Assembly: GCA_033764445.1 (NCBI GenBank) | Contig: JANRIZ010000013.1 | Coordinates: 1 to 45,149 of the forward strand | DNA: 45,149 nucleotides | Direction: 5' to 3' | Source of the DNA: Verrucomicrobiia bacterium | Lineage (GTDB): Bacteria; Verrucomicrobiota; Verrucomicrobiia; JAWXBN01 | Part shown: positions 1 to 45,149 of the stretch, piece by piece | How the letters are laid out: each line of letters starts with the position of its first letter | How positions within the stretch are numbered: the stretch's first letter is position 1 | Notes under the pieces: model-generated | Told to the model about the DNA's origin: nothing | The model's input: the letters and a program-made list of their open reading frames with translations, nothing else | The model's database searches: none | Made by a program: the position numbers and the translations under genes

Positions 1-3000
1 CGGCAAAAGTCAGGTTGTTGGTGGTGATGTTCACATTGCCCGCCAGACGCAGTTCCCCGCTGTTGGCAAACCAGGTCTGGGCCCCGTTGCTCAAAATCAG
101 ATTGTTGCTGATGGTCTGGAAACTCGTGCTGTTCTGCACAATCCCCGTGCCGAGAAACCCGTTCATCGTAATGGCACTGCCGGTCAGATAATAATTGGTG
201 GTCACGGAATTGCTGAAAGTCAGGTTGCGGATATACCAGGCGGTGTTGACGACACTGTTGGTCCGCAGATTGGGGGTGGTGGCAAACACCACGCGCGCCG
301 TGCCGACATTGGTCGGGGACCGGTTTCCGACCCAGTTGTCGGCCGTTCCCCAGTTGTTATCCGTACCGCCACCGTCCCAGATCGAAAAGAAACCGACGTT
401 GGTGACCACGACATTGTTGCCGATGTTTGTGACCGTGCCAAACGAGGCGGACCCCAGCCAGTTGATCGTCCCCCAAGTCCCCCCGGGGGTGGCATCGGTC
501 TGGAAGATGACAAAACCCGTCGTGTCCAGCGGCTCGTAGTCAAATTGAAGGTTCAGGGACCCGCCGGCGGTCAGGGTGCCGAAAACCCGGTTGGAATCAA
601 ACAGCGAGGCACTGGAAAACTGAAAGAGTGAGGTGGAGCCCGACCCCATCCAGAGGCTGTCGGAAAAGGTCATGGAGCCGTACGTACTGACCGTGTTGTC
701 CTGGGTGGTCCCGGCGGAAATCACCCCATTGTTGGTGATCGCCCCGGAGGCCACGTCCACGGTGCCGTTGGTTCCAAAGAGGGTCCCGTTGGCGGCGACA
801 GTCAGTCCGTTGGTGAAACGATGGGTGCCGCCCATCATTCCCAGGGCCGCCGTCTGGGTGCCATCGCCGACGGTGTAAAGGGTCGTATTGTAGATGGTCC
901 CGTTGGTGCCGATGACCAGGGTGCCCCCGCCATGCTCCACATAGTTGGTCGGACGCACATGCAGGCTGCGGGCCGAGACATAGGCGCCACTTTGCAGCCG
1001 CAGCACCCCGTTGGTGTTGTCAGAATCGAAAGTATCTCTTCCCACGTTCAGGGCGTTGACATTGGTCATCGATGCCCCGTTGAGAACCGACAGGATGTTC
1101 GAGCGGGTCCCCCCGACCAGGGAACCCGAATTTCCGACCTGCACATTGCCCCCGCCGTTGTTCCAAACCGTCGAGGCCCCGTCCACCAGCACAAGATTGG
1201 AGCGGCTCTGACCGTAACCGATGGTCAGGCTTGTGGCATGCATGATTGCACCGTTGGAAAGCACAAGGCTGTTCCGGCTGGCGGCATCACGCCCCACCTC
1301 AACGGATGTGTTGGTAAAAACAGCCGAATCCGCAATGACCACCCGGTTGCTGTTGGGAAAGTAGTTGTTGAGCAGGCCGTACCCAACGGCCAGGACGCCC
1401 CCGGAATTGTCAAACACACTGCCGCTGCCGGCCACATACAGAAGGTTGGATTCCGAGGGTTGCTCGCCGACGGTGATTCCCACCGTCTTGTATTTGCCCC
1501 CATTGGTCACATAGAGGGTATTGTATCCGCCGAAAAAGTACCCGAGTTTTGTAAAACCGGAATTGGTAAAGGCCGCCCCATTGGCGACGGTCACCGTATT
1601 GGACAGGGCATGACTTGTGGAGAGACCCGATCCCACGTAGAAATTCCCGGTATTGCTCAGAAAAGTCCCCGTATTGAGAAGGGTCAGACGGGCATATTGT
1701 GAACTTTCCTTTCCAAGAAGCAGATCATTGGTTGAATAAATCCGGGCACCGTTGGTCGCAAGAAGTTCGGTTCCCACATCGTTTCCGAACCCGACGGTCA
1801 GGGTGTTGATGTTGCTGAGGGTGGCTGCATTGACAACAACCCGATTGCTCAGGGATACAGAGCCATCCGAATTGAATTTATGGCCGATATTCAAAAAGTT
1901 GTTCTGAAAATTGAACAGCGTCGTGCTGCCCTCCACCTGCAGGAGGTTGTAATCCGAGCGGTACCCGACCCGGACCCCCGAGGCCTGCACCAGCGCCCCG
2001 TTGCTCACGTACATGGAGTTGCTGACGGTATTGATCTCATATCCCACCCTCAGTTCCACCACATTGGTCAGGCGGCTGTTGTCGACAACCAGCACATTGC
2101 GCCCGTTTGCCGTATCCAACAGGTCAATCCATCCCACCGCCACGGTGCTTCCCCCGGCGTTCCAGGTCGAACCGCCCCGGAGAATGACGGCATTGCTGTA
2201 AAATCCGCGTGCTCCGATGTACAAACCGGTCGATTTGCCCACTGCACCATTGTCCAAAAGCAGCAGGTTCGAGGAACTGCCCGGCGAGCCCAGAAGATGA
2301 CTGCCCACCCACACGCCATTTTGATTGGAAAACACGGAGCCAGAGCCGGTCACCACCACCTTGTTGCTGCCGATGCTCGACCCGATATCCGTCCGGTTGA
2401 CGGCCACGACGCCTCCATTGCTCAAAAACAGGGACCCGCGGCTGTTGAGCAGGACATTGTCGTTCCAGTGCGTGATGGACCCCCCGTTGGTGACCACAAA
2501 GTTGGAATTGCTCACGATGGTGGAATAGGTGTTGAGCCCACCGTTCTGCCCCCAGTTGCCGGCACCCCGGATCACCAGAGTGCCATTGGTCGCACCGGTG
2601 ACCGTCAATGGAAGCGTATTCCCAAAAGCCACGTTGCTCAGAATCAGCATACCAGCATTCATCTGCCACGTCTGGGCTACGGAAAATCCAATCGGGGAAT
2701 TGATCGCCTGGGTGTTGGTGCTGTTATTGATGATGCCTCCCGAGCCGATCGTCAGATAAAAGGGCCCCCCTGAAGAATTGGTGGTCAGAAACGAACCGGC
2801 ATTGTTGCTGTAGGTCAGGGAATTGATGGACCAGTCAGCCCCGTGTGCATTGGTTCTTTGAACGGTCCCTGCAAATATGAAATTGGCGGTGCCATCATTG
2901 TTGGGCGCCACGTCCCCCACCCAGTTTCCGGCGGTCCCCAAAAAATTATCCGCACCGCCGCCGTCCCACGTTCCGGCAATGATTAAAACAGGGAAAAACC

Positions 3001-3095
3001 CAAAAAAGGAGGTCAACAGACACAGAAAAACAAAGGTCGCCAGTCTCCATTGATGAAGTGTGCGGGTCTGATTTTGATGGGTGCTTTTGTTCATG
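1..3095 (-). CDS. Large secreted autotransporter-associated beta-strand repeat (PATR-type) protein, 5' part; the gene continues beyond the window start (more than 1030 aa visible)
   Basis: Reverse-strand translation from ATG at 3095: MIMNKSTHQNQTRTLHQWRLATFVFLCLLTSFF... gives a signal-peptide-like N-terminus. A 'TWDGGG..NF...NW..' motif follows and recurs later as 'WDGGGTDNNWGTADNWVGN'. Hundreds of residues of G/S/T/N-rich 'VxNGGxL' beta-strand repeats are typical of PATR / pectate-lyase-like passenger domains. The reading frame is open to position 1. The supplied ORF track lists only spurious plus-strand ORFs here. Confidence 0.75.
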
Positions 3096-3256
3096 ATCAT
3101 GAACCTAAAAAATGAAAATTTCCGCCCAGCTCCGAATTTGCGCCGAAAAAAAGGCAATCATTCATGCACATCCAAACAAAATGTGTGCGTACTCTTGTGA
3201 GCTTAAAATTTATTAATCCGTATAATTGGAATTCGGCCTTATATTCTTCATGAAAC

Positions 3257-3272
3257 CATACGTTTTCGTATG
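3257..3272. promoter_or_regulatory. Perfect 6-4-6 palindrome 'catacgttttcgtatg' in an AT-rich intergenic region; candidate operator
   Basis: Read directly from the sequence. It lies in the 246-bp AT-rich spacer between the GntR/AraR-type regulator gene and the start of the PATR gene, both on the minus strand. AraR/GntR-type regulators bind short palindromes containing a TACG/CGTA core. Confidence 0.25.
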
Positions 3273-3341
3273 TTCAATGAAGACTGTATACACAGCATAG
3301 AGATCAAGGTCAACCAATTATTATAAAAAAAATTGCCCTGC

Positions 3342-4457
3342 TTATAATCCGATCACATGCGGCAGCAGCAGTTCAGGCTCCGGCCTCTCATTTCCAGATT
3401 TAATCCCTTGCAAAAGAGAAATCATCCTTGATGCGATTTTACCTATCTCTATCTCAAGACGAATGATATAAGGATTATAATGAGAAATAATTGGTGACCC
3501 CTCATTGGAATGTGTCATCACTTTAAGTTCCTCCCTCCATCGAGGCCACACAACATTCAGCCTGTCCAATACACCACTGGCCAATACATCGTCAGTGATC
3601 AGGAGTCCATCCGGATAATCTTCCCGCCCGAATTCTTTGAGAATTGAATCCACGTAGTCCGCCCCGCGCTGATAAAAACTTTTCTCCAGAATCTCTCGGA
3701 TATCCACCCCCTGGGAATCACAGACAAGTCTGGGATCGGTATCGAGGCCTAATTGATGGACCCGCTCAAAATAATCCCTATTGTATCCGTCAGCGGGTTC
3801 GACCCCGGAAAGGTTCCGTTCAAAGATCGCCGTAATCAACCCCACCCTCCGGCAGCCCATCTGCCTGAATGCCTTCAACCCTTCAAAGATCATTCCCGGA
3901 AAGTCCAAAAAAACCGAGCCGTAATCCCCGGTCATTTGTCCAAAATACACCGTGGGGATCCCCCGGTTGCGGATCGAAAGCATGAAGGCCGGATCGACCA
4001 CCTGCCCGAAAAGCACGGAGGAAATATTCCCCCGCTCCAGCCCCTCGATCAGGGCCAGATGATGAAAATTCGGATTCTCCGGGTTTTTATAATCGGGCAC
4101 CTCCAGAAAATAGTGTGTGGGAATCCCCAGGCTCCGGGTCTGTTCCTGAAGATGCATCAGCAAAAGCCGGTAAAACGGACTGGTCGCGGGATGCAAAACC
4201 TCGGACCCGAAAACCAACGCGGTGTAGTTTTTCCGGGCCGCCTCGGCGATAAAAATTCCACGTCCGTGCCGCACATCGATCCACCGGGCCATCCGCAGTT
4301 CCTGCATCACACGGTCGATGGTCGGGCGTGTCACGGAATACATCTGTTCCATCTCACGGATGCTCGGCAGCTGCTCCCCGACCTTCCCTGCCTGAATCCG
4401 CTCCAGCAGCAGCCGCTTTAACATCACAAACTTGGGTTCGACTTTTCGATTCGGCAT
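3342..4457 (-). CDS. Transcriptional regulator with an N-terminal GntR-family winged HTH and a C-terminal LacI/periplasmic-binding-protein-like sugar-binding domain (AraR-type architecture)
   Basis: The 371-aa ORF carries an N-terminal GntR-type motif, 'LPSIREMEQMYSVTRPTIDRVMQELRMARWIDVRHGRGIFIA'. The C-terminal about 270 aa resembles the LacI-family ligand-binding fold, for example 'VGLITAIFERN', 'LLITDDVLASGVLDRL'. Confidence 0.8.
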   Translation of the reverse strand: MPNRKVEPKFVMLKRLLLERIQAGKVGEQLPSIREMEQMYSVTRPTIDRVMQELRMARWIDVRHGRGIFIAEAARKNYTALVFGSEVLHPATSPFYRLLLMHLQEQTRSLGIPTHYFLEVPDYKNPENPNFHHLALIEGLERGNISSVLFGQVVDPAFMLSIRNRGIPTVYFGQMTGDYGSVFLDFPGMIFEGLKAFRQMGCRRVGLITAIFERNLSGVEPADGYNRDYFERVHQLGLDTDPRLVCDSQGVDIREILEKSFYQRGADYVDSILKEFGREDYPDGLLITDDVLASGVLDRLNVVWPRWREELKVMTHSNEGSPIISHYNPYIIRLEIEIGKIASRMISLLQGIKSGNERPEPELLLPHVIGL

Positions 4458-4624
4458 CGGGCCACTCTAACGGGAGATCCCCCCATGGCAATCCGCAACA
4501 AACGACCCCTCCCAAAGTTTCACGGCACCACTCGGTTTTTTACGTTTTTTCCAAACAACTTTTCTCGCCAGTCTCTGTTCATTCGCTTACGTTCATCCAC
4601 GAACCTCTCCCCAAAAATACAACT

Positions 4625-5611
4625 ATGAGCAACATCCAATCCATCAACGAAAACGTGCAACGTGCCTCCTCCTGGGTCCGGCCTCTCCAACAGGAAATGG
4701 GCCGGGTCATCATCGGCCAGAAATACCTGGTGGATCGGCTCATCGTCGGTTTGGTCACCGGCGGCCACATTCTCCTGGAAGGCGTGCCAGGCCTGGCCAA
4801 AACCCTGGCCATGAAAACCCTGGCCCAGGCGGTCGAGGCAAAATTCCAGCGCATCCAATTCACCCCGGACATGCTCCCGGCGGATATCGTCGGAACTCTC
4901 ATCTACAACCCGCGCGAGGGTTCCTTCACCACCAAATTCGGACCGGTCTTCACAAACTTCGTCCTGGCCGACGAAATCAACCGCGCCCCGGCCAAGGTCC
5001 AAAGCGCCCTGCTGGAAGCCATGCAGGAAAAACAGGTGACCATCGGACAGGAAACCTACGGGCTCCCCCAACCCTTTCTCGTCCTCGCCACCCAGAACCC
5101 GATCGAGCAGGAGGGGACCTACCCGCTGCCCGAGGCCCAGGTGGACCGCTTCATGCTCAAACTGCGCATCGGTTATCCCACGCGCCTGGAGGAACGCTCG
5201 ATTCTCGACCTCGCCGCCACCACGGCCCCGCTCCCGGTCATCAATCCTGTCATCGACACCTCCCATATCCTCGATTCAAAAGAGGTCATCAATTCCATCT
5301 ACATCGATGACAAGGTCAAGGACTACATCGTCGATCTGGTCTGGGCCACCCGGGACCCCCAGGCCTACAAAATCAATCTCAGTGGCTACATCCAGTACGG
5401 CGCCAGTCCGCGTGCCACCATCGCCCTGACCCTGGCCTCCAAGGCCTGGGCCTTCATCCAGGGCCGCGGTTATGTCACGCCCCAGGATATCAAATCCATC
5501 GGCATGGATGTCCTCCGCCATCGTGTGGCGGTCAGTTACGAGGCGGAGGCGGAAAATCTCACCAGCGAGGATGTGGTCCAGCGCATCTTTGACACGCTGC
5601 CTGTCCCCTAG
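4625..5611 (+). CDS. moxR: MoxR-family AAA+ ATPase, first gene of the Bat operon
   Basis: MSNIQSINENVQRA...IIGQKYLVDRLIVGLVTGGHILLEGVPGLAKT (Walker A), LADEINRAPAKVQSALLEAMQE (Walker B region), QNPIEQEGTYPLPEAQVDRF (sensor). The true start lies inside the longer track ORF 4328..5611. Confidence 0.9.
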   Translation: MSNIQSINENVQRASSWVRPLQQEMGRVIIGQKYLVDRLIVGLVTGGHILLEGVPGLAKTLAMKTLAQAVEAKFQRIQFTPDMLPADIVGTLIYNPREGSFTTKFGPVFTNFVLADEINRAPAKVQSALLEAMQEKQVTIGQETYGLPQPFLVLATQNPIEQEGTYPLPEAQVDRFMLKLRIGYPTRLEERSILDLAATTAPLPVINPVIDTSHILDSKEVINSIYIDDKVKDYIVDLVWATRDPQAYKINLSGYIQYGASPRATIALTLASKAWAFIQGRGYVTPQDIKSIGMDVLRHRVAVSYEAEAENLTSEDVVQRIFDTLPVP

Positions 5612-5654
5612 TCGCGTCCCTCCCTCCGCCCCCTTCCCAACCTGCCGACCTCCC

Positions 5655-6545
5655 ATGCCCGCCGCCGATTACACCAGGGAAATCCTTAAAAAGGTGCGCC
5701 AGATCGAAATCCGCACCCGCCGCCTGGTCACCGACTCGCTGACCGGCCAGTACCATTCGGTCTTCAAGGGCCGCGGCATGGACTTTGACGAGGTCCGCGA
5801 ATACTCCCCGGGCGACGAGGTGCGGACGATCGATTGGAATGTCACGGCCCGCACGGGTCACCCGTTCGTCAAAAAATTCACGGAGGAACGGGAACTGACG
5901 ATCCTCCTGCTCGTCGATCTGAGCGCTTCGGGCCACTTCGGCTCCCATCGGCAAAGCAAACGGGAAATGGCGGCGGAACTGGCCAGTGTCCTGGCCTTCT
6001 CGGCCATCCGCAACAACGACAAGGTGGGGCTGATCCTCTTCACCGACGAGGTCGAAAAATACATCCCACCCCAAAAGGGCCGCCGCCATGTCCTGCGGGT
6101 CATCCGGGAAATTCTCTTCTTCAATCCGGCCCGCCGGGGCACACGGATCGCCCGGGCCCTGCAGTTCATGAATCAGGTGACCCACCGCCGCGCGGTCACG
6201 TTCCTGGTCTCGGACTTCTTCGACAAAAATTACGAACGCGAAATCAAGCTCACGGCCCGCAAACACGATCTGGTCGGCGTGGCCATCTCCGACCCCAACG
6301 AAAACGCCCTCCCGAATATCGGCACGCTGACCATTGAGGATTCGGAAACGGGCGAACAGTTTGAGGTCGACTCCTCCAACAAATCGGTCCGGGACAGGTT
6401 CCAGGCGCTTTCCTCCGAACGCCGCGAAAATCTCCGCCGGTCGATGCTCGCCTCGGGCGTGGACTTTCTGGAACTGAGCACGGGTGAACCCTACATGCCG
6501 GTGGTGGTCCGGTTCTTCGACAAACGCATCCTCCGACGCAAATGA
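5655..6545 (+). CDS. DUF58 protein (partner of MoxR)
   Basis: MPAADYTREILKKVRQIEIRTRRLVTDSLTGQYHSVFKGRGMDFDEVREYSPGDEVRTIDWNVTAR... is the canonical DUF58 N-terminus. It follows moxR after a 43-bp gap. The start was chosen inside track ORF 5472..6545. Confidence 0.85.
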   Translation: MPAADYTREILKKVRQIEIRTRRLVTDSLTGQYHSVFKGRGMDFDEVREYSPGDEVRTIDWNVTARTGHPFVKKFTEERELTILLLVDLSASGHFGSHRQSKREMAAELASVLAFSAIRNNDKVGLILFTDEVEKYIPPQKGRRHVLRVIREILFFNPARRGTRIARALQFMNQVTHRRAVTFLVSDFFDKNYEREIKLTARKHDLVGVAISDPNENALPNIGTLTIEDSETGEQFEVDSSNKSVRDRFQALSSERRENLRRSMLASGVDFLELSTGEPYMPVVVRFFDKRILRRK

Positions 6546-7210
6546 AATTTTCCTCCCCCATTCTCACCCTGCTCTGCCTCTTCCTGCTGGCCTCAACGGC
6601 CTTTCCGGCGGACCAGAATGCGCCGGTCCGGAACGCCCCGCAGTTCAACCCCTCCCCCGCCTCTCCGACGGCACCCCCGGCGCCGGCAGAGGAGGACATC
6701 CGTGACATTCGCGGCCCCATCCACTTGGCCGACCCCTGGCTCCTCGCACTCGCGGCACTGGGGGTTGTCGCGGTGCTGGTCCTGCTTTTCCTTCTGATCC
6801 GCTGGATCCTCCGGCGCCGTCAACCCACGGTGGTTCTGCCCCCGCACGAACGCGCCCTGCTCCGGCTCCGGGGGGCGGAACATCTGATCCTCGAAAACAA
6901 ACCGAAGGACTACTGCACGGAGGTCTCCGAAACGGTCCGTCTCTACATCGAGGAACGGTTCGGGGTGCGGGCGGCCCACGAGACTACGGAGGAATTTCTC
7001 AATGAAATCCTCCAGAAATCCGATTCGCCCCTGGCCCGCTACAACGACCTGCTGGGTGACTTCCTGGCTCTCTGCGATCTCGTCAAATTTGCCAACCTCG
7101 CCTCCGGCCAGGAACAAATGCGCTTCCTCCAGGAGGGGGCTGTGAATTTTGTCCGTCAGACAGTGCCCCAACCAAACCCCCAACCGGCGACCGGCCCCCG
7201 ACCTGCATGA
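6542..7210 (+). CDS. DUF4381-like membrane protein of the Bat operon (signal peptide, Pro-rich segment, one TM)
   Basis: Its ATGA start overlaps the DUF58 stop. It has an N-terminal signal sequence and the TM helix 'LLALAALGVVAVLVLLFLLIRWILRRR'. Its position between DUF58 and batA matches the canonical operon. Confidence 0.7.
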   Translation: MKFSSPILTLLCLFLLASTAFPADQNAPVRNAPQFNPSPASPTAPPAPAEEDIRDIRGPIHLADPWLLALAALGVVAVLVLLFLLIRWILRRRQPTVVLPPHERALLRLRGAEHLILENKPKDYCTEVSETVRLYIEERFGVRAAHETTEEFLNEILQKSDSPLARYNDLLGDFLALCDLVKFANLASGQEQMRFLQEGAVNFVRQTVPQPNPQPATGPRPA

Positions 7211-8205
7211 CCTTCGCCTACCCCCATCTGCTCTGGCTGCTGGCCCTGCTGCCGGTCCTCGCCTTTCTCAAGGGGCGCAAGGGGCAGTCCGCCTCGGTCC
7301 AGTATTCCAGCGGCGAAATTCTCAAATCCCTCTCGCTCCAGCGCAAAGCCCGGGCGGGTCTCTTCCTCGCCTCCCTCCGGTTCCTCGCCCTGGCTCTCAT
7401 GATTGTGGCCCTGGCCCGGCCCCAGATCGGCAGGGGGAACACGGAAATCACCGCCAGCGGCATTGATATCGTCCTGGCCCTGGATGTCTCGGGCTCCATG
7501 CAGGCGGAGGATGTCACGCTCCATGGCCAGCCGGTCACACGCATGCGGGCGGTCAAAACCATGACACGGAAGTTCATCGACTCGAGGCCCGGAGACCGCA
7601 TCGGTCTGGTCGTCTTTGCGGGCCAGCCCTACCTGGTCAGTCCCCTGACGCTCGACCACGACTGGCTTCAGATGAACCTCGACCGGATCGAGGTCGGCAT
7701 GGTCGCCATCGATGGAACGGCCATCGGCTCGGGGCTGGCGGCCAGTGTCAACCGTCTCCGTGATCAGCCGGCCAAAAGCAAGGTCGTCGTCCTCCTCACC
7801 GACGGGGCCAACAACGCGGGCAAGGTCACCCCGGAAATTGCGGCGGAGGCGGCCAAGGCGCTGGGAATCAAAGTCTACACGATCTGCTTCGGATCGGGCG
7901 GGGAAATCATGGTCCGCGTCAAAAACCGCATGGGTTTTGACCAGATGGTCCCGATGCAGGCGGACATCGATGAGGCGACTCTCGAAAAAATCGCCGCGCT
8001 CACGGGTGGGAAGTTTTTCCGGGCGACGGATTCGGACGCACTGGAAAATGTCTTCAAGCAGATCGACCAACTGGAAAAGACGGTCGTCAAAATCAAGAAG
8101 TTCGAAACCTATACGGAGTTTTTCCAATGGTTCCTCATCCCGGGTCTTCTGATTCTGGGGCTCGAACTGCTGCTGGCCCACACACTTCTCCGGAGGCTTC
8201 CCTAA
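7207..8205 (+). CDS. batA: BatA: membrane-anchored von Willebrand factor A (VWA) domain protein
   Basis: N-terminal 'YPHLLWLLALLPVLAF', two TM helices, a VWA core 'DIVLALDVSGSM...LLTDGANNAG' and a C-terminal TM. Its ATGA start overlaps the preceding gene. Confidence 0.85.
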   Translation: MTFAYPHLLWLLALLPVLAFLKGRKGQSASVQYSSGEILKSLSLQRKARAGLFLASLRFLALALMIVALARPQIGRGNTEITASGIDIVLALDVSGSMQAEDVTLHGQPVTRMRAVKTMTRKFIDSRPGDRIGLVVFAGQPYLVSPLTLDHDWLQMNLDRIEVGMVAIDGTAIGSGLAASVNRLRDQPAKSKVVVLLTDGANNAGKVTPEIAAEAAKALGIKVYTICFGSGGEIMVRVKNRMGFDQMVPMQADIDEATLEKIAALTGGKFFRATDSDALENVFKQIDQLEKTVVKIKKFETYTEFFQWFLIPGLLILGLELLLAHTLLRRLP

Positions 8206-8206
8206 G

Positions 8207-10249
8207 ATGCAATTCGCGGCTCCTGTCTGGCTGATGGTTCTCCCGGTGGCGGTGGCGCTCACGGCCTGGCTGCTGCACCGTGCGGAAAGGAACCGCCGCA
8301 CGATCCTCTCACGGTTCGCCTCGGATCACCTGCTCGAGGCCCTCACGGCCAATGTCTCCCAGCCCCGCCGTCTCCTCAAACGGGGCCTGCTCCTCTGCGC
8401 CCTGGCCCTGATTTTCATCTCGCTCGCACGCCCCCAATGGGGGTTCCACTGGCAGGAATCCAAACGCCGTGGCATCGACATCATGTTCGCCATCGATACC
8501 TCCCGCAGCATGCTCGCCTCCGACGTCACCCCCGATCGCCTCACCCGCGCCCGGCTGGCGGTCCTCGACCTTCTCAACCGTCTGGGGGGCGACCGCGTGG
8601 GTCTGATCGCCTTCGCGGGCACGGCCTTTCTCCAGTGTCCCATGACCATCGACTACGACGCCTTCCGCCAATCCCTGGAGTCCCTGGACAGTACCACCAT
8701 CCCCAAAGGGGGAACCAATCTGGGCGCGGCCATCAACGAAGCTCTGGCCTCCATGAAGGACAATGATCAAAACCACAAAATCCTGGTCCTGATTACCGAT
8801 GGCGAGGAGTTGGAAGGGGATGCCCTTAACACGGCCCGTCAGGCTGCCAGACGCGGCATGAAAATCTATACCGTGGGCGTGGGAACCCCCAACGGGGAAC
8901 TGATCATGCTTCGCAAGGAGGATGGGGGCACGGAAATGCTCCGGGGTCCGGACGGGCAACCGGTCAAGTCCCGCCTGAATGCGGACCTCCTCTCGAATAT
9001 CGCCCGGGAAACCGGCGGATTCTACCAGCCGCTGGGCCAACAGGGTGAAGGGCTGACGGCGATCTATGACCAGGGTCTTTCCCTGTTGCCCAAACAGGAA
9101 ATCCAAAGCAAAATGAGCCGCGTGTACACGGAACGTTTCATCTGGCCCCTGGGTCTGGCGATTCTGCTCCTGGTCCTGGAATGGATGGTCTCGGACCGCA
9201 AGGGGGCGCTCTTGGCCTGGTATCGCAAACCCCGCCCCGCCGCCCTCCGGGTATTGATTCTCCTGGCGGGTCTGCTCGGTGCGGGACCGCTGGCCGCTTC
9301 TCCGCAATCGGCGGAAAGGGAGTACAAGGCGGGTCAGTACCAGAAAGCGGAGGAGACTTACCGCAAGGAATCCCTGAAAAAACCGGCGGATGCGCGGCTT
9401 CAGTTCAATCTCGGGGCGGCGGCCTTCAAATCGGGCAACTTCCAGTCGGCCTTGGAGGCCTTCCGCAAATCGCTCCAGACGGACAAGGTCGATCTGCAGC
9501 AACAGTCGCTCTACAACATCGGAAACAGTCTCTACCGCCTCGGTCAGCAAACCGAAAAAAACGAACCCAAATCCACCATCACCCAGTGGGAGGAAGCCCT
9601 CAAGTCCTACGAGGGGGCCCTGGCCCTCAACAAGGAGGACGCGGATGCACAATTCAATTACGAGCTGGTCAAAAGAAAACTCGAGGAACTCAAAAAACAG
9701 CAGGATCAAAAACAGCAGCAGCAGCAATCTCAAAAGGACCAACAGGATCAAAAAAAGGACCAGCAAAAACAGAATCAGCAGGACCAACAACAACAGTCCC
9801 CGCAACAGAAGGACCAAAAAGACCAGCATCAGAAGGATCAGAACAGCCCCCAACAGCAGGGCCAGAATCAACAGGGTCAATCCCCCCAGAAACCGGGTCA
9901 GGACCCGCAGTCGCAAAAGCCAGAACCGAAGGATGGAAAAAATCCCCAGGATTCTCCCGGACAGGGCCAGGACGGGAAGGACCGGGAAAAGGAGGGTGCG
10001 GATTCCGGAAAAGACGGCACGAAGGATGCCGGCAACCAACAGGGCCAAAAGCCCGCGGAAGGTCAGCCACAGGGCCCGGACGGCCAACCTCAACCGTCGG
10101 CGGCCCGACCGGGCAACGGGGAAATGACCCGCGAGGAGGCGATTCAACTCCTGAACTCATTGAAAAATTCCGAAAAGAAAATTCCCGCAACCCCGGCAGG
10201 GGTGGTGTCCCCTCAAAAAAAGGACGACGGCACCTTCAAAGACTGGTAA
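8207..10249 (+). CDS. batB: BatB-BatC fusion: VWA domain + TPR repeats + long Q/D/K-rich low-complexity tail
   Basis: VWA: 'DIMFAIDTSRSM...LVLITDGEE'. TPR: 'YKAGQYQKAEETYRKE...FNLGAAAFKSGNFQSALEAFRKSL'. A low-complexity run follows: 'QQDQKQQQQQSQKDQQDQKKDQQKQNQQDQQQQ...'. Confidence 0.8.
   Translation: MQFAAPVWLMVLPVAVALTAWLLHRAERNRRTILSRFASDHLLEALTANVSQPRRLLKRGLLLCALALIFISLARPQWGFHWQESKRRGIDIMFAIDTSRSMLASDVTPDRLTRARLAVLDLLNRLGGDRVGLIAFAGTAFLQCPMTIDYDAFRQSLESLDSTTIPKGGTNLGAAINEALASMKDNDQNHKILVLITDGEELEGDALNTARQAARRGMKIYTVGVGTPNGELIMLRKEDGGTEMLRGPDGQPVKSRLNADLLSNIARETGGFYQPLGQQGEGLTAIYDQGLSLLPKQEIQSKMSRVYTERFIWPLGLAILLLVLEWMVSDRKGALLAWYRKPRPAALRVLILLAGLLGAGPLAASPQSAEREYKAGQYQKAEETYRKESLKKPADARLQFNLGAAAFKSGNFQSALEAFRKSLQTDKVDLQQQSLYNIGNSLYRLGQQTEKNEPKSTITQWEEALKSYEGALALNKEDADAQFNYELVKRKLEELKKQQDQKQQQQQSQKDQQDQKKDQQKQNQQDQQQQSPQQKDQKDQHQKDQNSPQQQGQNQQGQSPQKPGQDPQSQKPEPKDGKNPQDSPGQGQDGKDREKEGADSGKDGTKDAGNQQGQKPAEGQPQGPDGQPQPSAARPGNGEMTREEAIQLLNSLKNSEKKIPATPAGVVSPQKKDDGTFKDW
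9697..10110 (+). repeat. Low-complexity Gln/Asp/Lys/Gly/Pro-rich coding repeat inside the BatB/C gene (about 140 codons)
   Basis: DNA is dominated by reiterated cag/caa/gac/aaa triplets ('caggatcaaaaacagcagcagcagcaa...'). The protein reads QQDQK.../GQNQQGQ.../GQGQDGKD... . Confidence 0.6.
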
Positions 10250-10262
10250 CCTCTCCCCTCCC

Positions 10263-12101
10263 ATGCGCCCCCTCCCCACATTCCTCATCTGTCTCCTGCT
10301 GACCATTCTGGGACTGTCAGCTCAGGAGCCGGGGGTCTCGGCGACTCTCAACCCCCCGGAAATCAATCTGGGCGAGGCGGCCGAACTTCAGGTCTCCACC
10401 ACCAATCTCAGCGACGCGGAGGCCCCGGAAATCCCCAAGGTCGAGGGTCTGCAAATCCGTCTGGCGGGCAACCAATCCTCCCAGCAGGTCAATATTGTCA
10501 ACGGGCGCATGTCCTCGATCACCACGGTCACCTTCGTGTACCATGTCATCCCGATGAAGGCGGGGGATTTCACCATTGCCCCGATTTCCGTGAAGGCCAA
10601 GAACCAAACCTTCAAAAGTGCGGCCCTCTCCCTGAAGGTCTCGGCGGTCACAGCCCCGCCGCCGGTTCCCACCATGCCGGGTCAGCCGACCTCAGGCGCT
10701 CCGGCTCCCTCCGCGGCGGCGACGGAAATCTCGTTCATGAAGCTGTCCCTCCCGGAACGCGGTTTTTATGCAGGGGAACAGATTCCCATGACCCTCAAAT
10801 TCTACCTCCGCGCCGATGTCCAGGGTGATCCCCGCCTTCCGGAAATGTCCAGCCAATCCTTTACCATGGCCCCGCTGGGACAGAACCCGGATCAGGGCAT
10901 CGAAAAAATCAACGGGGTGCCCTACCATGTCCTGACCTGGAACACAACCATCGGCACGGTCAAATCCGGCGACTTCCCGCTCTCGGCAAGCATGAATCTC
11001 ACGGTGGCCCTCCCCTCCCCGCGGACACGTCAGGCAAACAATCCCTTCAACGACCCTTTCTTCGACCAGATTTTCAACTCGGGTCCGCAACTGGAGGCCC
11101 GCCAGATCAGGGTCACGACTCCCCCCCTGAAGGTCACGATCCTGCCGCTGCCGGAAAAGGACAAACCAACCGCGTTTTCCGGCGCCATCGGCAGTTTCCA
11201 GATCGCCTCGTCGGTTTCCACCAATCAACTGACCGTGGGGGACCCGGTCACGGTCAAAACCACCCTCATCGGATCGGGGAATTTCGACCGGATCACCGAT
11301 CTGGCCTATTCCAACCCGCAGGGGTTCAAATCCTATCCCCCCTCGGTCAAATTTGATCCGACGGATAAAACGGGGTTTTCGGGCCGGAAAATCTTTGAAC
11401 AGATCCTCGTCCCCCAGTCCCGGGAGATTCGTGAAATCCCGCCGTTGTCCTTCTCCTATTTTGATCCGGAGGCGGGGCGTTATGTCTCGCTCAAATCCGA
11501 GGCCATCGCGGTCATGGTCCAACCAGGGTCGGCCACGCCCTCCCTGCCGGCCTCCCGCACATCCGTCCCCACGGGCTCCGCCCCGGCCCCGGCGGCGGTC
11601 GATCTTGTCTCCAACAAGCTGGACCTGGGCAATACCCGGGATTCCCTGTCGGCCTTCCCGCAGGCGGTCATGGTCGCGGCTCTCAATGTGGCGGCGGTTT
11701 TGGCGGCTCTGCTGTGCTTTTTCCTGGCCCGTCACCGCGAAAGTTATCTGCGGGACCCGGACCGTCAGCGCTCCCACCAGGCGGGTCAGGCGGTGGCGGC
11801 TTCGCTCTCGGCGATGGACCGGGCGATCAGCCACTCGGATACACAGGGGTTTTTTGCGGCGGCCCGCGCCTCGGTCCAGCACCGGCTCTCGGCCTCCCTG
11901 AAAATCACTCCCTCCTCGATCACGCTCCAGGAAATCGACGCCTCCCCGCGCATCCCCGAAGGGGTCCGTGTCACGATCCGCCAGCTCTTCGAGACGGCGG
12001 ATGCCACCAGTTACTCGGGGGACCGCTACGAAAGTGTCCAGCTTCAGGCCTGGAAAAAACACACGCTCAATATTCTCAAAAATCTGGAGAATCTCAAATG
12101 A
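10263..12101 (+). CDS. batD: BatD-like protein (oxygen-tolerance protein family), secreted/membrane
   Basis: The 612-aa ORF has a signal peptide 'MRPLPTFLICLLLTILGLSA', a long beta-rich ectodomain and a C-terminal TM 'VMVAALNVAAVLAALLCFFL'. Its position after batB/C matches the operon. Confidence 0.75.
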   Translation: MRPLPTFLICLLLTILGLSAQEPGVSATLNPPEINLGEAAELQVSTTNLSDAEAPEIPKVEGLQIRLAGNQSSQQVNIVNGRMSSITTVTFVYHVIPMKAGDFTIAPISVKAKNQTFKSAALSLKVSAVTAPPPVPTMPGQPTSGAPAPSAAATEISFMKLSLPERGFYAGEQIPMTLKFYLRADVQGDPRLPEMSSQSFTMAPLGQNPDQGIEKINGVPYHVLTWNTTIGTVKSGDFPLSASMNLTVALPSPRTRQANNPFNDPFFDQIFNSGPQLEARQIRVTTPPLKVTILPLPEKDKPTAFSGAIGSFQIASSVSTNQLTVGDPVTVKTTLIGSGNFDRITDLAYSNPQGFKSYPPSVKFDPTDKTGFSGRKIFEQILVPQSREIREIPPLSFSYFDPEAGRYVSLKSEAIAVMVQPGSATPSLPASRTSVPTGSAPAPAAVDLVSNKLDLGNTRDSLSAFPQAVMVAALNVAAVLAALLCFFLARHRESYLRDPDRQRSHQAGQAVAASLSAMDRAISHSDTQGFFAAARASVQHRLSASLKITPSSITLQEIDASPRIPEGVRVTIRQLFETADATSYSGDRYESVQLQAWKKHTLNILKNLENLK

Positions 12102-12832
12102 ACCGCCCTGTCTGCCTCCTCCTCATGCTCCTGATGGCGGGTTCCCTTTCTCTCCGGGCCCAGAGCCCGGAACAGCGGTTTGCGGCGGCCAATTCGGATT
12201 TTGCCTACGGTCGCTACCCGGAGGCGATCCGTGGCTACGAGTCCCTGATCGGCTCCAAATCCCTCTCCGCCCCGGTCTTCTTCAATCTGGCCAATGCCTA
12301 CTTCCGCAATGGCCAGATCGGCAAGGCCATCGTCAATTACAAACGCGCCCTGCTTCTGGCCCCCCGCGACCCGGATCTCCGCGCCAACCTGGGGTTCACG
12401 CTCAAAAACAAGGGGCTTTACGACAGTGATGACGGGGTTCTGGACGCCTTCGCCCGGCTGCTGCCCACGCCCTGGTGGTCTCTCCTGGGCACGGCGGCGG
12501 TCATGTCTTCCTGTCTGCTGGCCTGTTTCATCTTCTTCAAATCGGGCGTGGCCCTGCGCCTCCGCTGGTGCCTCCTCCCCCTCCTTCTGCTGGCGGCACT
12601 CGGCTTCGGCACGGCCTGGTACAGCGTGCGCTTCTACAACGAGGTGGTGGTCACCCGTCCGGAAGCCCCGCTTCTGATCTCCCCCTACGAAAAGGCCGCA
12701 GAGGTCACGCGTCTGACCGATGGCAGCATTTTGCGCTCAGCCCGCCGGCACGGCGACTTCTGGCTGGTCTCCACGACCGATGGCCGCCGCGGATGGATCT
12801 CGGCACAGGATGCGGAAAGTGTCGGGTTCTAG
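12098..12832 (+). CDS. batE: BatE-like protein: TPR repeats + TM segments + C-terminal SH3b-like domain
   Basis: Its ATGA start overlaps the batD stop. It has a signal peptide 'MNRPVCLLLMLLMAGSLSLRA', TPRs 'FFNLANAYFRNGQIGKAIVNYKRALLLAP' and a C-terminal 'GDFWLVSTTDGRRGWISAQDAE' SH3b-type motif. The start lies inside track ORF 11714..12832. Confidence 0.75.
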   Translation: MNRPVCLLLMLLMAGSLSLRAQSPEQRFAAANSDFAYGRYPEAIRGYESLIGSKSLSAPVFFNLANAYFRNGQIGKAIVNYKRALLLAPRDPDLRANLGFTLKNKGLYDSDDGVLDAFARLLPTPWWSLLGTAAVMSSCLLACFIFFKSGVALRLRWCLLPLLLLAALGFGTAWYSVRFYNEVVVTRPEAPLLISPYEKAAEVTRLTDGSILRSARRHGDFWLVSTTDGRRGWISAQDAESVGF

Positions 12833-13710
12833 AAAAGTCGCGCCACCCATCCGTGCCACAGAAGCATCGCAGGCTGTTCCAGCCCGTCAAATGTCACCCG
12901 CATGTACCAGTCCCAAACCCGCTCCCCAAACAACATCCAGCAGACGGTGCCGATTGCCAGATAGGGTCCATACGGGATGCGGGCCCCTTTATCAGCCTTT
13001 TTCATCGCGATCAGCGTCATGCCCACGGCAGCCCCCAAAAACGAAGAGAGGATCAGGGCAAAAAAAATGGCTTTGATGCCTAAAAACGCCCCGACCCCGG
13101 CCATCAGCTTCATGTCACCGATGCCCATCGCGTCCTTCTTGAAGGCGAGCCTGCCCAAAACCCCGATCATGAAAAACACCCCGTACCCGATCAGGGCCGC
13201 CAGGGCGGACCATCCAAAGGCGGTCCCGCGGTCCCCGACTCCCTGCAGGGTCGGGCACGCCCAGCTCAGGGCGATGCCCAGCACGATCATGCCGATGCTG
13301 ATCTCGTCGGGAATGATGTAATGATCCAGATCAATGAAGGAGGCGGCTATCAGGGCCGAGGTGATTCCCATGTAGATGAGGGCCACCAGCCAGACATCCC
13401 GGTGCACCGTCCACAGGAGGGCAAACAACAGTCCGGTCAACGCCTCCACCAGGGGGTACCTCCACGAAATGGGCTTCCCATCAAACCGGCTTTTGCCTCC
13501 GAGAATCAGAAACGAAAGGATCGGAATGTTGTCATGCCAGGGAATCATTTTTCCGCTGGTCGTGCAGACGGACCGGGCGGGGTTGTTGAGGGTCATGTCC
13601 TCGCGGGGCAACCGGTAAATGACCACATTCAGGAAAGATCCAATGCAGGTTCCAAACACAAACAGGAAGGCCGTCAGTATCCAGGAGTGCAACAATTCGT
13701 CAGGGGTCAT
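12829..13710 (-). CDS. Type IV prepilin peptidase (A24 family)
   Basis: 293 aa, polytopic, with the conserved peptidase motif 'IIPDEISIGMIVLG' and 'GIGDMKLMAGVGAFLG'. It overlaps the aroE stop by 11 nt on the same strand. Confidence 0.85.
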   Translation of the reverse strand: MTPDELLHSWILTAFLFVFGTCIGSFLNVVIYRLPREDMTLNNPARSVCTTSGKMIPWHDNIPILSFLILGGKSRFDGKPISWRYPLVEALTGLLFALLWTVHRDVWLVALIYMGITSALIAASFIDLDHYIIPDEISIGMIVLGIALSWACPTLQGVGDRGTAFGWSALAALIGYGVFFMIGVLGRLAFKKDAMGIGDMKLMAGVGAFLGIKAIFFALILSSFLGAAVGMTLIAMKKADKGARIPYGPYLAIGTVCWMLFGERVWDWYMRVTFDGLEQPAMLLWHGWVARLF

Positions 13711-14581
13711 AAACGGTTTTTTTCAGGGCGGCTTCCATCACTTCTACGGGCGGCGCCTTTTTTGTCCAGATTTCAAACGCTTTGGCCCCCTGGTGCAGCA
13801 GCATGGAAAGTCCGTTGGCTGTCCGCAGACCCCGCGCGGCGGCCTCCCGCAAAAACGGGGTCTGCGCGGGCTTGTACACCATGTCATACGCACACAGGTC
13901 CCTCCGCCCCGCCGGCAGCGCCACGGGCACACCGTCACCCTCCCGAAGTCCCGCGCTTGTCGCATTGATGACCAGCCCCGTCTCCTCCCACGGGATCTGC
14001 CCGGCATTGACCAGATACGTGTTTTCAAGTCCGAGCCGGGGGATGAGGGCACTGACCTTTCCGGCCGTGCGGTTGTACCAGAAAATCCGCGCCCCGGCCT
14101 TTTCCAGCGCCACGACGGCGCTCTGCCCTGCCCCGCCGGCCCCGAGGACAAGCACGGTCCGGCCCGCGGGCTCAAACCCAAAATCCCCGGCCAGGCCCCG
14201 GAGCAATCCATACCCGTCAGTCGAATACCCGCGCGGTTTCTGGCCTGCCGCAAAATGCAGCGTATTGATGGCCTGGGCCTCGCAGGCACTGGCATCCCGG
14301 TCCGGGATCAGTTCGTAGGCGGAAACCTTGTGCGGAACCGTCAGGTTGATCCCCGCAAAACCCCGCGCCGCAAATTGCGCCAGGGCTTCGGGCAACTCGG
14401 CAGGGGTGATCTCGAATCGGAAATATTCCCACCCGGCCAGGTCCGCAAATTGCGCCAGGGCGGCATTGTGCATCGCGGGGGAGACGGAGTGGCCGATGGG
14501 CGAGCCGATGACGGCCAGGGAGGGGGCGGACCGGTTCCATTCACGAAGATGGGCCAGGGTGTAAACGGAAGGTTCTGTCAT
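13700..14581 (-). CDS. aroE: Shikimate dehydrogenase
   Basis: From the internal Met at 14581: 'LAVIGSPIGHSVSPAMHNAA' (substrate site) and 'VLVLGAGGAGQSAVVAL' (NADP Rossmann motif). The upstream 137 codons of track ORF 13700..14992 are antisense to the FHA gene and were excluded. Confidence 0.85.
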   Translation of the reverse strand: MTEPSVYTLAHLREWNRSAPSLAVIGSPIGHSVSPAMHNAALAQFADLAGWEYFRFEITPAELPEALAQFAARGFAGINLTVPHKVSAYELIPDRDASACEAQAINTLHFAAGQKPRGYSTDGYGLLRGLAGDFGFEPAGRTVLVLGAGGAGQSAVVALEKAGARIFWYNRTAGKVSALIPRLGLENTYLVNAGQIPWEETGLVINATSAGLREGDGVPVALPAGRRDLCAYDMVYKPAQTPFLREAAARGLRTANGLSMLLHQGAKAFEIWTKKAPPVEVMEAALKKTVYDP

Positions 14582-14650
14582 ACCGGTATCCGCAAAACTT
14601 TGGCGAAAATAGGGCTTTTGACAATACCCCAGTTTTGATAGGGTCGGCCC

Positions 14651-14923
14651 GTGGAAAAAAAACTCATCCCGGTCGCCGAACAGGAAATCTCCTTTTCGGA
14701 CAAACCCGTCACCTTTGGCCGCAGTGCGGAGGCCGATGTGCAGATCGACGACGCGAGTGTCTCGAACATCCACTGCGCGGTCAGGCTCTGGGACGATCTC
14801 CTGATCATCAAGGACATGGGGTCGACCAATGGGATCAAGGTCAACGACAAACGCATCGACCGGGTCGCGGTCATCAATCCCGGCGACAAGGTGCAGATCG
14901 GCAACATCATCTTCGAGGTTTGA
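14651..14923 (+). CDS. Stand-alone FHA-domain protein (90 aa), GTG start
   Basis: 'VTFGRSAEADVQIDDASVSNIHCAVRLWDDLLIIKDMGSTNGIKVNDKRI' is a canonical FHA core (GR..., S..H, NGT/NGI). It is divergent from aroE and 49 bp upstream of rlmI. Confidence 0.7.
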   Translation: MEKKLIPVAEQEISFSDKPVTFGRSAEADVQIDDASVSNIHCAVRLWDDLLIIKDMGSTNGIKVNDKRIDRVAVINPGDKVQIGNIIFEV

Positions 14924-14972
14924 CCCGCACCCTGCCTCCCCGGCCCTTCCCCTCATTTGGAATTTTTTCGGA

Positions 14973-16148
14973 ATGAATCTCCCCCACATCATCGCCCAGC
15001 CGGTCCGCGGTTCCCGCTTCTGGAACGGTCATCCCTGGCTCTACCAGGGCGAGATCAAGTGGCGTCCGGAGGACCTGCCCGATGGGGCGGTGGTCATCAT
15101 CAAGGACGTGCGGGCCCGTCCGCTGGGCACGGGCCTCTACAATTCAAAATCCCAGATTGCGGTCCGCCGTTTCACCACCGAAATCCACATGCTGGGCGAA
15201 AAATGGATCACCCAGTCTCTTCACCGCGCCCTGGCGCTCCGCTCCCGGCTCTGGAATCCCCTGCCCGAATGCCACCGCGTGGTCTTCAGCGAAAGCGATG
15301 GGTTGCCGGGGCTGATCATTGACCGCTACGGCCAGGCACTGGTGGTCCAGACGCTCACCCGCGCCATGGATGACCGCAAGGCTCTGATCACGGAAATCCT
15401 GCAAAAAACCCTCTCCCCGGACCTGATCGTGGAGCGCAACGATTCCTCCTCACGGCTGGCCGAGGGTCTTGAAACAAAAACGGGAATTCTGGCGGGAACG
15501 GGTCCGTCCCGCCGTGTCGTCACTCTCAACGGGGTCCGGTTCGAACTCGATTTTCTGGACGCCCAGAAAACGGGGCTCTACCTCGATCAACAGGCGGCCT
15601 ACCGTCAGGCGATGCCTTACTTCAAGGGCCGAGAGGTGCTGGACTGCTTCACTTACCACGGAGCCTTTGCCCTGCACGCGGCCTTGTCGGGTGCCTCCCG
15701 CGTCGAGGGGGTCGATGTCTCGGGTCCGGCGATCCAGCAGGCGGAACAGAATGCAAAACTCAACGGGGCGGCGATCCGGTTTGTCGAGTCCAATGCCTTC
15801 GACTTCCTGCGCGAGGCTTCCGACCGCGGACGCCAATTTGATGCCATCATTCTCGACCCGCCCTCCTTCACCAAAAACAAGTTCAAGGTCAGCGAAGCCT
15901 CCAAAGGCTACAAGGAAATCCATCTCCGCGCCCTCAAAATGCTCCGTCCGGGGGGCATTCTCATGACCTTCACCTGCTCGCACCACGTCAATTTCGAGAT
16001 GCTCCGCGACATTGTCGTCGAGGCGGCCTCGGATACGCGCCGTCCGCTCCGCCTGCGCGAATACTGTTTCCAGAGTCCCGACCATCCGATCCTCCCCGAG
16101 GTCCCCGAATCCGAATACCTCCGCGGCTTCATCTTCGAGGTCCGCTGA
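14973..16148 (+). CDS. rlmI: 23S rRNA (cytosine-C5) methyltransferase RlmI-like, SAM-dependent (PUA + methyltransferase)
   Basis: 'ESDGLPGLIIDRYG', 'KTGLYLDQQ', 'DPPSF', 'GYKEI' and a C-terminal 'YLRGFIFEV' match E. coli RlmI blocks. The start lies inside track ORF 14829..16148. Confidence 0.85.
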   Translation: MNLPHIIAQPVRGSRFWNGHPWLYQGEIKWRPEDLPDGAVVIIKDVRARPLGTGLYNSKSQIAVRRFTTEIHMLGEKWITQSLHRALALRSRLWNPLPECHRVVFSESDGLPGLIIDRYGQALVVQTLTRAMDDRKALITEILQKTLSPDLIVERNDSSSRLAEGLETKTGILAGTGPSRRVVTLNGVRFELDFLDAQKTGLYLDQQAAYRQAMPYFKGREVLDCFTYHGAFALHAALSGASRVEGVDVSGPAIQQAEQNAKLNGAAIRFVESNAFDFLREASDRGRQFDAIILDPPSFTKNKFKVSEASKGYKEIHLRALKMLRPGGILMTFTCSHHVNFEMLRDIVVEAASDTRRPLRLREYCFQSPDHPILPEVPESEYLRGFIFEVR

Positions 16149-16299
16149 AAACGGGGAGTGTGTCCGCAGATTGACGCAGATTTCCTTTTTGGTTTTGACG
16201 TCCGTCAAAGATCATGGTCGAAAAAAACTTTTCACGGACAGCCACCACACTGACGAAGCAGAACAAAAAACCTGTGTCAATCTGCGGATAAGCTCTGGA

Positions 16300-17358
16300 T
16301 CAGGCCTGCGGAATGAGCATCACGTTGCCGGGGGAGGCGTGCAGGGTCAGCGTCCCGCCGGGTTGCAGCGCGGAGGGGAGGGATTTGAGACGGATTTTCC
16401 ACGCGGCCCCACCGGCGATTTCCAGCAGCAGGGTGTCGTGGCTGCCGGTAAAGGTCACATCGCGAATCGTGCCGGGCACTGCATTGGCCCCGCTCTCGAG
16501 GGTGAAGGATTCTGGACGCAGCCCCACCAAAACACGGGTGGCCCCCTTCAGCGAATCCTCCCAGTCGCCCTCGACGCTCCATGGGCCTAACGGGGTCTGC
16601 ACAGAATAGCCTCCAGATGTGCGGGCTGTGATCTCCCCCTCGAGAAAATTGACCTCCCCCAGGAACTCCGCCACAAACCGCGTGCGCGGACGGGTGTACA
16701 CCTCCCGGGGTGTGCCCAGTTGCTCGATGAGTCCCTCGCGCATCACCCCCATCCGGTCGGCCATCGTCAAGGCCTCCTCCTGATCATGGGTCACGTACAG
16801 GGCCGTGATCCCGGTCTCCCGCAAAATGCGGCGGATTTCGGTGCGCAGATCCAAACGGAGCCGGGCATCAAGATTGGAGAGGGGCTCATCCAGCAGCAGA
16901 ATGCGGGGACGGATGACCACGGCACGGGCCAGGGCCACCCGCTGCTGCTGCCCGCCCGAAAGCTGGTTGGGTTTGCGGTCCCCGTAGCCGGCCATGTGGA
17001 CGACATCCAGGGCCTCCCGGACCCGGCGCTCGAGGTCCGCGCCACCCACCTGCCGCAGGCGCAGGCCGTACGCGACGTTTTCATACACGGTCATGTGGGG
17101 GAAAAGCGCATAACTCTGAAAGACCATGCCGGTATTGCGCTTTTCGGCGGGGACAAGATTGACGGATTCCGTGTCAAACCGGACATGCCCCTCATCGGGC
17201 ACGGAAAACCCGGCCACCATCCGCAGCAGGGTTGTTTTTCCGCAGCCGCTCGGGCCCAGCAGGAAAAAAAGCTCGCCGTCACGGATTTCCAGATTCACGC
17301 CCCGGACCACCTTGGTGGCCGCAAAGGACTTGTGGATGTTCTCAAAGGTCAGTTTCAT
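16300..17358 (-). CDS. ABC transporter ATP-binding protein with C-terminal TOBE domain (PotA/FbpC type)
   Basis: Walker A 'GPSGCGKTT', signature 'LSGGQQQRVALARA', Walker B 'LLLDEP'. A regulatory C-terminal domain of about 110 aa follows. Confidence 0.9.
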   Translation of the reverse strand: MKLTFENIHKSFAATKVVRGVNLEIRDGELFFLLGPSGCGKTTLLRMVAGFSVPDEGHVRFDTESVNLVPAEKRNTGMVFQSYALFPHMTVYENVAYGLRLRQVGGADLERRVREALDVVHMAGYGDRKPNQLSGGQQQRVALARAVVIRPRILLLDEPLSNLDARLRLDLRTEIRRILRETGITALYVTHDQEEALTMADRMGVMREGLIEQLGTPREVYTRPRTRFVAEFLGEVNFLEGEITARTSGGYSVQTPLGPWSVEGDWEDSLKGATRVLVGLRPESFTLESGANAVPGTIRDVTFTGSHDTLLLEIAGGAAWKIRLKSLPSALQPGGTLTLHASPGNVMLIPQA

Positions 17359-17363
17359 GGGGG

Positions 17364-18710
17364 TTAAAACTTCCTGTACTTCTCAACGGCCTGCACCTGC
17401 CAGTCGAGCAAAATCCGGTTCCGTTTTTTGGGATCCTTCCAATCCCCCTCCGCCAGGGCGACGGCCTGGTCGGCGGTGAGCAGGGGCCGCGAAAATTCCC
17501 CGATCAGCCGCTCCCGTTCCTCGGGGGAGCGTCCGGGTCTGTTGATGGATTTCCAGGCGCGGACCACCTCGGCGTGCAGATCAATGACGGTGGTGCCCAC
17601 CAGGTTCTGCACAACCACACGTCGGGATTTGGCGAGGCCTGTGTCATAGCGGAAGGCCACCTTCACCTCGAAGGGATTGATGAACTTGGTATCGGCGGGG
17701 TACTCGGGATACAACTCCGGAAGTATGGTCATGCGCGGAATGTCAAAACGGACCGGTCCGCCGGGCTGACCGCGGGACTTGACCCACAGGCGCTGGCCGT
17801 CGGGCGAGAGCATGAAGTCCATAAACCGTCCGGCAATGGTGGCATTGGGAGCCCCCTTGAGAATCGCAAGGCTGTCGGGGTTGATGATGGTTGCCCCCTT
17901 TGGATACACGTAGCCCATGTTTTCGGGCCCGCCCACACTGACCTGCATGAGGCCCTGCACATCGACAGAAAGGGCGTAGGCGGTCTCGCCCACGGTCACA
18001 TCCTTGTTGGCCATGCTCGAGTTTTTGTTGAAACTGCGGATATTCCCGGCCATCTCCGTGATGATTTTCCAGCCTTTTTCCCAACCGTATGCCTGAAGAA
18101 TGATTTCATACATGGCCTGGGAACTGCCGCTGGCTCGCGGGTCGCCGGATCCAACCCAACTGAGCAGCGCGGGATCACACAGGTCCTCCCAACTGGACAC
18201 GGCCTGCAAATGGCGGATGGCGATCACCCGCTTGTTGTAGAGGATGCCGAATCCGGAAAGTGCGGTGCCGAACCACTGGTGGTCGGGATCGTAGAGGGGC
18301 AGGCCGTTGATATCCGCCGGAATCCGGGCCAGGATTTCCTCCGAAGGGTGGTGCGTGGCCAGCAGGCCCTTTTCCTTCAACCGTATGTAGGGATCGTAGC
18401 CGCCGCCAAAAAACAGGTCGATGCCGATGCCTCCGGGGGTCTGTTTGAATTCGGACTCGATGAACTTGAGCGAATCACTCCCGCCCCCGACATCGCGCCA
18501 CTGGAACTCCACGTCCTGACCGAATTTTTTCCGGTGCCACTCCCGGAACCCATGCTCCGTCTCGTACTGGATCCCCTCCCAATGGGCCGAAATGAGCACC
18601 AGCCGCGCCGGGGCCGTTTCCGCCCGGAGACCGGCCAGAAAAAACGCCAGCACGAGCACAAGCCACACCACCGGGTGCCTTCGATATGACTGTCGGGCCG
18701 GTACATTCAT
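17364..18710 (-). CDS. ABC transporter periplasmic substrate-binding protein (iron(III)/polyamine-type solute-binding protein (SBP) family)
   Basis: 448 aa with a signal peptide 'VVWLVLVLAFFLAGLRA'. It lies 5 bp upstream of the ATPase on the same strand. No permease gene lies between or beside them. Confidence 0.75.
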   Translation of the reverse strand: MNVPARQSYRRHPVVWLVLVLAFFLAGLRAETAPARLVLISAHWEGIQYETEHGFREWHRKKFGQDVEFQWRDVGGGSDSLKFIESEFKQTPGGIGIDLFFGGGYDPYIRLKEKGLLATHHPSEEILARIPADINGLPLYDPDHQWFGTALSGFGILYNKRVIAIRHLQAVSSWEDLCDPALLSWVGSGDPRASGSSQAMYEIILQAYGWEKGWKIITEMAGNIRSFNKNSSMANKDVTVGETAYALSVDVQGLMQVSVGGPENMGYVYPKGATIINPDSLAILKGAPNATIAGRFMDFMLSPDGQRLWVKSRGQPGGPVRFDIPRMTILPELYPEYPADTKFINPFEVKVAFRYDTGLAKSRRVVVQNLVGTTVIDLHAEVVRAWKSINRPGRSPEERERLIGEFSRPLLTADQAVALAEGDWKDPKKRNRILLDWQVQAVEKYRKF

Positions 18711-18894
18711 CGCCGGGCATTCAAACCCACACCACCCCCTGGCTCAAGCCCTTAAATGTGACGGATTGAATTCCGCCGCCTGGCGCTGATCCCACGGCGG
18801 CGTATCACACCTTTTTCCGGGTCCCCAGTCGCGTCATCACACACATTAAACCTTGTTTCCGGGCCGTCCTTTCCCTATTTTGACCGGCTTGCCT

Positions 18895-19659
18895 ATGAAA
18901 AAGAAACGTTGGGTCGTCAAACTCGGGACGGGCATCCTCACGGATGCCAGCCAGCACCACGACATTCCCCAGATGAAAAACCTGGTCGGCCAGGTGGCTG
19001 CTCTCGTCAATAAGGGCCGTCATGAGATCATTCTGGTCTCCTCCAGCGCCGTCTGCGGGGGCATGGCTGTCCTGGGAATGAAAAAACGGCCCACGGCCCT
19101 GCCCGAAATCCAGGCCTGCGCGGCCATTGGCCAGAGTCGGCTCATGACCCGTTACGAGGACCTTTTTTCAAAACACGGTCTGCATGTGGCCCAGGTCCTC
19201 CTGACCTATCCGGATATCGACAGCCGCACCCGATTCCGCAACGCCCAGAACACGCTCAACCGGCTTCTGGATCATAATATCGTCCCGGTCATCAATGAAA
19301 ATGACACCGTCTCGGTGGATGAAATCAGGTTCGGCGACAACGACAAGCTCTCCGCCTACGTCGCCACGATGGTCCGGGCGGACCTGCTGGTCATTCTTTC
19401 GGGTATCGACGGATTACTGACCAGCCTCGACAAGGATGGCGAAGTCATCCCCGAGGTCCGCAAAATCACCCCGGCCCTCCGCAAACTCGCCGGGGGCACC
19501 CGCAGCGAAACCAGCGTCGGCGGCATGATTTCAAAAATTGACGCGGCGCAGATTGCGGTGGATCATAGGATTCCGGTCCGCATTGCCAACGGACGCACCC
19601 CCCGCATCCTGCAGCAGATTGCGGAAGGAAAAAGGGTTGGCACGCTCTTCAAGGCGTGA
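18895..19659 (+). CDS. proB: Glutamate 5-kinase (short form without PUA domain)
   Basis: 'VVKLGTGILT', 'LVSSSAV', 'NIVPVINENDTVS', 'FGDNDKLSA' and 'VGGMISKI' match ProB. The start lies inside track ORF 18853..19659. Confidence 0.9.
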   Translation: MKKKRWVVKLGTGILTDASQHHDIPQMKNLVGQVAALVNKGRHEIILVSSSAVCGGMAVLGMKKRPTALPEIQACAAIGQSRLMTRYEDLFSKHGLHVAQVLLTYPDIDSRTRFRNAQNTLNRLLDHNIVPVINENDTVSVDEIRFGDNDKLSAYVATMVRADLLVILSGIDGLLTSLDKDGEVIPEVRKITPALRKLAGGTRSETSVGGMISKIDAAQIAVDHRIPVRIANGRTPRILQQIAEGKRVGTLFKA

Positions 19660-19681
19660 GAGTGCCCGGAAATGACCATCC

Positions 19682-20938
19682 ATGACCACCACCGAAATCA
19701 TCCACGACATGGGACGCCGGGCCCGCAAAGCCTCGCGCCTGATCACGCGTCTGAATACCGCCGAAAAAAACGCGGTGCTCTCCGGCATGGCCTCGGCCTT
19801 GGAATCACATGCCCCGGCCATTCTCGCCGCAAACCGGAGGGACATGGAAGCCGGTCAGGACTCCGGGCTTTCGGCGGCCATGCTCGACAGGCTTCTGCTC
19901 AATGAAAAACGCATCGCCGATATGGTCCGAGCCATCCGGGAACTGGTCGGGTTCAACGATCCGGTCGGGCGAATCCTGGACACGAAGGTCCGGCCCAACG
20001 GACTGACCATTGAAAAAACCAGTGTCCCGATCGGGGTCATCGGCATCATTTATGAATCCCGGCCCAATGTCACTGCGGATGCCGCCAGTCTCTGTTTCAA
20101 GGCGGGCAACGCCTGTATTCTGCGCGGGGGAAAGGAGGCGATCCACTCGAATCTTGCCATCGCCACGGCACTGATGGAGGGAGGCCGGAGTGCAGGTCTG
20201 CCGGAGGACTCCATTCAGGTGGTTCCGATCACCGATCGCGAGGCCATCAAGATCATGGCCCAAATGGATCAATACCTGGACATGATTGTTCCCCGGGGCG
20301 GGTATGCCCTGATCGAGGCTGTGGTGCAAAATGCCCGTGTCCCGGTCATCAAACACGCGCACGGCATCTGCCATGTGTACGTGGATGCGGGGGCCGACCT
20401 CGCCATGGCCGAAAAAATCACGGTCAATGCCAAGTGCCAGCGGCCTGGTGTGTGCAACGCCCTGGAAACGCTGCTGGTCCACGAGGCGGTCGCGGCGGAA
20501 TTCCTCCCCCATCTGGCCCAGACGTTGGCCGGTCAAAAAGTCGAAGTGCGGGGCGATGCAGCCACCCAAAAGCTCATTCCCGGATGTGTTCCCGCCACCG
20601 AGCAGGACTGGTCCACGGAATACCTGGACCTGATCCTCTCGATCCGGGTCGTTGAAAATATTGACGCCGCCCTCGATCACATCGCCGAGTACGGTTCACA
20701 TCACACGGATTCCATCATCACCCCTCATGAGGACCACGCCAAACGGTTCCTGCGCGAGGTGGACTCGGCGGTGGTGCTCGTCAATGCCTCCACCCGGTTC
20801 AATGACGGCGGCGAACTCGGTCTGGGAGCGGAGATCGGGATCAGCACGGATAAACTCCACGCCCGCGGTCCGATGGGTCTCGAAGAACTGACCACCTTCA
20901 AGTACATCGTCCGCGGTACCGGCCAGGTCCGGGCCTAG
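19682..20938 (+). CDS. proA: Gamma-glutamyl phosphate reductase
   Basis: 418 aa with 'IGVIGIIYESRPNVT', 'CFKAGNACILRGGKEA', 'IVPRGG' and 'CNALETLLVHE'. It forms a proBA operon. Confidence 0.9.
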   Translation: MTTTEIIHDMGRRARKASRLITRLNTAEKNAVLSGMASALESHAPAILAANRRDMEAGQDSGLSAAMLDRLLLNEKRIADMVRAIRELVGFNDPVGRILDTKVRPNGLTIEKTSVPIGVIGIIYESRPNVTADAASLCFKAGNACILRGGKEAIHSNLAIATALMEGGRSAGLPEDSIQVVPITDREAIKIMAQMDQYLDMIVPRGGYALIEAVVQNARVPVIKHAHGICHVYVDAGADLAMAEKITVNAKCQRPGVCNALETLLVHEAVAAEFLPHLAQTLAGQKVEVRGDAATQKLIPGCVPATEQDWSTEYLDLILSIRVVENIDAALDHIAEYGSHHTDSIITPHEDHAKRFLREVDSAVVLVNASTRFNDGGELGLGAEIGISTDKLHARGPMGLEELTTFKYIVRGTGQVRA

Positions 20939-21006
20939 AGATGAAGCCTTGCCAGTGCGGAGGGGATTGACCTAAAATGGGCACTCAATTCCACCCCTCT
21001 TTTACT

Positions 21007-22482
21007 ATGTCCAAACACTATCTTGCCATCGATCTCGGAGCCGAAAGCGGCCGCATCATGCTCGGCACCCTCACCGAAGGGGCCCTCAGCCTGGAGGAAA
21101 TCCACCGTTTTCAAAATCCGGTCGTCACGGTCTGCGGCAGTCTGCGCTGGGACATTCTCGGACTTTTCAATGAAATCCGCAACGGACTGGCCAAGATCGG
21201 ACGCCAGGGGATGAAGGTGTCGAGCATCAGCAGCGATTCCTGGGGCGTGGATTATGTGTTGATCCGCGGCAATGAACCGACCCTCGGGGCCCCGTACAAC
21301 TATCGGGACGCCCGGACCGATGGCGGATTCGAACGCGCCTTTGCCGTGGTCCCCCGGGAGGAGATTTTCAGGGAAACGGGAATCCAGTTCATGACACTGA
21401 ACACGCTCTACCAGCTCCACGCCCATGCGATGGCCGACCCGGTATTGCTCAAGACGGCCGAGAAGTTCCTGTGCATCGGCGACTACATCAATTTCCTCCT
21501 GTGCGGGGTGGCCAAAATGGAGGTCTCCCTGGCCAGCACCACCCAGCTCTACAACCCGAAAAAAAAGGCCTGGTCGAAAAAACTCATCGGCAAATTCAAG
21601 TTTCCCAAACACCTGTTTCCGGAGGTGGTCGCCTCCGGCACCAAACTCGGTCCGGTCGATCATCGGATTGCCGGGGACCTGGGTCTGACGGAGATGGAGG
21701 TCATCGCCACCTGTTCCCACGACACGGGGGCGGCCGTGGCGGCGGTCCCGGCGGAGGGTAAAAACTGGGCCTACCTCAGCTGCGGGACCTGGTCGCTGAT
21801 GGGGGTCGAACTCGAAAAACCCATCATCAATCCCGCGTCACTGGCCGGAGGATTCACCAACGAACAGGGTCTGGGCGGCACGACCCGGTTCCTCAAAAAC
21901 ATCATCGGCCTGTGGATCGTCCAGGAATGTCGCCGCGCCTGGGCCCGGGAGGGTCGGGAATACGATTACAGCACGCTCACCCGCATGGCCTTCGAGGCCC
22001 CTCCCTTCGGCACGCTCATCAATCCCAATGACCCCCGTTTCGGAAAACCCGGGCTGATGCCGCAAAAAATCCAGGACTTTGCCCGCGAAACAGGTCAGTC
22101 GGTTCCGGAGGAACACGGGGCGATCATCCGCTGCGCCCTGGAAAGCCTCGCCTGTGTGTACCGTCTGACCCTGGACGAATTGTGGTCGGTGGCCAAGCGC
22201 CGGATCAAAACCCTGCACGCGGTCGGGGGCGGGATTCAGAATGAATTGCTCGTGCAACTGACCGCCAACGCCACGCAGGTCCCGGTGGTGGCGGGCCCGG
22301 TCGAAGCCACCGCATTGGGCAATGTCCTGATCCAGGCCCTGACTCTGGGCGAAATCAAGTCACACGAGGAACTCCGCACCATCGTCCGCACCTCCTTCCC
22401 CACCCGCACCTTCCAACCCCAGGATACCCACCGCTGGGAGGAGACCATCGTCCGGTTCAAAACTCTGGTGGAAAAAAAGTAG
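21007..22482 (+). CDS. rhaB: Rhamnulokinase (FGGY family)
   Basis: It aligns block by block with E. coli RhaB: 'LAIDLGAESGRIML', 'EIHRFQN', 'GVDYVL', 'YRDART', 'GIQFMTLNTLYQL', 'SHDTGAAV', 'LSCGTWSLMG', 'INPNDPRF', 'GGGIQNELL', 'AGPVEATALGN'. No rhaA/rhaD is adjacent. Confidence 0.85.
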   Translation: MSKHYLAIDLGAESGRIMLGTLTEGALSLEEIHRFQNPVVTVCGSLRWDILGLFNEIRNGLAKIGRQGMKVSSISSDSWGVDYVLIRGNEPTLGAPYNYRDARTDGGFERAFAVVPREEIFRETGIQFMTLNTLYQLHAHAMADPVLLKTAEKFLCIGDYINFLLCGVAKMEVSLASTTQLYNPKKKAWSKKLIGKFKFPKHLFPEVVASGTKLGPVDHRIAGDLGLTEMEVIATCSHDTGAAVAAVPAEGKNWAYLSCGTWSLMGVELEKPIINPASLAGGFTNEQGLGGTTRFLKNIIGLWIVQECRRAWAREGREYDYSTLTRMAFEAPPFGTLINPNDPRFGKPGLMPQKIQDFARETGQSVPEEHGAIIRCALESLACVYRLTLDELWSVAKRRIKTLHAVGGGIQNELLVQLTANATQVPVVAGPVEATALGNVLIQALTLGEIKSHEELRTIVRTSFPTRTFQPQDTHRWEETIVRFKTLVEKK

Positions 22483-22680
22483 CCTGGCCGTGGCGACTTT
22501 TGTGGGAAAGCTCTCTTTTCACTCCTTTGACCGCCGTCACAGGGTGATGTGGCCCCGCGGACAGGTCATGGGCCCCGCATTTTCCCTTCCACCCCGGAAT
22601 CAAGCTCGGTAGGCTCCCGTCATATGCGGTCTGTTCCGCATGGGGTGTAAAAACAACCTGCCCCAAAAAGGAGTGTCGGC

Positions 22681-22986
22681 ATGCTCATTTCGATCTTGAT
22701 CCGTCGCCTGCGCCCGGGCGTGACCTTCGAGCAGTTTCAGGCGGCGTGGATGGCCGACCCCGGTCACTTCGGTACGACCATCAAGGTGACACATGCCCGG
22801 CGGATCGATGACGACCGTGAAGTCGTCTCCTACGCCGTGATGGATATGAGCAGGGACGACTTGCACAAAATTCTCAACCGCACAGAAGCAGGCGAACGGA
22901 CACGGCATGACCGCATCGACGGGATGATCGAGAGCACTGTCATCAAGGGAATCTACGAGATCCTTGATGAGGTCGACTTGACGTGA
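22681..22986 (+). CDS. Hypothetical small cytoplasmic protein (101 aa)
   Basis: An open frame with ATG start in an otherwise gene-free interval. I do not recognise a family. Confidence 0.4.
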   Translation: MLISILIRRLRPGVTFEQFQAAWMADPGHFGTTIKVTHARRIDDDREVVSYAVMDMSRDDLHKILNRTEAGERTRHDRIDGMIESTVIKGIYEILDEVDLT

Positions 22987-23127
22987 GGGGGCAAATCACA
23001 CCCAACCCGCATTTTTCAGACCCAGGAAACCATTGCACGGTTCAACACTCTGGTGGTGAAGGAGGACCGAAAATTCAACGTGCCCAGCCGGGAACCGGCA
23101 ACCGGAAACGCAGATGCCGGCGCCCCC

Positions 23128-23886
23128 TCACCCCGCCGCGAGACCATCCAACTCGTCTTTCACGCGCATGGCATTGAGCATGATCTCCTGATAGGGCAGA
23201 CGGAGGGTCCGCTCGACGGTGGGCGGGGTTTCATCAAAGTGAAACGAACACCGCCCCCAGTTGAGCATGTGAGTGCAGGCGGCCTGCGGCTCATCCTTGC
23301 CGCAGAGGGCATGGATGATGTCCCCGGAATCAATCATGATTTTTCCCGAAATTTCCGAGGCCAGTTCCGTGACCTCCACCGTTCCGCTCCACCGGCTCAT
23401 ACACAACATTTGCAGAAGGTCACCCAATGGCAGGGAGGAAAGATAGCCCAGCTTGATCTTTTCCCGCGGCTCCACCGGTTTGTCCCCGAATGGAACGGCG
23501 ACGATTTTGCCTTCCGGAACGGATTCACTGCGCTTTTCGTACTCCACGAATTTCAGACGGACGCTTTGTTTGAGCACTTCGAGACTGTAGGGCTTGGAAA
23601 TGAAAAATGTCCGCTCCGGATTCCAGTCAAGATGCATCATCAGCGTGCTCTGGGGTGTCCCCAACACAATCATATCCACTGGACCGTGTTGTTGCTGATA
23701 CCGTTTGTAAAAGGATATAAAATCGGGGCCCGGCTGTCCATCATCGACGATCAGCAAATCCAAGGAGGAGTTCCCAGCCTCCAAGCCCTCTGGCACAAAA
23801 CATATCTGCACTTGGGGCAAAGCCAGGAGGGCCAATTCAATCCATTCCGCTTTCGAGAGGGGCTTGAGGGCGATTCCAATACGCAT
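23128..23886 (-). CDS. Degenerate receiver-like N-terminal domain + DUF4388 (PATAN-like) domain protein
   Basis: From the Met at 23886, the N-terminus 'MRIGIALKP...DLLIVDDGQPG...' is CheY-like but lacks the N-terminal acidic pair. The C-terminal 'LGYLSSLPLGDLLQMLCMSRWSGTVEV...GKIMIDSGDIIHA...CSFHFDE' matches the DUF4388 signature. Confidence 0.65.
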   Translation of the reverse strand: MRIGIALKPLSKAEWIELALLALPQVQICFVPEGLEAGNSSLDLLIVDDGQPGPDFISFYKRYQQQHGPVDMIVLGTPQSTLMMHLDWNPERTFFISKPYSLEVLKQSVRLKFVEYEKRSESVPEGKIVAVPFGDKPVEPREKIKLGYLSSLPLGDLLQMLCMSRWSGTVEVTELASEISGKIMIDSGDIIHALCGKDEPQAACTHMLNWGRCSFHFDETPPTVERTLRLPYQEIMLNAMRVKDELDGLAAG

Positions 23887-23991
23887 TGATTGAAAATGCA
23901 AGCAGTTCGTGTGCCGATCCTGTTTCAGGCACGCCATTTGCTGATAATATTTTTCAGCCCTCAAAAACACCATTATTTAAGATACAGGATA

Positions 23992-24651
23992 ATGTTTTCC
24001 GGAAACTTCACACAGATCGCCTTCGGGGAGGTCTTGCGGCTGCTCCATGCAGCCTCACAGACAGGTGAATTGCGTATTTCCGATGACCACGCCATGTCTG
24101 CCTCCGTCTATCTGAAGGGGGGCCACATCGTGCATGTGGAGGCCGACACTGAGACCGGGCTTGATGCCCTGAGTGTCATTTGCCAGCACGTCAATGCAGC
24201 CTTCTCCTTTGAGGTGGGAACACTTTCCGCCCAGGAAAATCTGGCCGGGGTCCCCACCAAAAAGGTCATCGAAAGTGTCACAACGCGTGTGACCGAAATC
24301 AACACGCTTCGACAATTCGCCCCCGGGCCGCATGACCTGATTCTTTACAAACCTGGCAAAAGTCTCGATCACCTCGACACGACTCCGGAGGACCTTTCCC
24401 TGCTTCTGACCGCCGACGGCAAACGCAGTGCCGAGAAGATTGCCCACCTCAACGGCAAATCCTTCGATCAAATTGTGCAGGCCCTGGCCAAGTTCAATCA
24501 GGCGGGGATCATCGACATTCAAAAAAACGCCACTCCGCCACTCCCCGATGAACCAATGCCCACTCCCGAGGTGGCTGATCCTTCCGCTCCCCTCCCCGAT
24601 TCCCCCCAGACAACGGCTGTCCGTTACTGGCGTGGAAAAAAAATCGAATAA
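23992..24651 (+). CDS. DUF4388 (PATAN-like) domain protein with Pro-rich C-terminal tail
   Basis: 'FSGNFTQIAFGEVLRLLHAASQTGELRI...VYLKGGHIVHVEA...AFSFEVG' is the DUF4388 signature. It is divergent from the previous gene, with a 105-bp shared promoter region. It ends 6 bp before amt. Confidence 0.7.
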   Translation: MFSGNFTQIAFGEVLRLLHAASQTGELRISDDHAMSASVYLKGGHIVHVEADTETGLDALSVICQHVNAAFSFEVGTLSAQENLAGVPTKKVIESVTTRVTEINTLRQFAPGPHDLILYKPGKSLDHLDTTPEDLSLLLTADGKRSAEKIAHLNGKSFDQIVQALAKFNQAGIIDIQKNATPPLPDEPMPTPEVADPSAPLPDSPQTTAVRYWRGKKIE

Positions 24652-24657
24652 CCCCCT

Positions 24658-26472
24658 GTGGCACATAACATGCTCAAGACCCATTCCATGATTCGCATCC
24701 TCCTTCTGCTGGCAACAGCCCTGTGGCTGCTCAATCCTCTCCTCGCGCAAACCTCCAAAACCGACGATATCCGTTCGCTTCAGGATGAGGTGCGCAAACT
24801 GCTGCGCGATTCCATCGACGCGCAAAAGGCCCTGCTGGAGCAGAGCAAAAGCATTGAGGAACTCCGCAAGGATCTGACACGGCTGCAGTCGGACTCCTCC
24901 TCTCTCCAGAAAACAATTCCGACCTCCTCCTCGGATCCCGCAGGTCTGGAGGAAATCAAAAAGGAACTGGCCTCCGTCCTGGAAACCCAAAAGGCCCTGA
25001 AAGAGTCGCTGGGCGTCAATAATCCCGAATCAGCTCCCGCCGCCCCTGCGACCTCGACTCTCACACCCGAAGAGGCGACCACCCTCAAGCTCACCCCCAC
25101 GGCGATCAACATCGTGTGGACCCTGCTATGCGGATTCCTGGTCATGTTCATGCAGGCGGGGTTTGCGATGGTGGAAACCGGTTTCACCCGGGCCAAAAAC
25201 GCGACCCACACCATGGCCATGAATTTCATGGTTTATTCCTTGGGGATGCTGGGATTCTGGATCTGCGGATTTGCCATCATGTTCGGCGGAACAGGGGCCC
25301 CGACCTCCGTCAGCACTGTCGGAACACTGGGACCGGAAGTGGGACAGGTCCTCAATACCGCCGTCGGATTCACCCTGGGCGACAAATTTTTCAGTCTCTT
25401 CGGAACCACCGGGTTTTTTCTTCCGGCCTCACTGTGGACCGGAGGCATCTTCACCCTTTTCCTCTTCCAGATGGTCTTTATGGATACCACCGCCACCATT
25501 CCCACCGGTTCCATGGCGGAACGCTGGAAATTCCTTCCCTTCTGCATTTTTGCGGTCTTGGTGGGCGCAATCATCTATCCTCTCTATGGTCACTGGGTCT
25601 GGGGAGGCGGATGGCTGGCGGCTTTGGGCAAAAACTTTGGCTTGGGCAATGGCCATGTGGACTTTGCGGGTTCCTCAGTCGTGCATTTGTGCGGCGGGAT
25701 GCTGGCCCTGGTGGGCGCAAAAATCCTCGGACCCCGCATCGGGAAATTCAACAAGGACGGAACAGCCAATCCCGTCCCCGGACACAATATACCGATGGGT
25801 TTTGTCGGTACGTTCATCCTGGCCTTCGGATGGTTTGGTTTCAACGCCGGTTCCACGCTCGCCGGGATGGACGTTCAAATCGGCATCATTGCCACCAACA
25901 CGATGCTCGCCTCAATGGCAGGAGCGATTGCCGGAATGATCACCACCTGGATCCGCTTTTCCAAACCCGACCCAAGCTTCATGTGCAACGGCATGCTGGC
26001 GGGGATGGTGGCGATCACGGCCCCCTGTGCCTTTGTGGATTCCTGGGCGGCCGTGTTCATCGGAGCCTCCGCCGGGGTGCTGGTTGTTTTTGCCGCCTAC
26101 TTCATCGAGGAAATCATGAAAATTGATGATCCTGTGGGTGCGATCTCGGTTCATGCATTTAACGGTGCCTGGGGCGTCATCGCACTGGGCCTGTTTGCCA
26201 ACGGCCGTTACGGTGCCGGATGGAACGGCGTGGCCACTCCGGTCACGGGGCTCTTTTATGGAAGTGCCAGCCAATTTATTGCGCAGATCATCGGGACAGG
26301 CGCATGCATCGTGGCTGTCGGTCTCATGGGTTACATCATGTTCATGCTGATCGAAGTCACCATCGGCAACCGTGCCACTGACGCCCAACAGCTCGAAGGA
26401 ATGGACACAGCGGAAATCGGCGTGGAGGCCTACTCACGTTCCACACCCACACGGGTTGATCTGGGCCGGTAA
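24658..26472 (+). CDS. amt: Ammonium transporter (Amt/MEP family) with a signal peptide and an N-terminal periplasmic coiled-coil extension of about 140 aa
   Basis: The Amt core starts at 'VWTLLCGFLVMFMQAGFAMVETGFTRAKN' and has 11 TM helices, including 'HLCGGMLALVGAKILGPRIGKF' and 'AFNGAWGVIALGLFA'. The N-terminal part reads 'DDIRSLQDEVRKLLRDSIDAQKALLEQSKSIEELRKDLTRLQSD...'. The start codon is ambiguous: GTG 24658, or ATG 24670 or 24688. Confidence 0.85.
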   Translation: MAHNMLKTHSMIRILLLLATALWLLNPLLAQTSKTDDIRSLQDEVRKLLRDSIDAQKALLEQSKSIEELRKDLTRLQSDSSSLQKTIPTSSSDPAGLEEIKKELASVLETQKALKESLGVNNPESAPAAPATSTLTPEEATTLKLTPTAINIVWTLLCGFLVMFMQAGFAMVETGFTRAKNATHTMAMNFMVYSLGMLGFWICGFAIMFGGTGAPTSVSTVGTLGPEVGQVLNTAVGFTLGDKFFSLFGTTGFFLPASLWTGGIFTLFLFQMVFMDTTATIPTGSMAERWKFLPFCIFAVLVGAIIYPLYGHWVWGGGWLAALGKNFGLGNGHVDFAGSSVVHLCGGMLALVGAKILGPRIGKFNKDGTANPVPGHNIPMGFVGTFILAFGWFGFNAGSTLAGMDVQIGIIATNTMLASMAGAIAGMITTWIRFSKPDPSFMCNGMLAGMVAITAPCAFVDSWAAVFIGASAGVLVVFAAYFIEEIMKIDDPVGAISVHAFNGAWGVIALGLFANGRYGAGWNGVATPVTGLFYGSASQFIAQIIGTGACIVAVGLMGYIMFMLIEVTIGNRATDAQQLEGMDTAEIGVEAYSRSTPTRVDLGR

Positions 26473-26504
26473 AAAATGTTTTTCATCCCGGTCTCCCGGC
26501 GGTT

Positions 26505-27668
26505 ATGCTTCCATGCATGGCCGCCACACTTCCTCCGCTCAAATCCGTTTTTAATACTCCCTCCTGGACCCTGAAATCAAAGTCCGTCGAGGCTTCGGTT
26601 TCCCGCACGGGGGGGCATCTGGGCCCGGTCACCTTCATTTTCGGAAAACGCCGGATCTCTCCGCTTTCGGTCTGCCCCTGGCATGCGGAAAAACCAGACC
26701 CTTCCCTGCCCCCGCTGCTTCAGGTGCTGCGCGGCGATTTTCTGTGTTTGCCTTTCGGTGGGAACGACACTCCCTACAAGGGCAGAAAATTCCCGCCTCA
26801 CGGCGAACCGGCCAACTCCCCCTGGCATCTGGAATCCGCCGATCTTCGCCCGGGAATCAGGGAGTTGCATCTCTCCCAGAACCAACGCATCACCGGCGGG
26901 CGGGTCGATAAATTCATCACGCTCCTGGGGAACGACCCTGTCCTCTACCAAAGCCATGTCATCAGCGGGATCGAAGGCCCGATGAATCCCGGACACCATG
27001 CCATCGTCCGGTTCCCGGAAACCCCCGGCAGCGGCCACATCTCGGTCAGCCGCTTTGTTCACGCCCAGACCCTGCCGACAGAATTTGAGCTTCCCGAAAA
27101 CGGCGGATATTCCTCCCTCAAACCCGACAGCCCATTTTCCAGCCTCAAAAAAGTCCCGCTGGCCCGCGGGGGTTTCACGGATATCTCCATTTACCCGGCC
27201 CGCAAGGGATTCGAGGACCTGATCATGCTCGTCTCTGATCCCCGCCTGAATTTTGCCTGGACGGCGGTCACCTTCCCGGGGGAGGGTTATGTCTGGTTCA
27301 CACTCAAAGACCCGCGCATTCTGCGGAATACGATCTTCTGGATTTCCAACGGGGGACGCCATGGAAAGCCGTGGAACGGTCGGCACACGGCCCGCATGGG
27401 CCTGGAGGAATGCACGTCCTATTTTCACTACGGACTGGCGGAATCCGCCGCCGCCAATCCGCTCTCGCGGAAGGGTTACCCAACGGTCATTCCCCTGGGC
27501 AAAAAACGGCCCACCTGTCTGAATACGATCATGGCCTGTGCCCTGATCCCGAAGGGTTTTGACGAGGTGGCCCGGATCGACAAATCACCCGGCGGGGTCA
27601 CACTGCAAAGTCGTTCGGGCAAAAAAATTGCCGTCCCCCTGACTCTGGGTTTTCTCTTCGGAGAATAA
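26505..27668 (+). CDS. Hypothetical protein (about 380 aa), family not recognised
   Basis: A long open frame with coding-like composition directly downstream of amt. The alternative ATG at 26517 is equally plausible. Confidence 0.5.
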   Translation: MLPCMAATLPPLKSVFNTPSWTLKSKSVEASVSRTGGHLGPVTFIFGKRRISPLSVCPWHAEKPDPSLPPLLQVLRGDFLCLPFGGNDTPYKGRKFPPHGEPANSPWHLESADLRPGIRELHLSQNQRITGGRVDKFITLLGNDPVLYQSHVISGIEGPMNPGHHAIVRFPETPGSGHISVSRFVHAQTLPTEFELPENGGYSSLKPDSPFSSLKKVPLARGGFTDISIYPARKGFEDLIMLVSDPRLNFAWTAVTFPGEGYVWFTLKDPRILRNTIFWISNGGRHGKPWNGRHTARMGLEECTSYFHYGLAESAAANPLSRKGYPTVIPLGKKRPTCLNTIMACALIPKGFDEVARIDKSPGGVTLQSRSGKKIAVPLTLGFLFGE

Positions 27669-27791
27669 TGCCAGTGACGCATCAGTGTCGGCATCAGGGA
27701 ATTTCATTGGGGTGCGCATGGGCGGGCATCCGTGTCCCGCTTCAGCCGCACACATTCCTGCTGTCTGGAAAGTCAATCCACGTCCCCCAAA

Positions 27792-27868
27792 ATCCGTGTT
27801 TGATCCGTGGCTCTCAAAGAGTCTGGTGAAATCGGAGGCCACGGATGAAACACCGATCAAACACGGAT
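27792..27868. repeat. MITE/REP-like element, copy A: 77 nt bounded by perfect 14-bp inverted repeats 'ATCCGTGTTTGATC ... GATCAAACACGGAT' with a nested inner stem
   Basis: Read directly from the sequence. The inner stem 'ccgtggc...gccacgg' nests within the outer 14-bp stem. A truncated third left-arm-like fragment, 'catccgtgtcccgc', sits near 27728. Confidence 0.6.
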
Positions 27869-28012
27869 CAGAAAAATGCCAGACACGATTCGAACCTGAG
27901 GAAAAGCAGGCTGTTTTGTTCCACTGTTTTCCATGTGTGCTCTCGCTTTCAATGCAAGAGACGCCCCATCATCAGATTGGTGACACAATTCTTTGCATTT
28001 TCAGGCTCTCCC

Positions 28013-28099
28013 ATCCGTGTTTGATCCGTGTGCATCCGTGGCTCTCAAAATGTCTGGTGCAATCGGAGGCCACAGATGAAACACCGATCAAACACGGAT
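28013..28099. repeat. MITE/REP-like element, copy B (87 nt; same 14-bp terminal inverted repeats; 10-nt internal insertion 'cgtgtgcatc' plus 4 substitutions relative to copy A)
   Basis: Read directly from the sequence. The right arm ends at the stop codon of the acyl-CoA ligase gene. Confidence 0.6.
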
Positions 28100-29586
28100 C
28101 AGACCAGCTCACGTTTGATGACCTTGCCGGTGGGGGTCTTGGGAAACATCTCCATCTTCTTGAAGCTCCGGGGAAGTTTGTAATCGGCCAGATGTTCGCG
28201 CAAATGGCGGAACAGATCCTTTTCATCAATCTCCCGGCCCTCCACGACGGTATAAAAGGCGTGGGGCAGTTCCCCGCGCCTCTGGTCATCGCGTCCCACC
28301 ACCGCCGCCTCACGGATGCCGGGATATTGAAGCATCACTTCCTCGATTTCCCGCGGATAGACGTTCATGCCCCGCACCAGAACCATGTCCTTTTTCCGGT
28401 CCACGATCGTCAGAAACCCGGCCGCATCCACACGCCCCATGTCGCCGGTCAGCAACCAACCCTCCCGCAGGGTGTCGGCGGTGGCGTCAGGGTTGTTGAA
28501 ATACCCCTGCATGACGTTCTCCCCAGACACCCAGATTTCGCCCACCTCACCGACGGGCAATTCCCCGCCCTCCTCGTTGCGGATGGACACGGTGACCCCG
28601 GCAATGGCCTGTCCCACGGACCCATCCACGCCTTCGGCACCGGGACGATTCAGTGAAACCAGGGGGGACGCCTCGGAAAGTCCGTAGCCCTCGATGAGGG
28701 GAAAACGGAATTTTTTACGGAACGCCGACCGGACCTCCGCCGGAAGAGGGGCCGCCCCGGAAATGGCCACGCGCAGGGGACACACCCAGTTGAAATAAAA
28801 CGGGAACTTGCCCTGCACCATGGCCTGGAACAGGGGCGGAATCCCGGGCAGCACCGTGGCGCGTGCCTTTTGTATCTCCCCGAAAATCTGTTTCCCCGAA
28901 TGGGTCAGGGATTTGAGGATCAGCGTGCCGGCCCCATGCGAAAGCGGGACAAAAACGCACACCATGAGCATAAAACTGTGAAACAGCGGCAGCGCACAGA
29001 CCACCCGGTCCGTGTTTTCAAACGCCAGCGCCTGCCGGGCCGCACGCACATTGGCCAGCAGGTTGCGGTGAGTCAGCATCGCCCCCTTGGGATGACCGGT
29101 GGTGCCGGAGGTGTAAAGGATCACCGCCAGGTCCGTCCCCTCGGTCATCACCGGAGGCCGCGACTTCAGGGACTGTCCCACCTCGGAAAACTCATGTTCC
29201 ACCAGGTAGATTCCCTGCAGCGAGGGCACCTTCATCCGCAGGGACTGGTGCACATCAAAAAATGCCCCGGAACTGATCATCACCCGCACCTCGCAGTCGT
29301 TGAGGATGTGCCGGATTTCACCGGCCTTCAAAAATGTGTTCAGGGGGACCATCACCGCACCGGCCAGAAATATCCCGTAGGTGGCGGCGACAAAATCCGG
29401 GCTGTTTTCCAAAAGCAGTGCCACCCGGTCCCCCTTGCCGATTTCCAGGTTTTGCAGGGAGGCACAGATTTTACGCGCCCGGGCGAACACTTCCGAATAC
29501 GAATATTCCTGCCCCGAAAACACCAGCGCGGTCCGGGCCGCATTTTCAGCGGCCACCTTTTCAAAAAGTGCATGCAACGTATCCAT
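28099..29586 (-). CDS. AMP-dependent synthetase/ligase (long-chain fatty-acid--CoA ligase-like)
   Basis: 495 aa with AMP-binding motifs 'ILYTSGTTGHPKGAMLTH', 'GYGLSEAS', 'GWLLTGDMG' and 'PKTPTGKVIKREL'. Confidence 0.85.
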   Translation of the reverse strand: MDTLHALFEKVAAENAARTALVFSGQEYSYSEVFARARKICASLQNLEIGKGDRVALLLENSPDFVAATYGIFLAGAVMVPLNTFLKAGEIRHILNDCEVRVMISSGAFFDVHQSLRMKVPSLQGIYLVEHEFSEVGQSLKSRPPVMTEGTDLAVILYTSGTTGHPKGAMLTHRNLLANVRAARQALAFENTDRVVCALPLFHSFMLMVCVFVPLSHGAGTLILKSLTHSGKQIFGEIQKARATVLPGIPPLFQAMVQGKFPFYFNWVCPLRVAISGAAPLPAEVRSAFRKKFRFPLIEGYGLSEASPLVSLNRPGAEGVDGSVGQAIAGVTVSIRNEEGGELPVGEVGEIWVSGENVMQGYFNNPDATADTLREGWLLTGDMGRVDAAGFLTIVDRKKDMVLVRGMNVYPREIEEVMLQYPGIREAAVVGRDDQRRGELPHAFYTVVEGREIDEKDLFRHLREHLADYKLPRSFKKMEMFPKTPTGKVIKRELV

Positions 29587-29623
29587 CGACGGTGCGAAAG
29601 TCTCCCTGAAGGGCGTCTCTCAA

Positions 29624-30334
29624 TCAAGACTGCAAATGCACCGCCCGTTTTGCACCCGCCTCGATGCCCCCGACGAGGACGACAAATTCCCCCCTCATGG
29701 CCTTCGCCGCAAAATGCGCCCGGATTGCGGCAGGGGTGCCCCGGACATATTCCTCATGGATTTTGCTCAGTTCCCGCGCGATGACCACCCGTCTCTCCGG
29801 GAAGACGGCTTCGAGGTCCTCCAGACAGGACTCCATCCGGTGGGGGGACTCGTAGAAAACCAGGGTTTCCTCCCGGTCGGCCAATTTGCGGAAGAGGTTC
29901 TGACGCTGGGCGGACTTGATCGGGAGAAAGCCGCCAAAATAAAAGCGGTCGGTGGGCAGCCCCGCCCCGGCCAGCGCGGTCACGACCGCCGACGGACCGG
30001 GCAGCACCTCCACCGGGACGGCGGCCTCGATGCAGGCGGCCACCAGGCGTGCGCCCGGGTCGCTGATCCCGGGCATGCCGGCATCGGACACCAGTGCCAT
30101 GGTTTTTCCCTGGGCAAAATGGTCCAGAAACTCGGCGCAACGGCGGGCCTCGTTGAAATGCTGGTAACTGACCAGCGGTTTGCGGATTTCAAAATGGTTG
30201 AAAAGCTTGAGGCTGTGCCGGGTGTCCTCACAGGCGATCACATCCACCTCCTTGAGAATGCGCAGGGCCCGGAGGGTGATATCCTCCAGATTGCCGAGGG
30301 GGGTGGGCACGATGTAAAGTTTTCCGGAACTCAT
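29624..30334 (-). CDS. rsmI: 16S rRNA (cytidine1402-2'-O)-methyltransferase
   Basis: From the Met at 30334, 'GKLYIVPTPLGNLEDITLRALRILKEVDVIACEDTRH' matches the RsmI N-terminus. The longer track ORF would run into the tRNA-Gly gene. Confidence 0.85.
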   Translation of the reverse strand: MSSGKLYIVPTPLGNLEDITLRALRILKEVDVIACEDTRHSLKLFNHFEIRKPLVSYQHFNEARRCAEFLDHFAQGKTMALVSDAGMPGISDPGARLVAACIEAAVPVEVLPGPSAVVTALAGAGLPTDRFYFGGFLPIKSAQRQNLFRKLADREETLVFYESPHRMESCLEDLEAVFPERRVVIARELSKIHEEYVRGTPAAIRAHFAAKAMRGEFVVLVGGIEAGAKRAVHLQS

Positions 30335-30444
30335 AGGGGGCACGCCACTTCTTCCACAGAATGCGGAGGAAGCACAGTTTATTTTTCCTGAATTTCCCCC
30401 TTCACAATCCGTCTCAAACCCGCTAACAATGGATGCTTCCACAC

Positions 30445-30518
30445 GCGGGTGTAGTTCAATGGTAGAACGGCAGCCTTCCAAGCTGCATACGTGGGTTCGA
30501 TTCCCATCACCCGCTCCA
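30445..30518 (+). tRNA. tRNA-Gly (anticodon TCC)
   Basis: GCGGGTG-TA-GTTCAATGGTAGAAC-G-GCAGC-CTTCCAA-GCTGC-ATAC-GTGGG-TTCGATT-CCCAT-CACCCGC-T-CCA folds as a cloverleaf with a 7-bp acceptor stem. CCA is encoded. Confidence 0.85.
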
Positions 30519-30661
30519 GCTTGCCGGGCTTCATTTTCTGCGATTTACTCAAAATCCACGGGGCTGTTTCTGATTTCTGAAAACGGACACACGCGCATGC
30601 CAGTCAACGCATGGGTGCAGGAATGTCAGAAAAACCGGGCACGGGGGGGCACGCTCCCGTT

Positions 30662-33600
30662 TCAGTCCCGGGCCGGCACGGTCCTTTTTTCCAGCCAGGA
30701 AAACATCAGATACACACACGGCACCACCACCAGGGTGAAAAGAGTCGACACCAGCACCCCTCCAATGATCGTGATGGCCATGGGAACACGCGTTTCCGCA
30801 CCCGGTGCCGTTGAAAAGGCCATCGGGACGGCCGCGGCAATCGTGGCGAGAGAGGTCATGAGAATGGGGCGAAGCCGGATGGGGCAGGCCTGCCGGAGCG
30901 CCTCCATCGCCCCCAGCCCGTGTGCCTCCCGCTGCTGGTTGGTGAATTCCACAAGCATGATGGAATTCTTTTTGACAATGCCCGCCAGCAGAATGATCCC
31001 GATGATGCTGTAGAGATTGAGGCTTTTGTTGAAAAGCATCAGGGTGATCAGGGCCCCGCTGATGCTGAAGGGCAGCGCCATGAGAACGGTCACGGGATGC
31101 ACAAAACTGTCAAACTGGCACGCCAGCACCATGTACGCCACCAGGATGCCCATCGCAAAAAGAAACAGCATCTGTCCCCCGGACTCCGCAAAAAGCCGCG
31201 ACCCGCCTTCCAGATTGAAGGTGTACCCCTCGGGCAGGACCTCGCGACTGATTTTTTCCGCCGCCGCCAATGCGGTGGCCTGGGACTTGCCCTCGGCAAT
31301 GTTGCCCTTGATGGAGATGGACTGCTGACGGTTGACGCGGTTGAGACTTTGCACGGTGGGTTTGACCTCGCTTTTGACGACACTGGTCAGCGGGATCAGT
31401 TCCCCGTACACATTGCGCACCTGCAATTTTTCCACATCCTCGGGCTTGAGCCGTTCCTCCTGTTGCAGACGCACACGCACATCATAACGCCTCCCCTCCT
31501 TGGTGAACTTTCCCTGCCGTACCCCGCCCAGCGCCGCCTGGATGGTCCGTCCAATTTCCTCCATGCTCACCCCGCGTGCGGCGGCGGCTTCGCGATCGGG
31601 AAAGATACGGAGTTCCGGCTGACCCTCCCGGTAGTTGGTGTCAAGGTCCGCGGTCAGTCCCGTGGCGGCGAGTTTCTCCTTGATCACCCCGGCCTTCTCC
31701 TTGAGCACCTGAAGACTGGGGCCGCGGAGGTTGAATTCCAACGGCTCGGCCCGGCGGGGGGTCAGTCCGCGCAGGTTGAAATCCAGGGGACGGATCCGCA
31801 CGCCCTTGATCTCGGCAAGGTCCTTGCGCAGGGCGGTCATGATCTGGGCCTGGGTGCGTTGACGCTGGTCCTTCTCCATGAGTTTGACGGCCATAAAGGC
31901 CTGGTTGGGAACACCGCTGAATCCCCCGACAAACGCGGTGAACCGTTCGATCTCGGGGATTTTTTTGATGACAGACTCGATCTCCTGCACCTTGGCCTGG
32001 GTGTAGGCCAGAGAGGATCCCACGGGCGTCTCAACCCCCAGGCGAATGAGGCTCTGATCCTGCGCGGGCATGAACTCCTTCCGGATCATGGGCATCAGCC
32101 CGAGGCTGAGCCCGAAAAACACCATCGACACCAGCACCACCCTCATGGGATGCGCCAGAGCCCACGTCAGAATTTCCCCGTAAAAATTCCTCCATTTGCC
32201 AAAGAGCCGGTCCAGGGCCCGCGTGAAGGCGTTGTCCTCCTCCCGGCGCATGAACCGCGAACAACGCATCGGGGTGATGGTGATGGCCTCCAGGAGCGAA
32301 AAGGCCACGGCCGCGGTCATGGCCACCCCGAACTGGAACAGAAATTTCCCGATGATGCCGCTGAGAAAAAACACCGGCAGAAAAATGGCCATCACCGCGA
32401 TGCTGGTGGCCACGGCGGCAAAGGTGATCTCACGCGCCCCCTCCCGCGCGGCGGTCATCCGGTCCTTGCCCATCTGAAAGTGGCGGACAATGTTTTCCAA
32501 AACCATGATCGCATCATCAACCACAATGCCGATGGAAAGGGCCAGGGCCAGCAGCGTGAACATGTTCAGGGAAAGCCCCATGAAATACAGGACGGTAAAC
32601 GTGCCAAAAATGGAGGTGGGGATCGACAAAAGCACATTGACCGAGGCGGTCCAGCTTCCGAGAAACAAAAAACATACCAGTCCCGTGACCAGCGCGGCCA
32701 CAACCAGTTCCTTGAGCGTGAATTTCACCGATTGTTCCGAAAATCGTGTGAAATCCACGTTGACCTGGATGTACAGATCCTGGGGCAGGGTCTTCTTGAT
32801 CTGTTCAAGCTTCGCCCGCACGCGTTTGCTCACCTCCACCTCGTTTTCGCCCCGTTGTTTGGCGATCCCCAGGGCGACGCCCGGATTTCCCGAGGCCCGG
32901 GCGATGGTCCGCACCTCGGCCAGTCCGTCCTCCACACGCGCAACGTCGCGCAGACGTATCCGGGTGTTGTATACGGGCTGGTTCCCGCGGCGGGTGATCA
33001 GGATGTCGCCCACCTGCTCGGGGGTCATCGCCTCCCCCATGGTCCGCAGATTGATCTCGTTTTTCTCGTTTTCCAGGTAACCGGAGGCGATTTCCGCATG
33101 CTCCAGCTGCAGCGCCCGCAACACATCCTGGACGGTCAGCTCATACTGTTTGAGTTTTTCCCCATCCACATGCACCCGCAGATTCCGCTCGGTGAATCCC
33201 GCGGTGCGCACCTCTCCGACACCTGGCACCACCTGGAACTGGTCCTTGATGTACAATTCCACATACTCGATCACATCCCGGGCCGGACGGTCCCCACCCA
33301 CGCCGATCCACATGATGGGGTCCGCATCGGGATTCTGCTTGCGCACGGTCGGCGGATCCACACCCAACGGAAGATTGATCTGGCTGAGGGCCGATTGAAC
33401 ATCCTGCACCGCGGCGTCCACATCCCGGTTGATCTCAAAATCCAGATCCACCGTGGCCTGACCCTGCCGGATGCTCGACCGCATTTCCCTGAGGCCCTCG
33501 ACACTGATCACCCGCTGTTCAATCTGGTCGACCAACTCGGCTTCCATGATCTCCGGGGCGGACCCTTCCCAAACGGTGGAAATGGTCACGGTTGGAAAAT

Positions 33601-33721
33601 CCACGTTGGGAATCTGGGCCAGTCCGAGGCGTCCGAGGGAAATGGCCCCGAAAATGATCAGCGCAAACATCAGAATCCACGCAAAAACAGGCCGTTTGAT
33701 GGAGAGATCGGAAAGAGTCAT
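30662..33721 (-). CDS. RND-family efflux permease (HAE1/AcrB-like), 1019 aa
   Basis: 12-TM architecture with two large periplasmic loops. Conserved blocks include 'GIVVDDAIMVLENI' and 'AILLAGIVKKNSIMLVEF'. No membrane-fusion or outer-membrane-factor gene is adjacent. Confidence 0.9.
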   Translation of the reverse strand: MTLSDLSIKRPVFAWILMFALIIFGAISLGRLGLAQIPNVDFPTVTISTVWEGSAPEIMEAELVDQIEQRVISVEGLREMRSSIRQGQATVDLDFEINRDVDAAVQDVQSALSQINLPLGVDPPTVRKQNPDADPIMWIGVGGDRPARDVIEYVELYIKDQFQVVPGVGEVRTAGFTERNLRVHVDGEKLKQYELTVQDVLRALQLEHAEIASGYLENEKNEINLRTMGEAMTPEQVGDILITRRGNQPVYNTRIRLRDVARVEDGLAEVRTIARASGNPGVALGIAKQRGENEVEVSKRVRAKLEQIKKTLPQDLYIQVNVDFTRFSEQSVKFTLKELVVAALVTGLVCFLFLGSWTASVNVLLSIPTSIFGTFTVLYFMGLSLNMFTLLALALSIGIVVDDAIMVLENIVRHFQMGKDRMTAAREGAREITFAAVATSIAVMAIFLPVFFLSGIIGKFLFQFGVAMTAAVAFSLLEAITITPMRCSRFMRREEDNAFTRALDRLFGKWRNFYGEILTWALAHPMRVVLVSMVFFGLSLGLMPMIRKEFMPAQDQSLIRLGVETPVGSSLAYTQAKVQEIESVIKKIPEIERFTAFVGGFSGVPNQAFMAVKLMEKDQRQRTQAQIMTALRKDLAEIKGVRIRPLDFNLRGLTPRRAEPLEFNLRGPSLQVLKEKAGVIKEKLAATGLTADLDTNYREGQPELRIFPDREAAAARGVSMEEIGRTIQAALGGVRQGKFTKEGRRYDVRVRLQQEERLKPEDVEKLQVRNVYGELIPLTSVVKSEVKPTVQSLNRVNRQQSISIKGNIAEGKSQATALAAAEKISREVLPEGYTFNLEGGSRLFAESGGQMLFLFAMGILVAYMVLACQFDSFVHPVTVLMALPFSISGALITLMLFNKSLNLYSIIGIILLAGIVKKNSIMLVEFTNQQREAHGLGAMEALRQACPIRLRPILMTSLATIAAAVPMAFSTAPGAETRVPMAITIIGGVLVSTLFTLVVVPCVYLMFSWLEKRTVPARD

Positions 33722-33774
33722 ACGGGGGGGCTGACTGACGGGTCAGTTGCCGTGAATCTCGCCAAAATCAAACG

Positions 33775-33798
33775 ATTTGCAAACGAAACATTGCAAAT
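33775..33798. promoter_or_regulatory. Perfect 8-bp inverted repeat 'ATTTGCAA-n8-TTGCAAAT' upstream of the RND gene; candidate operator
   Basis: Read directly from the sequence. It lies 55-75 bp upstream of the RND start codon on the minus strand. Confidence 0.25.
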
Positions 33799-33888
33799 TC
33801 GATGACCTGAGGTCATGCATGCAAGACGCGCTTTGCACTTTACTCCTGCCCCGGAGTTTTCCATGCTACCACCCTCACTCAAACAATC

Positions 33889-33978
33889 GGACAGGTGGCT
33901 GAGCGGTTGAAGGCACCTGACTCGAAATCAGGCGTAGGGGTAACTCTACCGTGGGTTCAAATCCCACCCTGTCCGCCA
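33889..33978 (+). tRNA. tRNA-Ser (anticodon CGA), long variable arm
   Basis: GGACAGG-TG-GCTGAGCGGTTGAAGGC-A-CCTGA-CTCGAAA-TCAGG-(variable arm CGTAGGGGTAACTCTACC)-GTGGG-TTCAAAT-CCCAC-CCTGTCC-G-CCA. Confidence 0.85.
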
Positions 33979-34038
33979 TTGATGTGTGGTCCAAACTGAT
34001 GCTATTCATCCTCTGACAACCCCGGGAGTCCCTGTCTT

Positions 34039-36150
34039 ATGCTTCATCCGATCCTCGCCCTCACTCTGCCCCCTCTTCTCACCATCGCCCTGTACGCGGG
34101 GGTGGCCATTGTCGGTATCATTGTCCTCTACGTGGTGATGCGGATTGTGGGGTTCAAATACCACAACGTGGACCAGGGCCAGGCGCTCATCCGCAACGGG
34201 CTGGGGGGAACCAGCGTGTCCTTCAGCGGGATGACCGTCTGGCCGATCATCCACCGTCTGGAGTACATGGATATCACCGTCAAACGCGTCGAAATCGACC
34301 GGCGGGGCGCCACGGGCCTGATCTGCAAGGATAATCTCCGGGCTGATATCAAGGTGGCGTTTTTTGTGCGTGTCGAAAAGGAGTCCGAAAACGTCAAACG
34401 TGTCGCCCAATCCCTCGGGTGCGTGCGTGCCTCCGACGAGCAGGCACTCATCGACCTCTTTGACGCCAAGTTTTCCGATGCCCTCAAGGCCGCCGGACGC
34501 CAGTTCGATTTTGAGGAATTGCTCAACTCCCGCGAGGCCTTCCGCCAGAAGGTCAAGGAATCCATCGGCACGGATTTGAACGGCTACGTCCTGGATGATG
34601 CCTCCATCGACCACCTCGAGCAAACCAAGGTGGATTTGCTCGACCCGGATAACATCCTCGACTCCGAGGGCATCAAAAAAATCACCGAACGCACGGCCAT
34701 CCAGAAAATCCGCGCCAACGAAATCAACCGCGACCGCGAAAAAACAATCACCCAGAAGGATATCGAAACACGCGAGGCGGTCCTCGAACTCAACCGCCAG
34801 CTCTCCGAGACGGAGGAAAAACAGAAGCGCGAGGTCGCCTCCATCAAGGCCCGCGAGGAATCCACCACCCTCCAGGTCCAGCAGGAGGAACGGCTCAAGG
34901 GCGAAAAAGCCCGCATCCTCACCGAGGAGGAGGTCCAGGTCGCCGAGGAAAACAAAAACCGCCAGATTCTCATCGCCCAACGCAACAAGGAACGGGCCGA
35001 CGCGATCGAACAGCAACGCGTCCAGAAAGACCGCGACCTTGAAGCCACCGAACGCGAGAAGGTGGTCGCCCTCGCCTCGATCGAACGGGACAAAATCGTG
35101 GAAACCGAACGCAAGTCGATCCAGGAGGTCATCCGCCAGCGGGTCATGGTCGAACGCACGGTCGTCGAGGAACAGCAACGCATGAAGGACACGGAGGCTT
35201 TTGCCGGCGCGGAACGCGAACGCAAGGTCAAGATGGTCGATGCGGAAGCGGCCGCCGAACAGCAGCTCGTCAAGGAAATCAAGGCCGCGGAAGCCGCCAA
35301 AAAGGCCGCGGAATTGTCCGCCGAACAGGAATTCTACAAGGAGGTCAAACTCGCCGAAGCCCGCAAAAAGGCGGCGGAACTGGATGCGGAACAGAAAATT
35401 GTCTCCGCCCGTGCGGAACAACTGGCCGCGGTGGAGCTGGCCGAGGGCAAAAAGAAACTCGCCGCCGGGATCACGGCCGAACAGGCGGCCCCGGGTCTGG
35501 CCGAAGTCAACATCATGGAAGCCAAATCCGCCGCCCTCGAAAAACAGGGCACGGCGGAGGCCCGGGTCCTGGACCTGAAGTTCAAGGCGGAGGCCGACGG
35601 CATCACCCGCAAGGCGGAGGCCATGAAACTCCTCCACGAGGCGGGCAAGGAACACGAGGAATTCAAACTGGAACTGGCCACCCAGAAGGACATCGCCCTG
35701 GCGCGGATCGCCGTCCAGAAGGACATCGCCTCCAGCCAGGCTCTGGTGGTCGGGGAAGCCCTCAAAAACACACGGGTCGACATCGTCGGCGGCGAAACCG
35801 AATTCTTCGACCGCATCGTCGGGTCCATCACGGCGGGCAAGGCCCTCGACCGCATGGTCGACAACAGCCGCACGCTCACCACGGTCCGCAACACCTTCTT
35901 CAAGGGGGATGCCGACACCTTCCGTCAGGAAGTGCGAAAACTGGTGGATAGCTTCGGCTTTTCGCCGGAGGAACTCAAAAATCTCAGCATCACCGCGGCC
36001 CTGACGCAAATGGCGGCGGACTCGGAGGAAGCCCCGCTCAAGTCACTGGTCAAAAAACTCCAGCGCTTTGCCAAGGGCGCGGGCCTGGGGGCGCAAAAGC
36101 TCGACCAGTTCCTTGCGGACCTGGATGAGTCCAAAGTCTCGCGCAAATAA
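34039..36150 (+). CDS. Flotillin-family SPFH/Band-7 protein (703 aa) with N-terminal TM anchor and long Ala/Glu/Lys-rich coiled coil
   Basis: It has an N-terminal hydrophobic anchor 'LLTIALYAGVAIVGIIVLYVV'. The SPFH core is 'QGQALIRNG...VWPIIHRLEYMDITVKRVEI...LICKDNLRADIKVAFFVRV'. EA-rich heptad repeats follow: 'EAAKKAAELSAEQEFYKEVKLAEARKKAAELDAEQK'. Confidence 0.85.
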   Translation: MLHPILALTLPPLLTIALYAGVAIVGIIVLYVVMRIVGFKYHNVDQGQALIRNGLGGTSVSFSGMTVWPIIHRLEYMDITVKRVEIDRRGATGLICKDNLRADIKVAFFVRVEKESENVKRVAQSLGCVRASDEQALIDLFDAKFSDALKAAGRQFDFEELLNSREAFRQKVKESIGTDLNGYVLDDASIDHLEQTKVDLLDPDNILDSEGIKKITERTAIQKIRANEINRDREKTITQKDIETREAVLELNRQLSETEEKQKREVASIKAREESTTLQVQQEERLKGEKARILTEEEVQVAEENKNRQILIAQRNKERADAIEQQRVQKDRDLEATEREKVVALASIERDKIVETERKSIQEVIRQRVMVERTVVEEQQRMKDTEAFAGAERERKVKMVDAEAAAEQQLVKEIKAAEAAKKAAELSAEQEFYKEVKLAEARKKAAELDAEQKIVSARAEQLAAVELAEGKKKLAAGITAEQAAPGLAEVNIMEAKSAALEKQGTAEARVLDLKFKAEADGITRKAEAMKLLHEAGKEHEEFKLELATQKDIALARIAVQKDIASSQALVVGEALKNTRVDIVGGETEFFDRIVGSITAGKALDRMVDNSRTLTTVRNTFFKGDADTFRQEVRKLVDSFGFSPEELKNLSITAALTQMAADSEEAPLKSLVKKLQRFAKGAGLGAQKLDQFLADLDESKVSRK

Positions 36151-36201
36151 CAACCCCCATGATCGGCGGGTGGAAAACCTCCCTCCCCTGCCCCCCTCCC
36201 C

Positions 36202-39200
36202 ATGGCCAATCATCAGGAGTCCCCTCCCCCGGTGTCTGCAACGGCTCCCGCCCTTGAAAGCGGCACCTACGAGATCATCCGGTCCCGGCTGCATGAACAG
36301 GCGACGCGTCTGCAGGACCGGCTCGGCTCCCTCAATGCCGCCCGCCGCGAAACCTTCGGTTCGATCCCGTTTGAATTGCTGGCCACCGAACGGGTGCTCA
36401 CGGAAAATAATTGCGTGCCACGGGATATGGCCGTTTTCGGACCCAGCCGGTTTGTCTTCGGGTACAATGTCCACATCGGCCTGAAATCCGAGACGCGGAT
36501 TGCGGATGTATTTTCGCTGTACGAATACCGGGGACGGCAATTCCATCCCCTGCCGGTTTCCTGGCTGGAAGACCCGAAATTTGCAGGGGATTTCAGGGAC
36601 CTCTACAAGTATTACAAGGAAACGGTCTTCTCCCATTTCCGGAACAAGGCGCCCTACCTGTACATGGTCTTCCAGGTGGGGAAAAATGTCTCGGATGTCA
36701 AGGCCTTCAAATGGCAGTGTGGTCCGGGCGAACCGAAATATCTGGGCAATCGTTTCGACCACGAAATCACCTTCCCGCCCCAGCACGATTTCGAATGGAA
36801 ACGCGCCACGCGGGACCTCCACCGCAAGGGGGCCTTCCCCCACGTCTCGATTGAGGACCGGGTGTTTGTTGAAACCACCGGCGGCGACCTGACCATCAAG
36901 GTTGAAAACAATACGGACATCGGCGAGGGCATTTACTCCGAACCCGTCTCCAACCGGGATCAGACCCTCGATGACGCGGAAATCCTCTACGCGATCGCGG
37001 GACACCTGGTCCTTTTGAAAATCCGCCCCTTCCAGGAAAACGACCACCGGTATCTGGTTTTCAACGGAAAAACCAACCAGGTCCGCCGCCTGGACAGCAT
37101 CGCCTCCAGCTGTGTCCTGCTGCCGGACAGCCAGGGGATCATTTTCCCGGGCGGGTATTTCCTCCAGACGGGTGAATCCAAAACCTTCGACCTGCCCACC
37201 GGGGACATGATCTTCAAAAAAAAGATCACCTCCCCCAACGGCGAGGACACGCTGTACACCTTCTTCAACCGGGCCGCGGGGCTGTTCATCCTTTTTTCGT
37301 ACAACCGCATCGAACAAACCGTCAAAACCCCGATCCTCTGCAACGGATTTTCCGTGTTTGAAAACGGGGAGACAATCCTCTTCCGATGCGACGAGGAACC
37401 CCGCAAAAACCACGCACTCCAAATCTGGCGCACGCCCTTCACCCATGCGGACGCAGCGCCAGCGGTCCCGGCGGACTCCTTTCTGGGCAAAATCGGCAAT
37501 GCGGGCGTGGTGGCCTGCATGACCGACTGCCATGCCCTCCTGAACCTCCTCAAGAAGGAGGATTCCTATGCCAACCTCTATCTGGACGTGGTCCGTCTGA
37601 CCACCGACCTCATCGACAACCATTTCTGGATCGGGGACGCCGCGGCCTTCAACCTTCGCGAACCGCTGGAAGGAATCCGCAAGGCGGGACGTTCGGCCAT
37701 CGACGAATTTGAAAAGGTCACCGGCATCCGCAAGTCCACCTCCCGGGAAACGGCCCGGCTCCAGTCCCAATCCGCGGCCCTGACGTCCAGAATCAGCCAG
37801 ACGATTCCCGAATCGATTGACGTGTTTGTGGACTTTCTCTCGGCCCTGCGCCGGTTGCGCGGGGAAATCATCTCCGCCCGGGACCTGCGTTATGCCGACC
37901 TGCCCCTGCTCGACTCCCTCGAAAGGGAGGTGGTCGCCCAGTTGGACAGGCTCTCCGCCGAATGTGTGGTGTTTCTGATCAAACCCGAGGCGCTCAACCC
38001 ATACCGCACCCGGGTGGAAGCCGAAAAAAACGCACTCGATGCGGTCACAAAATCCGCGGAAGCCGACGGGCAGGACAAACGGCTGGCCGCCATCTCCTCC
38101 GAAATGGATATGCTCATCGAGATTGTCGGCAATCTCAAGATCGAGGACCCCACCCAGACCACAGCCATCATTGACTCGATTTCCACGCTGTACGCGGGCC
38201 TCAACCAGATCAAGTCCTCCCTCAAAAACAAACGCACGGAACTGGCGGTCACCGAGGGTTCGGCGCAATTTGCGGCCCAGGTCAAGCTGCTCAACCAGAC
38301 GGTCACCCACTACATCGACCTGTGCGATTCACCGAAAAAATGCGATGAGTTGCTGACCCGGCTGATGGTGCAGGTCGAGGAACTGGAGGGGCGTTTCTCG
38401 GAGGTGGATGCCTACGTGGAGGAACTCTCGGTCAAACGCGAGGAAATCTACAACGCCTTTGATGCCCGCAAAATCCAGCTCAACGAATCCCGCAACAAAC
38501 GGTGCGCCGCCCTGCAAGCCTCCGCCGACCGGGTGTTGACGGGGGTCAAAAACAAGGCGGAGTCCCTCAAAAATCTCGATGAAATCAATTCCTACTTCGC
38601 CTCCGATCTGATGGTGGACAAGGTCCGGGACCTGATCACCCAACTGACCGGACTCGAGGACAGTGTCCGCGCCGATGAAATCCAAAGCCGTCTCAAGACG
38701 ATCCAGGAGGGGGCTGTCCGTCAGCTCAAGGACCGTCTGGAACTTTTTGTCGACGGCCAGAATGTGATCCAGCTGGGTCCACACCGCTTCTCGGTCAATA
38801 CCCAGCCGCTGGATCTGACGGTGGTCCCACGTGACGGAGACATGTATTTCCATCTTTCCGGCAGCAACTTTTTTGAAAAGATCACCGACGCCGGTTTCAC
38901 GACCACCCGCGAGGTTTGGAGCCAGGAAATCGTCTCGGAAACAGAAACGGTGTACCGTGCCGAATATCTGGCCCATCTCATTTTTCTGGAAGCCCTCGCG
39001 GCTCCTCCACAGAAACTGGAGGAATGGTTGTCGCTGGAAACCGAACCCTTTGCGGAACGGGTCCGCCAGTTTGCCGCCACGCGGCTGACCGAAGGATACG
39101 TCAAGGGGGTGCATGATCTGGATGCGGCGGCAATTCTCCGTCCCCTGATGACGATCCACCGGGACCTGAATCTGCTGCGTTATCCGCCCCGGGCCCGGGC

Positions 39201-41655
39201 CCTGGCCCGGCTTTTTTGGAGCCAATGGACGGAGGAGGAAATCCGACAGCCCCTGACTCTCAAGATCAAAAGTCACGGCACCTTGTCCCGTTTTTTTGCG
39301 GGGCAAACCCCTCCCCGGGAATACATCAGGGCTCTGGCCGGTCCCCTGGCGCAATTTGCGGAAAAATCGGCCCTTTTTCCACCGGCCCTGGCCCCGCTGG
39401 CCGCCGAATATCTTTTTGTGGAGGTTTCCACACGGGACCGTTTCGCCGTCAGCCGTCCGGCCAGTCAGCTGGCCACCGATTTTTTTCATCATCTGACCCA
39501 CCACCTTTTTGTCTCCGAATTCGACAAGGCACTTGAATCGGCGGGCCGGGACAAAATCACCGCCTTTGAAATCGCCCGGGATTGGCTGGCGGGCTTCATG
39601 ACGGCCTCCTCCGTCGGACCGGAGACCGAAATGCTCGAGGAGGCGGCGGTGCTCATTCTCAATCGCGACGCTCCCCCCCCCGAGGTGATCGACGCGACGG
39701 CCACGGCCAGTCTGTCGAACCTCCACGGAAACCATCCCCGGATCACCGGCGGAAACTATGTGCTCCAATACCATGAATTCACGGGACGTCTCGACGATTT
39801 CACCAGGACGCGGGTGCCACTTTTTGAGCGTTATTCCCAGGCCAAGAAACAACTCATCGAAGTCCGGCGCAAAGAACTCCGGCTTGGGGAATTCAAACCG
39901 AAGGTTCTCAGTTCCTTCACCCGCAACCGGCTTGTCGACCGGTTCTACCTTCCGCTGGTGGGGGCAAACCTCGCCAAACAAATCGGGGAGGCGGGGGAAA
40001 ACAAACGCACGGACCTGATGGGCCTGCTGCTGCTCATCTCCCCGCCGGGCTACGGCAAAACAACACTCGTGGAATATCTCGCGTTCCGGCTGGGACTGAC
40101 CTTTGTCAAAATCAACGGCCCGGCCCTGGGCCACGACGTGACCTCCCTGGACCCCGAGGAGGCTCCCAATGCCGCGGCCCGGGAGGAAATCAAACGTCTG
40201 AACCTGGCATTGGAAATGGGCGACAATGTCATGCTCATCATCGACGACATCCAGCATTGCAACCCGGAATTCCTCCAGAAATTCATCTCCCTGTGCGACG
40301 CCCAGCGGAAAATCGAGGGTGTCTACAACAACCAGCCCCGCACCTACGACCTGCGCGGACGCAAGTTTGCCGTGGTCATGGCGGGAAATCCGTACACAGA
40401 AAGCGGGGACAGGTTCAGGATCCCGGACATGCTCGCCAACCGGGCGGATATCTACAACCTCGGTGACATTGTCGGGCGCCATTTCCAAGTCTTCAAATGG
40501 AGTTACCTCGAAAACGCGGCCACCTCCAATCCCTATCTCCGTCGGCTGGCGGGACGAAACCATGATCTCCATGCTGTCATCCAAATGGCGGAAACCGGCT
40601 CGGCAGAGGGCGTGGAGCTGGAGGGAAAATATTCCCCCGAGGAAACCGGTGAAATGGTCGCGGTCATGAAAGCCCTCCTCCGGATCCGGGATGTCGTCCT
40701 GCGCATGAACCAGGAATACATTGCCTCGGCCGCCCAGGCGGAGGACTACCGGACCGAGCCCCCGTTCAAATTGCAGGGCTCCTACCGCAATATGAACCGG
40801 CTGGCCGAAAAAGCGCTTCCGGTCATGAACGATTCCGAAATCCAGGCCCTGATCGACGAGCATTACCGCAACGACGCCCAAACCCTGACCACCGGCGCGG
40901 AATCAAACCTCCTCAAATACAAGGAAATGCGGGGCACCCTGACCGCGGAGGAATCCGCCCGATGGAATGAGATCAAATCCACCTACAAACGCAAATTGCT
41001 CTTCTCCGAGGCGGACCCCGGGGACCCGGTTGCACGCGTGACGGTGCAACTGTCGGCCTTTGCCCAGGGCCTGGATCAGATCCGTCAGGCACTCTCGGAG
41101 GTGGCTCAAACCCAGCGGGAACGTCCCGACCAACTGGAAACAGCCCTCAGCAGTCACACTCTCGAAAGCCTGCGCCACATGCTGGGGGAACTGCGGACGA
41201 CCATCGAAACATCGAGCCATCCCCCAGTCCCTCCCCTGCCGCGAATGACAGGGTCTCCGGCGGTCACCCTGCTCAACGAGGATGGGACCCCTGCCCCCGC
41301 CTCCCTCGCCTCCCACTCCCCGCCGGTTGTCGATCATCAACCCACGGCGGCCCCCCCTGCGTCAAACCCCGACTACCAGATTGAGGTGCGTTACAGTGTG
41401 CCGGAGGCGTTTACCCAGATCATCCAGCACCAGTTTGCCCTGATGCAGGCCTGGTCCCAAAGCGCGTTTGCCTCCCAAAATCTGCGCTCCAAGGAGATGC
41501 AGGACTTGCACGCCCAGGTGGCGAGGCTCTTGGATGACTACCATCAAATCACTGGCTGGTTGAAAACCGCTCCTCAAACCCCTTTTCCACAAGACATTAC
41601 ATCTGCCGAAACAGGGTCGGCCCTGAAAAAGCCCAAAAAGAGAAAACCGGAGTAA
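36202..41655 (+). CDS. Giant (1817 aa) multidomain protein with a MoxR/AAA_5-type AAA+ ATPase module at residues ~1270-1420; function unknown
   Basis: A single uninterrupted frame starts 51 bp after the flotillin stop. Walker A is 'LLLLISPPGYGKTTLVEYLA' (DNA about 40038-40064). Walker B is 'VMLIIDDIQHCN' (about 40227-40256). A sensor-like motif is 'GNPYTESGDRFRIPDMLANRADIYNL'. There is no signal peptide or TM at the N-terminus. Several predicted coiled-coil stretches are present. The C-terminus has a Pro-rich segment and a basic tail 'KKPKKRKPE'. Confidence 0.85.
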   Translation: MANHQESPPPVSATAPALESGTYEIIRSRLHEQATRLQDRLGSLNAARRETFGSIPFELLATERVLTENNCVPRDMAVFGPSRFVFGYNVHIGLKSETRIADVFSLYEYRGRQFHPLPVSWLEDPKFAGDFRDLYKYYKETVFSHFRNKAPYLYMVFQVGKNVSDVKAFKWQCGPGEPKYLGNRFDHEITFPPQHDFEWKRATRDLHRKGAFPHVSIEDRVFVETTGGDLTIKVENNTDIGEGIYSEPVSNRDQTLDDAEILYAIAGHLVLLKIRPFQENDHRYLVFNGKTNQVRRLDSIASSCVLLPDSQGIIFPGGYFLQTGESKTFDLPTGDMIFKKKITSPNGEDTLYTFFNRAAGLFILFSYNRIEQTVKTPILCNGFSVFENGETILFRCDEEPRKNHALQIWRTPFTHADAAPAVPADSFLGKIGNAGVVACMTDCHALLNLLKKEDSYANLYLDVVRLTTDLIDNHFWIGDAAAFNLREPLEGIRKAGRSAIDEFEKVTGIRKSTSRETARLQSQSAALTSRISQTIPESIDVFVDFLSALRRLRGEIISARDLRYADLPLLDSLEREVVAQLDRLSAECVVFLIKPEALNPYRTRVEAEKNALDAVTKSAEADGQDKRLAAISSEMDMLIEIVGNLKIEDPTQTTAIIDSISTLYAGLNQIKSSLKNKRTELAVTEGSAQFAAQVKLLNQTVTHYIDLCDSPKKCDELLTRLMVQVEELEGRFSEVDAYVEELSVKREEIYNAFDARKIQLNESRNKRCAALQASADRVLTGVKNKAESLKNLDEINSYFASDLMVDKVRDLITQLTGLEDSVRADEIQSRLKTIQEGAVRQLKDRLELFVDGQNVIQLGPHRFSVNTQPLDLTVVPRDGDMYFHLSGSNFFEKITDAGFTTTREVWSQEIVSETETVYRAEYLAHLIFLEALAAPPQKLEEWLSLETEPFAERVRQFAATRLTEGYVKGVHDLDAAAILRPLMTIHRDLNLLRYPPRARALARLFWSQWTEEEIRQPLTLKIKSHGTLSRFFAGQTPPREYIRALAGPLAQFAEKSALFPPALAPLAAEYLFVEVSTRDRFAVSRPASQLATDFFHHLTHHLFVSEFDKALESAGRDKITAFEIARDWLAGFMTASSVGPETEMLEEAAVLILNRDAPPPEVIDATATASLSNLHGNHPRITGGNYVLQYHEFTGRLDDFTRTRVPLFERYSQAKKQLIEVRRKELRLGEFKPKVLSSFTRNRLVDRFYLPLVGANLAKQIGEAGENKRTDLMGLLLLISPPGYGKTTLVEYLAFRLGLTFVKINGPALGHDVTSLDPEEAPNAAAREEIKRLNLALEMGDNVMLIIDDIQHCNPEFLQKFISLCDAQRKIEGVYNNQPRTYDLRGRKFAVVMAGNPYTESGDRFRIPDMLANRADIYNLGDIVGRHFQVFKWSYLENAATSNPYLRRLAGRNHDLHAVIQMAETGSAEGVELEGKYSPEETGEMVAVMKALLRIRDVVLRMNQEYIASAAQAEDYRTEPPFKLQGSYRNMNRLAEKALPVMNDSEIQALIDEHYRNDAQTLTTGAESNLLKYKEMRGTLTAEESARWNEIKSTYKRKLLFSEADPGDPVARVTVQLSAFAQGLDQIRQALSEVAQTQRERPDQLETALSSHTLESLRHMLGELRTTIETSSHPPVPPLPRMTGSPAVTLLNEDGTPAPASLASHSPPVVDHQPTAAPPASNPDYQIEVRYSVPEAFTQIIQHQFALMQAWSQSAFASQNLRSKEMQDLHAQVARLLDDYHQITGWLKTAPQTPFPQDITSAETGSALKKPKKRKPE

Positions 41656-41720
41656 AGCGGTCCTGTTTTATTTAAAAAAGTCCTGTTGAATATTTCACAA
41701 AAAGTCCTAGCCTACGGTCC

Positions 41721-42293
41721 ATGCTACCGCTGATCCTCTCCCTTCTTCTGGGCATTATCGCCTCCTCTTTTTTTGAATGGATTCTCCACCGTTTTGTCAT
41801 GCACAAACCCGTCGGGCCTTTCCGGTATGCCTTCGAAGCCCATGCCATCATCCATCATCAGGTCTTCAGTTCGGACCATACCTATCATTTGATGCGCGAT
41901 GAGGATAAAAAGACCATTCCCATGGCCTGGTGGAACGGACCGGTCCTGATCCTCTGCAACAGTGTCCCTTTCCTCCTCTTTGCCGTTTTCACCGGCTACT
42001 GGACCGTCTGGTTGGGGGGATTGATCGCAGGCTGCCTGTACTACGGGACCTATGAATACATCCACTGGTGCATGCACCTGCCCAAAGGCCGCAGGATTGA
42101 GCAACCATGGGTGTACCGTCGGCTCAATGCACACCATCTCCTGCACCATCGCTACATGCACAAAAACTTCAATGTCGTTCTCCCCCTGGCGGATTTCTGC
42201 CTGGGCACCCTGGTCCTCCGCTCAAAAATTCCCTTCCCCCAACCGGTGGGTCCCGCCGTTCCCAACGTCCAACCGCGAAAAAAGGCCGCCTGA
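41721..42293 (+). CDS. Fatty-acid hydroxylase / sterol-desaturase-superfamily small membrane protein (190 aa)
   Basis: Three histidine boxes, 'HRFVMH', 'HAIIHHQVF' and 'HHLLHHRYMH', sit in a 4-TM scaffold. Confidence 0.75.
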   Translation: MLPLILSLLLGIIASSFFEWILHRFVMHKPVGPFRYAFEAHAIIHHQVFSSDHTYHLMRDEDKKTIPMAWWNGPVLILCNSVPFLLFAVFTGYWTVWLGGLIAGCLYYGTYEYIHWCMHLPKGRRIEQPWVYRRLNAHHLLHHRYMHKNFNVVLPLADFCLGTLVLRSKIPFPQPVGPAVPNVQPRKKAA

Positions 42294-42369
42294 TTTTCGC
42301 AAAATTCTTGTCCCGAGGCCCGTCCGTCCGTAAAGTGTGGACTGATCCTCGAATCCCGGGTTGACCCCT

Positions 42370-43209
42370 ATGTTCAAAAAAGTCCTTCTGTGCACCGACG
42401 GCTCGGAATACTCCCAGATCGCCATGGAGACGGCCTTCTACCTGGCCCGCAAATTTTCCGCGGATGTGGATGCGCTCCACGTCATTGAAAACAAGGTGCT
42501 TGACGGCCCCCTTTTTGCGGACCTTTCCGGTGCTTTCGGAGCCACGCCCTATCAGGATTTCTACTCGCAGCTCAAGGAACTCTACGAGCAACGCGCCAAA
42601 ACCACGCTCGACCTGGTTGAAAAAACCGCCCACTCGGTTTTTGTCAAATGTGACACCTTCCGGGAACAGGGGGTCCTGGCCGAGGTGGTGGCACGGTATG
42701 AGGCCAACGCCGATCTGGTGGTACTCGGACGCAACGGGGAAAATGCCAGACATCGCAGCGATCTGATCGGCCATTCCGTCGAGGACATCCTGCGCCGTTC
42801 CTCCAAACCCTGCCTGATCACCCTCAACCGTTTCCATGAATTCAAAAAGGCGGTCATCGCCTTTGATGGAAGCGAAAACTCCCGCCACGCCCTGCGGGCC
42901 GGACTTGAACTCTCCAAAAACCTGCCGCTGGCACTGACCCTCATCGCCGTGGATACCGGCAATCCGGAGGCCGCCAGTGATGCCCTGGCCTACGCTGTTC
43001 GGGAGGCCCAAAAAGCGGGAGTCCCCGTGGACGAACAGGTTCTGACCGGCAATGCCGACGATGAAATCACCGGCTACTGCAAAAAACGCGGCGTTGACCT
43101 CATTATCATGGGGGCCTACGGCCACACCCGCATCCGCGAATTCATCCTCGGCAGCACCACCAACAGCGTCCTGATCAAAAGTCCCGTCCCCGTGATGCTT
43201 GTCCGGTAG
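42370..43209 (+). CDS. Tandem universal stress protein (two UspA domains)
   Basis: Two repeats of the USP fold. The first begins 'KKVLLCTDGSEYSQIA'. The second begins 'KKAVIAFDGSENSRHAL' and carries the C-terminal ATP-binding motif 'GVDLIIMGAYGHTRIREFILGSTTNSV'. Confidence 0.8.
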   Translation: MFKKVLLCTDGSEYSQIAMETAFYLARKFSADVDALHVIENKVLDGPLFADLSGAFGATPYQDFYSQLKELYEQRAKTTLDLVEKTAHSVFVKCDTFREQGVLAEVVARYEANADLVVLGRNGENARHRSDLIGHSVEDILRRSSKPCLITLNRFHEFKKAVIAFDGSENSRHALRAGLELSKNLPLALTLIAVDTGNPEAASDALAYAVREAQKAGVPVDEQVLTGNADDEITGYCKKRGVDLIIMGAYGHTRIREFILGSTTNSVLIKSPVPVMLVR

Positions 43210-43295
43210 ATGCTCCGACAGCTTTGCTGCCCCATTGTTCAGGGGCCGATCGAAAAAATCCACTTTCCGGCTTGACCCTTCACAATCCATGATGT

Positions 43296-43327
43296 ATTGT
43301 ACTTTCAGAATAGATTGAAAGTACAAT
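43296..43327. promoter_or_regulatory. Perfect 11-bp inverted repeat 'ATTGTACTTTC-n10-GAAAGTACAAT' overlapping a sigma70-like promoter (TTGACC at 43272) 20 bp upstream of ORF 43347
   Basis: Read directly from the sequence. It is AT-rich within a GC-rich context. Confidence 0.35.
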
Positions 43328-43346
43328 ATATAAAACGAATATCCCT

Positions 43347-43751
43347 ATGACATACGCCGTCACCAACTACCTCCTCTACCTCGCCCTGAGCGTGGGACTG
43401 ACCATCTGGGTGGCCCGCACCCTGCACAAAAACGGCCGCATCTTCCTGGTCGACAGCTTCCAGGGGAATGAGGACCTGGCCGACTCGGTCAATCACCTCC
43501 TGGTGGTGGGGTTTTACCTGATCAATATCGGATACGTCTCGCTGGCTCTCAAATACGGGCCCACACCCCACGATACGAAGGAACTGATCGAGTGTCTGAG
43601 CACCAAGGTCGGCTGGGTTTTGCTGATCCTCGGCGTCATGCACTTTTTCAACCTTCATCTCTTCAACAAAATGAGGAAAAAGAATCTGGACGTCACAACA
43701 ATGCCCCCTGTTATTCCCGCCGGATATATCAACCGTCAATCCAACCCCTGA
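43347..43751 (+). CDS. Small polytopic membrane protein (134 aa), hypothetical
   Basis: Three or four hydrophobic helices ('YLLYLALSVGLTIWVA', 'LLVVGFYLINIGYVSLAL', 'VGWVLLILGVMHFF'). Its stop lies 5 bp before the next gene. Confidence 0.55.
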   Translation: MTYAVTNYLLYLALSVGLTIWVARTLHKNGRIFLVDSFQGNEDLADSVNHLLVVGFYLINIGYVSLALKYGPTPHDTKELIECLSTKVGWVLLILGVMHFFNLHLFNKMRKKNLDVTTMPPVIPAGYINRQSNP

Positions 43752-43755
43752 AATC

Positions 43756-44121
43756 ATGATCCGCAAAATCCATATTCTCTACGATGGCGAATGCGGTTTC
43801 TGCCGGACCTGCCGGGATTGGATTCTGCTCCAACCCCGTTTTTTCGAGATCGAAATGCTCGACCGCAGGGATCCGGACACCAAAGCCCGGTTTGGTGACT
43901 ACACCGTGCCGCCCTATACGGACCGGATGGTTGTCATCAATAACGAGGACGGGGTTTACTACGCGGAGGACGCCTACATCATGATCCTCTTTGCCCTCAA
44001 AAACTACCGGGCCTGGTCGGTCCGCATCTCGCGGCAGGGGGTCAAACCCCTGGCCCGGCAGTTTTTTGAGACGCTCGGCAAAAACCGGCGGGTCCTCTCG
44101 AAACTCATCCACCACACATGA
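43756..44121 (+). CDS. DCC-family thiol-disulfide oxidoreductase (DUF393)
   Basis: The N-terminal motif 'ILYDGECGFCRTCRDWI' is the DUF393 CxxC signature. Confidence 0.7.
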   Translation: MIRKIHILYDGECGFCRTCRDWILLQPRFFEIEMLDRRDPDTKARFGDYTVPPYTDRMVVINNEDGVYYAEDAYIMILFALKNYRAWSVRISRQGVKPLARQFFETLGKNRRVLSKLIHHT

Positions 44122-44132
44122 AAGGAAATCCC

Positions 44133-44282
44133 ATGAAACCGCGCATCCTCCACCCCCGCCACGGCGGACTCCGCCTGTGGTGTGTCATTCCCCTCCTCTG
44201 CCTTTACCTTGTACTGGTGCTGGTCCAGATCGCCCTCACCCCCCGGACCATCCCTGACAGAAAGACGGTGCCCCATGAAAAT
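44133..44282 (+). CDS. Possible 49-aa leader-like membrane mini-ORF whose stop overlaps the next start (ATGAAAATTGA)
   Basis: The ATG at 44133 follows 'aaaggaaatccc'. It encodes MKPRILHPRHGGLRLWCVIPLLCLYLVLVLVQIALTPRTIPDRKTVPHEN. It is not in the supplied track because it is under 60 aa. Confidence 0.25.
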
Positions 44283-44706
44283 TGATCCGAAACCTTTGGC
44301 GGGATGGATGTGTGTCTGGTGTTTTTTATGCCTCGCCCCGGCCCTGTTCGGAACCTTCGCCTGGGGGGTGCTCATTACCATGGTCCTCGAGGATATTTGG
44401 AGGCACCCCACCTCCGGAAAGGGGCTGGTGGGGCTGGTTTTGGTGACCGGAGTGATGCTGCTGATCCTCTACGGATACCTCCTCTATGCCGGGTATTTCC
44501 TGCGTTGGCGGGGAAAAAACTTCTGGGGTGGTCACCGTCACCTGTGGATCGGCACCATCGGCTTCAACCTCATCTGTGGAATCGTGCTCATCATCTGGGG
44601 AACTATCGGACATATTCCGTGGCCCTGCTGGCTTCTCGAAGTCCCGTACCTTGTGATCTGTTTCCTCGCGTGGAAGGCGTTTCAGGCGGAGCAACGAAAC
44701 CCATGA
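44275..44706 (+). CDS. Small 4-TM membrane protein, paralog 1 of a tandem array
   Basis: 143 aa. It shares the 'ILYG.LL....R......G.W.HLWIGT...NL' and 'VPY..I..LAW.A.Q.E' blocks with the next gene. Confidence 0.6.
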   Translation: MKIDPKPLAGWMCVWCFLCLAPALFGTFAWGVLITMVLEDIWRHPTSGKGLVGLVLVTGVMLLILYGYLLYAGYFLRWRGKNFWGGHRHLWIGTIGFNLICGIVLIIWGTIGHIPWPCWLLEVPYLVICFLAWKAFQAEQRNP

Positions 44707-45140
44707 AAACATTCCCTCTGGTCCTGGCCCGATGTCTGGTCATCCTCGGCGGCATCGGAATTCCAGGAGCACTCTACGGACTGGTCGTTGCCGTTTCCCT
44801 TTTCACCCATGCCATCAAAGTGGCATTTCAACGGGGCACGATGCTCTGGGAGGAGGCGGGATTTCTCAGCCTCACCGTGTTGGCCTTCATCGCCATCCTA
44901 TACGGTCTGCTCCTCTGGTACGGCTCCATTCGCCGCTCGTTTTATGAGGGGGGATTCCCCGGCGGATGGAAACATCTATGGATCGGGACTCTCCTCTACA
45001 ATCTGTTCCTGGCAGTCATCATCGGGGTCCTTATCTATCTGAATGAAGCATCTCCCGCCTATGCTCTGCTGACAGTCCCCTACTTCCTGATCAGCCTCCT
45101 GGCCTGGAGAGCCCTCCAGACAGAGGAGACCGCACAATGA
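44703..45140 (+). CDS. Small 4-TM membrane protein, paralog 2 of the tandem array
   Basis: 145 aa. Its ATGA start overlaps paralog 1. A further ATGA junction at 45137 opens a third ORF (MKII...) that runs off the window. Confidence 0.6.
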   Translation: MKTFPLVLARCLVILGGIGIPGALYGLVVAVSLFTHAIKVAFQRGTMLWEEAGFLSLTVLAFIAILYGLLLWYGSIRRSFYEGGFPGGWKHLWIGTLLYNLFLAVIIGVLIYLNEASPAYALLTVPYFLISLLAWRALQTEETAQ

Positions 45141-45149
45141 AAATCATCA

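Follow-up and report, generated by a model that had tools for sequence, protein, structure and literature searches.

A conserved Verrucomicrobiota gene module of two PATAN/DUF4388 proteins and an Amt protein, with sigma-54-type promoters

A 45,149-bp stretch of a Verrucomicrobiae MAG (the window, meaning the whole stretch of DNA that was analysed) encodes two PATAN/DUF4388 proteins, here called P1 and P2, together with an Amt protein. It is highly likely that P1, P2 and Amt form a conserved three-gene module of Verrucomicrobiota with sigma-54-type promoters, and its genes are inherited together. The association of the PATAN pair with Amt suggests, from sequence, a mode of ion-transporter control that has not been described before. 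Our best overall explanation, to which we assign a probability of roughly one half, is a sigma-54-controlled module whose PATAN proteins partner or regulate the transporter from the cytoplasm. For Amt proteins, PII/GlnK control of ammonium entry is viewed as ancestral and nearly universal, and here a whole Amt clade evolved alongside two PATAN proteins without an adjacent PII gene.

A recurrent P1/P2/Amt arrangement

All elements that an initial annotation had claimed for this region were recovered by ORF and Pfam analysis, including the 105-bp spacer (23887-23991) that separates the divergent P1 and P2 genes. The features are as follows.

23128..23886, minus: P1 gene, 252 aa plus stop (ORF, homologue coverage, Pfam, AF2, Foldseek)
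23524..23886, minus: P1 N-terminal probable pseudo-receiver, aa 1-121
aa 123-147, minus: P1 disordered linker
23131..23445, minus: P1 C-terminal PATAN/DUF4388 domain, aa 148-252
23901..23915, minus: sigma-54-type promoter of P1 (-24 GG / -12 GC), GGCACACGAACTGCT, 14 nt before the P1 ATG
23928..23942, plus: sigma-54-type promoter of P2, (A)GGCACGCCATTTGCT, 49 nt before the P2 ATG
23992..24651, plus: P2 gene, 219 aa (DUF4388 Pfam match)
23992..24321, plus: P2 PATAN/DUF4388 domain, aa 1-110
24337..24522, plus: P2 predicted winged helix, aa 116-177
24550..24609, plus: P2 disordered Pro-rich linker, aa 187-206
24622..24639, plus: P2 C-terminal motif RYWRGK
24660..24674, plus: sigma-54-type promoter of amt, (T)GGCACATAACATGCT, 13 nt before ATG 24688
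24688..26472, plus: Amt, 594 aa (Pfam, TIGR00836, pore residues, heptad periodicity, conservation)
GTG 24658 and ATG 24670, plus: alternative upstream starts of Amt
24688..24750, plus: Amt signal-like segment
24763..25017, plus: Amt heptad-periodic periplasmic extension, aa 26-110
25114..26433, plus: Amt domain

The naming of P1 and P2 as DUF4388 proteins is borne out by scores against Pfam DUF4388/PatA_N of 63.1 bits (E 3.2e-17) and 39.4 bits (E 7e-10), respectively, both exceeding the PF14332 gathering cut-off of 25 bits, and no NCBIfam name matched either protein. At full length the minus-strand P1 ORF spans 23128-23973; the 252-aa protein that begins at ATG 23886 (MRIGIALK...) is 96-98% covered by homologues of 228-263 aa. 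The third protein is a member of the Amt/Mep/Rh family, with scores of 356.5 bits against PF00909 (cut-off 23.2) and 355.7 bits against TIGR00836 (cut-off 343.3). In the maximal ORF (24658-26472, 604 aa), the Pfam Ammonium_transp match covers aa 153-592 with an E value of 2e-106. Transport is predicted from the pore residues, which are intact in alignments to 6eu6 and 8qj3: the twin His residues (in SSVVHLCGG and AISVHAFNG), the Phe gate (in FQMVF) and the periplasmic Trp/Ser. WGGG and FGFNAGS are also present, and the C-terminal tail is normal and short.

The arrangement recurs at approximately 12 loci, comprising 11 P1/P2/Amt loci (the window, L005, JGI 3300050046, L072, L088, L089, L090, L091, L092/L093, L101 and JGI 3300056388) and one P1/P2/SulP/Amt variant (L087). 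Four of the trio loci were added by a metagenome scan with a P2 profile, from which seven distant DUF4388 proteins were set aside, and two look-ups made by Amt similarity alone both recovered the trio. Gene order is retained at 35-43% protein identity, and because some 12 loci share it amid unrelated flanks, the arrangement is far beyond chance. The DUF4388-amt adjacency originally remarked on in the window is therefore strongly conserved among relatives. A Polyangiaceae locus (L047) was rejected as a member, as the weak DUF4388 ORF upstream of its Amt (E 4e-12, 1e-3) falls outside the P1 and P2 families.

The reported lack of a glnK gene in the neighbourhood held across the 45-kb window, in which tblastn with E. 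coli GlnB and GlnK gave no match and Pfam scans of the neighbouring genes found no PII. Searches with GlnB/GlnK (tblastn, phmmer) likewise found none in the examined flanks of the trio loci. However, the accompanying premise of near-constant amt-glnK pairing overstates the case for this group: PII accompanies 55 of the 80 related Amt loci, other Verrucomicrobia among them, and the remaining 25 have no nearby PII. In a neighbour-joining tree built without bootstrap support, the trio Amts group as one clade, and every PII-linked Amt, those of the Verrucomicrobia loci L050, L051 and L059 included, falls outside it. Only six residues are specific to the trio clade, and these show no clear cytoplasmic clustering and so are uninformative on a docking surface.

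Sigma-54-type promoters at each gene

By motif, P1, P2 and amt each have their own predicted sigma-54-type (-24/-12) promoter, and those of P1 and P2 stand back-to-back within the 105-bp spacer. Scans used a strict motif (TGGCACG-N4-TTGCW) and a relaxed one (GGYAYR-N4-NTGCW). The P2 promoter departs from the strict motif at one position and is the sole match of that quality in the window. Over 157 kb from 11 loci, the relaxed motif yielded 26 matches against approximately 4.8 expected by chance, and every one of the 26 is located at a position upstream of P1, P2 or amt. A hold-out locus, L101, reproduced all three sites, with one extra match.

The P1 motif occupies the equivalent place in all 10 loci that have P1 and DNA. 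Nine of 10 loci carry the P2 equivalent, with L088 having a GG-to-AG variant. For amt, the equivalent lies 13-17 nt before the ATG where checked (window, L005, L101); the motif is also found immediately upstream of Amt in L072, L087, L088, L089, L090 and L092, and L091 has it at the equivalent position, just short of the contig end. Because this conserved promoter occupies 24660-24674, the amt start is probably ATG 24688. Thus, the 6-bp gap between P2 and amt in the initial annotation applies to the maximal ORF (GTG 24658), whereas the likely start leaves 36 bp.

Other signals were sparse. The 105-bp spacer contains no sigma-70-like site, the P2-amt gap lacks a terminator-like site, and no Rfam RNA element (e.g. 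nitrogen riboswitches) matched around the module at E<=1. An alignment of spacers revealed no conserved block beyond the P1 and P2 promoters. Among the scanned window ORFs there is neither rpoN nor an AAA+ enhancer-binding protein. Loci in which P2 relatives adjoin CPA2 genes have only weaker GG-N10-GC candidates. For the trio, the three matched sigma-54-type promoters constitute a directly testable regulatory prediction.

PATAN proteins and their possible action on the transporter

The description of P1 as receiver-like stands for its fold, as evident by an AF2 model (pLDDT 81) with (beta-alpha)5 topology and by Foldseek, whose top PDB matches are receiver domains (E 4e-5, TM ~0.65), but Pfam Response_reg gives no match. 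The acidic Mg2+-binding pair after beta-1 is missing in all nine P1 family members, and P1 is therefore probably a pseudo-receiver that is incompetent for phosphorylation. An acceptor Asp after beta-3 is present in eight of the nine, with His in its place in P0139, and Lys98-Pro99 is invariant. P1 shares the PATAN/DUF4388 domain and a receiver fold with the PATAN-REC proteins PatA, PixG, PixE and LsiR. The proposed PatA-like character nevertheless fails on these residues and on domain order, which is reversed relative to the N-terminal PATAN and C-terminal receiver of the PatA type; P2 lacks a receiver. The module also has no seen link to pili, phototaxis or heterocysts, and belongs to Verrucomicrobiota rather than cyanobacteria.

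P2 was initially annotated as DUF4388 plus a Pro-rich tail. Both parts are present, but this description missed the predicted winged helix and a near-invariant C-terminal YWRG(K/R), which ends nearly all of the approximately 40 clusters of the P2 family and is kept at the protein level despite synonymous codon changes. The predicted P2 fold is that of a winged helix and resembles peptide-binding RRE/PqqD domains equally well. Across the family alignment, the sequence of its putative recognition helix varies and is rich in acidic residues. A winged helix could mean DNA binding, which counts against reading P2 as a transporter partner or regulator. Profile comparison links the PATAN domain of P1 to that of P2 as a distant paralogue (hhalign probability 96%).

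Amt is not the only neighbour of the P2 family, since relatives also lie directly upstream of SulP-STAS (L087) and CPA2-TrkA_C (L003/L004, L006) transporters. The same small protein family thus occurs beside both anion (SulP) and cation/proton (CPA2) transporters, and its constant partner is therefore ‘a transporter’. P2 proteins linked to Amt and to CPA2 are very similar, which counts against a surface tailored to one transporter.

From gene neighbourhood and domain content, we give slightly less than an even chance to a post-translational partner or regulator role for the PATAN proteins. An NtrC-like enhancer-binding protein would switch on the module together under nitrogen limitation, and P2 would then serve the transporter encoded directly downstream as a post-translational partner or regulator on the cytoplasmic side. 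Its tethered basic-aromatic tail could bring P2 to the membrane or to the cytoplasmic face of the transporter, and P1 might modulate P2 by PATAN-PATAN pairing. The two proteins would stand in for the GlnK of other Amts or act together with a GlnK whose gene lies elsewhere. PATAN is known as a protein-protein interaction module that docks on membrane-associated machines, for example PilB1 and the divisome (bioRxiv 10.1101/2021.06.11.447907; PMC7380572).

The closest familiar arrangement is glnK-amtB, in which the gene for a small cytoplasmic protein likewise sits beside amt and whose expression is sigma-54-dependent, via NtrC in E. coli; control of ammonium entry is the proposed common feature. 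In contrast to GlnK, P1 and P2 have no PII match in Pfam or NCBIfam, and their predicted folds are PATAN plus a winged helix or receiver. The partner genes here lie upstream of amt and encode two proteins rather than one trimer, and P2 relatives accompany SulP and CPA2 transporters as well. Soluble regulator genes co-oriented beside an ion transporter gene, as here, are also found in SbtA-SbtB, KhtT-KhtU and TrkA-TrkH. Those regulators belong to PII-like or RCK families, and we know of no PATAN protein among them.

GlnK blocks AmtB with its T-loop tip, Y46-R47-G48 (PMC4274968). The Y-W-R-G of the P2 tail is superficially like this tip, a resemblance that serves as a lead rather than as evidence of homology. 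In a bolder version of the partner reading, which we consider rather doubtful, P2 would represent a PII-independent class of transporter gatekeepers, with the YWRG(K/R) tail entering or docking beside the Amt cytoplasmic exit in mimicry of the GlnK tip. The same would apply to SulP and CPA2, P1 would set the freedom of the tail, and the proteins would be produced only under sigma-54 activation.

Were P2, perhaps with P1, instead a local transcription factor tuning the three sigma-54 promoters through its winged helix, contact with the transporter would not be needed. We regard this as unlikely, given the variable, acid-rich recognition helix, the equally good fit to RRE/PqqD domains and the lack of a conserved block in the spacers beyond the two promoters. 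Sigma-54 activation requires an AAA+ domain, which neither P1 nor P2 has, and the invariant P2 tail would be left unexplained. Work on cyanobacterial PATAN regulators also speaks against DNA binding (bioRxiv 10.1101/2021.06.11.447907). Another reading comes from the sensor Amts, as the solved structures nearest to the Amt domain are Ks-Amt5 (6eu6, E 1.7e-62) and Sd-Amt1 (8qj3, E 5.9e-61), ahead of AfAmt1 and AmtB. Amt could accordingly be imagined as an ammonium receptor or transceptor with P2 and P1 as non-covalent cytoplasmic transducers, encoded separately in place of the histidine kinase or HAMP-GGDEF (diguanylate cyclase) module that is fused C-terminally in those proteins. The window Amt carries Q, F, E, N, T and T of the receptor N1/N2 signature, QX6EX15NX2D[F/T]X54-60TX2[S/T], together with the exit-narrowing Asn (PMC11152129). 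Its match is incomplete (Q..E..N..V-Y..T..T), with Tyr for F/T and, unlike the sensor Amts, Val for the N2 Asp. This Asp does occur in four trio Amts (L005, L072, L089, L092) and in none of 79 non-trio Amts, but the signature without Asp is common to PII-linked relatives and was discarded as a discriminator. The pore retains every residue required for transport, proven transporters occur in the published ‘cluster 2’ (PMC11152129), and P2 genes beside SulP and CPA2 transporters would go unexplained, such that a receptor role appears quite improbable.

P1 and P2 might instead help to assemble the transporter or position it at a defined place in the cell, which seems a little less probable again. 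Known PATAN roles are spatial, as for PixG/PixE with PilB1 and PatA with the divisome (bioRxiv 10.1101/2021.06.11.447907; PMC7380572), and the basic-aromatic tail could bind membrane. However, the module has no pilus, divisome or MglA/MglB genes as conserved neighbours, its flanks differ at every locus, and Amt, SulP and CPA2 transporters are not known to require polar placement. DUF4388 genes are abundant in these phyla (7673 profile matches), which would favor an adjacency that is fortuitous or merely co-regulated, with the PATAN proteins and transporter uncoupled. We consider this very improbable in light of the order kept in about 12 loci at such low identity and with wholly different flanks, the single Amt clade and the matching promoter at each gene.

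The literature searched contained nothing that links PATAN/DUF4388 to Amt. If the PATAN pair does act on the transporter, as we favor, this would be the first PATAN function outside motility and cell patterning and a second solution for shutting an ammonium channel, and many ‘DUF4388’ genes of little-studied phyla could be interpreted.

The periplasmic extension of Amt

The signal peptide and periplasmic heptad segment attributed to Amt are matched by a hydrophobic signal-like segment (MIRILLLLATALWLLNPLLAQ) followed by ~115 aa with a hydrophobic periodicity of 3.5 residues. None of 2000 shuffles (mean power 10.8) reached the observed periodicity power of 96.9, and hydrophobic residues fill 79% of a/d positions. 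A start-codon artefact was dismissed: there is no internal Met before TM1, and the motif LQxE(I/V)RxLQRDxIDLQK is common to the closest homologues. The extension is genuine and conserved, and nearly all of the 120 closest Amts carry one. It is not specific to the trio module, as PII-linked Amts also match the region (for example L062, L086 and L059). In the literature searched, we found no published description of a periplasmic coiled-coil stalk on an Amt. Many of the extensions among the 120 closest Amts are coiled-coil-like, and a stalk of this kind on a trimeric channel is widespread among these relatives.

A PATAN gene pair beside an ammonium transporter gene

Region 23128-26472 of the window, which derives from a Verrucomicrobiae metagenome-assembled genome, carries three genes: a divergently oriented pair coding for the PATAN-domain proteins P1 and P2, and an ammonium transporter gene, amt, whose product gives a Pfam E value of 2e-106 and a TIGR00836 score that exceeds the cut-off. 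The PATAN genes are arranged as follows.

23128-23886, minus strand (ORF to 23973): P1; 252-residue form from the ATG at 23886 (MRIGIALK...), of which homologs of 228-263 residues cover 96-98%
23992-24651, plus strand: P2; 219 residues, with an N-terminal match to Pfam DUF4388 (E 7e-10)

The 252-residue form of P1 is favored because of the lengths of its homologs. In the public annotation of this contig the protein has only 170 residues (P0134), such that its receiver-fold N-terminal domain is cut off. The C-terminal half matches Pfam DUF4388, now named PatA_N and equivalent to the PATAN domain, with an E value of 3.2e-17. The initial annotation had assigned the pair a divergent spacer of 105 bp, which is exactly the distance we measured between the two start codons (23887-23991). 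It had also stated that the neighborhood lacks glnK, a member of the PII family (GlnB/GlnK) of regulators usually encoded beside amt. This is borne out for the whole window, as tblastn searches with GlnB and GlnK reveal zero PII genes, and PII is likewise absent from Pfam scans of the window's other large ORFs.

The P2 family is small: 13 members were found among 5.8 billion proteins by word-indexed searching, and 39 representatives at E<=1e-30 by an exhaustive profile search. By using genomic-context look-ups and two collection scans, we found the same arrangement of divergent P1 and P2 genes followed by amt (hereafter the trio) in the window (also represented by loci L001 and L002) and in loci L005, L072, L088, L089, L090, L092/L093, L101, JGI 3300050046 and JGI 3300056388. 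The third gene of L088 is incomplete and encodes an Amt N-terminus with its extension, and the sequence of L091, which carries the P1/P2 pair, ends just past P2. Adjacency of DUF4388 genes to amt is conserved in relatives. The flanks differ in every locus, and the proteins are only 35-43% identical. Two look-ups picked purely on Amt similarity (proteins P0020 and P0027) returned the trio both times, and therefore amount to an independent test. Variants also exist. In L087 a SulP-STAS transporter gene is inserted between P2 and amt, and in the Methylacidiphilales loci L003/L004 and L006 a P2 homolog without P1 lies directly upstream of a CPA2 Na/H-exchanger gene with TrkA_C domains.

To place these transporters among their relatives, an Amt-queried genome-collection scan was conducted that yielded 80 loci from many phyla. 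A PII gene is present in the examined flanks of 55 of these, including the Verrucomicrobia loci L050, L051 and L059; the remaining 25 carry none in the examined flanks, partly owing to short contigs. None of the trio loci has a PII gene in its flanks. In a neighbor-joining tree of Amt cores, computed without support values, seven trio Amts form one clade apart from every PII-linked Amt. In the loci covered, this clade has thus been inherited jointly with P1/P2 and with no PII gene next to it.

In two loci an additional DUF4388 protein, this one with a fused FHA domain, is encoded near the trio: in L089 (1905-2621, plus strand, convergent and directly after amt) and in L005 (689-1318, plus strand, ~7 kb upstream). 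It is absent from the window. In L047, from a Polyangiaceae metagenome-assembled genome, a weakly DUF4388-like ORF (5106-5918, minus strand) is located divergently just upstream of an amt gene with no PII gene nearby; it was rejected as a member of either the P1 or the P2 family.

Candidate sigma-54 promoters of the module

Each of the three genes in the window is preceded by a sigma-54-type element.

23927-23942, plus strand: P2 promoter, AGGCACGCCATTTGCT, one mismatch to the sigma-54 consensus TGGCACG-N4-TTGCW
23915-23901, minus strand: P1 promoter, GGCACACGAACTGCT, in the spacer
24659-24674, plus strand: amt promoter, TGGCACATAACATGCT, just 3′ of the P2 stop codon

The P2 site is the sole one-mismatch match to the consensus in the window. 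When a relaxed motif (GGYAYR-N4-NTGCW) was scanned over 11 loci totaling 157 kb, 26 matches were obtained versus ~4.8 expected by chance, and all 26 are located upstream of P1 (on its strand), P2 or amt. Each of the nine trio loci with DNA carries two to three matches; the two P2-CPA2 loci have zero, with weaker GG-N10-GC candidates only. In L087 the third site precedes amt and not the SulP gene, and L101, obtained later, reproduces all three sites with one extra match inside amt. An alignment of nine spacers reveals the P1 and P2 promoter elements as the only conserved blocks; the spacer carries no sigma-70-like site, and no Rfam element was found around the module. From these patterns, P1, P2 and amt are very likely sigma-54-dependent, and sigma-54 dependence requires an AAA+ activator. 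An NtrC-type, nitrogen-regulated system would be the natural guess. In most loci the two -24 elements of the spacer are separated by only 13-16 nt (in L072 and L091, by 23-26 nt), too little for an upstream activator site to fit in between.

The amt promoter overlaps two potential start codons (GTG 24658 and ATG 24670), and therefore translation of amt probably begins at ATG 24688. The distance from element to ATG would then be 13 nt in the window, and is 14 nt in L101 and 17 nt in L005. The P1 start codon is 12-16 nt past its own element. With such short distances, the P1 and amt mRNAs would be nearly leaderless. The P1 and amt elements end 12-17 nt before the ATG (window, L005, L087-L092 and L101), and mRNAs with so little leader would be unusual for sigma-54 promoters; the P2 leader is longer, at 16-100 nt. 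A systematic difference also exists at the -24 position, which reads GGCA(T/C) in P1 and amt promoters and GGTAT(G/A) consistently in the P2 promoters of L005, L072, L087, L089, L090, L091, L092 and L101. The P2 promoter of the window, with GGCACG, is the exception.

Protein architectures and possible roles

At its N-terminus the Amt protein of the window has a hydrophobic signal-like segment (MIRILLLLATALWLLNPLLAQ), and between this and TM1 are ~115 residues with a high content of L, S, T, E and K. Residues 26-76 exhibit a very strong 3.5-residue hydrophobic periodicity (power 96.9 versus a shuffle mean of 10.8, with 0 of 2000 shuffles reaching 96.9), and hydrophobic residues occupy 79% of a/d positions in the best heptad register. 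In Amt proteins the N-terminus is periplasmic, as established for AmtB, and therefore the extension should be periplasmic as well, where it could form a three-stranded stalk on the trimeric channel. The initial annotation had allowed that the extension might be an artefact of a wrong start codon. This is ruled out by the 120 closest homologs (467-666 residues), almost all of which have a signal-like start and 40-210 extra residues, by a motif within the extension that is common to the nearest group (LQxE(I/V)RxLQRDxIDLQK), and by the absence of any Met from the N-terminal region to TM1 in the window ORF. The extension is not confined to this locus either, as PII-linked Amts of other phyla align into the same region.

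The protein retains all of the pore residues (twin His, Phe gate, Trp/Ser), and the closest solved structures are those of the sensor Amts Ks-Amt5 and Sd-Amt1. One might therefore ask whether this Amt is a receptor that signals to P1 and P2 as transducers. Most ligands of the published ammonium-receptor signature (PMC11152129) are present, with the N2 Asp replaced by Val. However, the PII-linked relatives have exactly the same pattern, and so the signature provides no evidence that the window Amt is a receptor. An Asp at the N2-site position (Asp-48 of Sd-Amt1) occurs in the trio Amts of L005, L072, L089 and L092, and in 0 of 79 non-trio Amts.

In the AlphaFold model of P1 (pLDDT 81), a disordered linker connects a (beta-alpha)5 domain (residues 1-121) to the PATAN domain, and the best PDB matches of P1 in Foldseek are receiver domains (E from 4e-5, target TM ~0.65). 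Among nine aligned family members, acidic residues after beta-1 are found in none, the position after beta-3 is Asp in eight and His in one, and Lys-Pro after beta-5 is invariant. By this pattern, P1 is a pseudo-receiver. The proposal that P1 is a PatA-like receiver/PATAN protein is not upheld, given this degeneracy and a domain order that is the reverse of that in PatA. Judged by hhalign (probability 96%), P1 and P2 have distantly paralogous PATAN domains.

The P2 model (pLDDT 84) comprises PATAN (1-110), a winged helix (116-177), a disordered Pro-rich linker (187-206) and a short terminal hairpin. At their C-terminus, the family members share a nearly invariant motif, [R/K/Q]-[Y/F]-W-R-G-[K/R]-x-[I/V], found in each of the 13 aligned members and in nearly all profile matches at E<=1e-30. 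Its codons vary synonymously, indicating that selection acts on the peptide. DUF4388 proteins with PATAN and winged-helix domains but without this tail are common.

The loci thus establish a conserved module whose Amts form a clade of their own, with three matching sigma-54-type promoters and no PII gene alongside. It is equally established that the P2 family is associated with transporters and has a conserved tail, and that P1 is a pseudo-receiver. We propose that the module would be co-induced under nitrogen limitation, and that P2 may act on the transporter from the cytoplasmic side, with its tail serving as a docking peptide for the membrane or the transporter and P1 modulating P2 via PATAN pairing. 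The winged helix might instead suggest that P2, perhaps with P1, functions as a local transcription factor. However, the helix that would recognize DNA varies within the family and is acidic, making DNA binding by P2 doubtful, and the precedent of PATAN domains that dock onto membrane machines (bioRxiv 10.1101/2021.06.11.447907; PMC7380572) fits a protein-protein role better. Less likely, P1 and P2 could be positioning factors; a complete lack of coupling between the PATAN proteins and the transporter is very unlikely. Because P2 is found beside Amt, SulP-STAS and CPA2 proteins, its constant partner is an ion transporter, most often a trio Amt.

The Y-W-R-G of the P2 tail resembles the GlnK T-loop tip Y46-R47-G48, in which Arg47 is the residue that blocks the pore of AmtB (PMC4274968). 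Mimicry of this tip is a lead only. The same tail is present on CPA2-paired P2 proteins, and so general membrane anchoring by a basic-aromatic tail is at least as likely. Full-text literature searches returned neither a link between PATAN/DUF4388 proteins and ammonium transporters nor a description of a periplasmic coiled-coil extension of Amt. The component families are known; a conserved, sigma-54-driven module that combines them and lacks a neighboring PII gene appears to be undescribed. Transporters that have a small cytoplasmic protein as dedicated partner are a known kind, of which the module would be another case.

Other features of the window

The ORFs that flank the module (22681-22986, plus strand, 101 residues; 26505-27668, plus strand, 387 residues) have no Pfam or NCBIfam match and are not kept beside the trio at other loci. 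No Pfam match was obtained for the overlapping large ORFs at 34006-40881 (minus strand) or for the ORF at 34039-36150 (plus strand). Additional features are as follows.

4328-12832, plus strand: MoxR-DUF58-BatA-BatB-BatD-TPR operon of the 'aerotolerance' type
36202-41655, plus strand: 1817-residue ORF that contains DUF3686 (DNA-repair ATPase) and DUF7902 besides an AAA domain
27803-27872 and 28034-28103: direct repeat of 70 nt; its two copies, the only ones in the window, are 94% identical and lie 231 nt apart

The direct repeat is located in the stretch that separates the 26505-27668 gene from an acyl-CoA-synthetase-like gene. An inverted repeat of 20 nt, with arms at 27792-27811 and 27838-27857, overlaps the first copy.

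Follow-up and report, generated by a model that had tools for sequence, protein, structure and literature searches.

The locus analysed lies in a stretch of 45,149 nucleotides (the window) and comprises four genes, all on the + strand and separated by gaps of 51, 65 and 76 bp. They encode a flotillin, a very large ATPase (referred to below as the giant), a fatty-acid hydroxylase-like protein and a tandem universal stress protein (USP) (Table 1). Re-derivation of the open reading frames returned, for the first three genes, the coordinates given in an earlier sequence-only reading of this DNA, and the co-orientation and gap lengths described there were reproduced. The fourth ORF is listed from a TTG at 42361 to 43209; its likely start is the ATG at 42370, which gives the 76-bp gap. 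Both proposed boundaries of the locus were located. The tRNA-Ser(cga) gene ends 60 bp ahead of the flotillin gene and forms the upstream boundary, at the position held by a yqiJ-like gene in most relatives. On the 3′ side of gene 4, a 16-nt inverted repeat (43292-43307 / 43316-43331) is accompanied by promoter-like hexamers on both strands. A genomic-island origin, prompted by the adjoining tRNA gene, was not adopted; GC content, the sole feature examined in this respect, is flat over the region. A search of the flotillin-giant gap for terminator-like or promoter-like sites found neither, in keeping with the linkage proposed for these two genes.

Table 1. Features of the flotillin-giant locus and its flanks, in window coordinates.
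Feature	Position	Strand	Basis or remark
tRNA-Ser (anticodon CGA)	33889..33978	+	ARAGORN; sequence read
YqiK-type flotillin (SPFH2 group), 703 aa	34039..36150	+	BLASTP, hhalign, homologue names
Flotillin N-terminal hydrophobic membrane anchor, aa 4-42	34048..34164	+	hydropathy; aligns with YqiK N-terminal TM
Flotillin SPFH domain (~aa 43-200), then E/A/K-rich coiled coil (~aa 200-500)	34165..35538	+	alignment with YqiK 7-472
Family-specific flotillin C-terminal region, ~aa 501-703	35539..36147	+	hhalign, conservation
51-bp flotillin/giant spacer, pyrimidine-rich	36151..36201	+	terminator-like and promoter-like sites lacking
Giant soluble ATPase, 1817 aa (DUF3686 + DUF7902 + AAA+)	36202..41655	+	Pfam, homologues
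Giant beta-propeller, aa 58-410 (DUF3686 core)	36373..37431	+	AlphaFold model, Foldseek
Giant long helical rod, spectrin-repeat-like bundles, aa 427-848 (DUF7902 aa 596-680)	37480..38745	+	
Giant small beta-domain (aa 855-893) and conserved helical middle region (to ~aa 1239)	38764..39918	+	models
Giant single AAA+ module	39919..40596	+	Pfam, motifs, Foldseek, model
Walker A SPPGYGKT, aa 1280-1287	40039-40062	+	
Walker B LIIDD, aa 1345-1349	40234-40248	+	DD, against canonical DE
Giant disordered proline-rich linker, aa 1671-1732	41212..41397	+	pLDDT < 50, sequence
65-bp AT-rich spacer after giant	41656..41720	+	repeated AAAAAGTCCT / GTCCTGTT motifs
His-box fatty-acid hydroxylase-like membrane protein, 190 aa	41721..42293	+	Pfam FA_hydroxylase 35.6 bits (cut-off 31)
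Tandem universal stress protein	42370..43209	+	Pfam Usp, two domains

Gene 1 is taken to be a flotillin because of its direct homology to E. coli YqiK, the Pfam and NCBIfam models being silent. BLASTP aligned the two proteins at 2e-44 (30% identity over 491 aa), and comparison of the family alignment A2 with YqiK by hhalign gave a probability of 100 and an E value of 8e-42, with the SPFH region covered. Its homologues, more than 6800 in number, are named flotillin, YqiK or SPFH in the source databases. None of the Pfam and NCBIfam models, Band_7 and Flot included, matched even at E = 10. A single-sequence PDB search with the 703-aa protein returned no SPFH match, and the family profile touched only the QmcA coiled coil in the PDB, weakly (E 8.6e-4). 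The N-terminal anchor is the sole segment with a Kyte-Doolittle mean of at least 1.6. SPFH homology, together with an N-terminal anchor ahead of a long coiled coil, agrees with membership in the SPFH2 group; the adjoining NfeD/YqiJ-type gene typical of the group is missing. No similarity was found between the C-terminal region and the YqiK C-terminus (hhalign probability 3.8%). Conservation in this region is 0.56-0.80 over blocks of aa 501-650 and drops to 0.33-0.43 over aa 651-700. It is conserved among giant-associated flotillins and would be a candidate docking region.

The giant is built of an N-terminal beta-propeller, a spectrin-like rod, a middle domain, an AAA+ module apparently of the MoxR/PS1-hairpin type and a flexible C-terminal tail. 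It has more than 5000 homologues; since both proteins have homologues in the thousands, flotillin and giant are real genes. Pfam matches were obtained to PF12458 (3.9e-174), PF25472 (1.3e-25), AAA (31.1 bits) and AAA_5 (25.9 bits, cut-off 22), and a hydropathy scan (Kyte-Doolittle mean >= 1.6 over 19 residues) revealed no TM segment. Confidence of the AlphaFold models is moderate (pLDDT ~74-76, pTM ~0.45). The propeller region is modelled as all-beta with block-mean pLDDT values mostly of 66-92, except for a low-scoring loop at ~aa 211-260 (37-57). Foldseek returned 43 PDB matches for it at E <= 1e-3, nearly all beta-propellers, among them the DCAF1 WD40 domain (TMt 0.42), prolyl oligopeptidase, thiocyanate dehydrogenase and the LRRK2 WD40 domain. 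DUF3686 is essentially restricted to the N-terminus of proteins of 1600-1930 aa. A protocoatomer-like reading, raised by top Foldseek matches to IFT-A, HOPS and nucleoporins, was rejected; TM-scores were 0.08-0.17 and the helices are spectrin-like, not solenoid. The small beta-domain carries invariant residues (e.g. F863, N866, Q868, H884), and beyond the proline-rich linker lie C-terminal helices, which are conserved, and the polybasic tail KKPKKRKPE.

The AAA+ module contains, besides the Walker motifs, a sensor-1 residue (N1396), the arginine of an NRAD motif (R1414) and a beta-hairpin ahead of sensor 1 (aa 1370-1383). SPPGYGKT, DDIQH, MAGNP and L.NRAD are near-invariant in 77 locus-encoded giants and in the family alignment A1. 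Among the locus-encoded giants, Walker A is retained in 77, the sensor-1 MAGNP in 76 and DDIQH (Walker B) in 72 or more. As Walker B is DD where DE is canonical, the hydrolysis rate of the giant is uncertain. Foldseek matches of the module include RuvB, ClpB-NBD2, CbbQ, NorQ and MCM. Its likeness to the MoxR class (CbbQ, NorQ, RavA) consists of the AAA_5 score above cut-off, an 'AGNP...IPDML.NRAD'-like motif and the pre-sensor-1 hairpin. The best target-normalised TM-scores against this class are 0.50 (CbbQ2) and 0.51 (NorQ) at a weak Foldseek E of ~7e-3; generic AAA scores above AAA_5, and RuvB and ClpB rank similarly in Foldseek. The giant differs from MoxR proteins in its DD Walker B, in being about six times larger and in having a propeller and a rod. 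No VWA/MIDAS partner was detected among neighbours with domains examined, and beyond flotillin and YqiJ no neighbour family recurs widely. In agreement with the original description, the giant is soluble; its AAA+ module is MoxR/AAA_5-like, and the helical rod is long.

Species genomes with relatives number at least 576 and belong to at least 8 phyla. Among the 63 related species loci with sufficient upstream sequence, a flotillin gene lies directly upstream of the giant on the same strand in 59, again covering at least 8 phyla; four (L037, L056, L058, L059) have no adjoining flotillin. In the reverse direction, look-up from flotillin homologues found the giant downstream in 2/2 cases. The pairing suggested from the single locus is thus borne out by its homologues, and the flotillin and the giant AAA+ protein are, as judged from conserved gene order, a true functional pair, widely conserved in bacteria and linked to the phage-shock (PspA) membrane-stress system. 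In several loci unrelated genes (AbiEii, PD-(D/E)XK nuclease, ABC transporter) are inserted between the two, so tight translational coupling is dispensable. Two candidate genes were discarded during this survey: an ORF of 675 aa that precedes the giant in L037, similar in size to a flotillin, is a TPR protein, and a 727-aa minus-strand ORF cluster at seven loci is an antisense shadow of the flotillin gene.

A YqiJ (NfeD-type) gene of confirmed homology precedes the flotillin at 57 of the 60 testable loci and is missing there in L050, L082 and L083. In the window, no NfeD/YqiJ-like ORF was found by tblastn with 49 family members or by searching its six-frame translation with an HMM at maximum sensitivity, so the reported lack of such a gene stands. 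The further proposal that the giant substitutes for the NfeD partner fails: since YqiJ is co-present at 57/60 loci, the giant comes on top of the usual NfeD-flotillin pair. Together with its two closest relatives, the window forms a reduced, YqiJ-less variant; it belongs to a rare sublineage in which the adjoining YqiJ gene was lost. The full form of the operon, found in Bacteroidota and some Proteobacteria, has a CesT/Tir-like chaperone gene and pspA ahead of yqiJ-flotillin-giant; the dyad is present upstream at 7 Bacteroidota loci and in annotated records of Hymenobacter and P. fluorescens pQBR103. In the window, tblastn searches that used the PspA and CesT-like proteins of L046 as queries detected neither. 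The Psp link of the window organism is made by extension from its relatives.

An operon of this kind has been described computationally. Ravi et al. (mSystems 2024, PMC11237479) reported the order CesT/Tir-PspA-YqiJ/YuaF-band-7/flotillin-'beta-propeller + coiled-coil + AAA+ ATPase', with the Dokdonia donghaensis ANH61663.1 neighbourhood as prototype, and widely distributed 'abbreviated operons' without PspA in which YqiJ is still listed. They proposed a role of the operon in sub-membrane assembly and dynamics, and an ESCRT-like ATP-dependent remodelling for PspA-AAA+ associations. The window shares with this operon the flotillin architecture (TM, SPFH, coiled coil), the giant architecture (propeller, coiled coil, AAA+), the gene order and the orientation; it lacks the CesT/Tir-PspA dyad and YqiJ/YuaF. 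From the matching architecture and the same operon order in Bacteroidota loci, we infer that the two belong to one family. The flotillin-AAA-giant pairing, put forward initially as novel, is therefore already on record, and the window locus is an added member of an operon type known from computational description. Experimental work on the flotillin-giant operon was not found in the literature searched, nor was relevant literature on pQBR103 with PspA or on a flotillin + 'DNA repair ATPase' operon.

NfeD-flotillin operons of the SPFH2 group are known from E. coli (yqiJ-yqiK) and B. subtilis (yuaF-floT, also yuaG) (Hinderhofer et al. 2009, PMC2636767). YqiK is homologous to the window flotillin over TM, SPFH and coiled coil, and YqiJ to the gene upstream of flotillin in the window's relatives; unlike the window, the E. 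coli locus has no adjoining giant ATPase gene. The window flotillin is set apart from the YqiK/FloT operons by its ~200-aa family-specific C-terminus, by its escape from Pfam Band_7 and Flot and by the lack of YqiJ. A precedent by analogy, not homology, is HflK/C-FtsH, in which an SPFH assembly and an AAA+ hexamer cooperate at the inner membrane (PMC13220708, PMC13086221) and an SPFH cage organises an AAA+ machine. FtsH, a protease of the classical AAA+ clade, is anchored in the membrane, whereas the giant is soluble, lacks a protease domain and appears to fall in another AAA+ clade. The flotillin-like YdjI of B. subtilis, encoded in pspA-ydjGHI, brings PspA to the membrane (cited in PMC9239133 and PMC7619361). 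This ties PspA genetically and functionally to an SPFH protein; the operon differs in having no giant ATPase, another SPFH subfamily and other partner genes.

Taken together, the locus is on balance best explained as a two-gene flotillin + giant ATPase operon (34039-41655), a reduced form of yqiJ-flotillin-giant that probably serves Psp-type membrane maintenance. The most likely function is that of a soluble ATPase acting on or with a flotillin assembly in membrane maintenance. The flotillin would form an oligomeric assembly at the cytoplasmic face of the inner membrane, and the giant, probably a ring oligomer, would dock on it, possibly via its propeller and the family-specific C-terminal region of the flotillin. 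ATP could then be spent to assemble, remodel or extract proteins at the flotillin platform. A bolder version, which we regard as conceivable but rather doubtful, gives the giant the missing role of an ATP-driven remodeller that acts on scaffolds beneath the bacterial membrane, as a hexamer of ~1.2 MDa docked on a flotillin cage via the family-specific C-terminal region of the flotillin. The SPFH cage, or PspA polymers recruited there, would be assembled or disassembled by the docked giant. Were this so, the giant would be a bacterial functional counterpart of Vps4/ESCRT or of FtsH-in-HflKC, and the YqiJ-less form in the window would mark flotillin + ATPase as the minimal working unit.

The flotillin might instead be merely a membrane platform, with the giant primarily an ATPase remodelling PspA (ESCRT-III-like), a functional analogue of Vps4. 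PspA and the CesT/Tir-like gene do head the operon in the Bacteroidota, Hymenobacter and pQBR103 cases, the remodelling proposed by Ravi et al. 2024 points the same way, and according to a 2025 review a Vps4-like ATPase is apparently lacking in bacteria. However, PspA adjoins in only ~8/80 loci against 59/63 for flotillin, so that the linkage to flotillin is the tighter one. An MIT-like domain was not detected in the giant, and its AAA+ module is closer to the PS1-hairpin/MoxR clades than to the classical Vps4 clade. This explanation is considered unlikely.

It is very improbable that the flotillin-giant pair is an anti-phage or conflict system sensing envelope damage. A large NTPase-bearing gene with a tRNA gene nearby, the occasional AbiEii and PD-(D/E)XK insertions and the copies on some megaplasmids would suit such a role. 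On the other side, PADLOC gave nothing meaningful for the four window proteins, only sub-threshold P-loop matches to mad8 (E 6e-4) and IetA (E 3e-3), and Pfam revealed no nuclease or other effector domain. No phage-borne copy was found, ~50% identity is kept across phyla, each species representative yielded one locus, and GC content is flat.

The sequence-only reading had combined all four genes into one membrane-lipid/stress unit. Its naming of genes 3 and 4 as a hydroxylase-like protein and a double USP was upheld by Pfam, and co-orientation, short gaps throughout, a membrane enzyme and stress proteins could speak for a common function. Yet the hydroxylase and USP genes were found at 0/82 related loci, the two closest relatives included, so the four-gene module is absent from the family. 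Downstream of the giant those two relatives have unrelated genes, one of them an ABC transporter and the other a TMEM164-like gene, and no downstream gene family is shared by more than 5 loci. The AT-rich spacer after the giant, with its repeated motifs, suggests separate regulation; it is probably a distinct regulatory region at the end of the conserved unit. The four-gene unit is thus hardly tenable, and hydroxylase and USP are, by this comparison, chance neighbours outside the conserved system.

Least credible is that the giant is the DNA repair ATPase of its database name, for which no support was found: the Pfam DUF3686 description, the PGAP name, a weak RuvB_N similarity and a LexA-family regulator adjoining the Hymenobacter operon are outweighed by the restriction of that similarity to ~45 residues round Walker A (19.3 bits, cut-off 27), the failure to detect DNA-binding, helicase or nuclease domains in the giant, neighbourhoods in which repair genes are not recurrent, membrane-stress genes are present and the constant partners are membrane proteins, and an empty literature search on DUF3686.

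A conserved ATPase of ~1800 aa, nearly always encoded beside a flotillin, offers a definite and testable candidate for an energy-dependent partner. The window itself adds only a reduced, YqiJ-less and PspA-less example, which helps to define the minimal conserved core. Two annotation errors are worth fixing, namely the thousands of 'DNA repair ATPase' entries and the flotillin partner missed by Pfam Band_7. Copies are present in tractable hosts, including P. fluorescens SBW25 pQBR103, Proteus mirabilis, Streptomyces and Deinococcus.

The four ORFs that the sequence-only reading placed on one strand, encoding a flotillin, a very large AAA+ ATPase (hereafter the giant), a hydroxylase and a tandem universal stress protein (USP), were recovered with the gaps it gave (51, 65 and 76 bp); the last gap is counted from ATG 42370, the most likely start of the USP gene. 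The upstream tRNA-Ser(cga) and the downstream palindrome were both present. The contig of 45,149 bp comes from a Verrucomicrobiae MAG, and NCBI annotates the larger two of its proteins considered here as 'SPFH domain-containing protein' and 'DNA repair ATPase'. A tRNA-Gly(tcc) is also found in the window, and the gene of an AcrB-family RND efflux pump lies directly upstream of tRNA-Ser.

The 703-aa product of the first gene was matched by no Pfam or NCBIfam model, even at E = 10, and against the PDB the profile of its family touched only the coiled coil of QmcA. It was therefore compared directly with E. coli yqiJ-yqiK. BLASTP aligned it with YqiK at 2e-44 (30% identity over 491 residues) across the TM anchor, the SPFH domain and the coiled coil, and an alignment of 41 sequences of the flotillin family matched YqiK with a probability of 100 and E 8e-42 (hhalign). 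The protein has a single N-terminal hydrophobic segment. Its last ~200 aa bear no relation to the C-terminus of YqiK; within them, aa 501-650 are conserved inside its own subfamily. Judged from these alignments, it is a genuine YqiK-type flotillin. The 120 subfamily members listed (P0121-P0240) are all without a precomputed Pfam domain. The Band_7 and Flot models have a blind spot for these proteins, despite their clear homology to YqiK.

Synteny around the giant was scanned with one genome per species. Relatives occurred in at least 576 genomes, and 80 loci were kept for comparison (Planctomycetota, Verrucomicrobiota, Bacteroidota, Desulfobacterota, Calditrichia, Hydrogenedentota, Omnitrophota, Kiritimatiellota and others). 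Upstream sequence exceeded 2.3 kb at 63 loci, and 59 of these had a flotillin gene directly upstream of the giant on a common strand. Reverse look-up from two homologues of the flotillin, both on long contigs, found the giant downstream each time. The proposed flotillin-giant pairing is thus real. No flotillin gene was found within 10 kb of the giant in L037, L056 and L058 (Bacteroidota) or L059 (Desulfobacteraceae); in L037 a TPR protein is encoded upstream instead. Unrelated genes occupy the flotillin-giant gap in L050 (8085-9383), L038 (9501-9920) and L045 (7355-9920), and show that insertions at this junction are tolerated. They encode an AbiEii toxin, a PD-(D/E)XK nuclease, and a DUF5687 protein accompanied by an ABC ATPase. 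At L084 (9357-14501 of a 740-kb contig) gene calling splits the giant into four successive ORFs (101, 645, 698 and 301 aa), reflecting either assembly-error frameshifts or a decaying copy.

When all ORFs of the neighbourhoods were clustered, a third conserved gene emerged just upstream of the flotillin. Its product of about 227 aa matches Pfam YqiJ_N and aligns with E. coli YqiJ, the NfeD-type partner of YqiK (Hinderhofer 2009, PMC2636767), with a probability of 97.7 and E 2.4e-12 (hhalign). An HMM search found YqiJ in 57 of 60 testable loci, and the normal unit is therefore yqiJ-flotillin-giant. The giant does not replace NfeD, as had been suggested, since the two are found together. The absence of an NfeD-like gene from the window itself was borne out; it holds no YqiJ-like ORF at all. 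The three loci that lack YqiJ include L082 and L083, the two closest relatives of the window, which falls in a small sublineage whose unit has two genes.

Bacteroidota loci have a longer operon, with a CesT/Tir-like gene and pspA added at its upstream end; the annotated order in Hymenobacter sp. DG25B is Tir chaperone, PspA, DUF1449, flotillin and 'DNA repair ATPase'. Ten co-oriented genes are found on the megaplasmid pQBR103 of P. fluorescens SBW25 (L086, record 84437-97641): YjfI, PspA, rhomboid, DUF2491, DUF350, DUF1190, glutathionylspermidine synthase, YqiJ-like, SPFH and 'DNA repair ATPase'. This cluster joins a polyamine-type Psp operon to the YqiJ-like, SPFH and giant genes and offers a tractable experimental system.

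The layout of the giant was derived from Pfam and from two AlphaFold models (mean pLDDT 76 and 74), and is given in the table together with the window features. Its all-beta domain resembles beta-propellers (43 PDB matches at E <= 1e-3 by Foldseek, among them DCAF1 WD40, prolyl oligopeptidase and thiocyanate dehydrogenase). The AAA+ half is weakly similar to RuvB, ClpB-NBD2, CbbQ, NorQ and MCM, and its best target TM-scores, about 0.5, go to MoxR proteins. A sequence profile searched against the PDB gave similarity at the level of Walker A only; the giant therefore has no relative with a solved structure. No TM segment was found in it. The DUF3686 propeller (730 representatives at 50% identity among 1.84 billion proteins) is essentially confined to the N-terminus of proteins of 1600-1930 aa. 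The architecture has variants, as one homologue, P0060, carries ankyrin-repeat Pfam domains. For the model of aa 1-1010 the top Foldseek E-values went to eukaryotic propeller-plus-helical membrane-traffic proteins (IFT-A, HOPS Vps16/18, nucleoporins). At such low TM-scores (0.08-0.17) the resemblance is probably just the generic one of propeller plus helices, curious given the host group, PVC (Planctomycetota-Verrucomicrobiota-Chlamydiota).

Features of the window and of the giant
Feature	Position	Basis or remark
tRNA-Gly(tcc)	30445-30518	
AcrB-family RND efflux pump gene	30662-33721 (-)	
tRNA-Ser(cga)	33889-33978	
Flotillin gene	34039-36150 (+)	703 aa
Flotillin hydrophobic segment	aa 4-42	
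Giant gene	36202-41655 (+)	1817 aa
N-terminal helix	giant aa 22-52	AlphaFold model
DUF3686	giant aa 37-475	Pfam, E 4e-174
All-beta domain	giant aa 58-410	AlphaFold model
Long helices, ~420 residues	giant aa 427-848	AlphaFold model
DUF7902	giant aa 596-680	Pfam
Small beta-domain	giant aa 855-893	AlphaFold model
Helical region	giant to aa ~1239	AlphaFold model
AAA+ core, hairpin ahead of sensor 1	giant aa ~1240-1465	AlphaFold model
AAA/AAA_5 module (one)	giant aa 1276-1400	Pfam
Walker B	40234-40248 (giant aa 1345-1349)	
Helical lid	giant, past AAA+ core	AlphaFold model
Disordered proline-rich linker	giant aa 1671-1732	AlphaFold model
C-terminal helices, then polybasic tail	giant aa 1735-1790 (helices)	AlphaFold model
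Spacer direct repeats	41653-41708	
Hydroxylase gene	41721-42293 (+)	
AAAAAAGTCCT at USP coding sequence start	42375-42385	
USP gene	42370-43209 (+)	
Inverted repeat	43292-43331	
Next ORF	43347-43751 (+)	

Among the giants encoded at the compared loci, Walker A SPPGYGKT is present in 77, sensor-1 MAGNP in 76, Walker B DDIQH in at least 72 and an L.NRAD motif in 69. Walker B has DD (IIDDIQH) in place of the canonical DE, and nearly all of the 77 homologues are alike. Conservation of these motifs argues for a working NTPase.

The sequence-only reading knew of no characterised flotillin-giant pairing. Exactly this association had already been described computationally by Ravi et al. (mSystems 2024, PMC11237479; preprint 2020); the claim holds for experimental work, of which the literature searched yielded no study. 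The same authors noted that abbreviated operons without PspA are more widespread, tabulated a Dokdonia donghaensis example with matching gene order in their supplement, and proposed that the system functions in sub-membrane assembly and dynamics. No paper on 'DUF3686' was found. A 2025 review still says that bacteria are without a Vps4-like ATPase for PspA, and the ATPase goes unmentioned in a 2026 survey of Pseudomonas SPFH proteins. The window locus thus adds a new, reduced example to a type of operon known from earlier computational work. The system is widespread and mis-annotated, and bears on the role of bacterial flotillins.

By analogy with other SPFH proteins, the flotillin would build an oligomeric platform on the cytoplasmic side of the inner membrane. 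The giant, which is soluble and probably a ring oligomer whose propellers are held on spectrin-like rods, would dock on this platform and spend ATP on assembling, remodelling or extracting components in membrane maintenance; the subfamily-specific C-terminus of the flotillin and the propeller of the giant are the obvious candidate contact surfaces. PspA is plausible as the main target of the giant, but this reading is less likely, since only about 8 of the 80 loci have an adjacent PspA gene. Another rival reads the pair as a defence system; against it stand a negative PADLOC result, the failure to find any phage copy, the roughly 50% identity kept across phyla and the recovery of one locus per species representative. 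A DNA repair ATPase, as the annotation has it, draws its sole support from a below-threshold P-loop similarity to RuvB, and the giant has no DNA-related domain or context.

The proposed four-gene module did not hold up: homologues of the hydroxylase and the USP were found in none of 82 related loci, the closest relatives of the window carry other genes downstream of the giant, and the adjacency is coincidental. No downstream gene family recurred in more than five loci. The 65-bp spacer past the giant is AT-rich with repeated AAAAAGTCCT / GTCCTGTT motifs, which fits an independent regulatory region. Its direct repeats are AAAAAGTCCT, present twice, 24 bp apart, and TAAAGCGGTCCTGTT / TAAAAAAGTCCTGTT, 20 bp apart; together with the recurrence of AAAAAAGTCCT at the USP gene, they may represent a shared regulatory motif of the hydroxylase and USP genes. 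The inverted repeat between the USP gene and the next ORF (16 nt, 94% complementary, ATGTATTGTACTTTCA / TGAAAGTACAATATAT) is flanked by promoter-like hexamers on both strands; it probably serves as the operator of a local regulator and has no relation to the flotillin pair.
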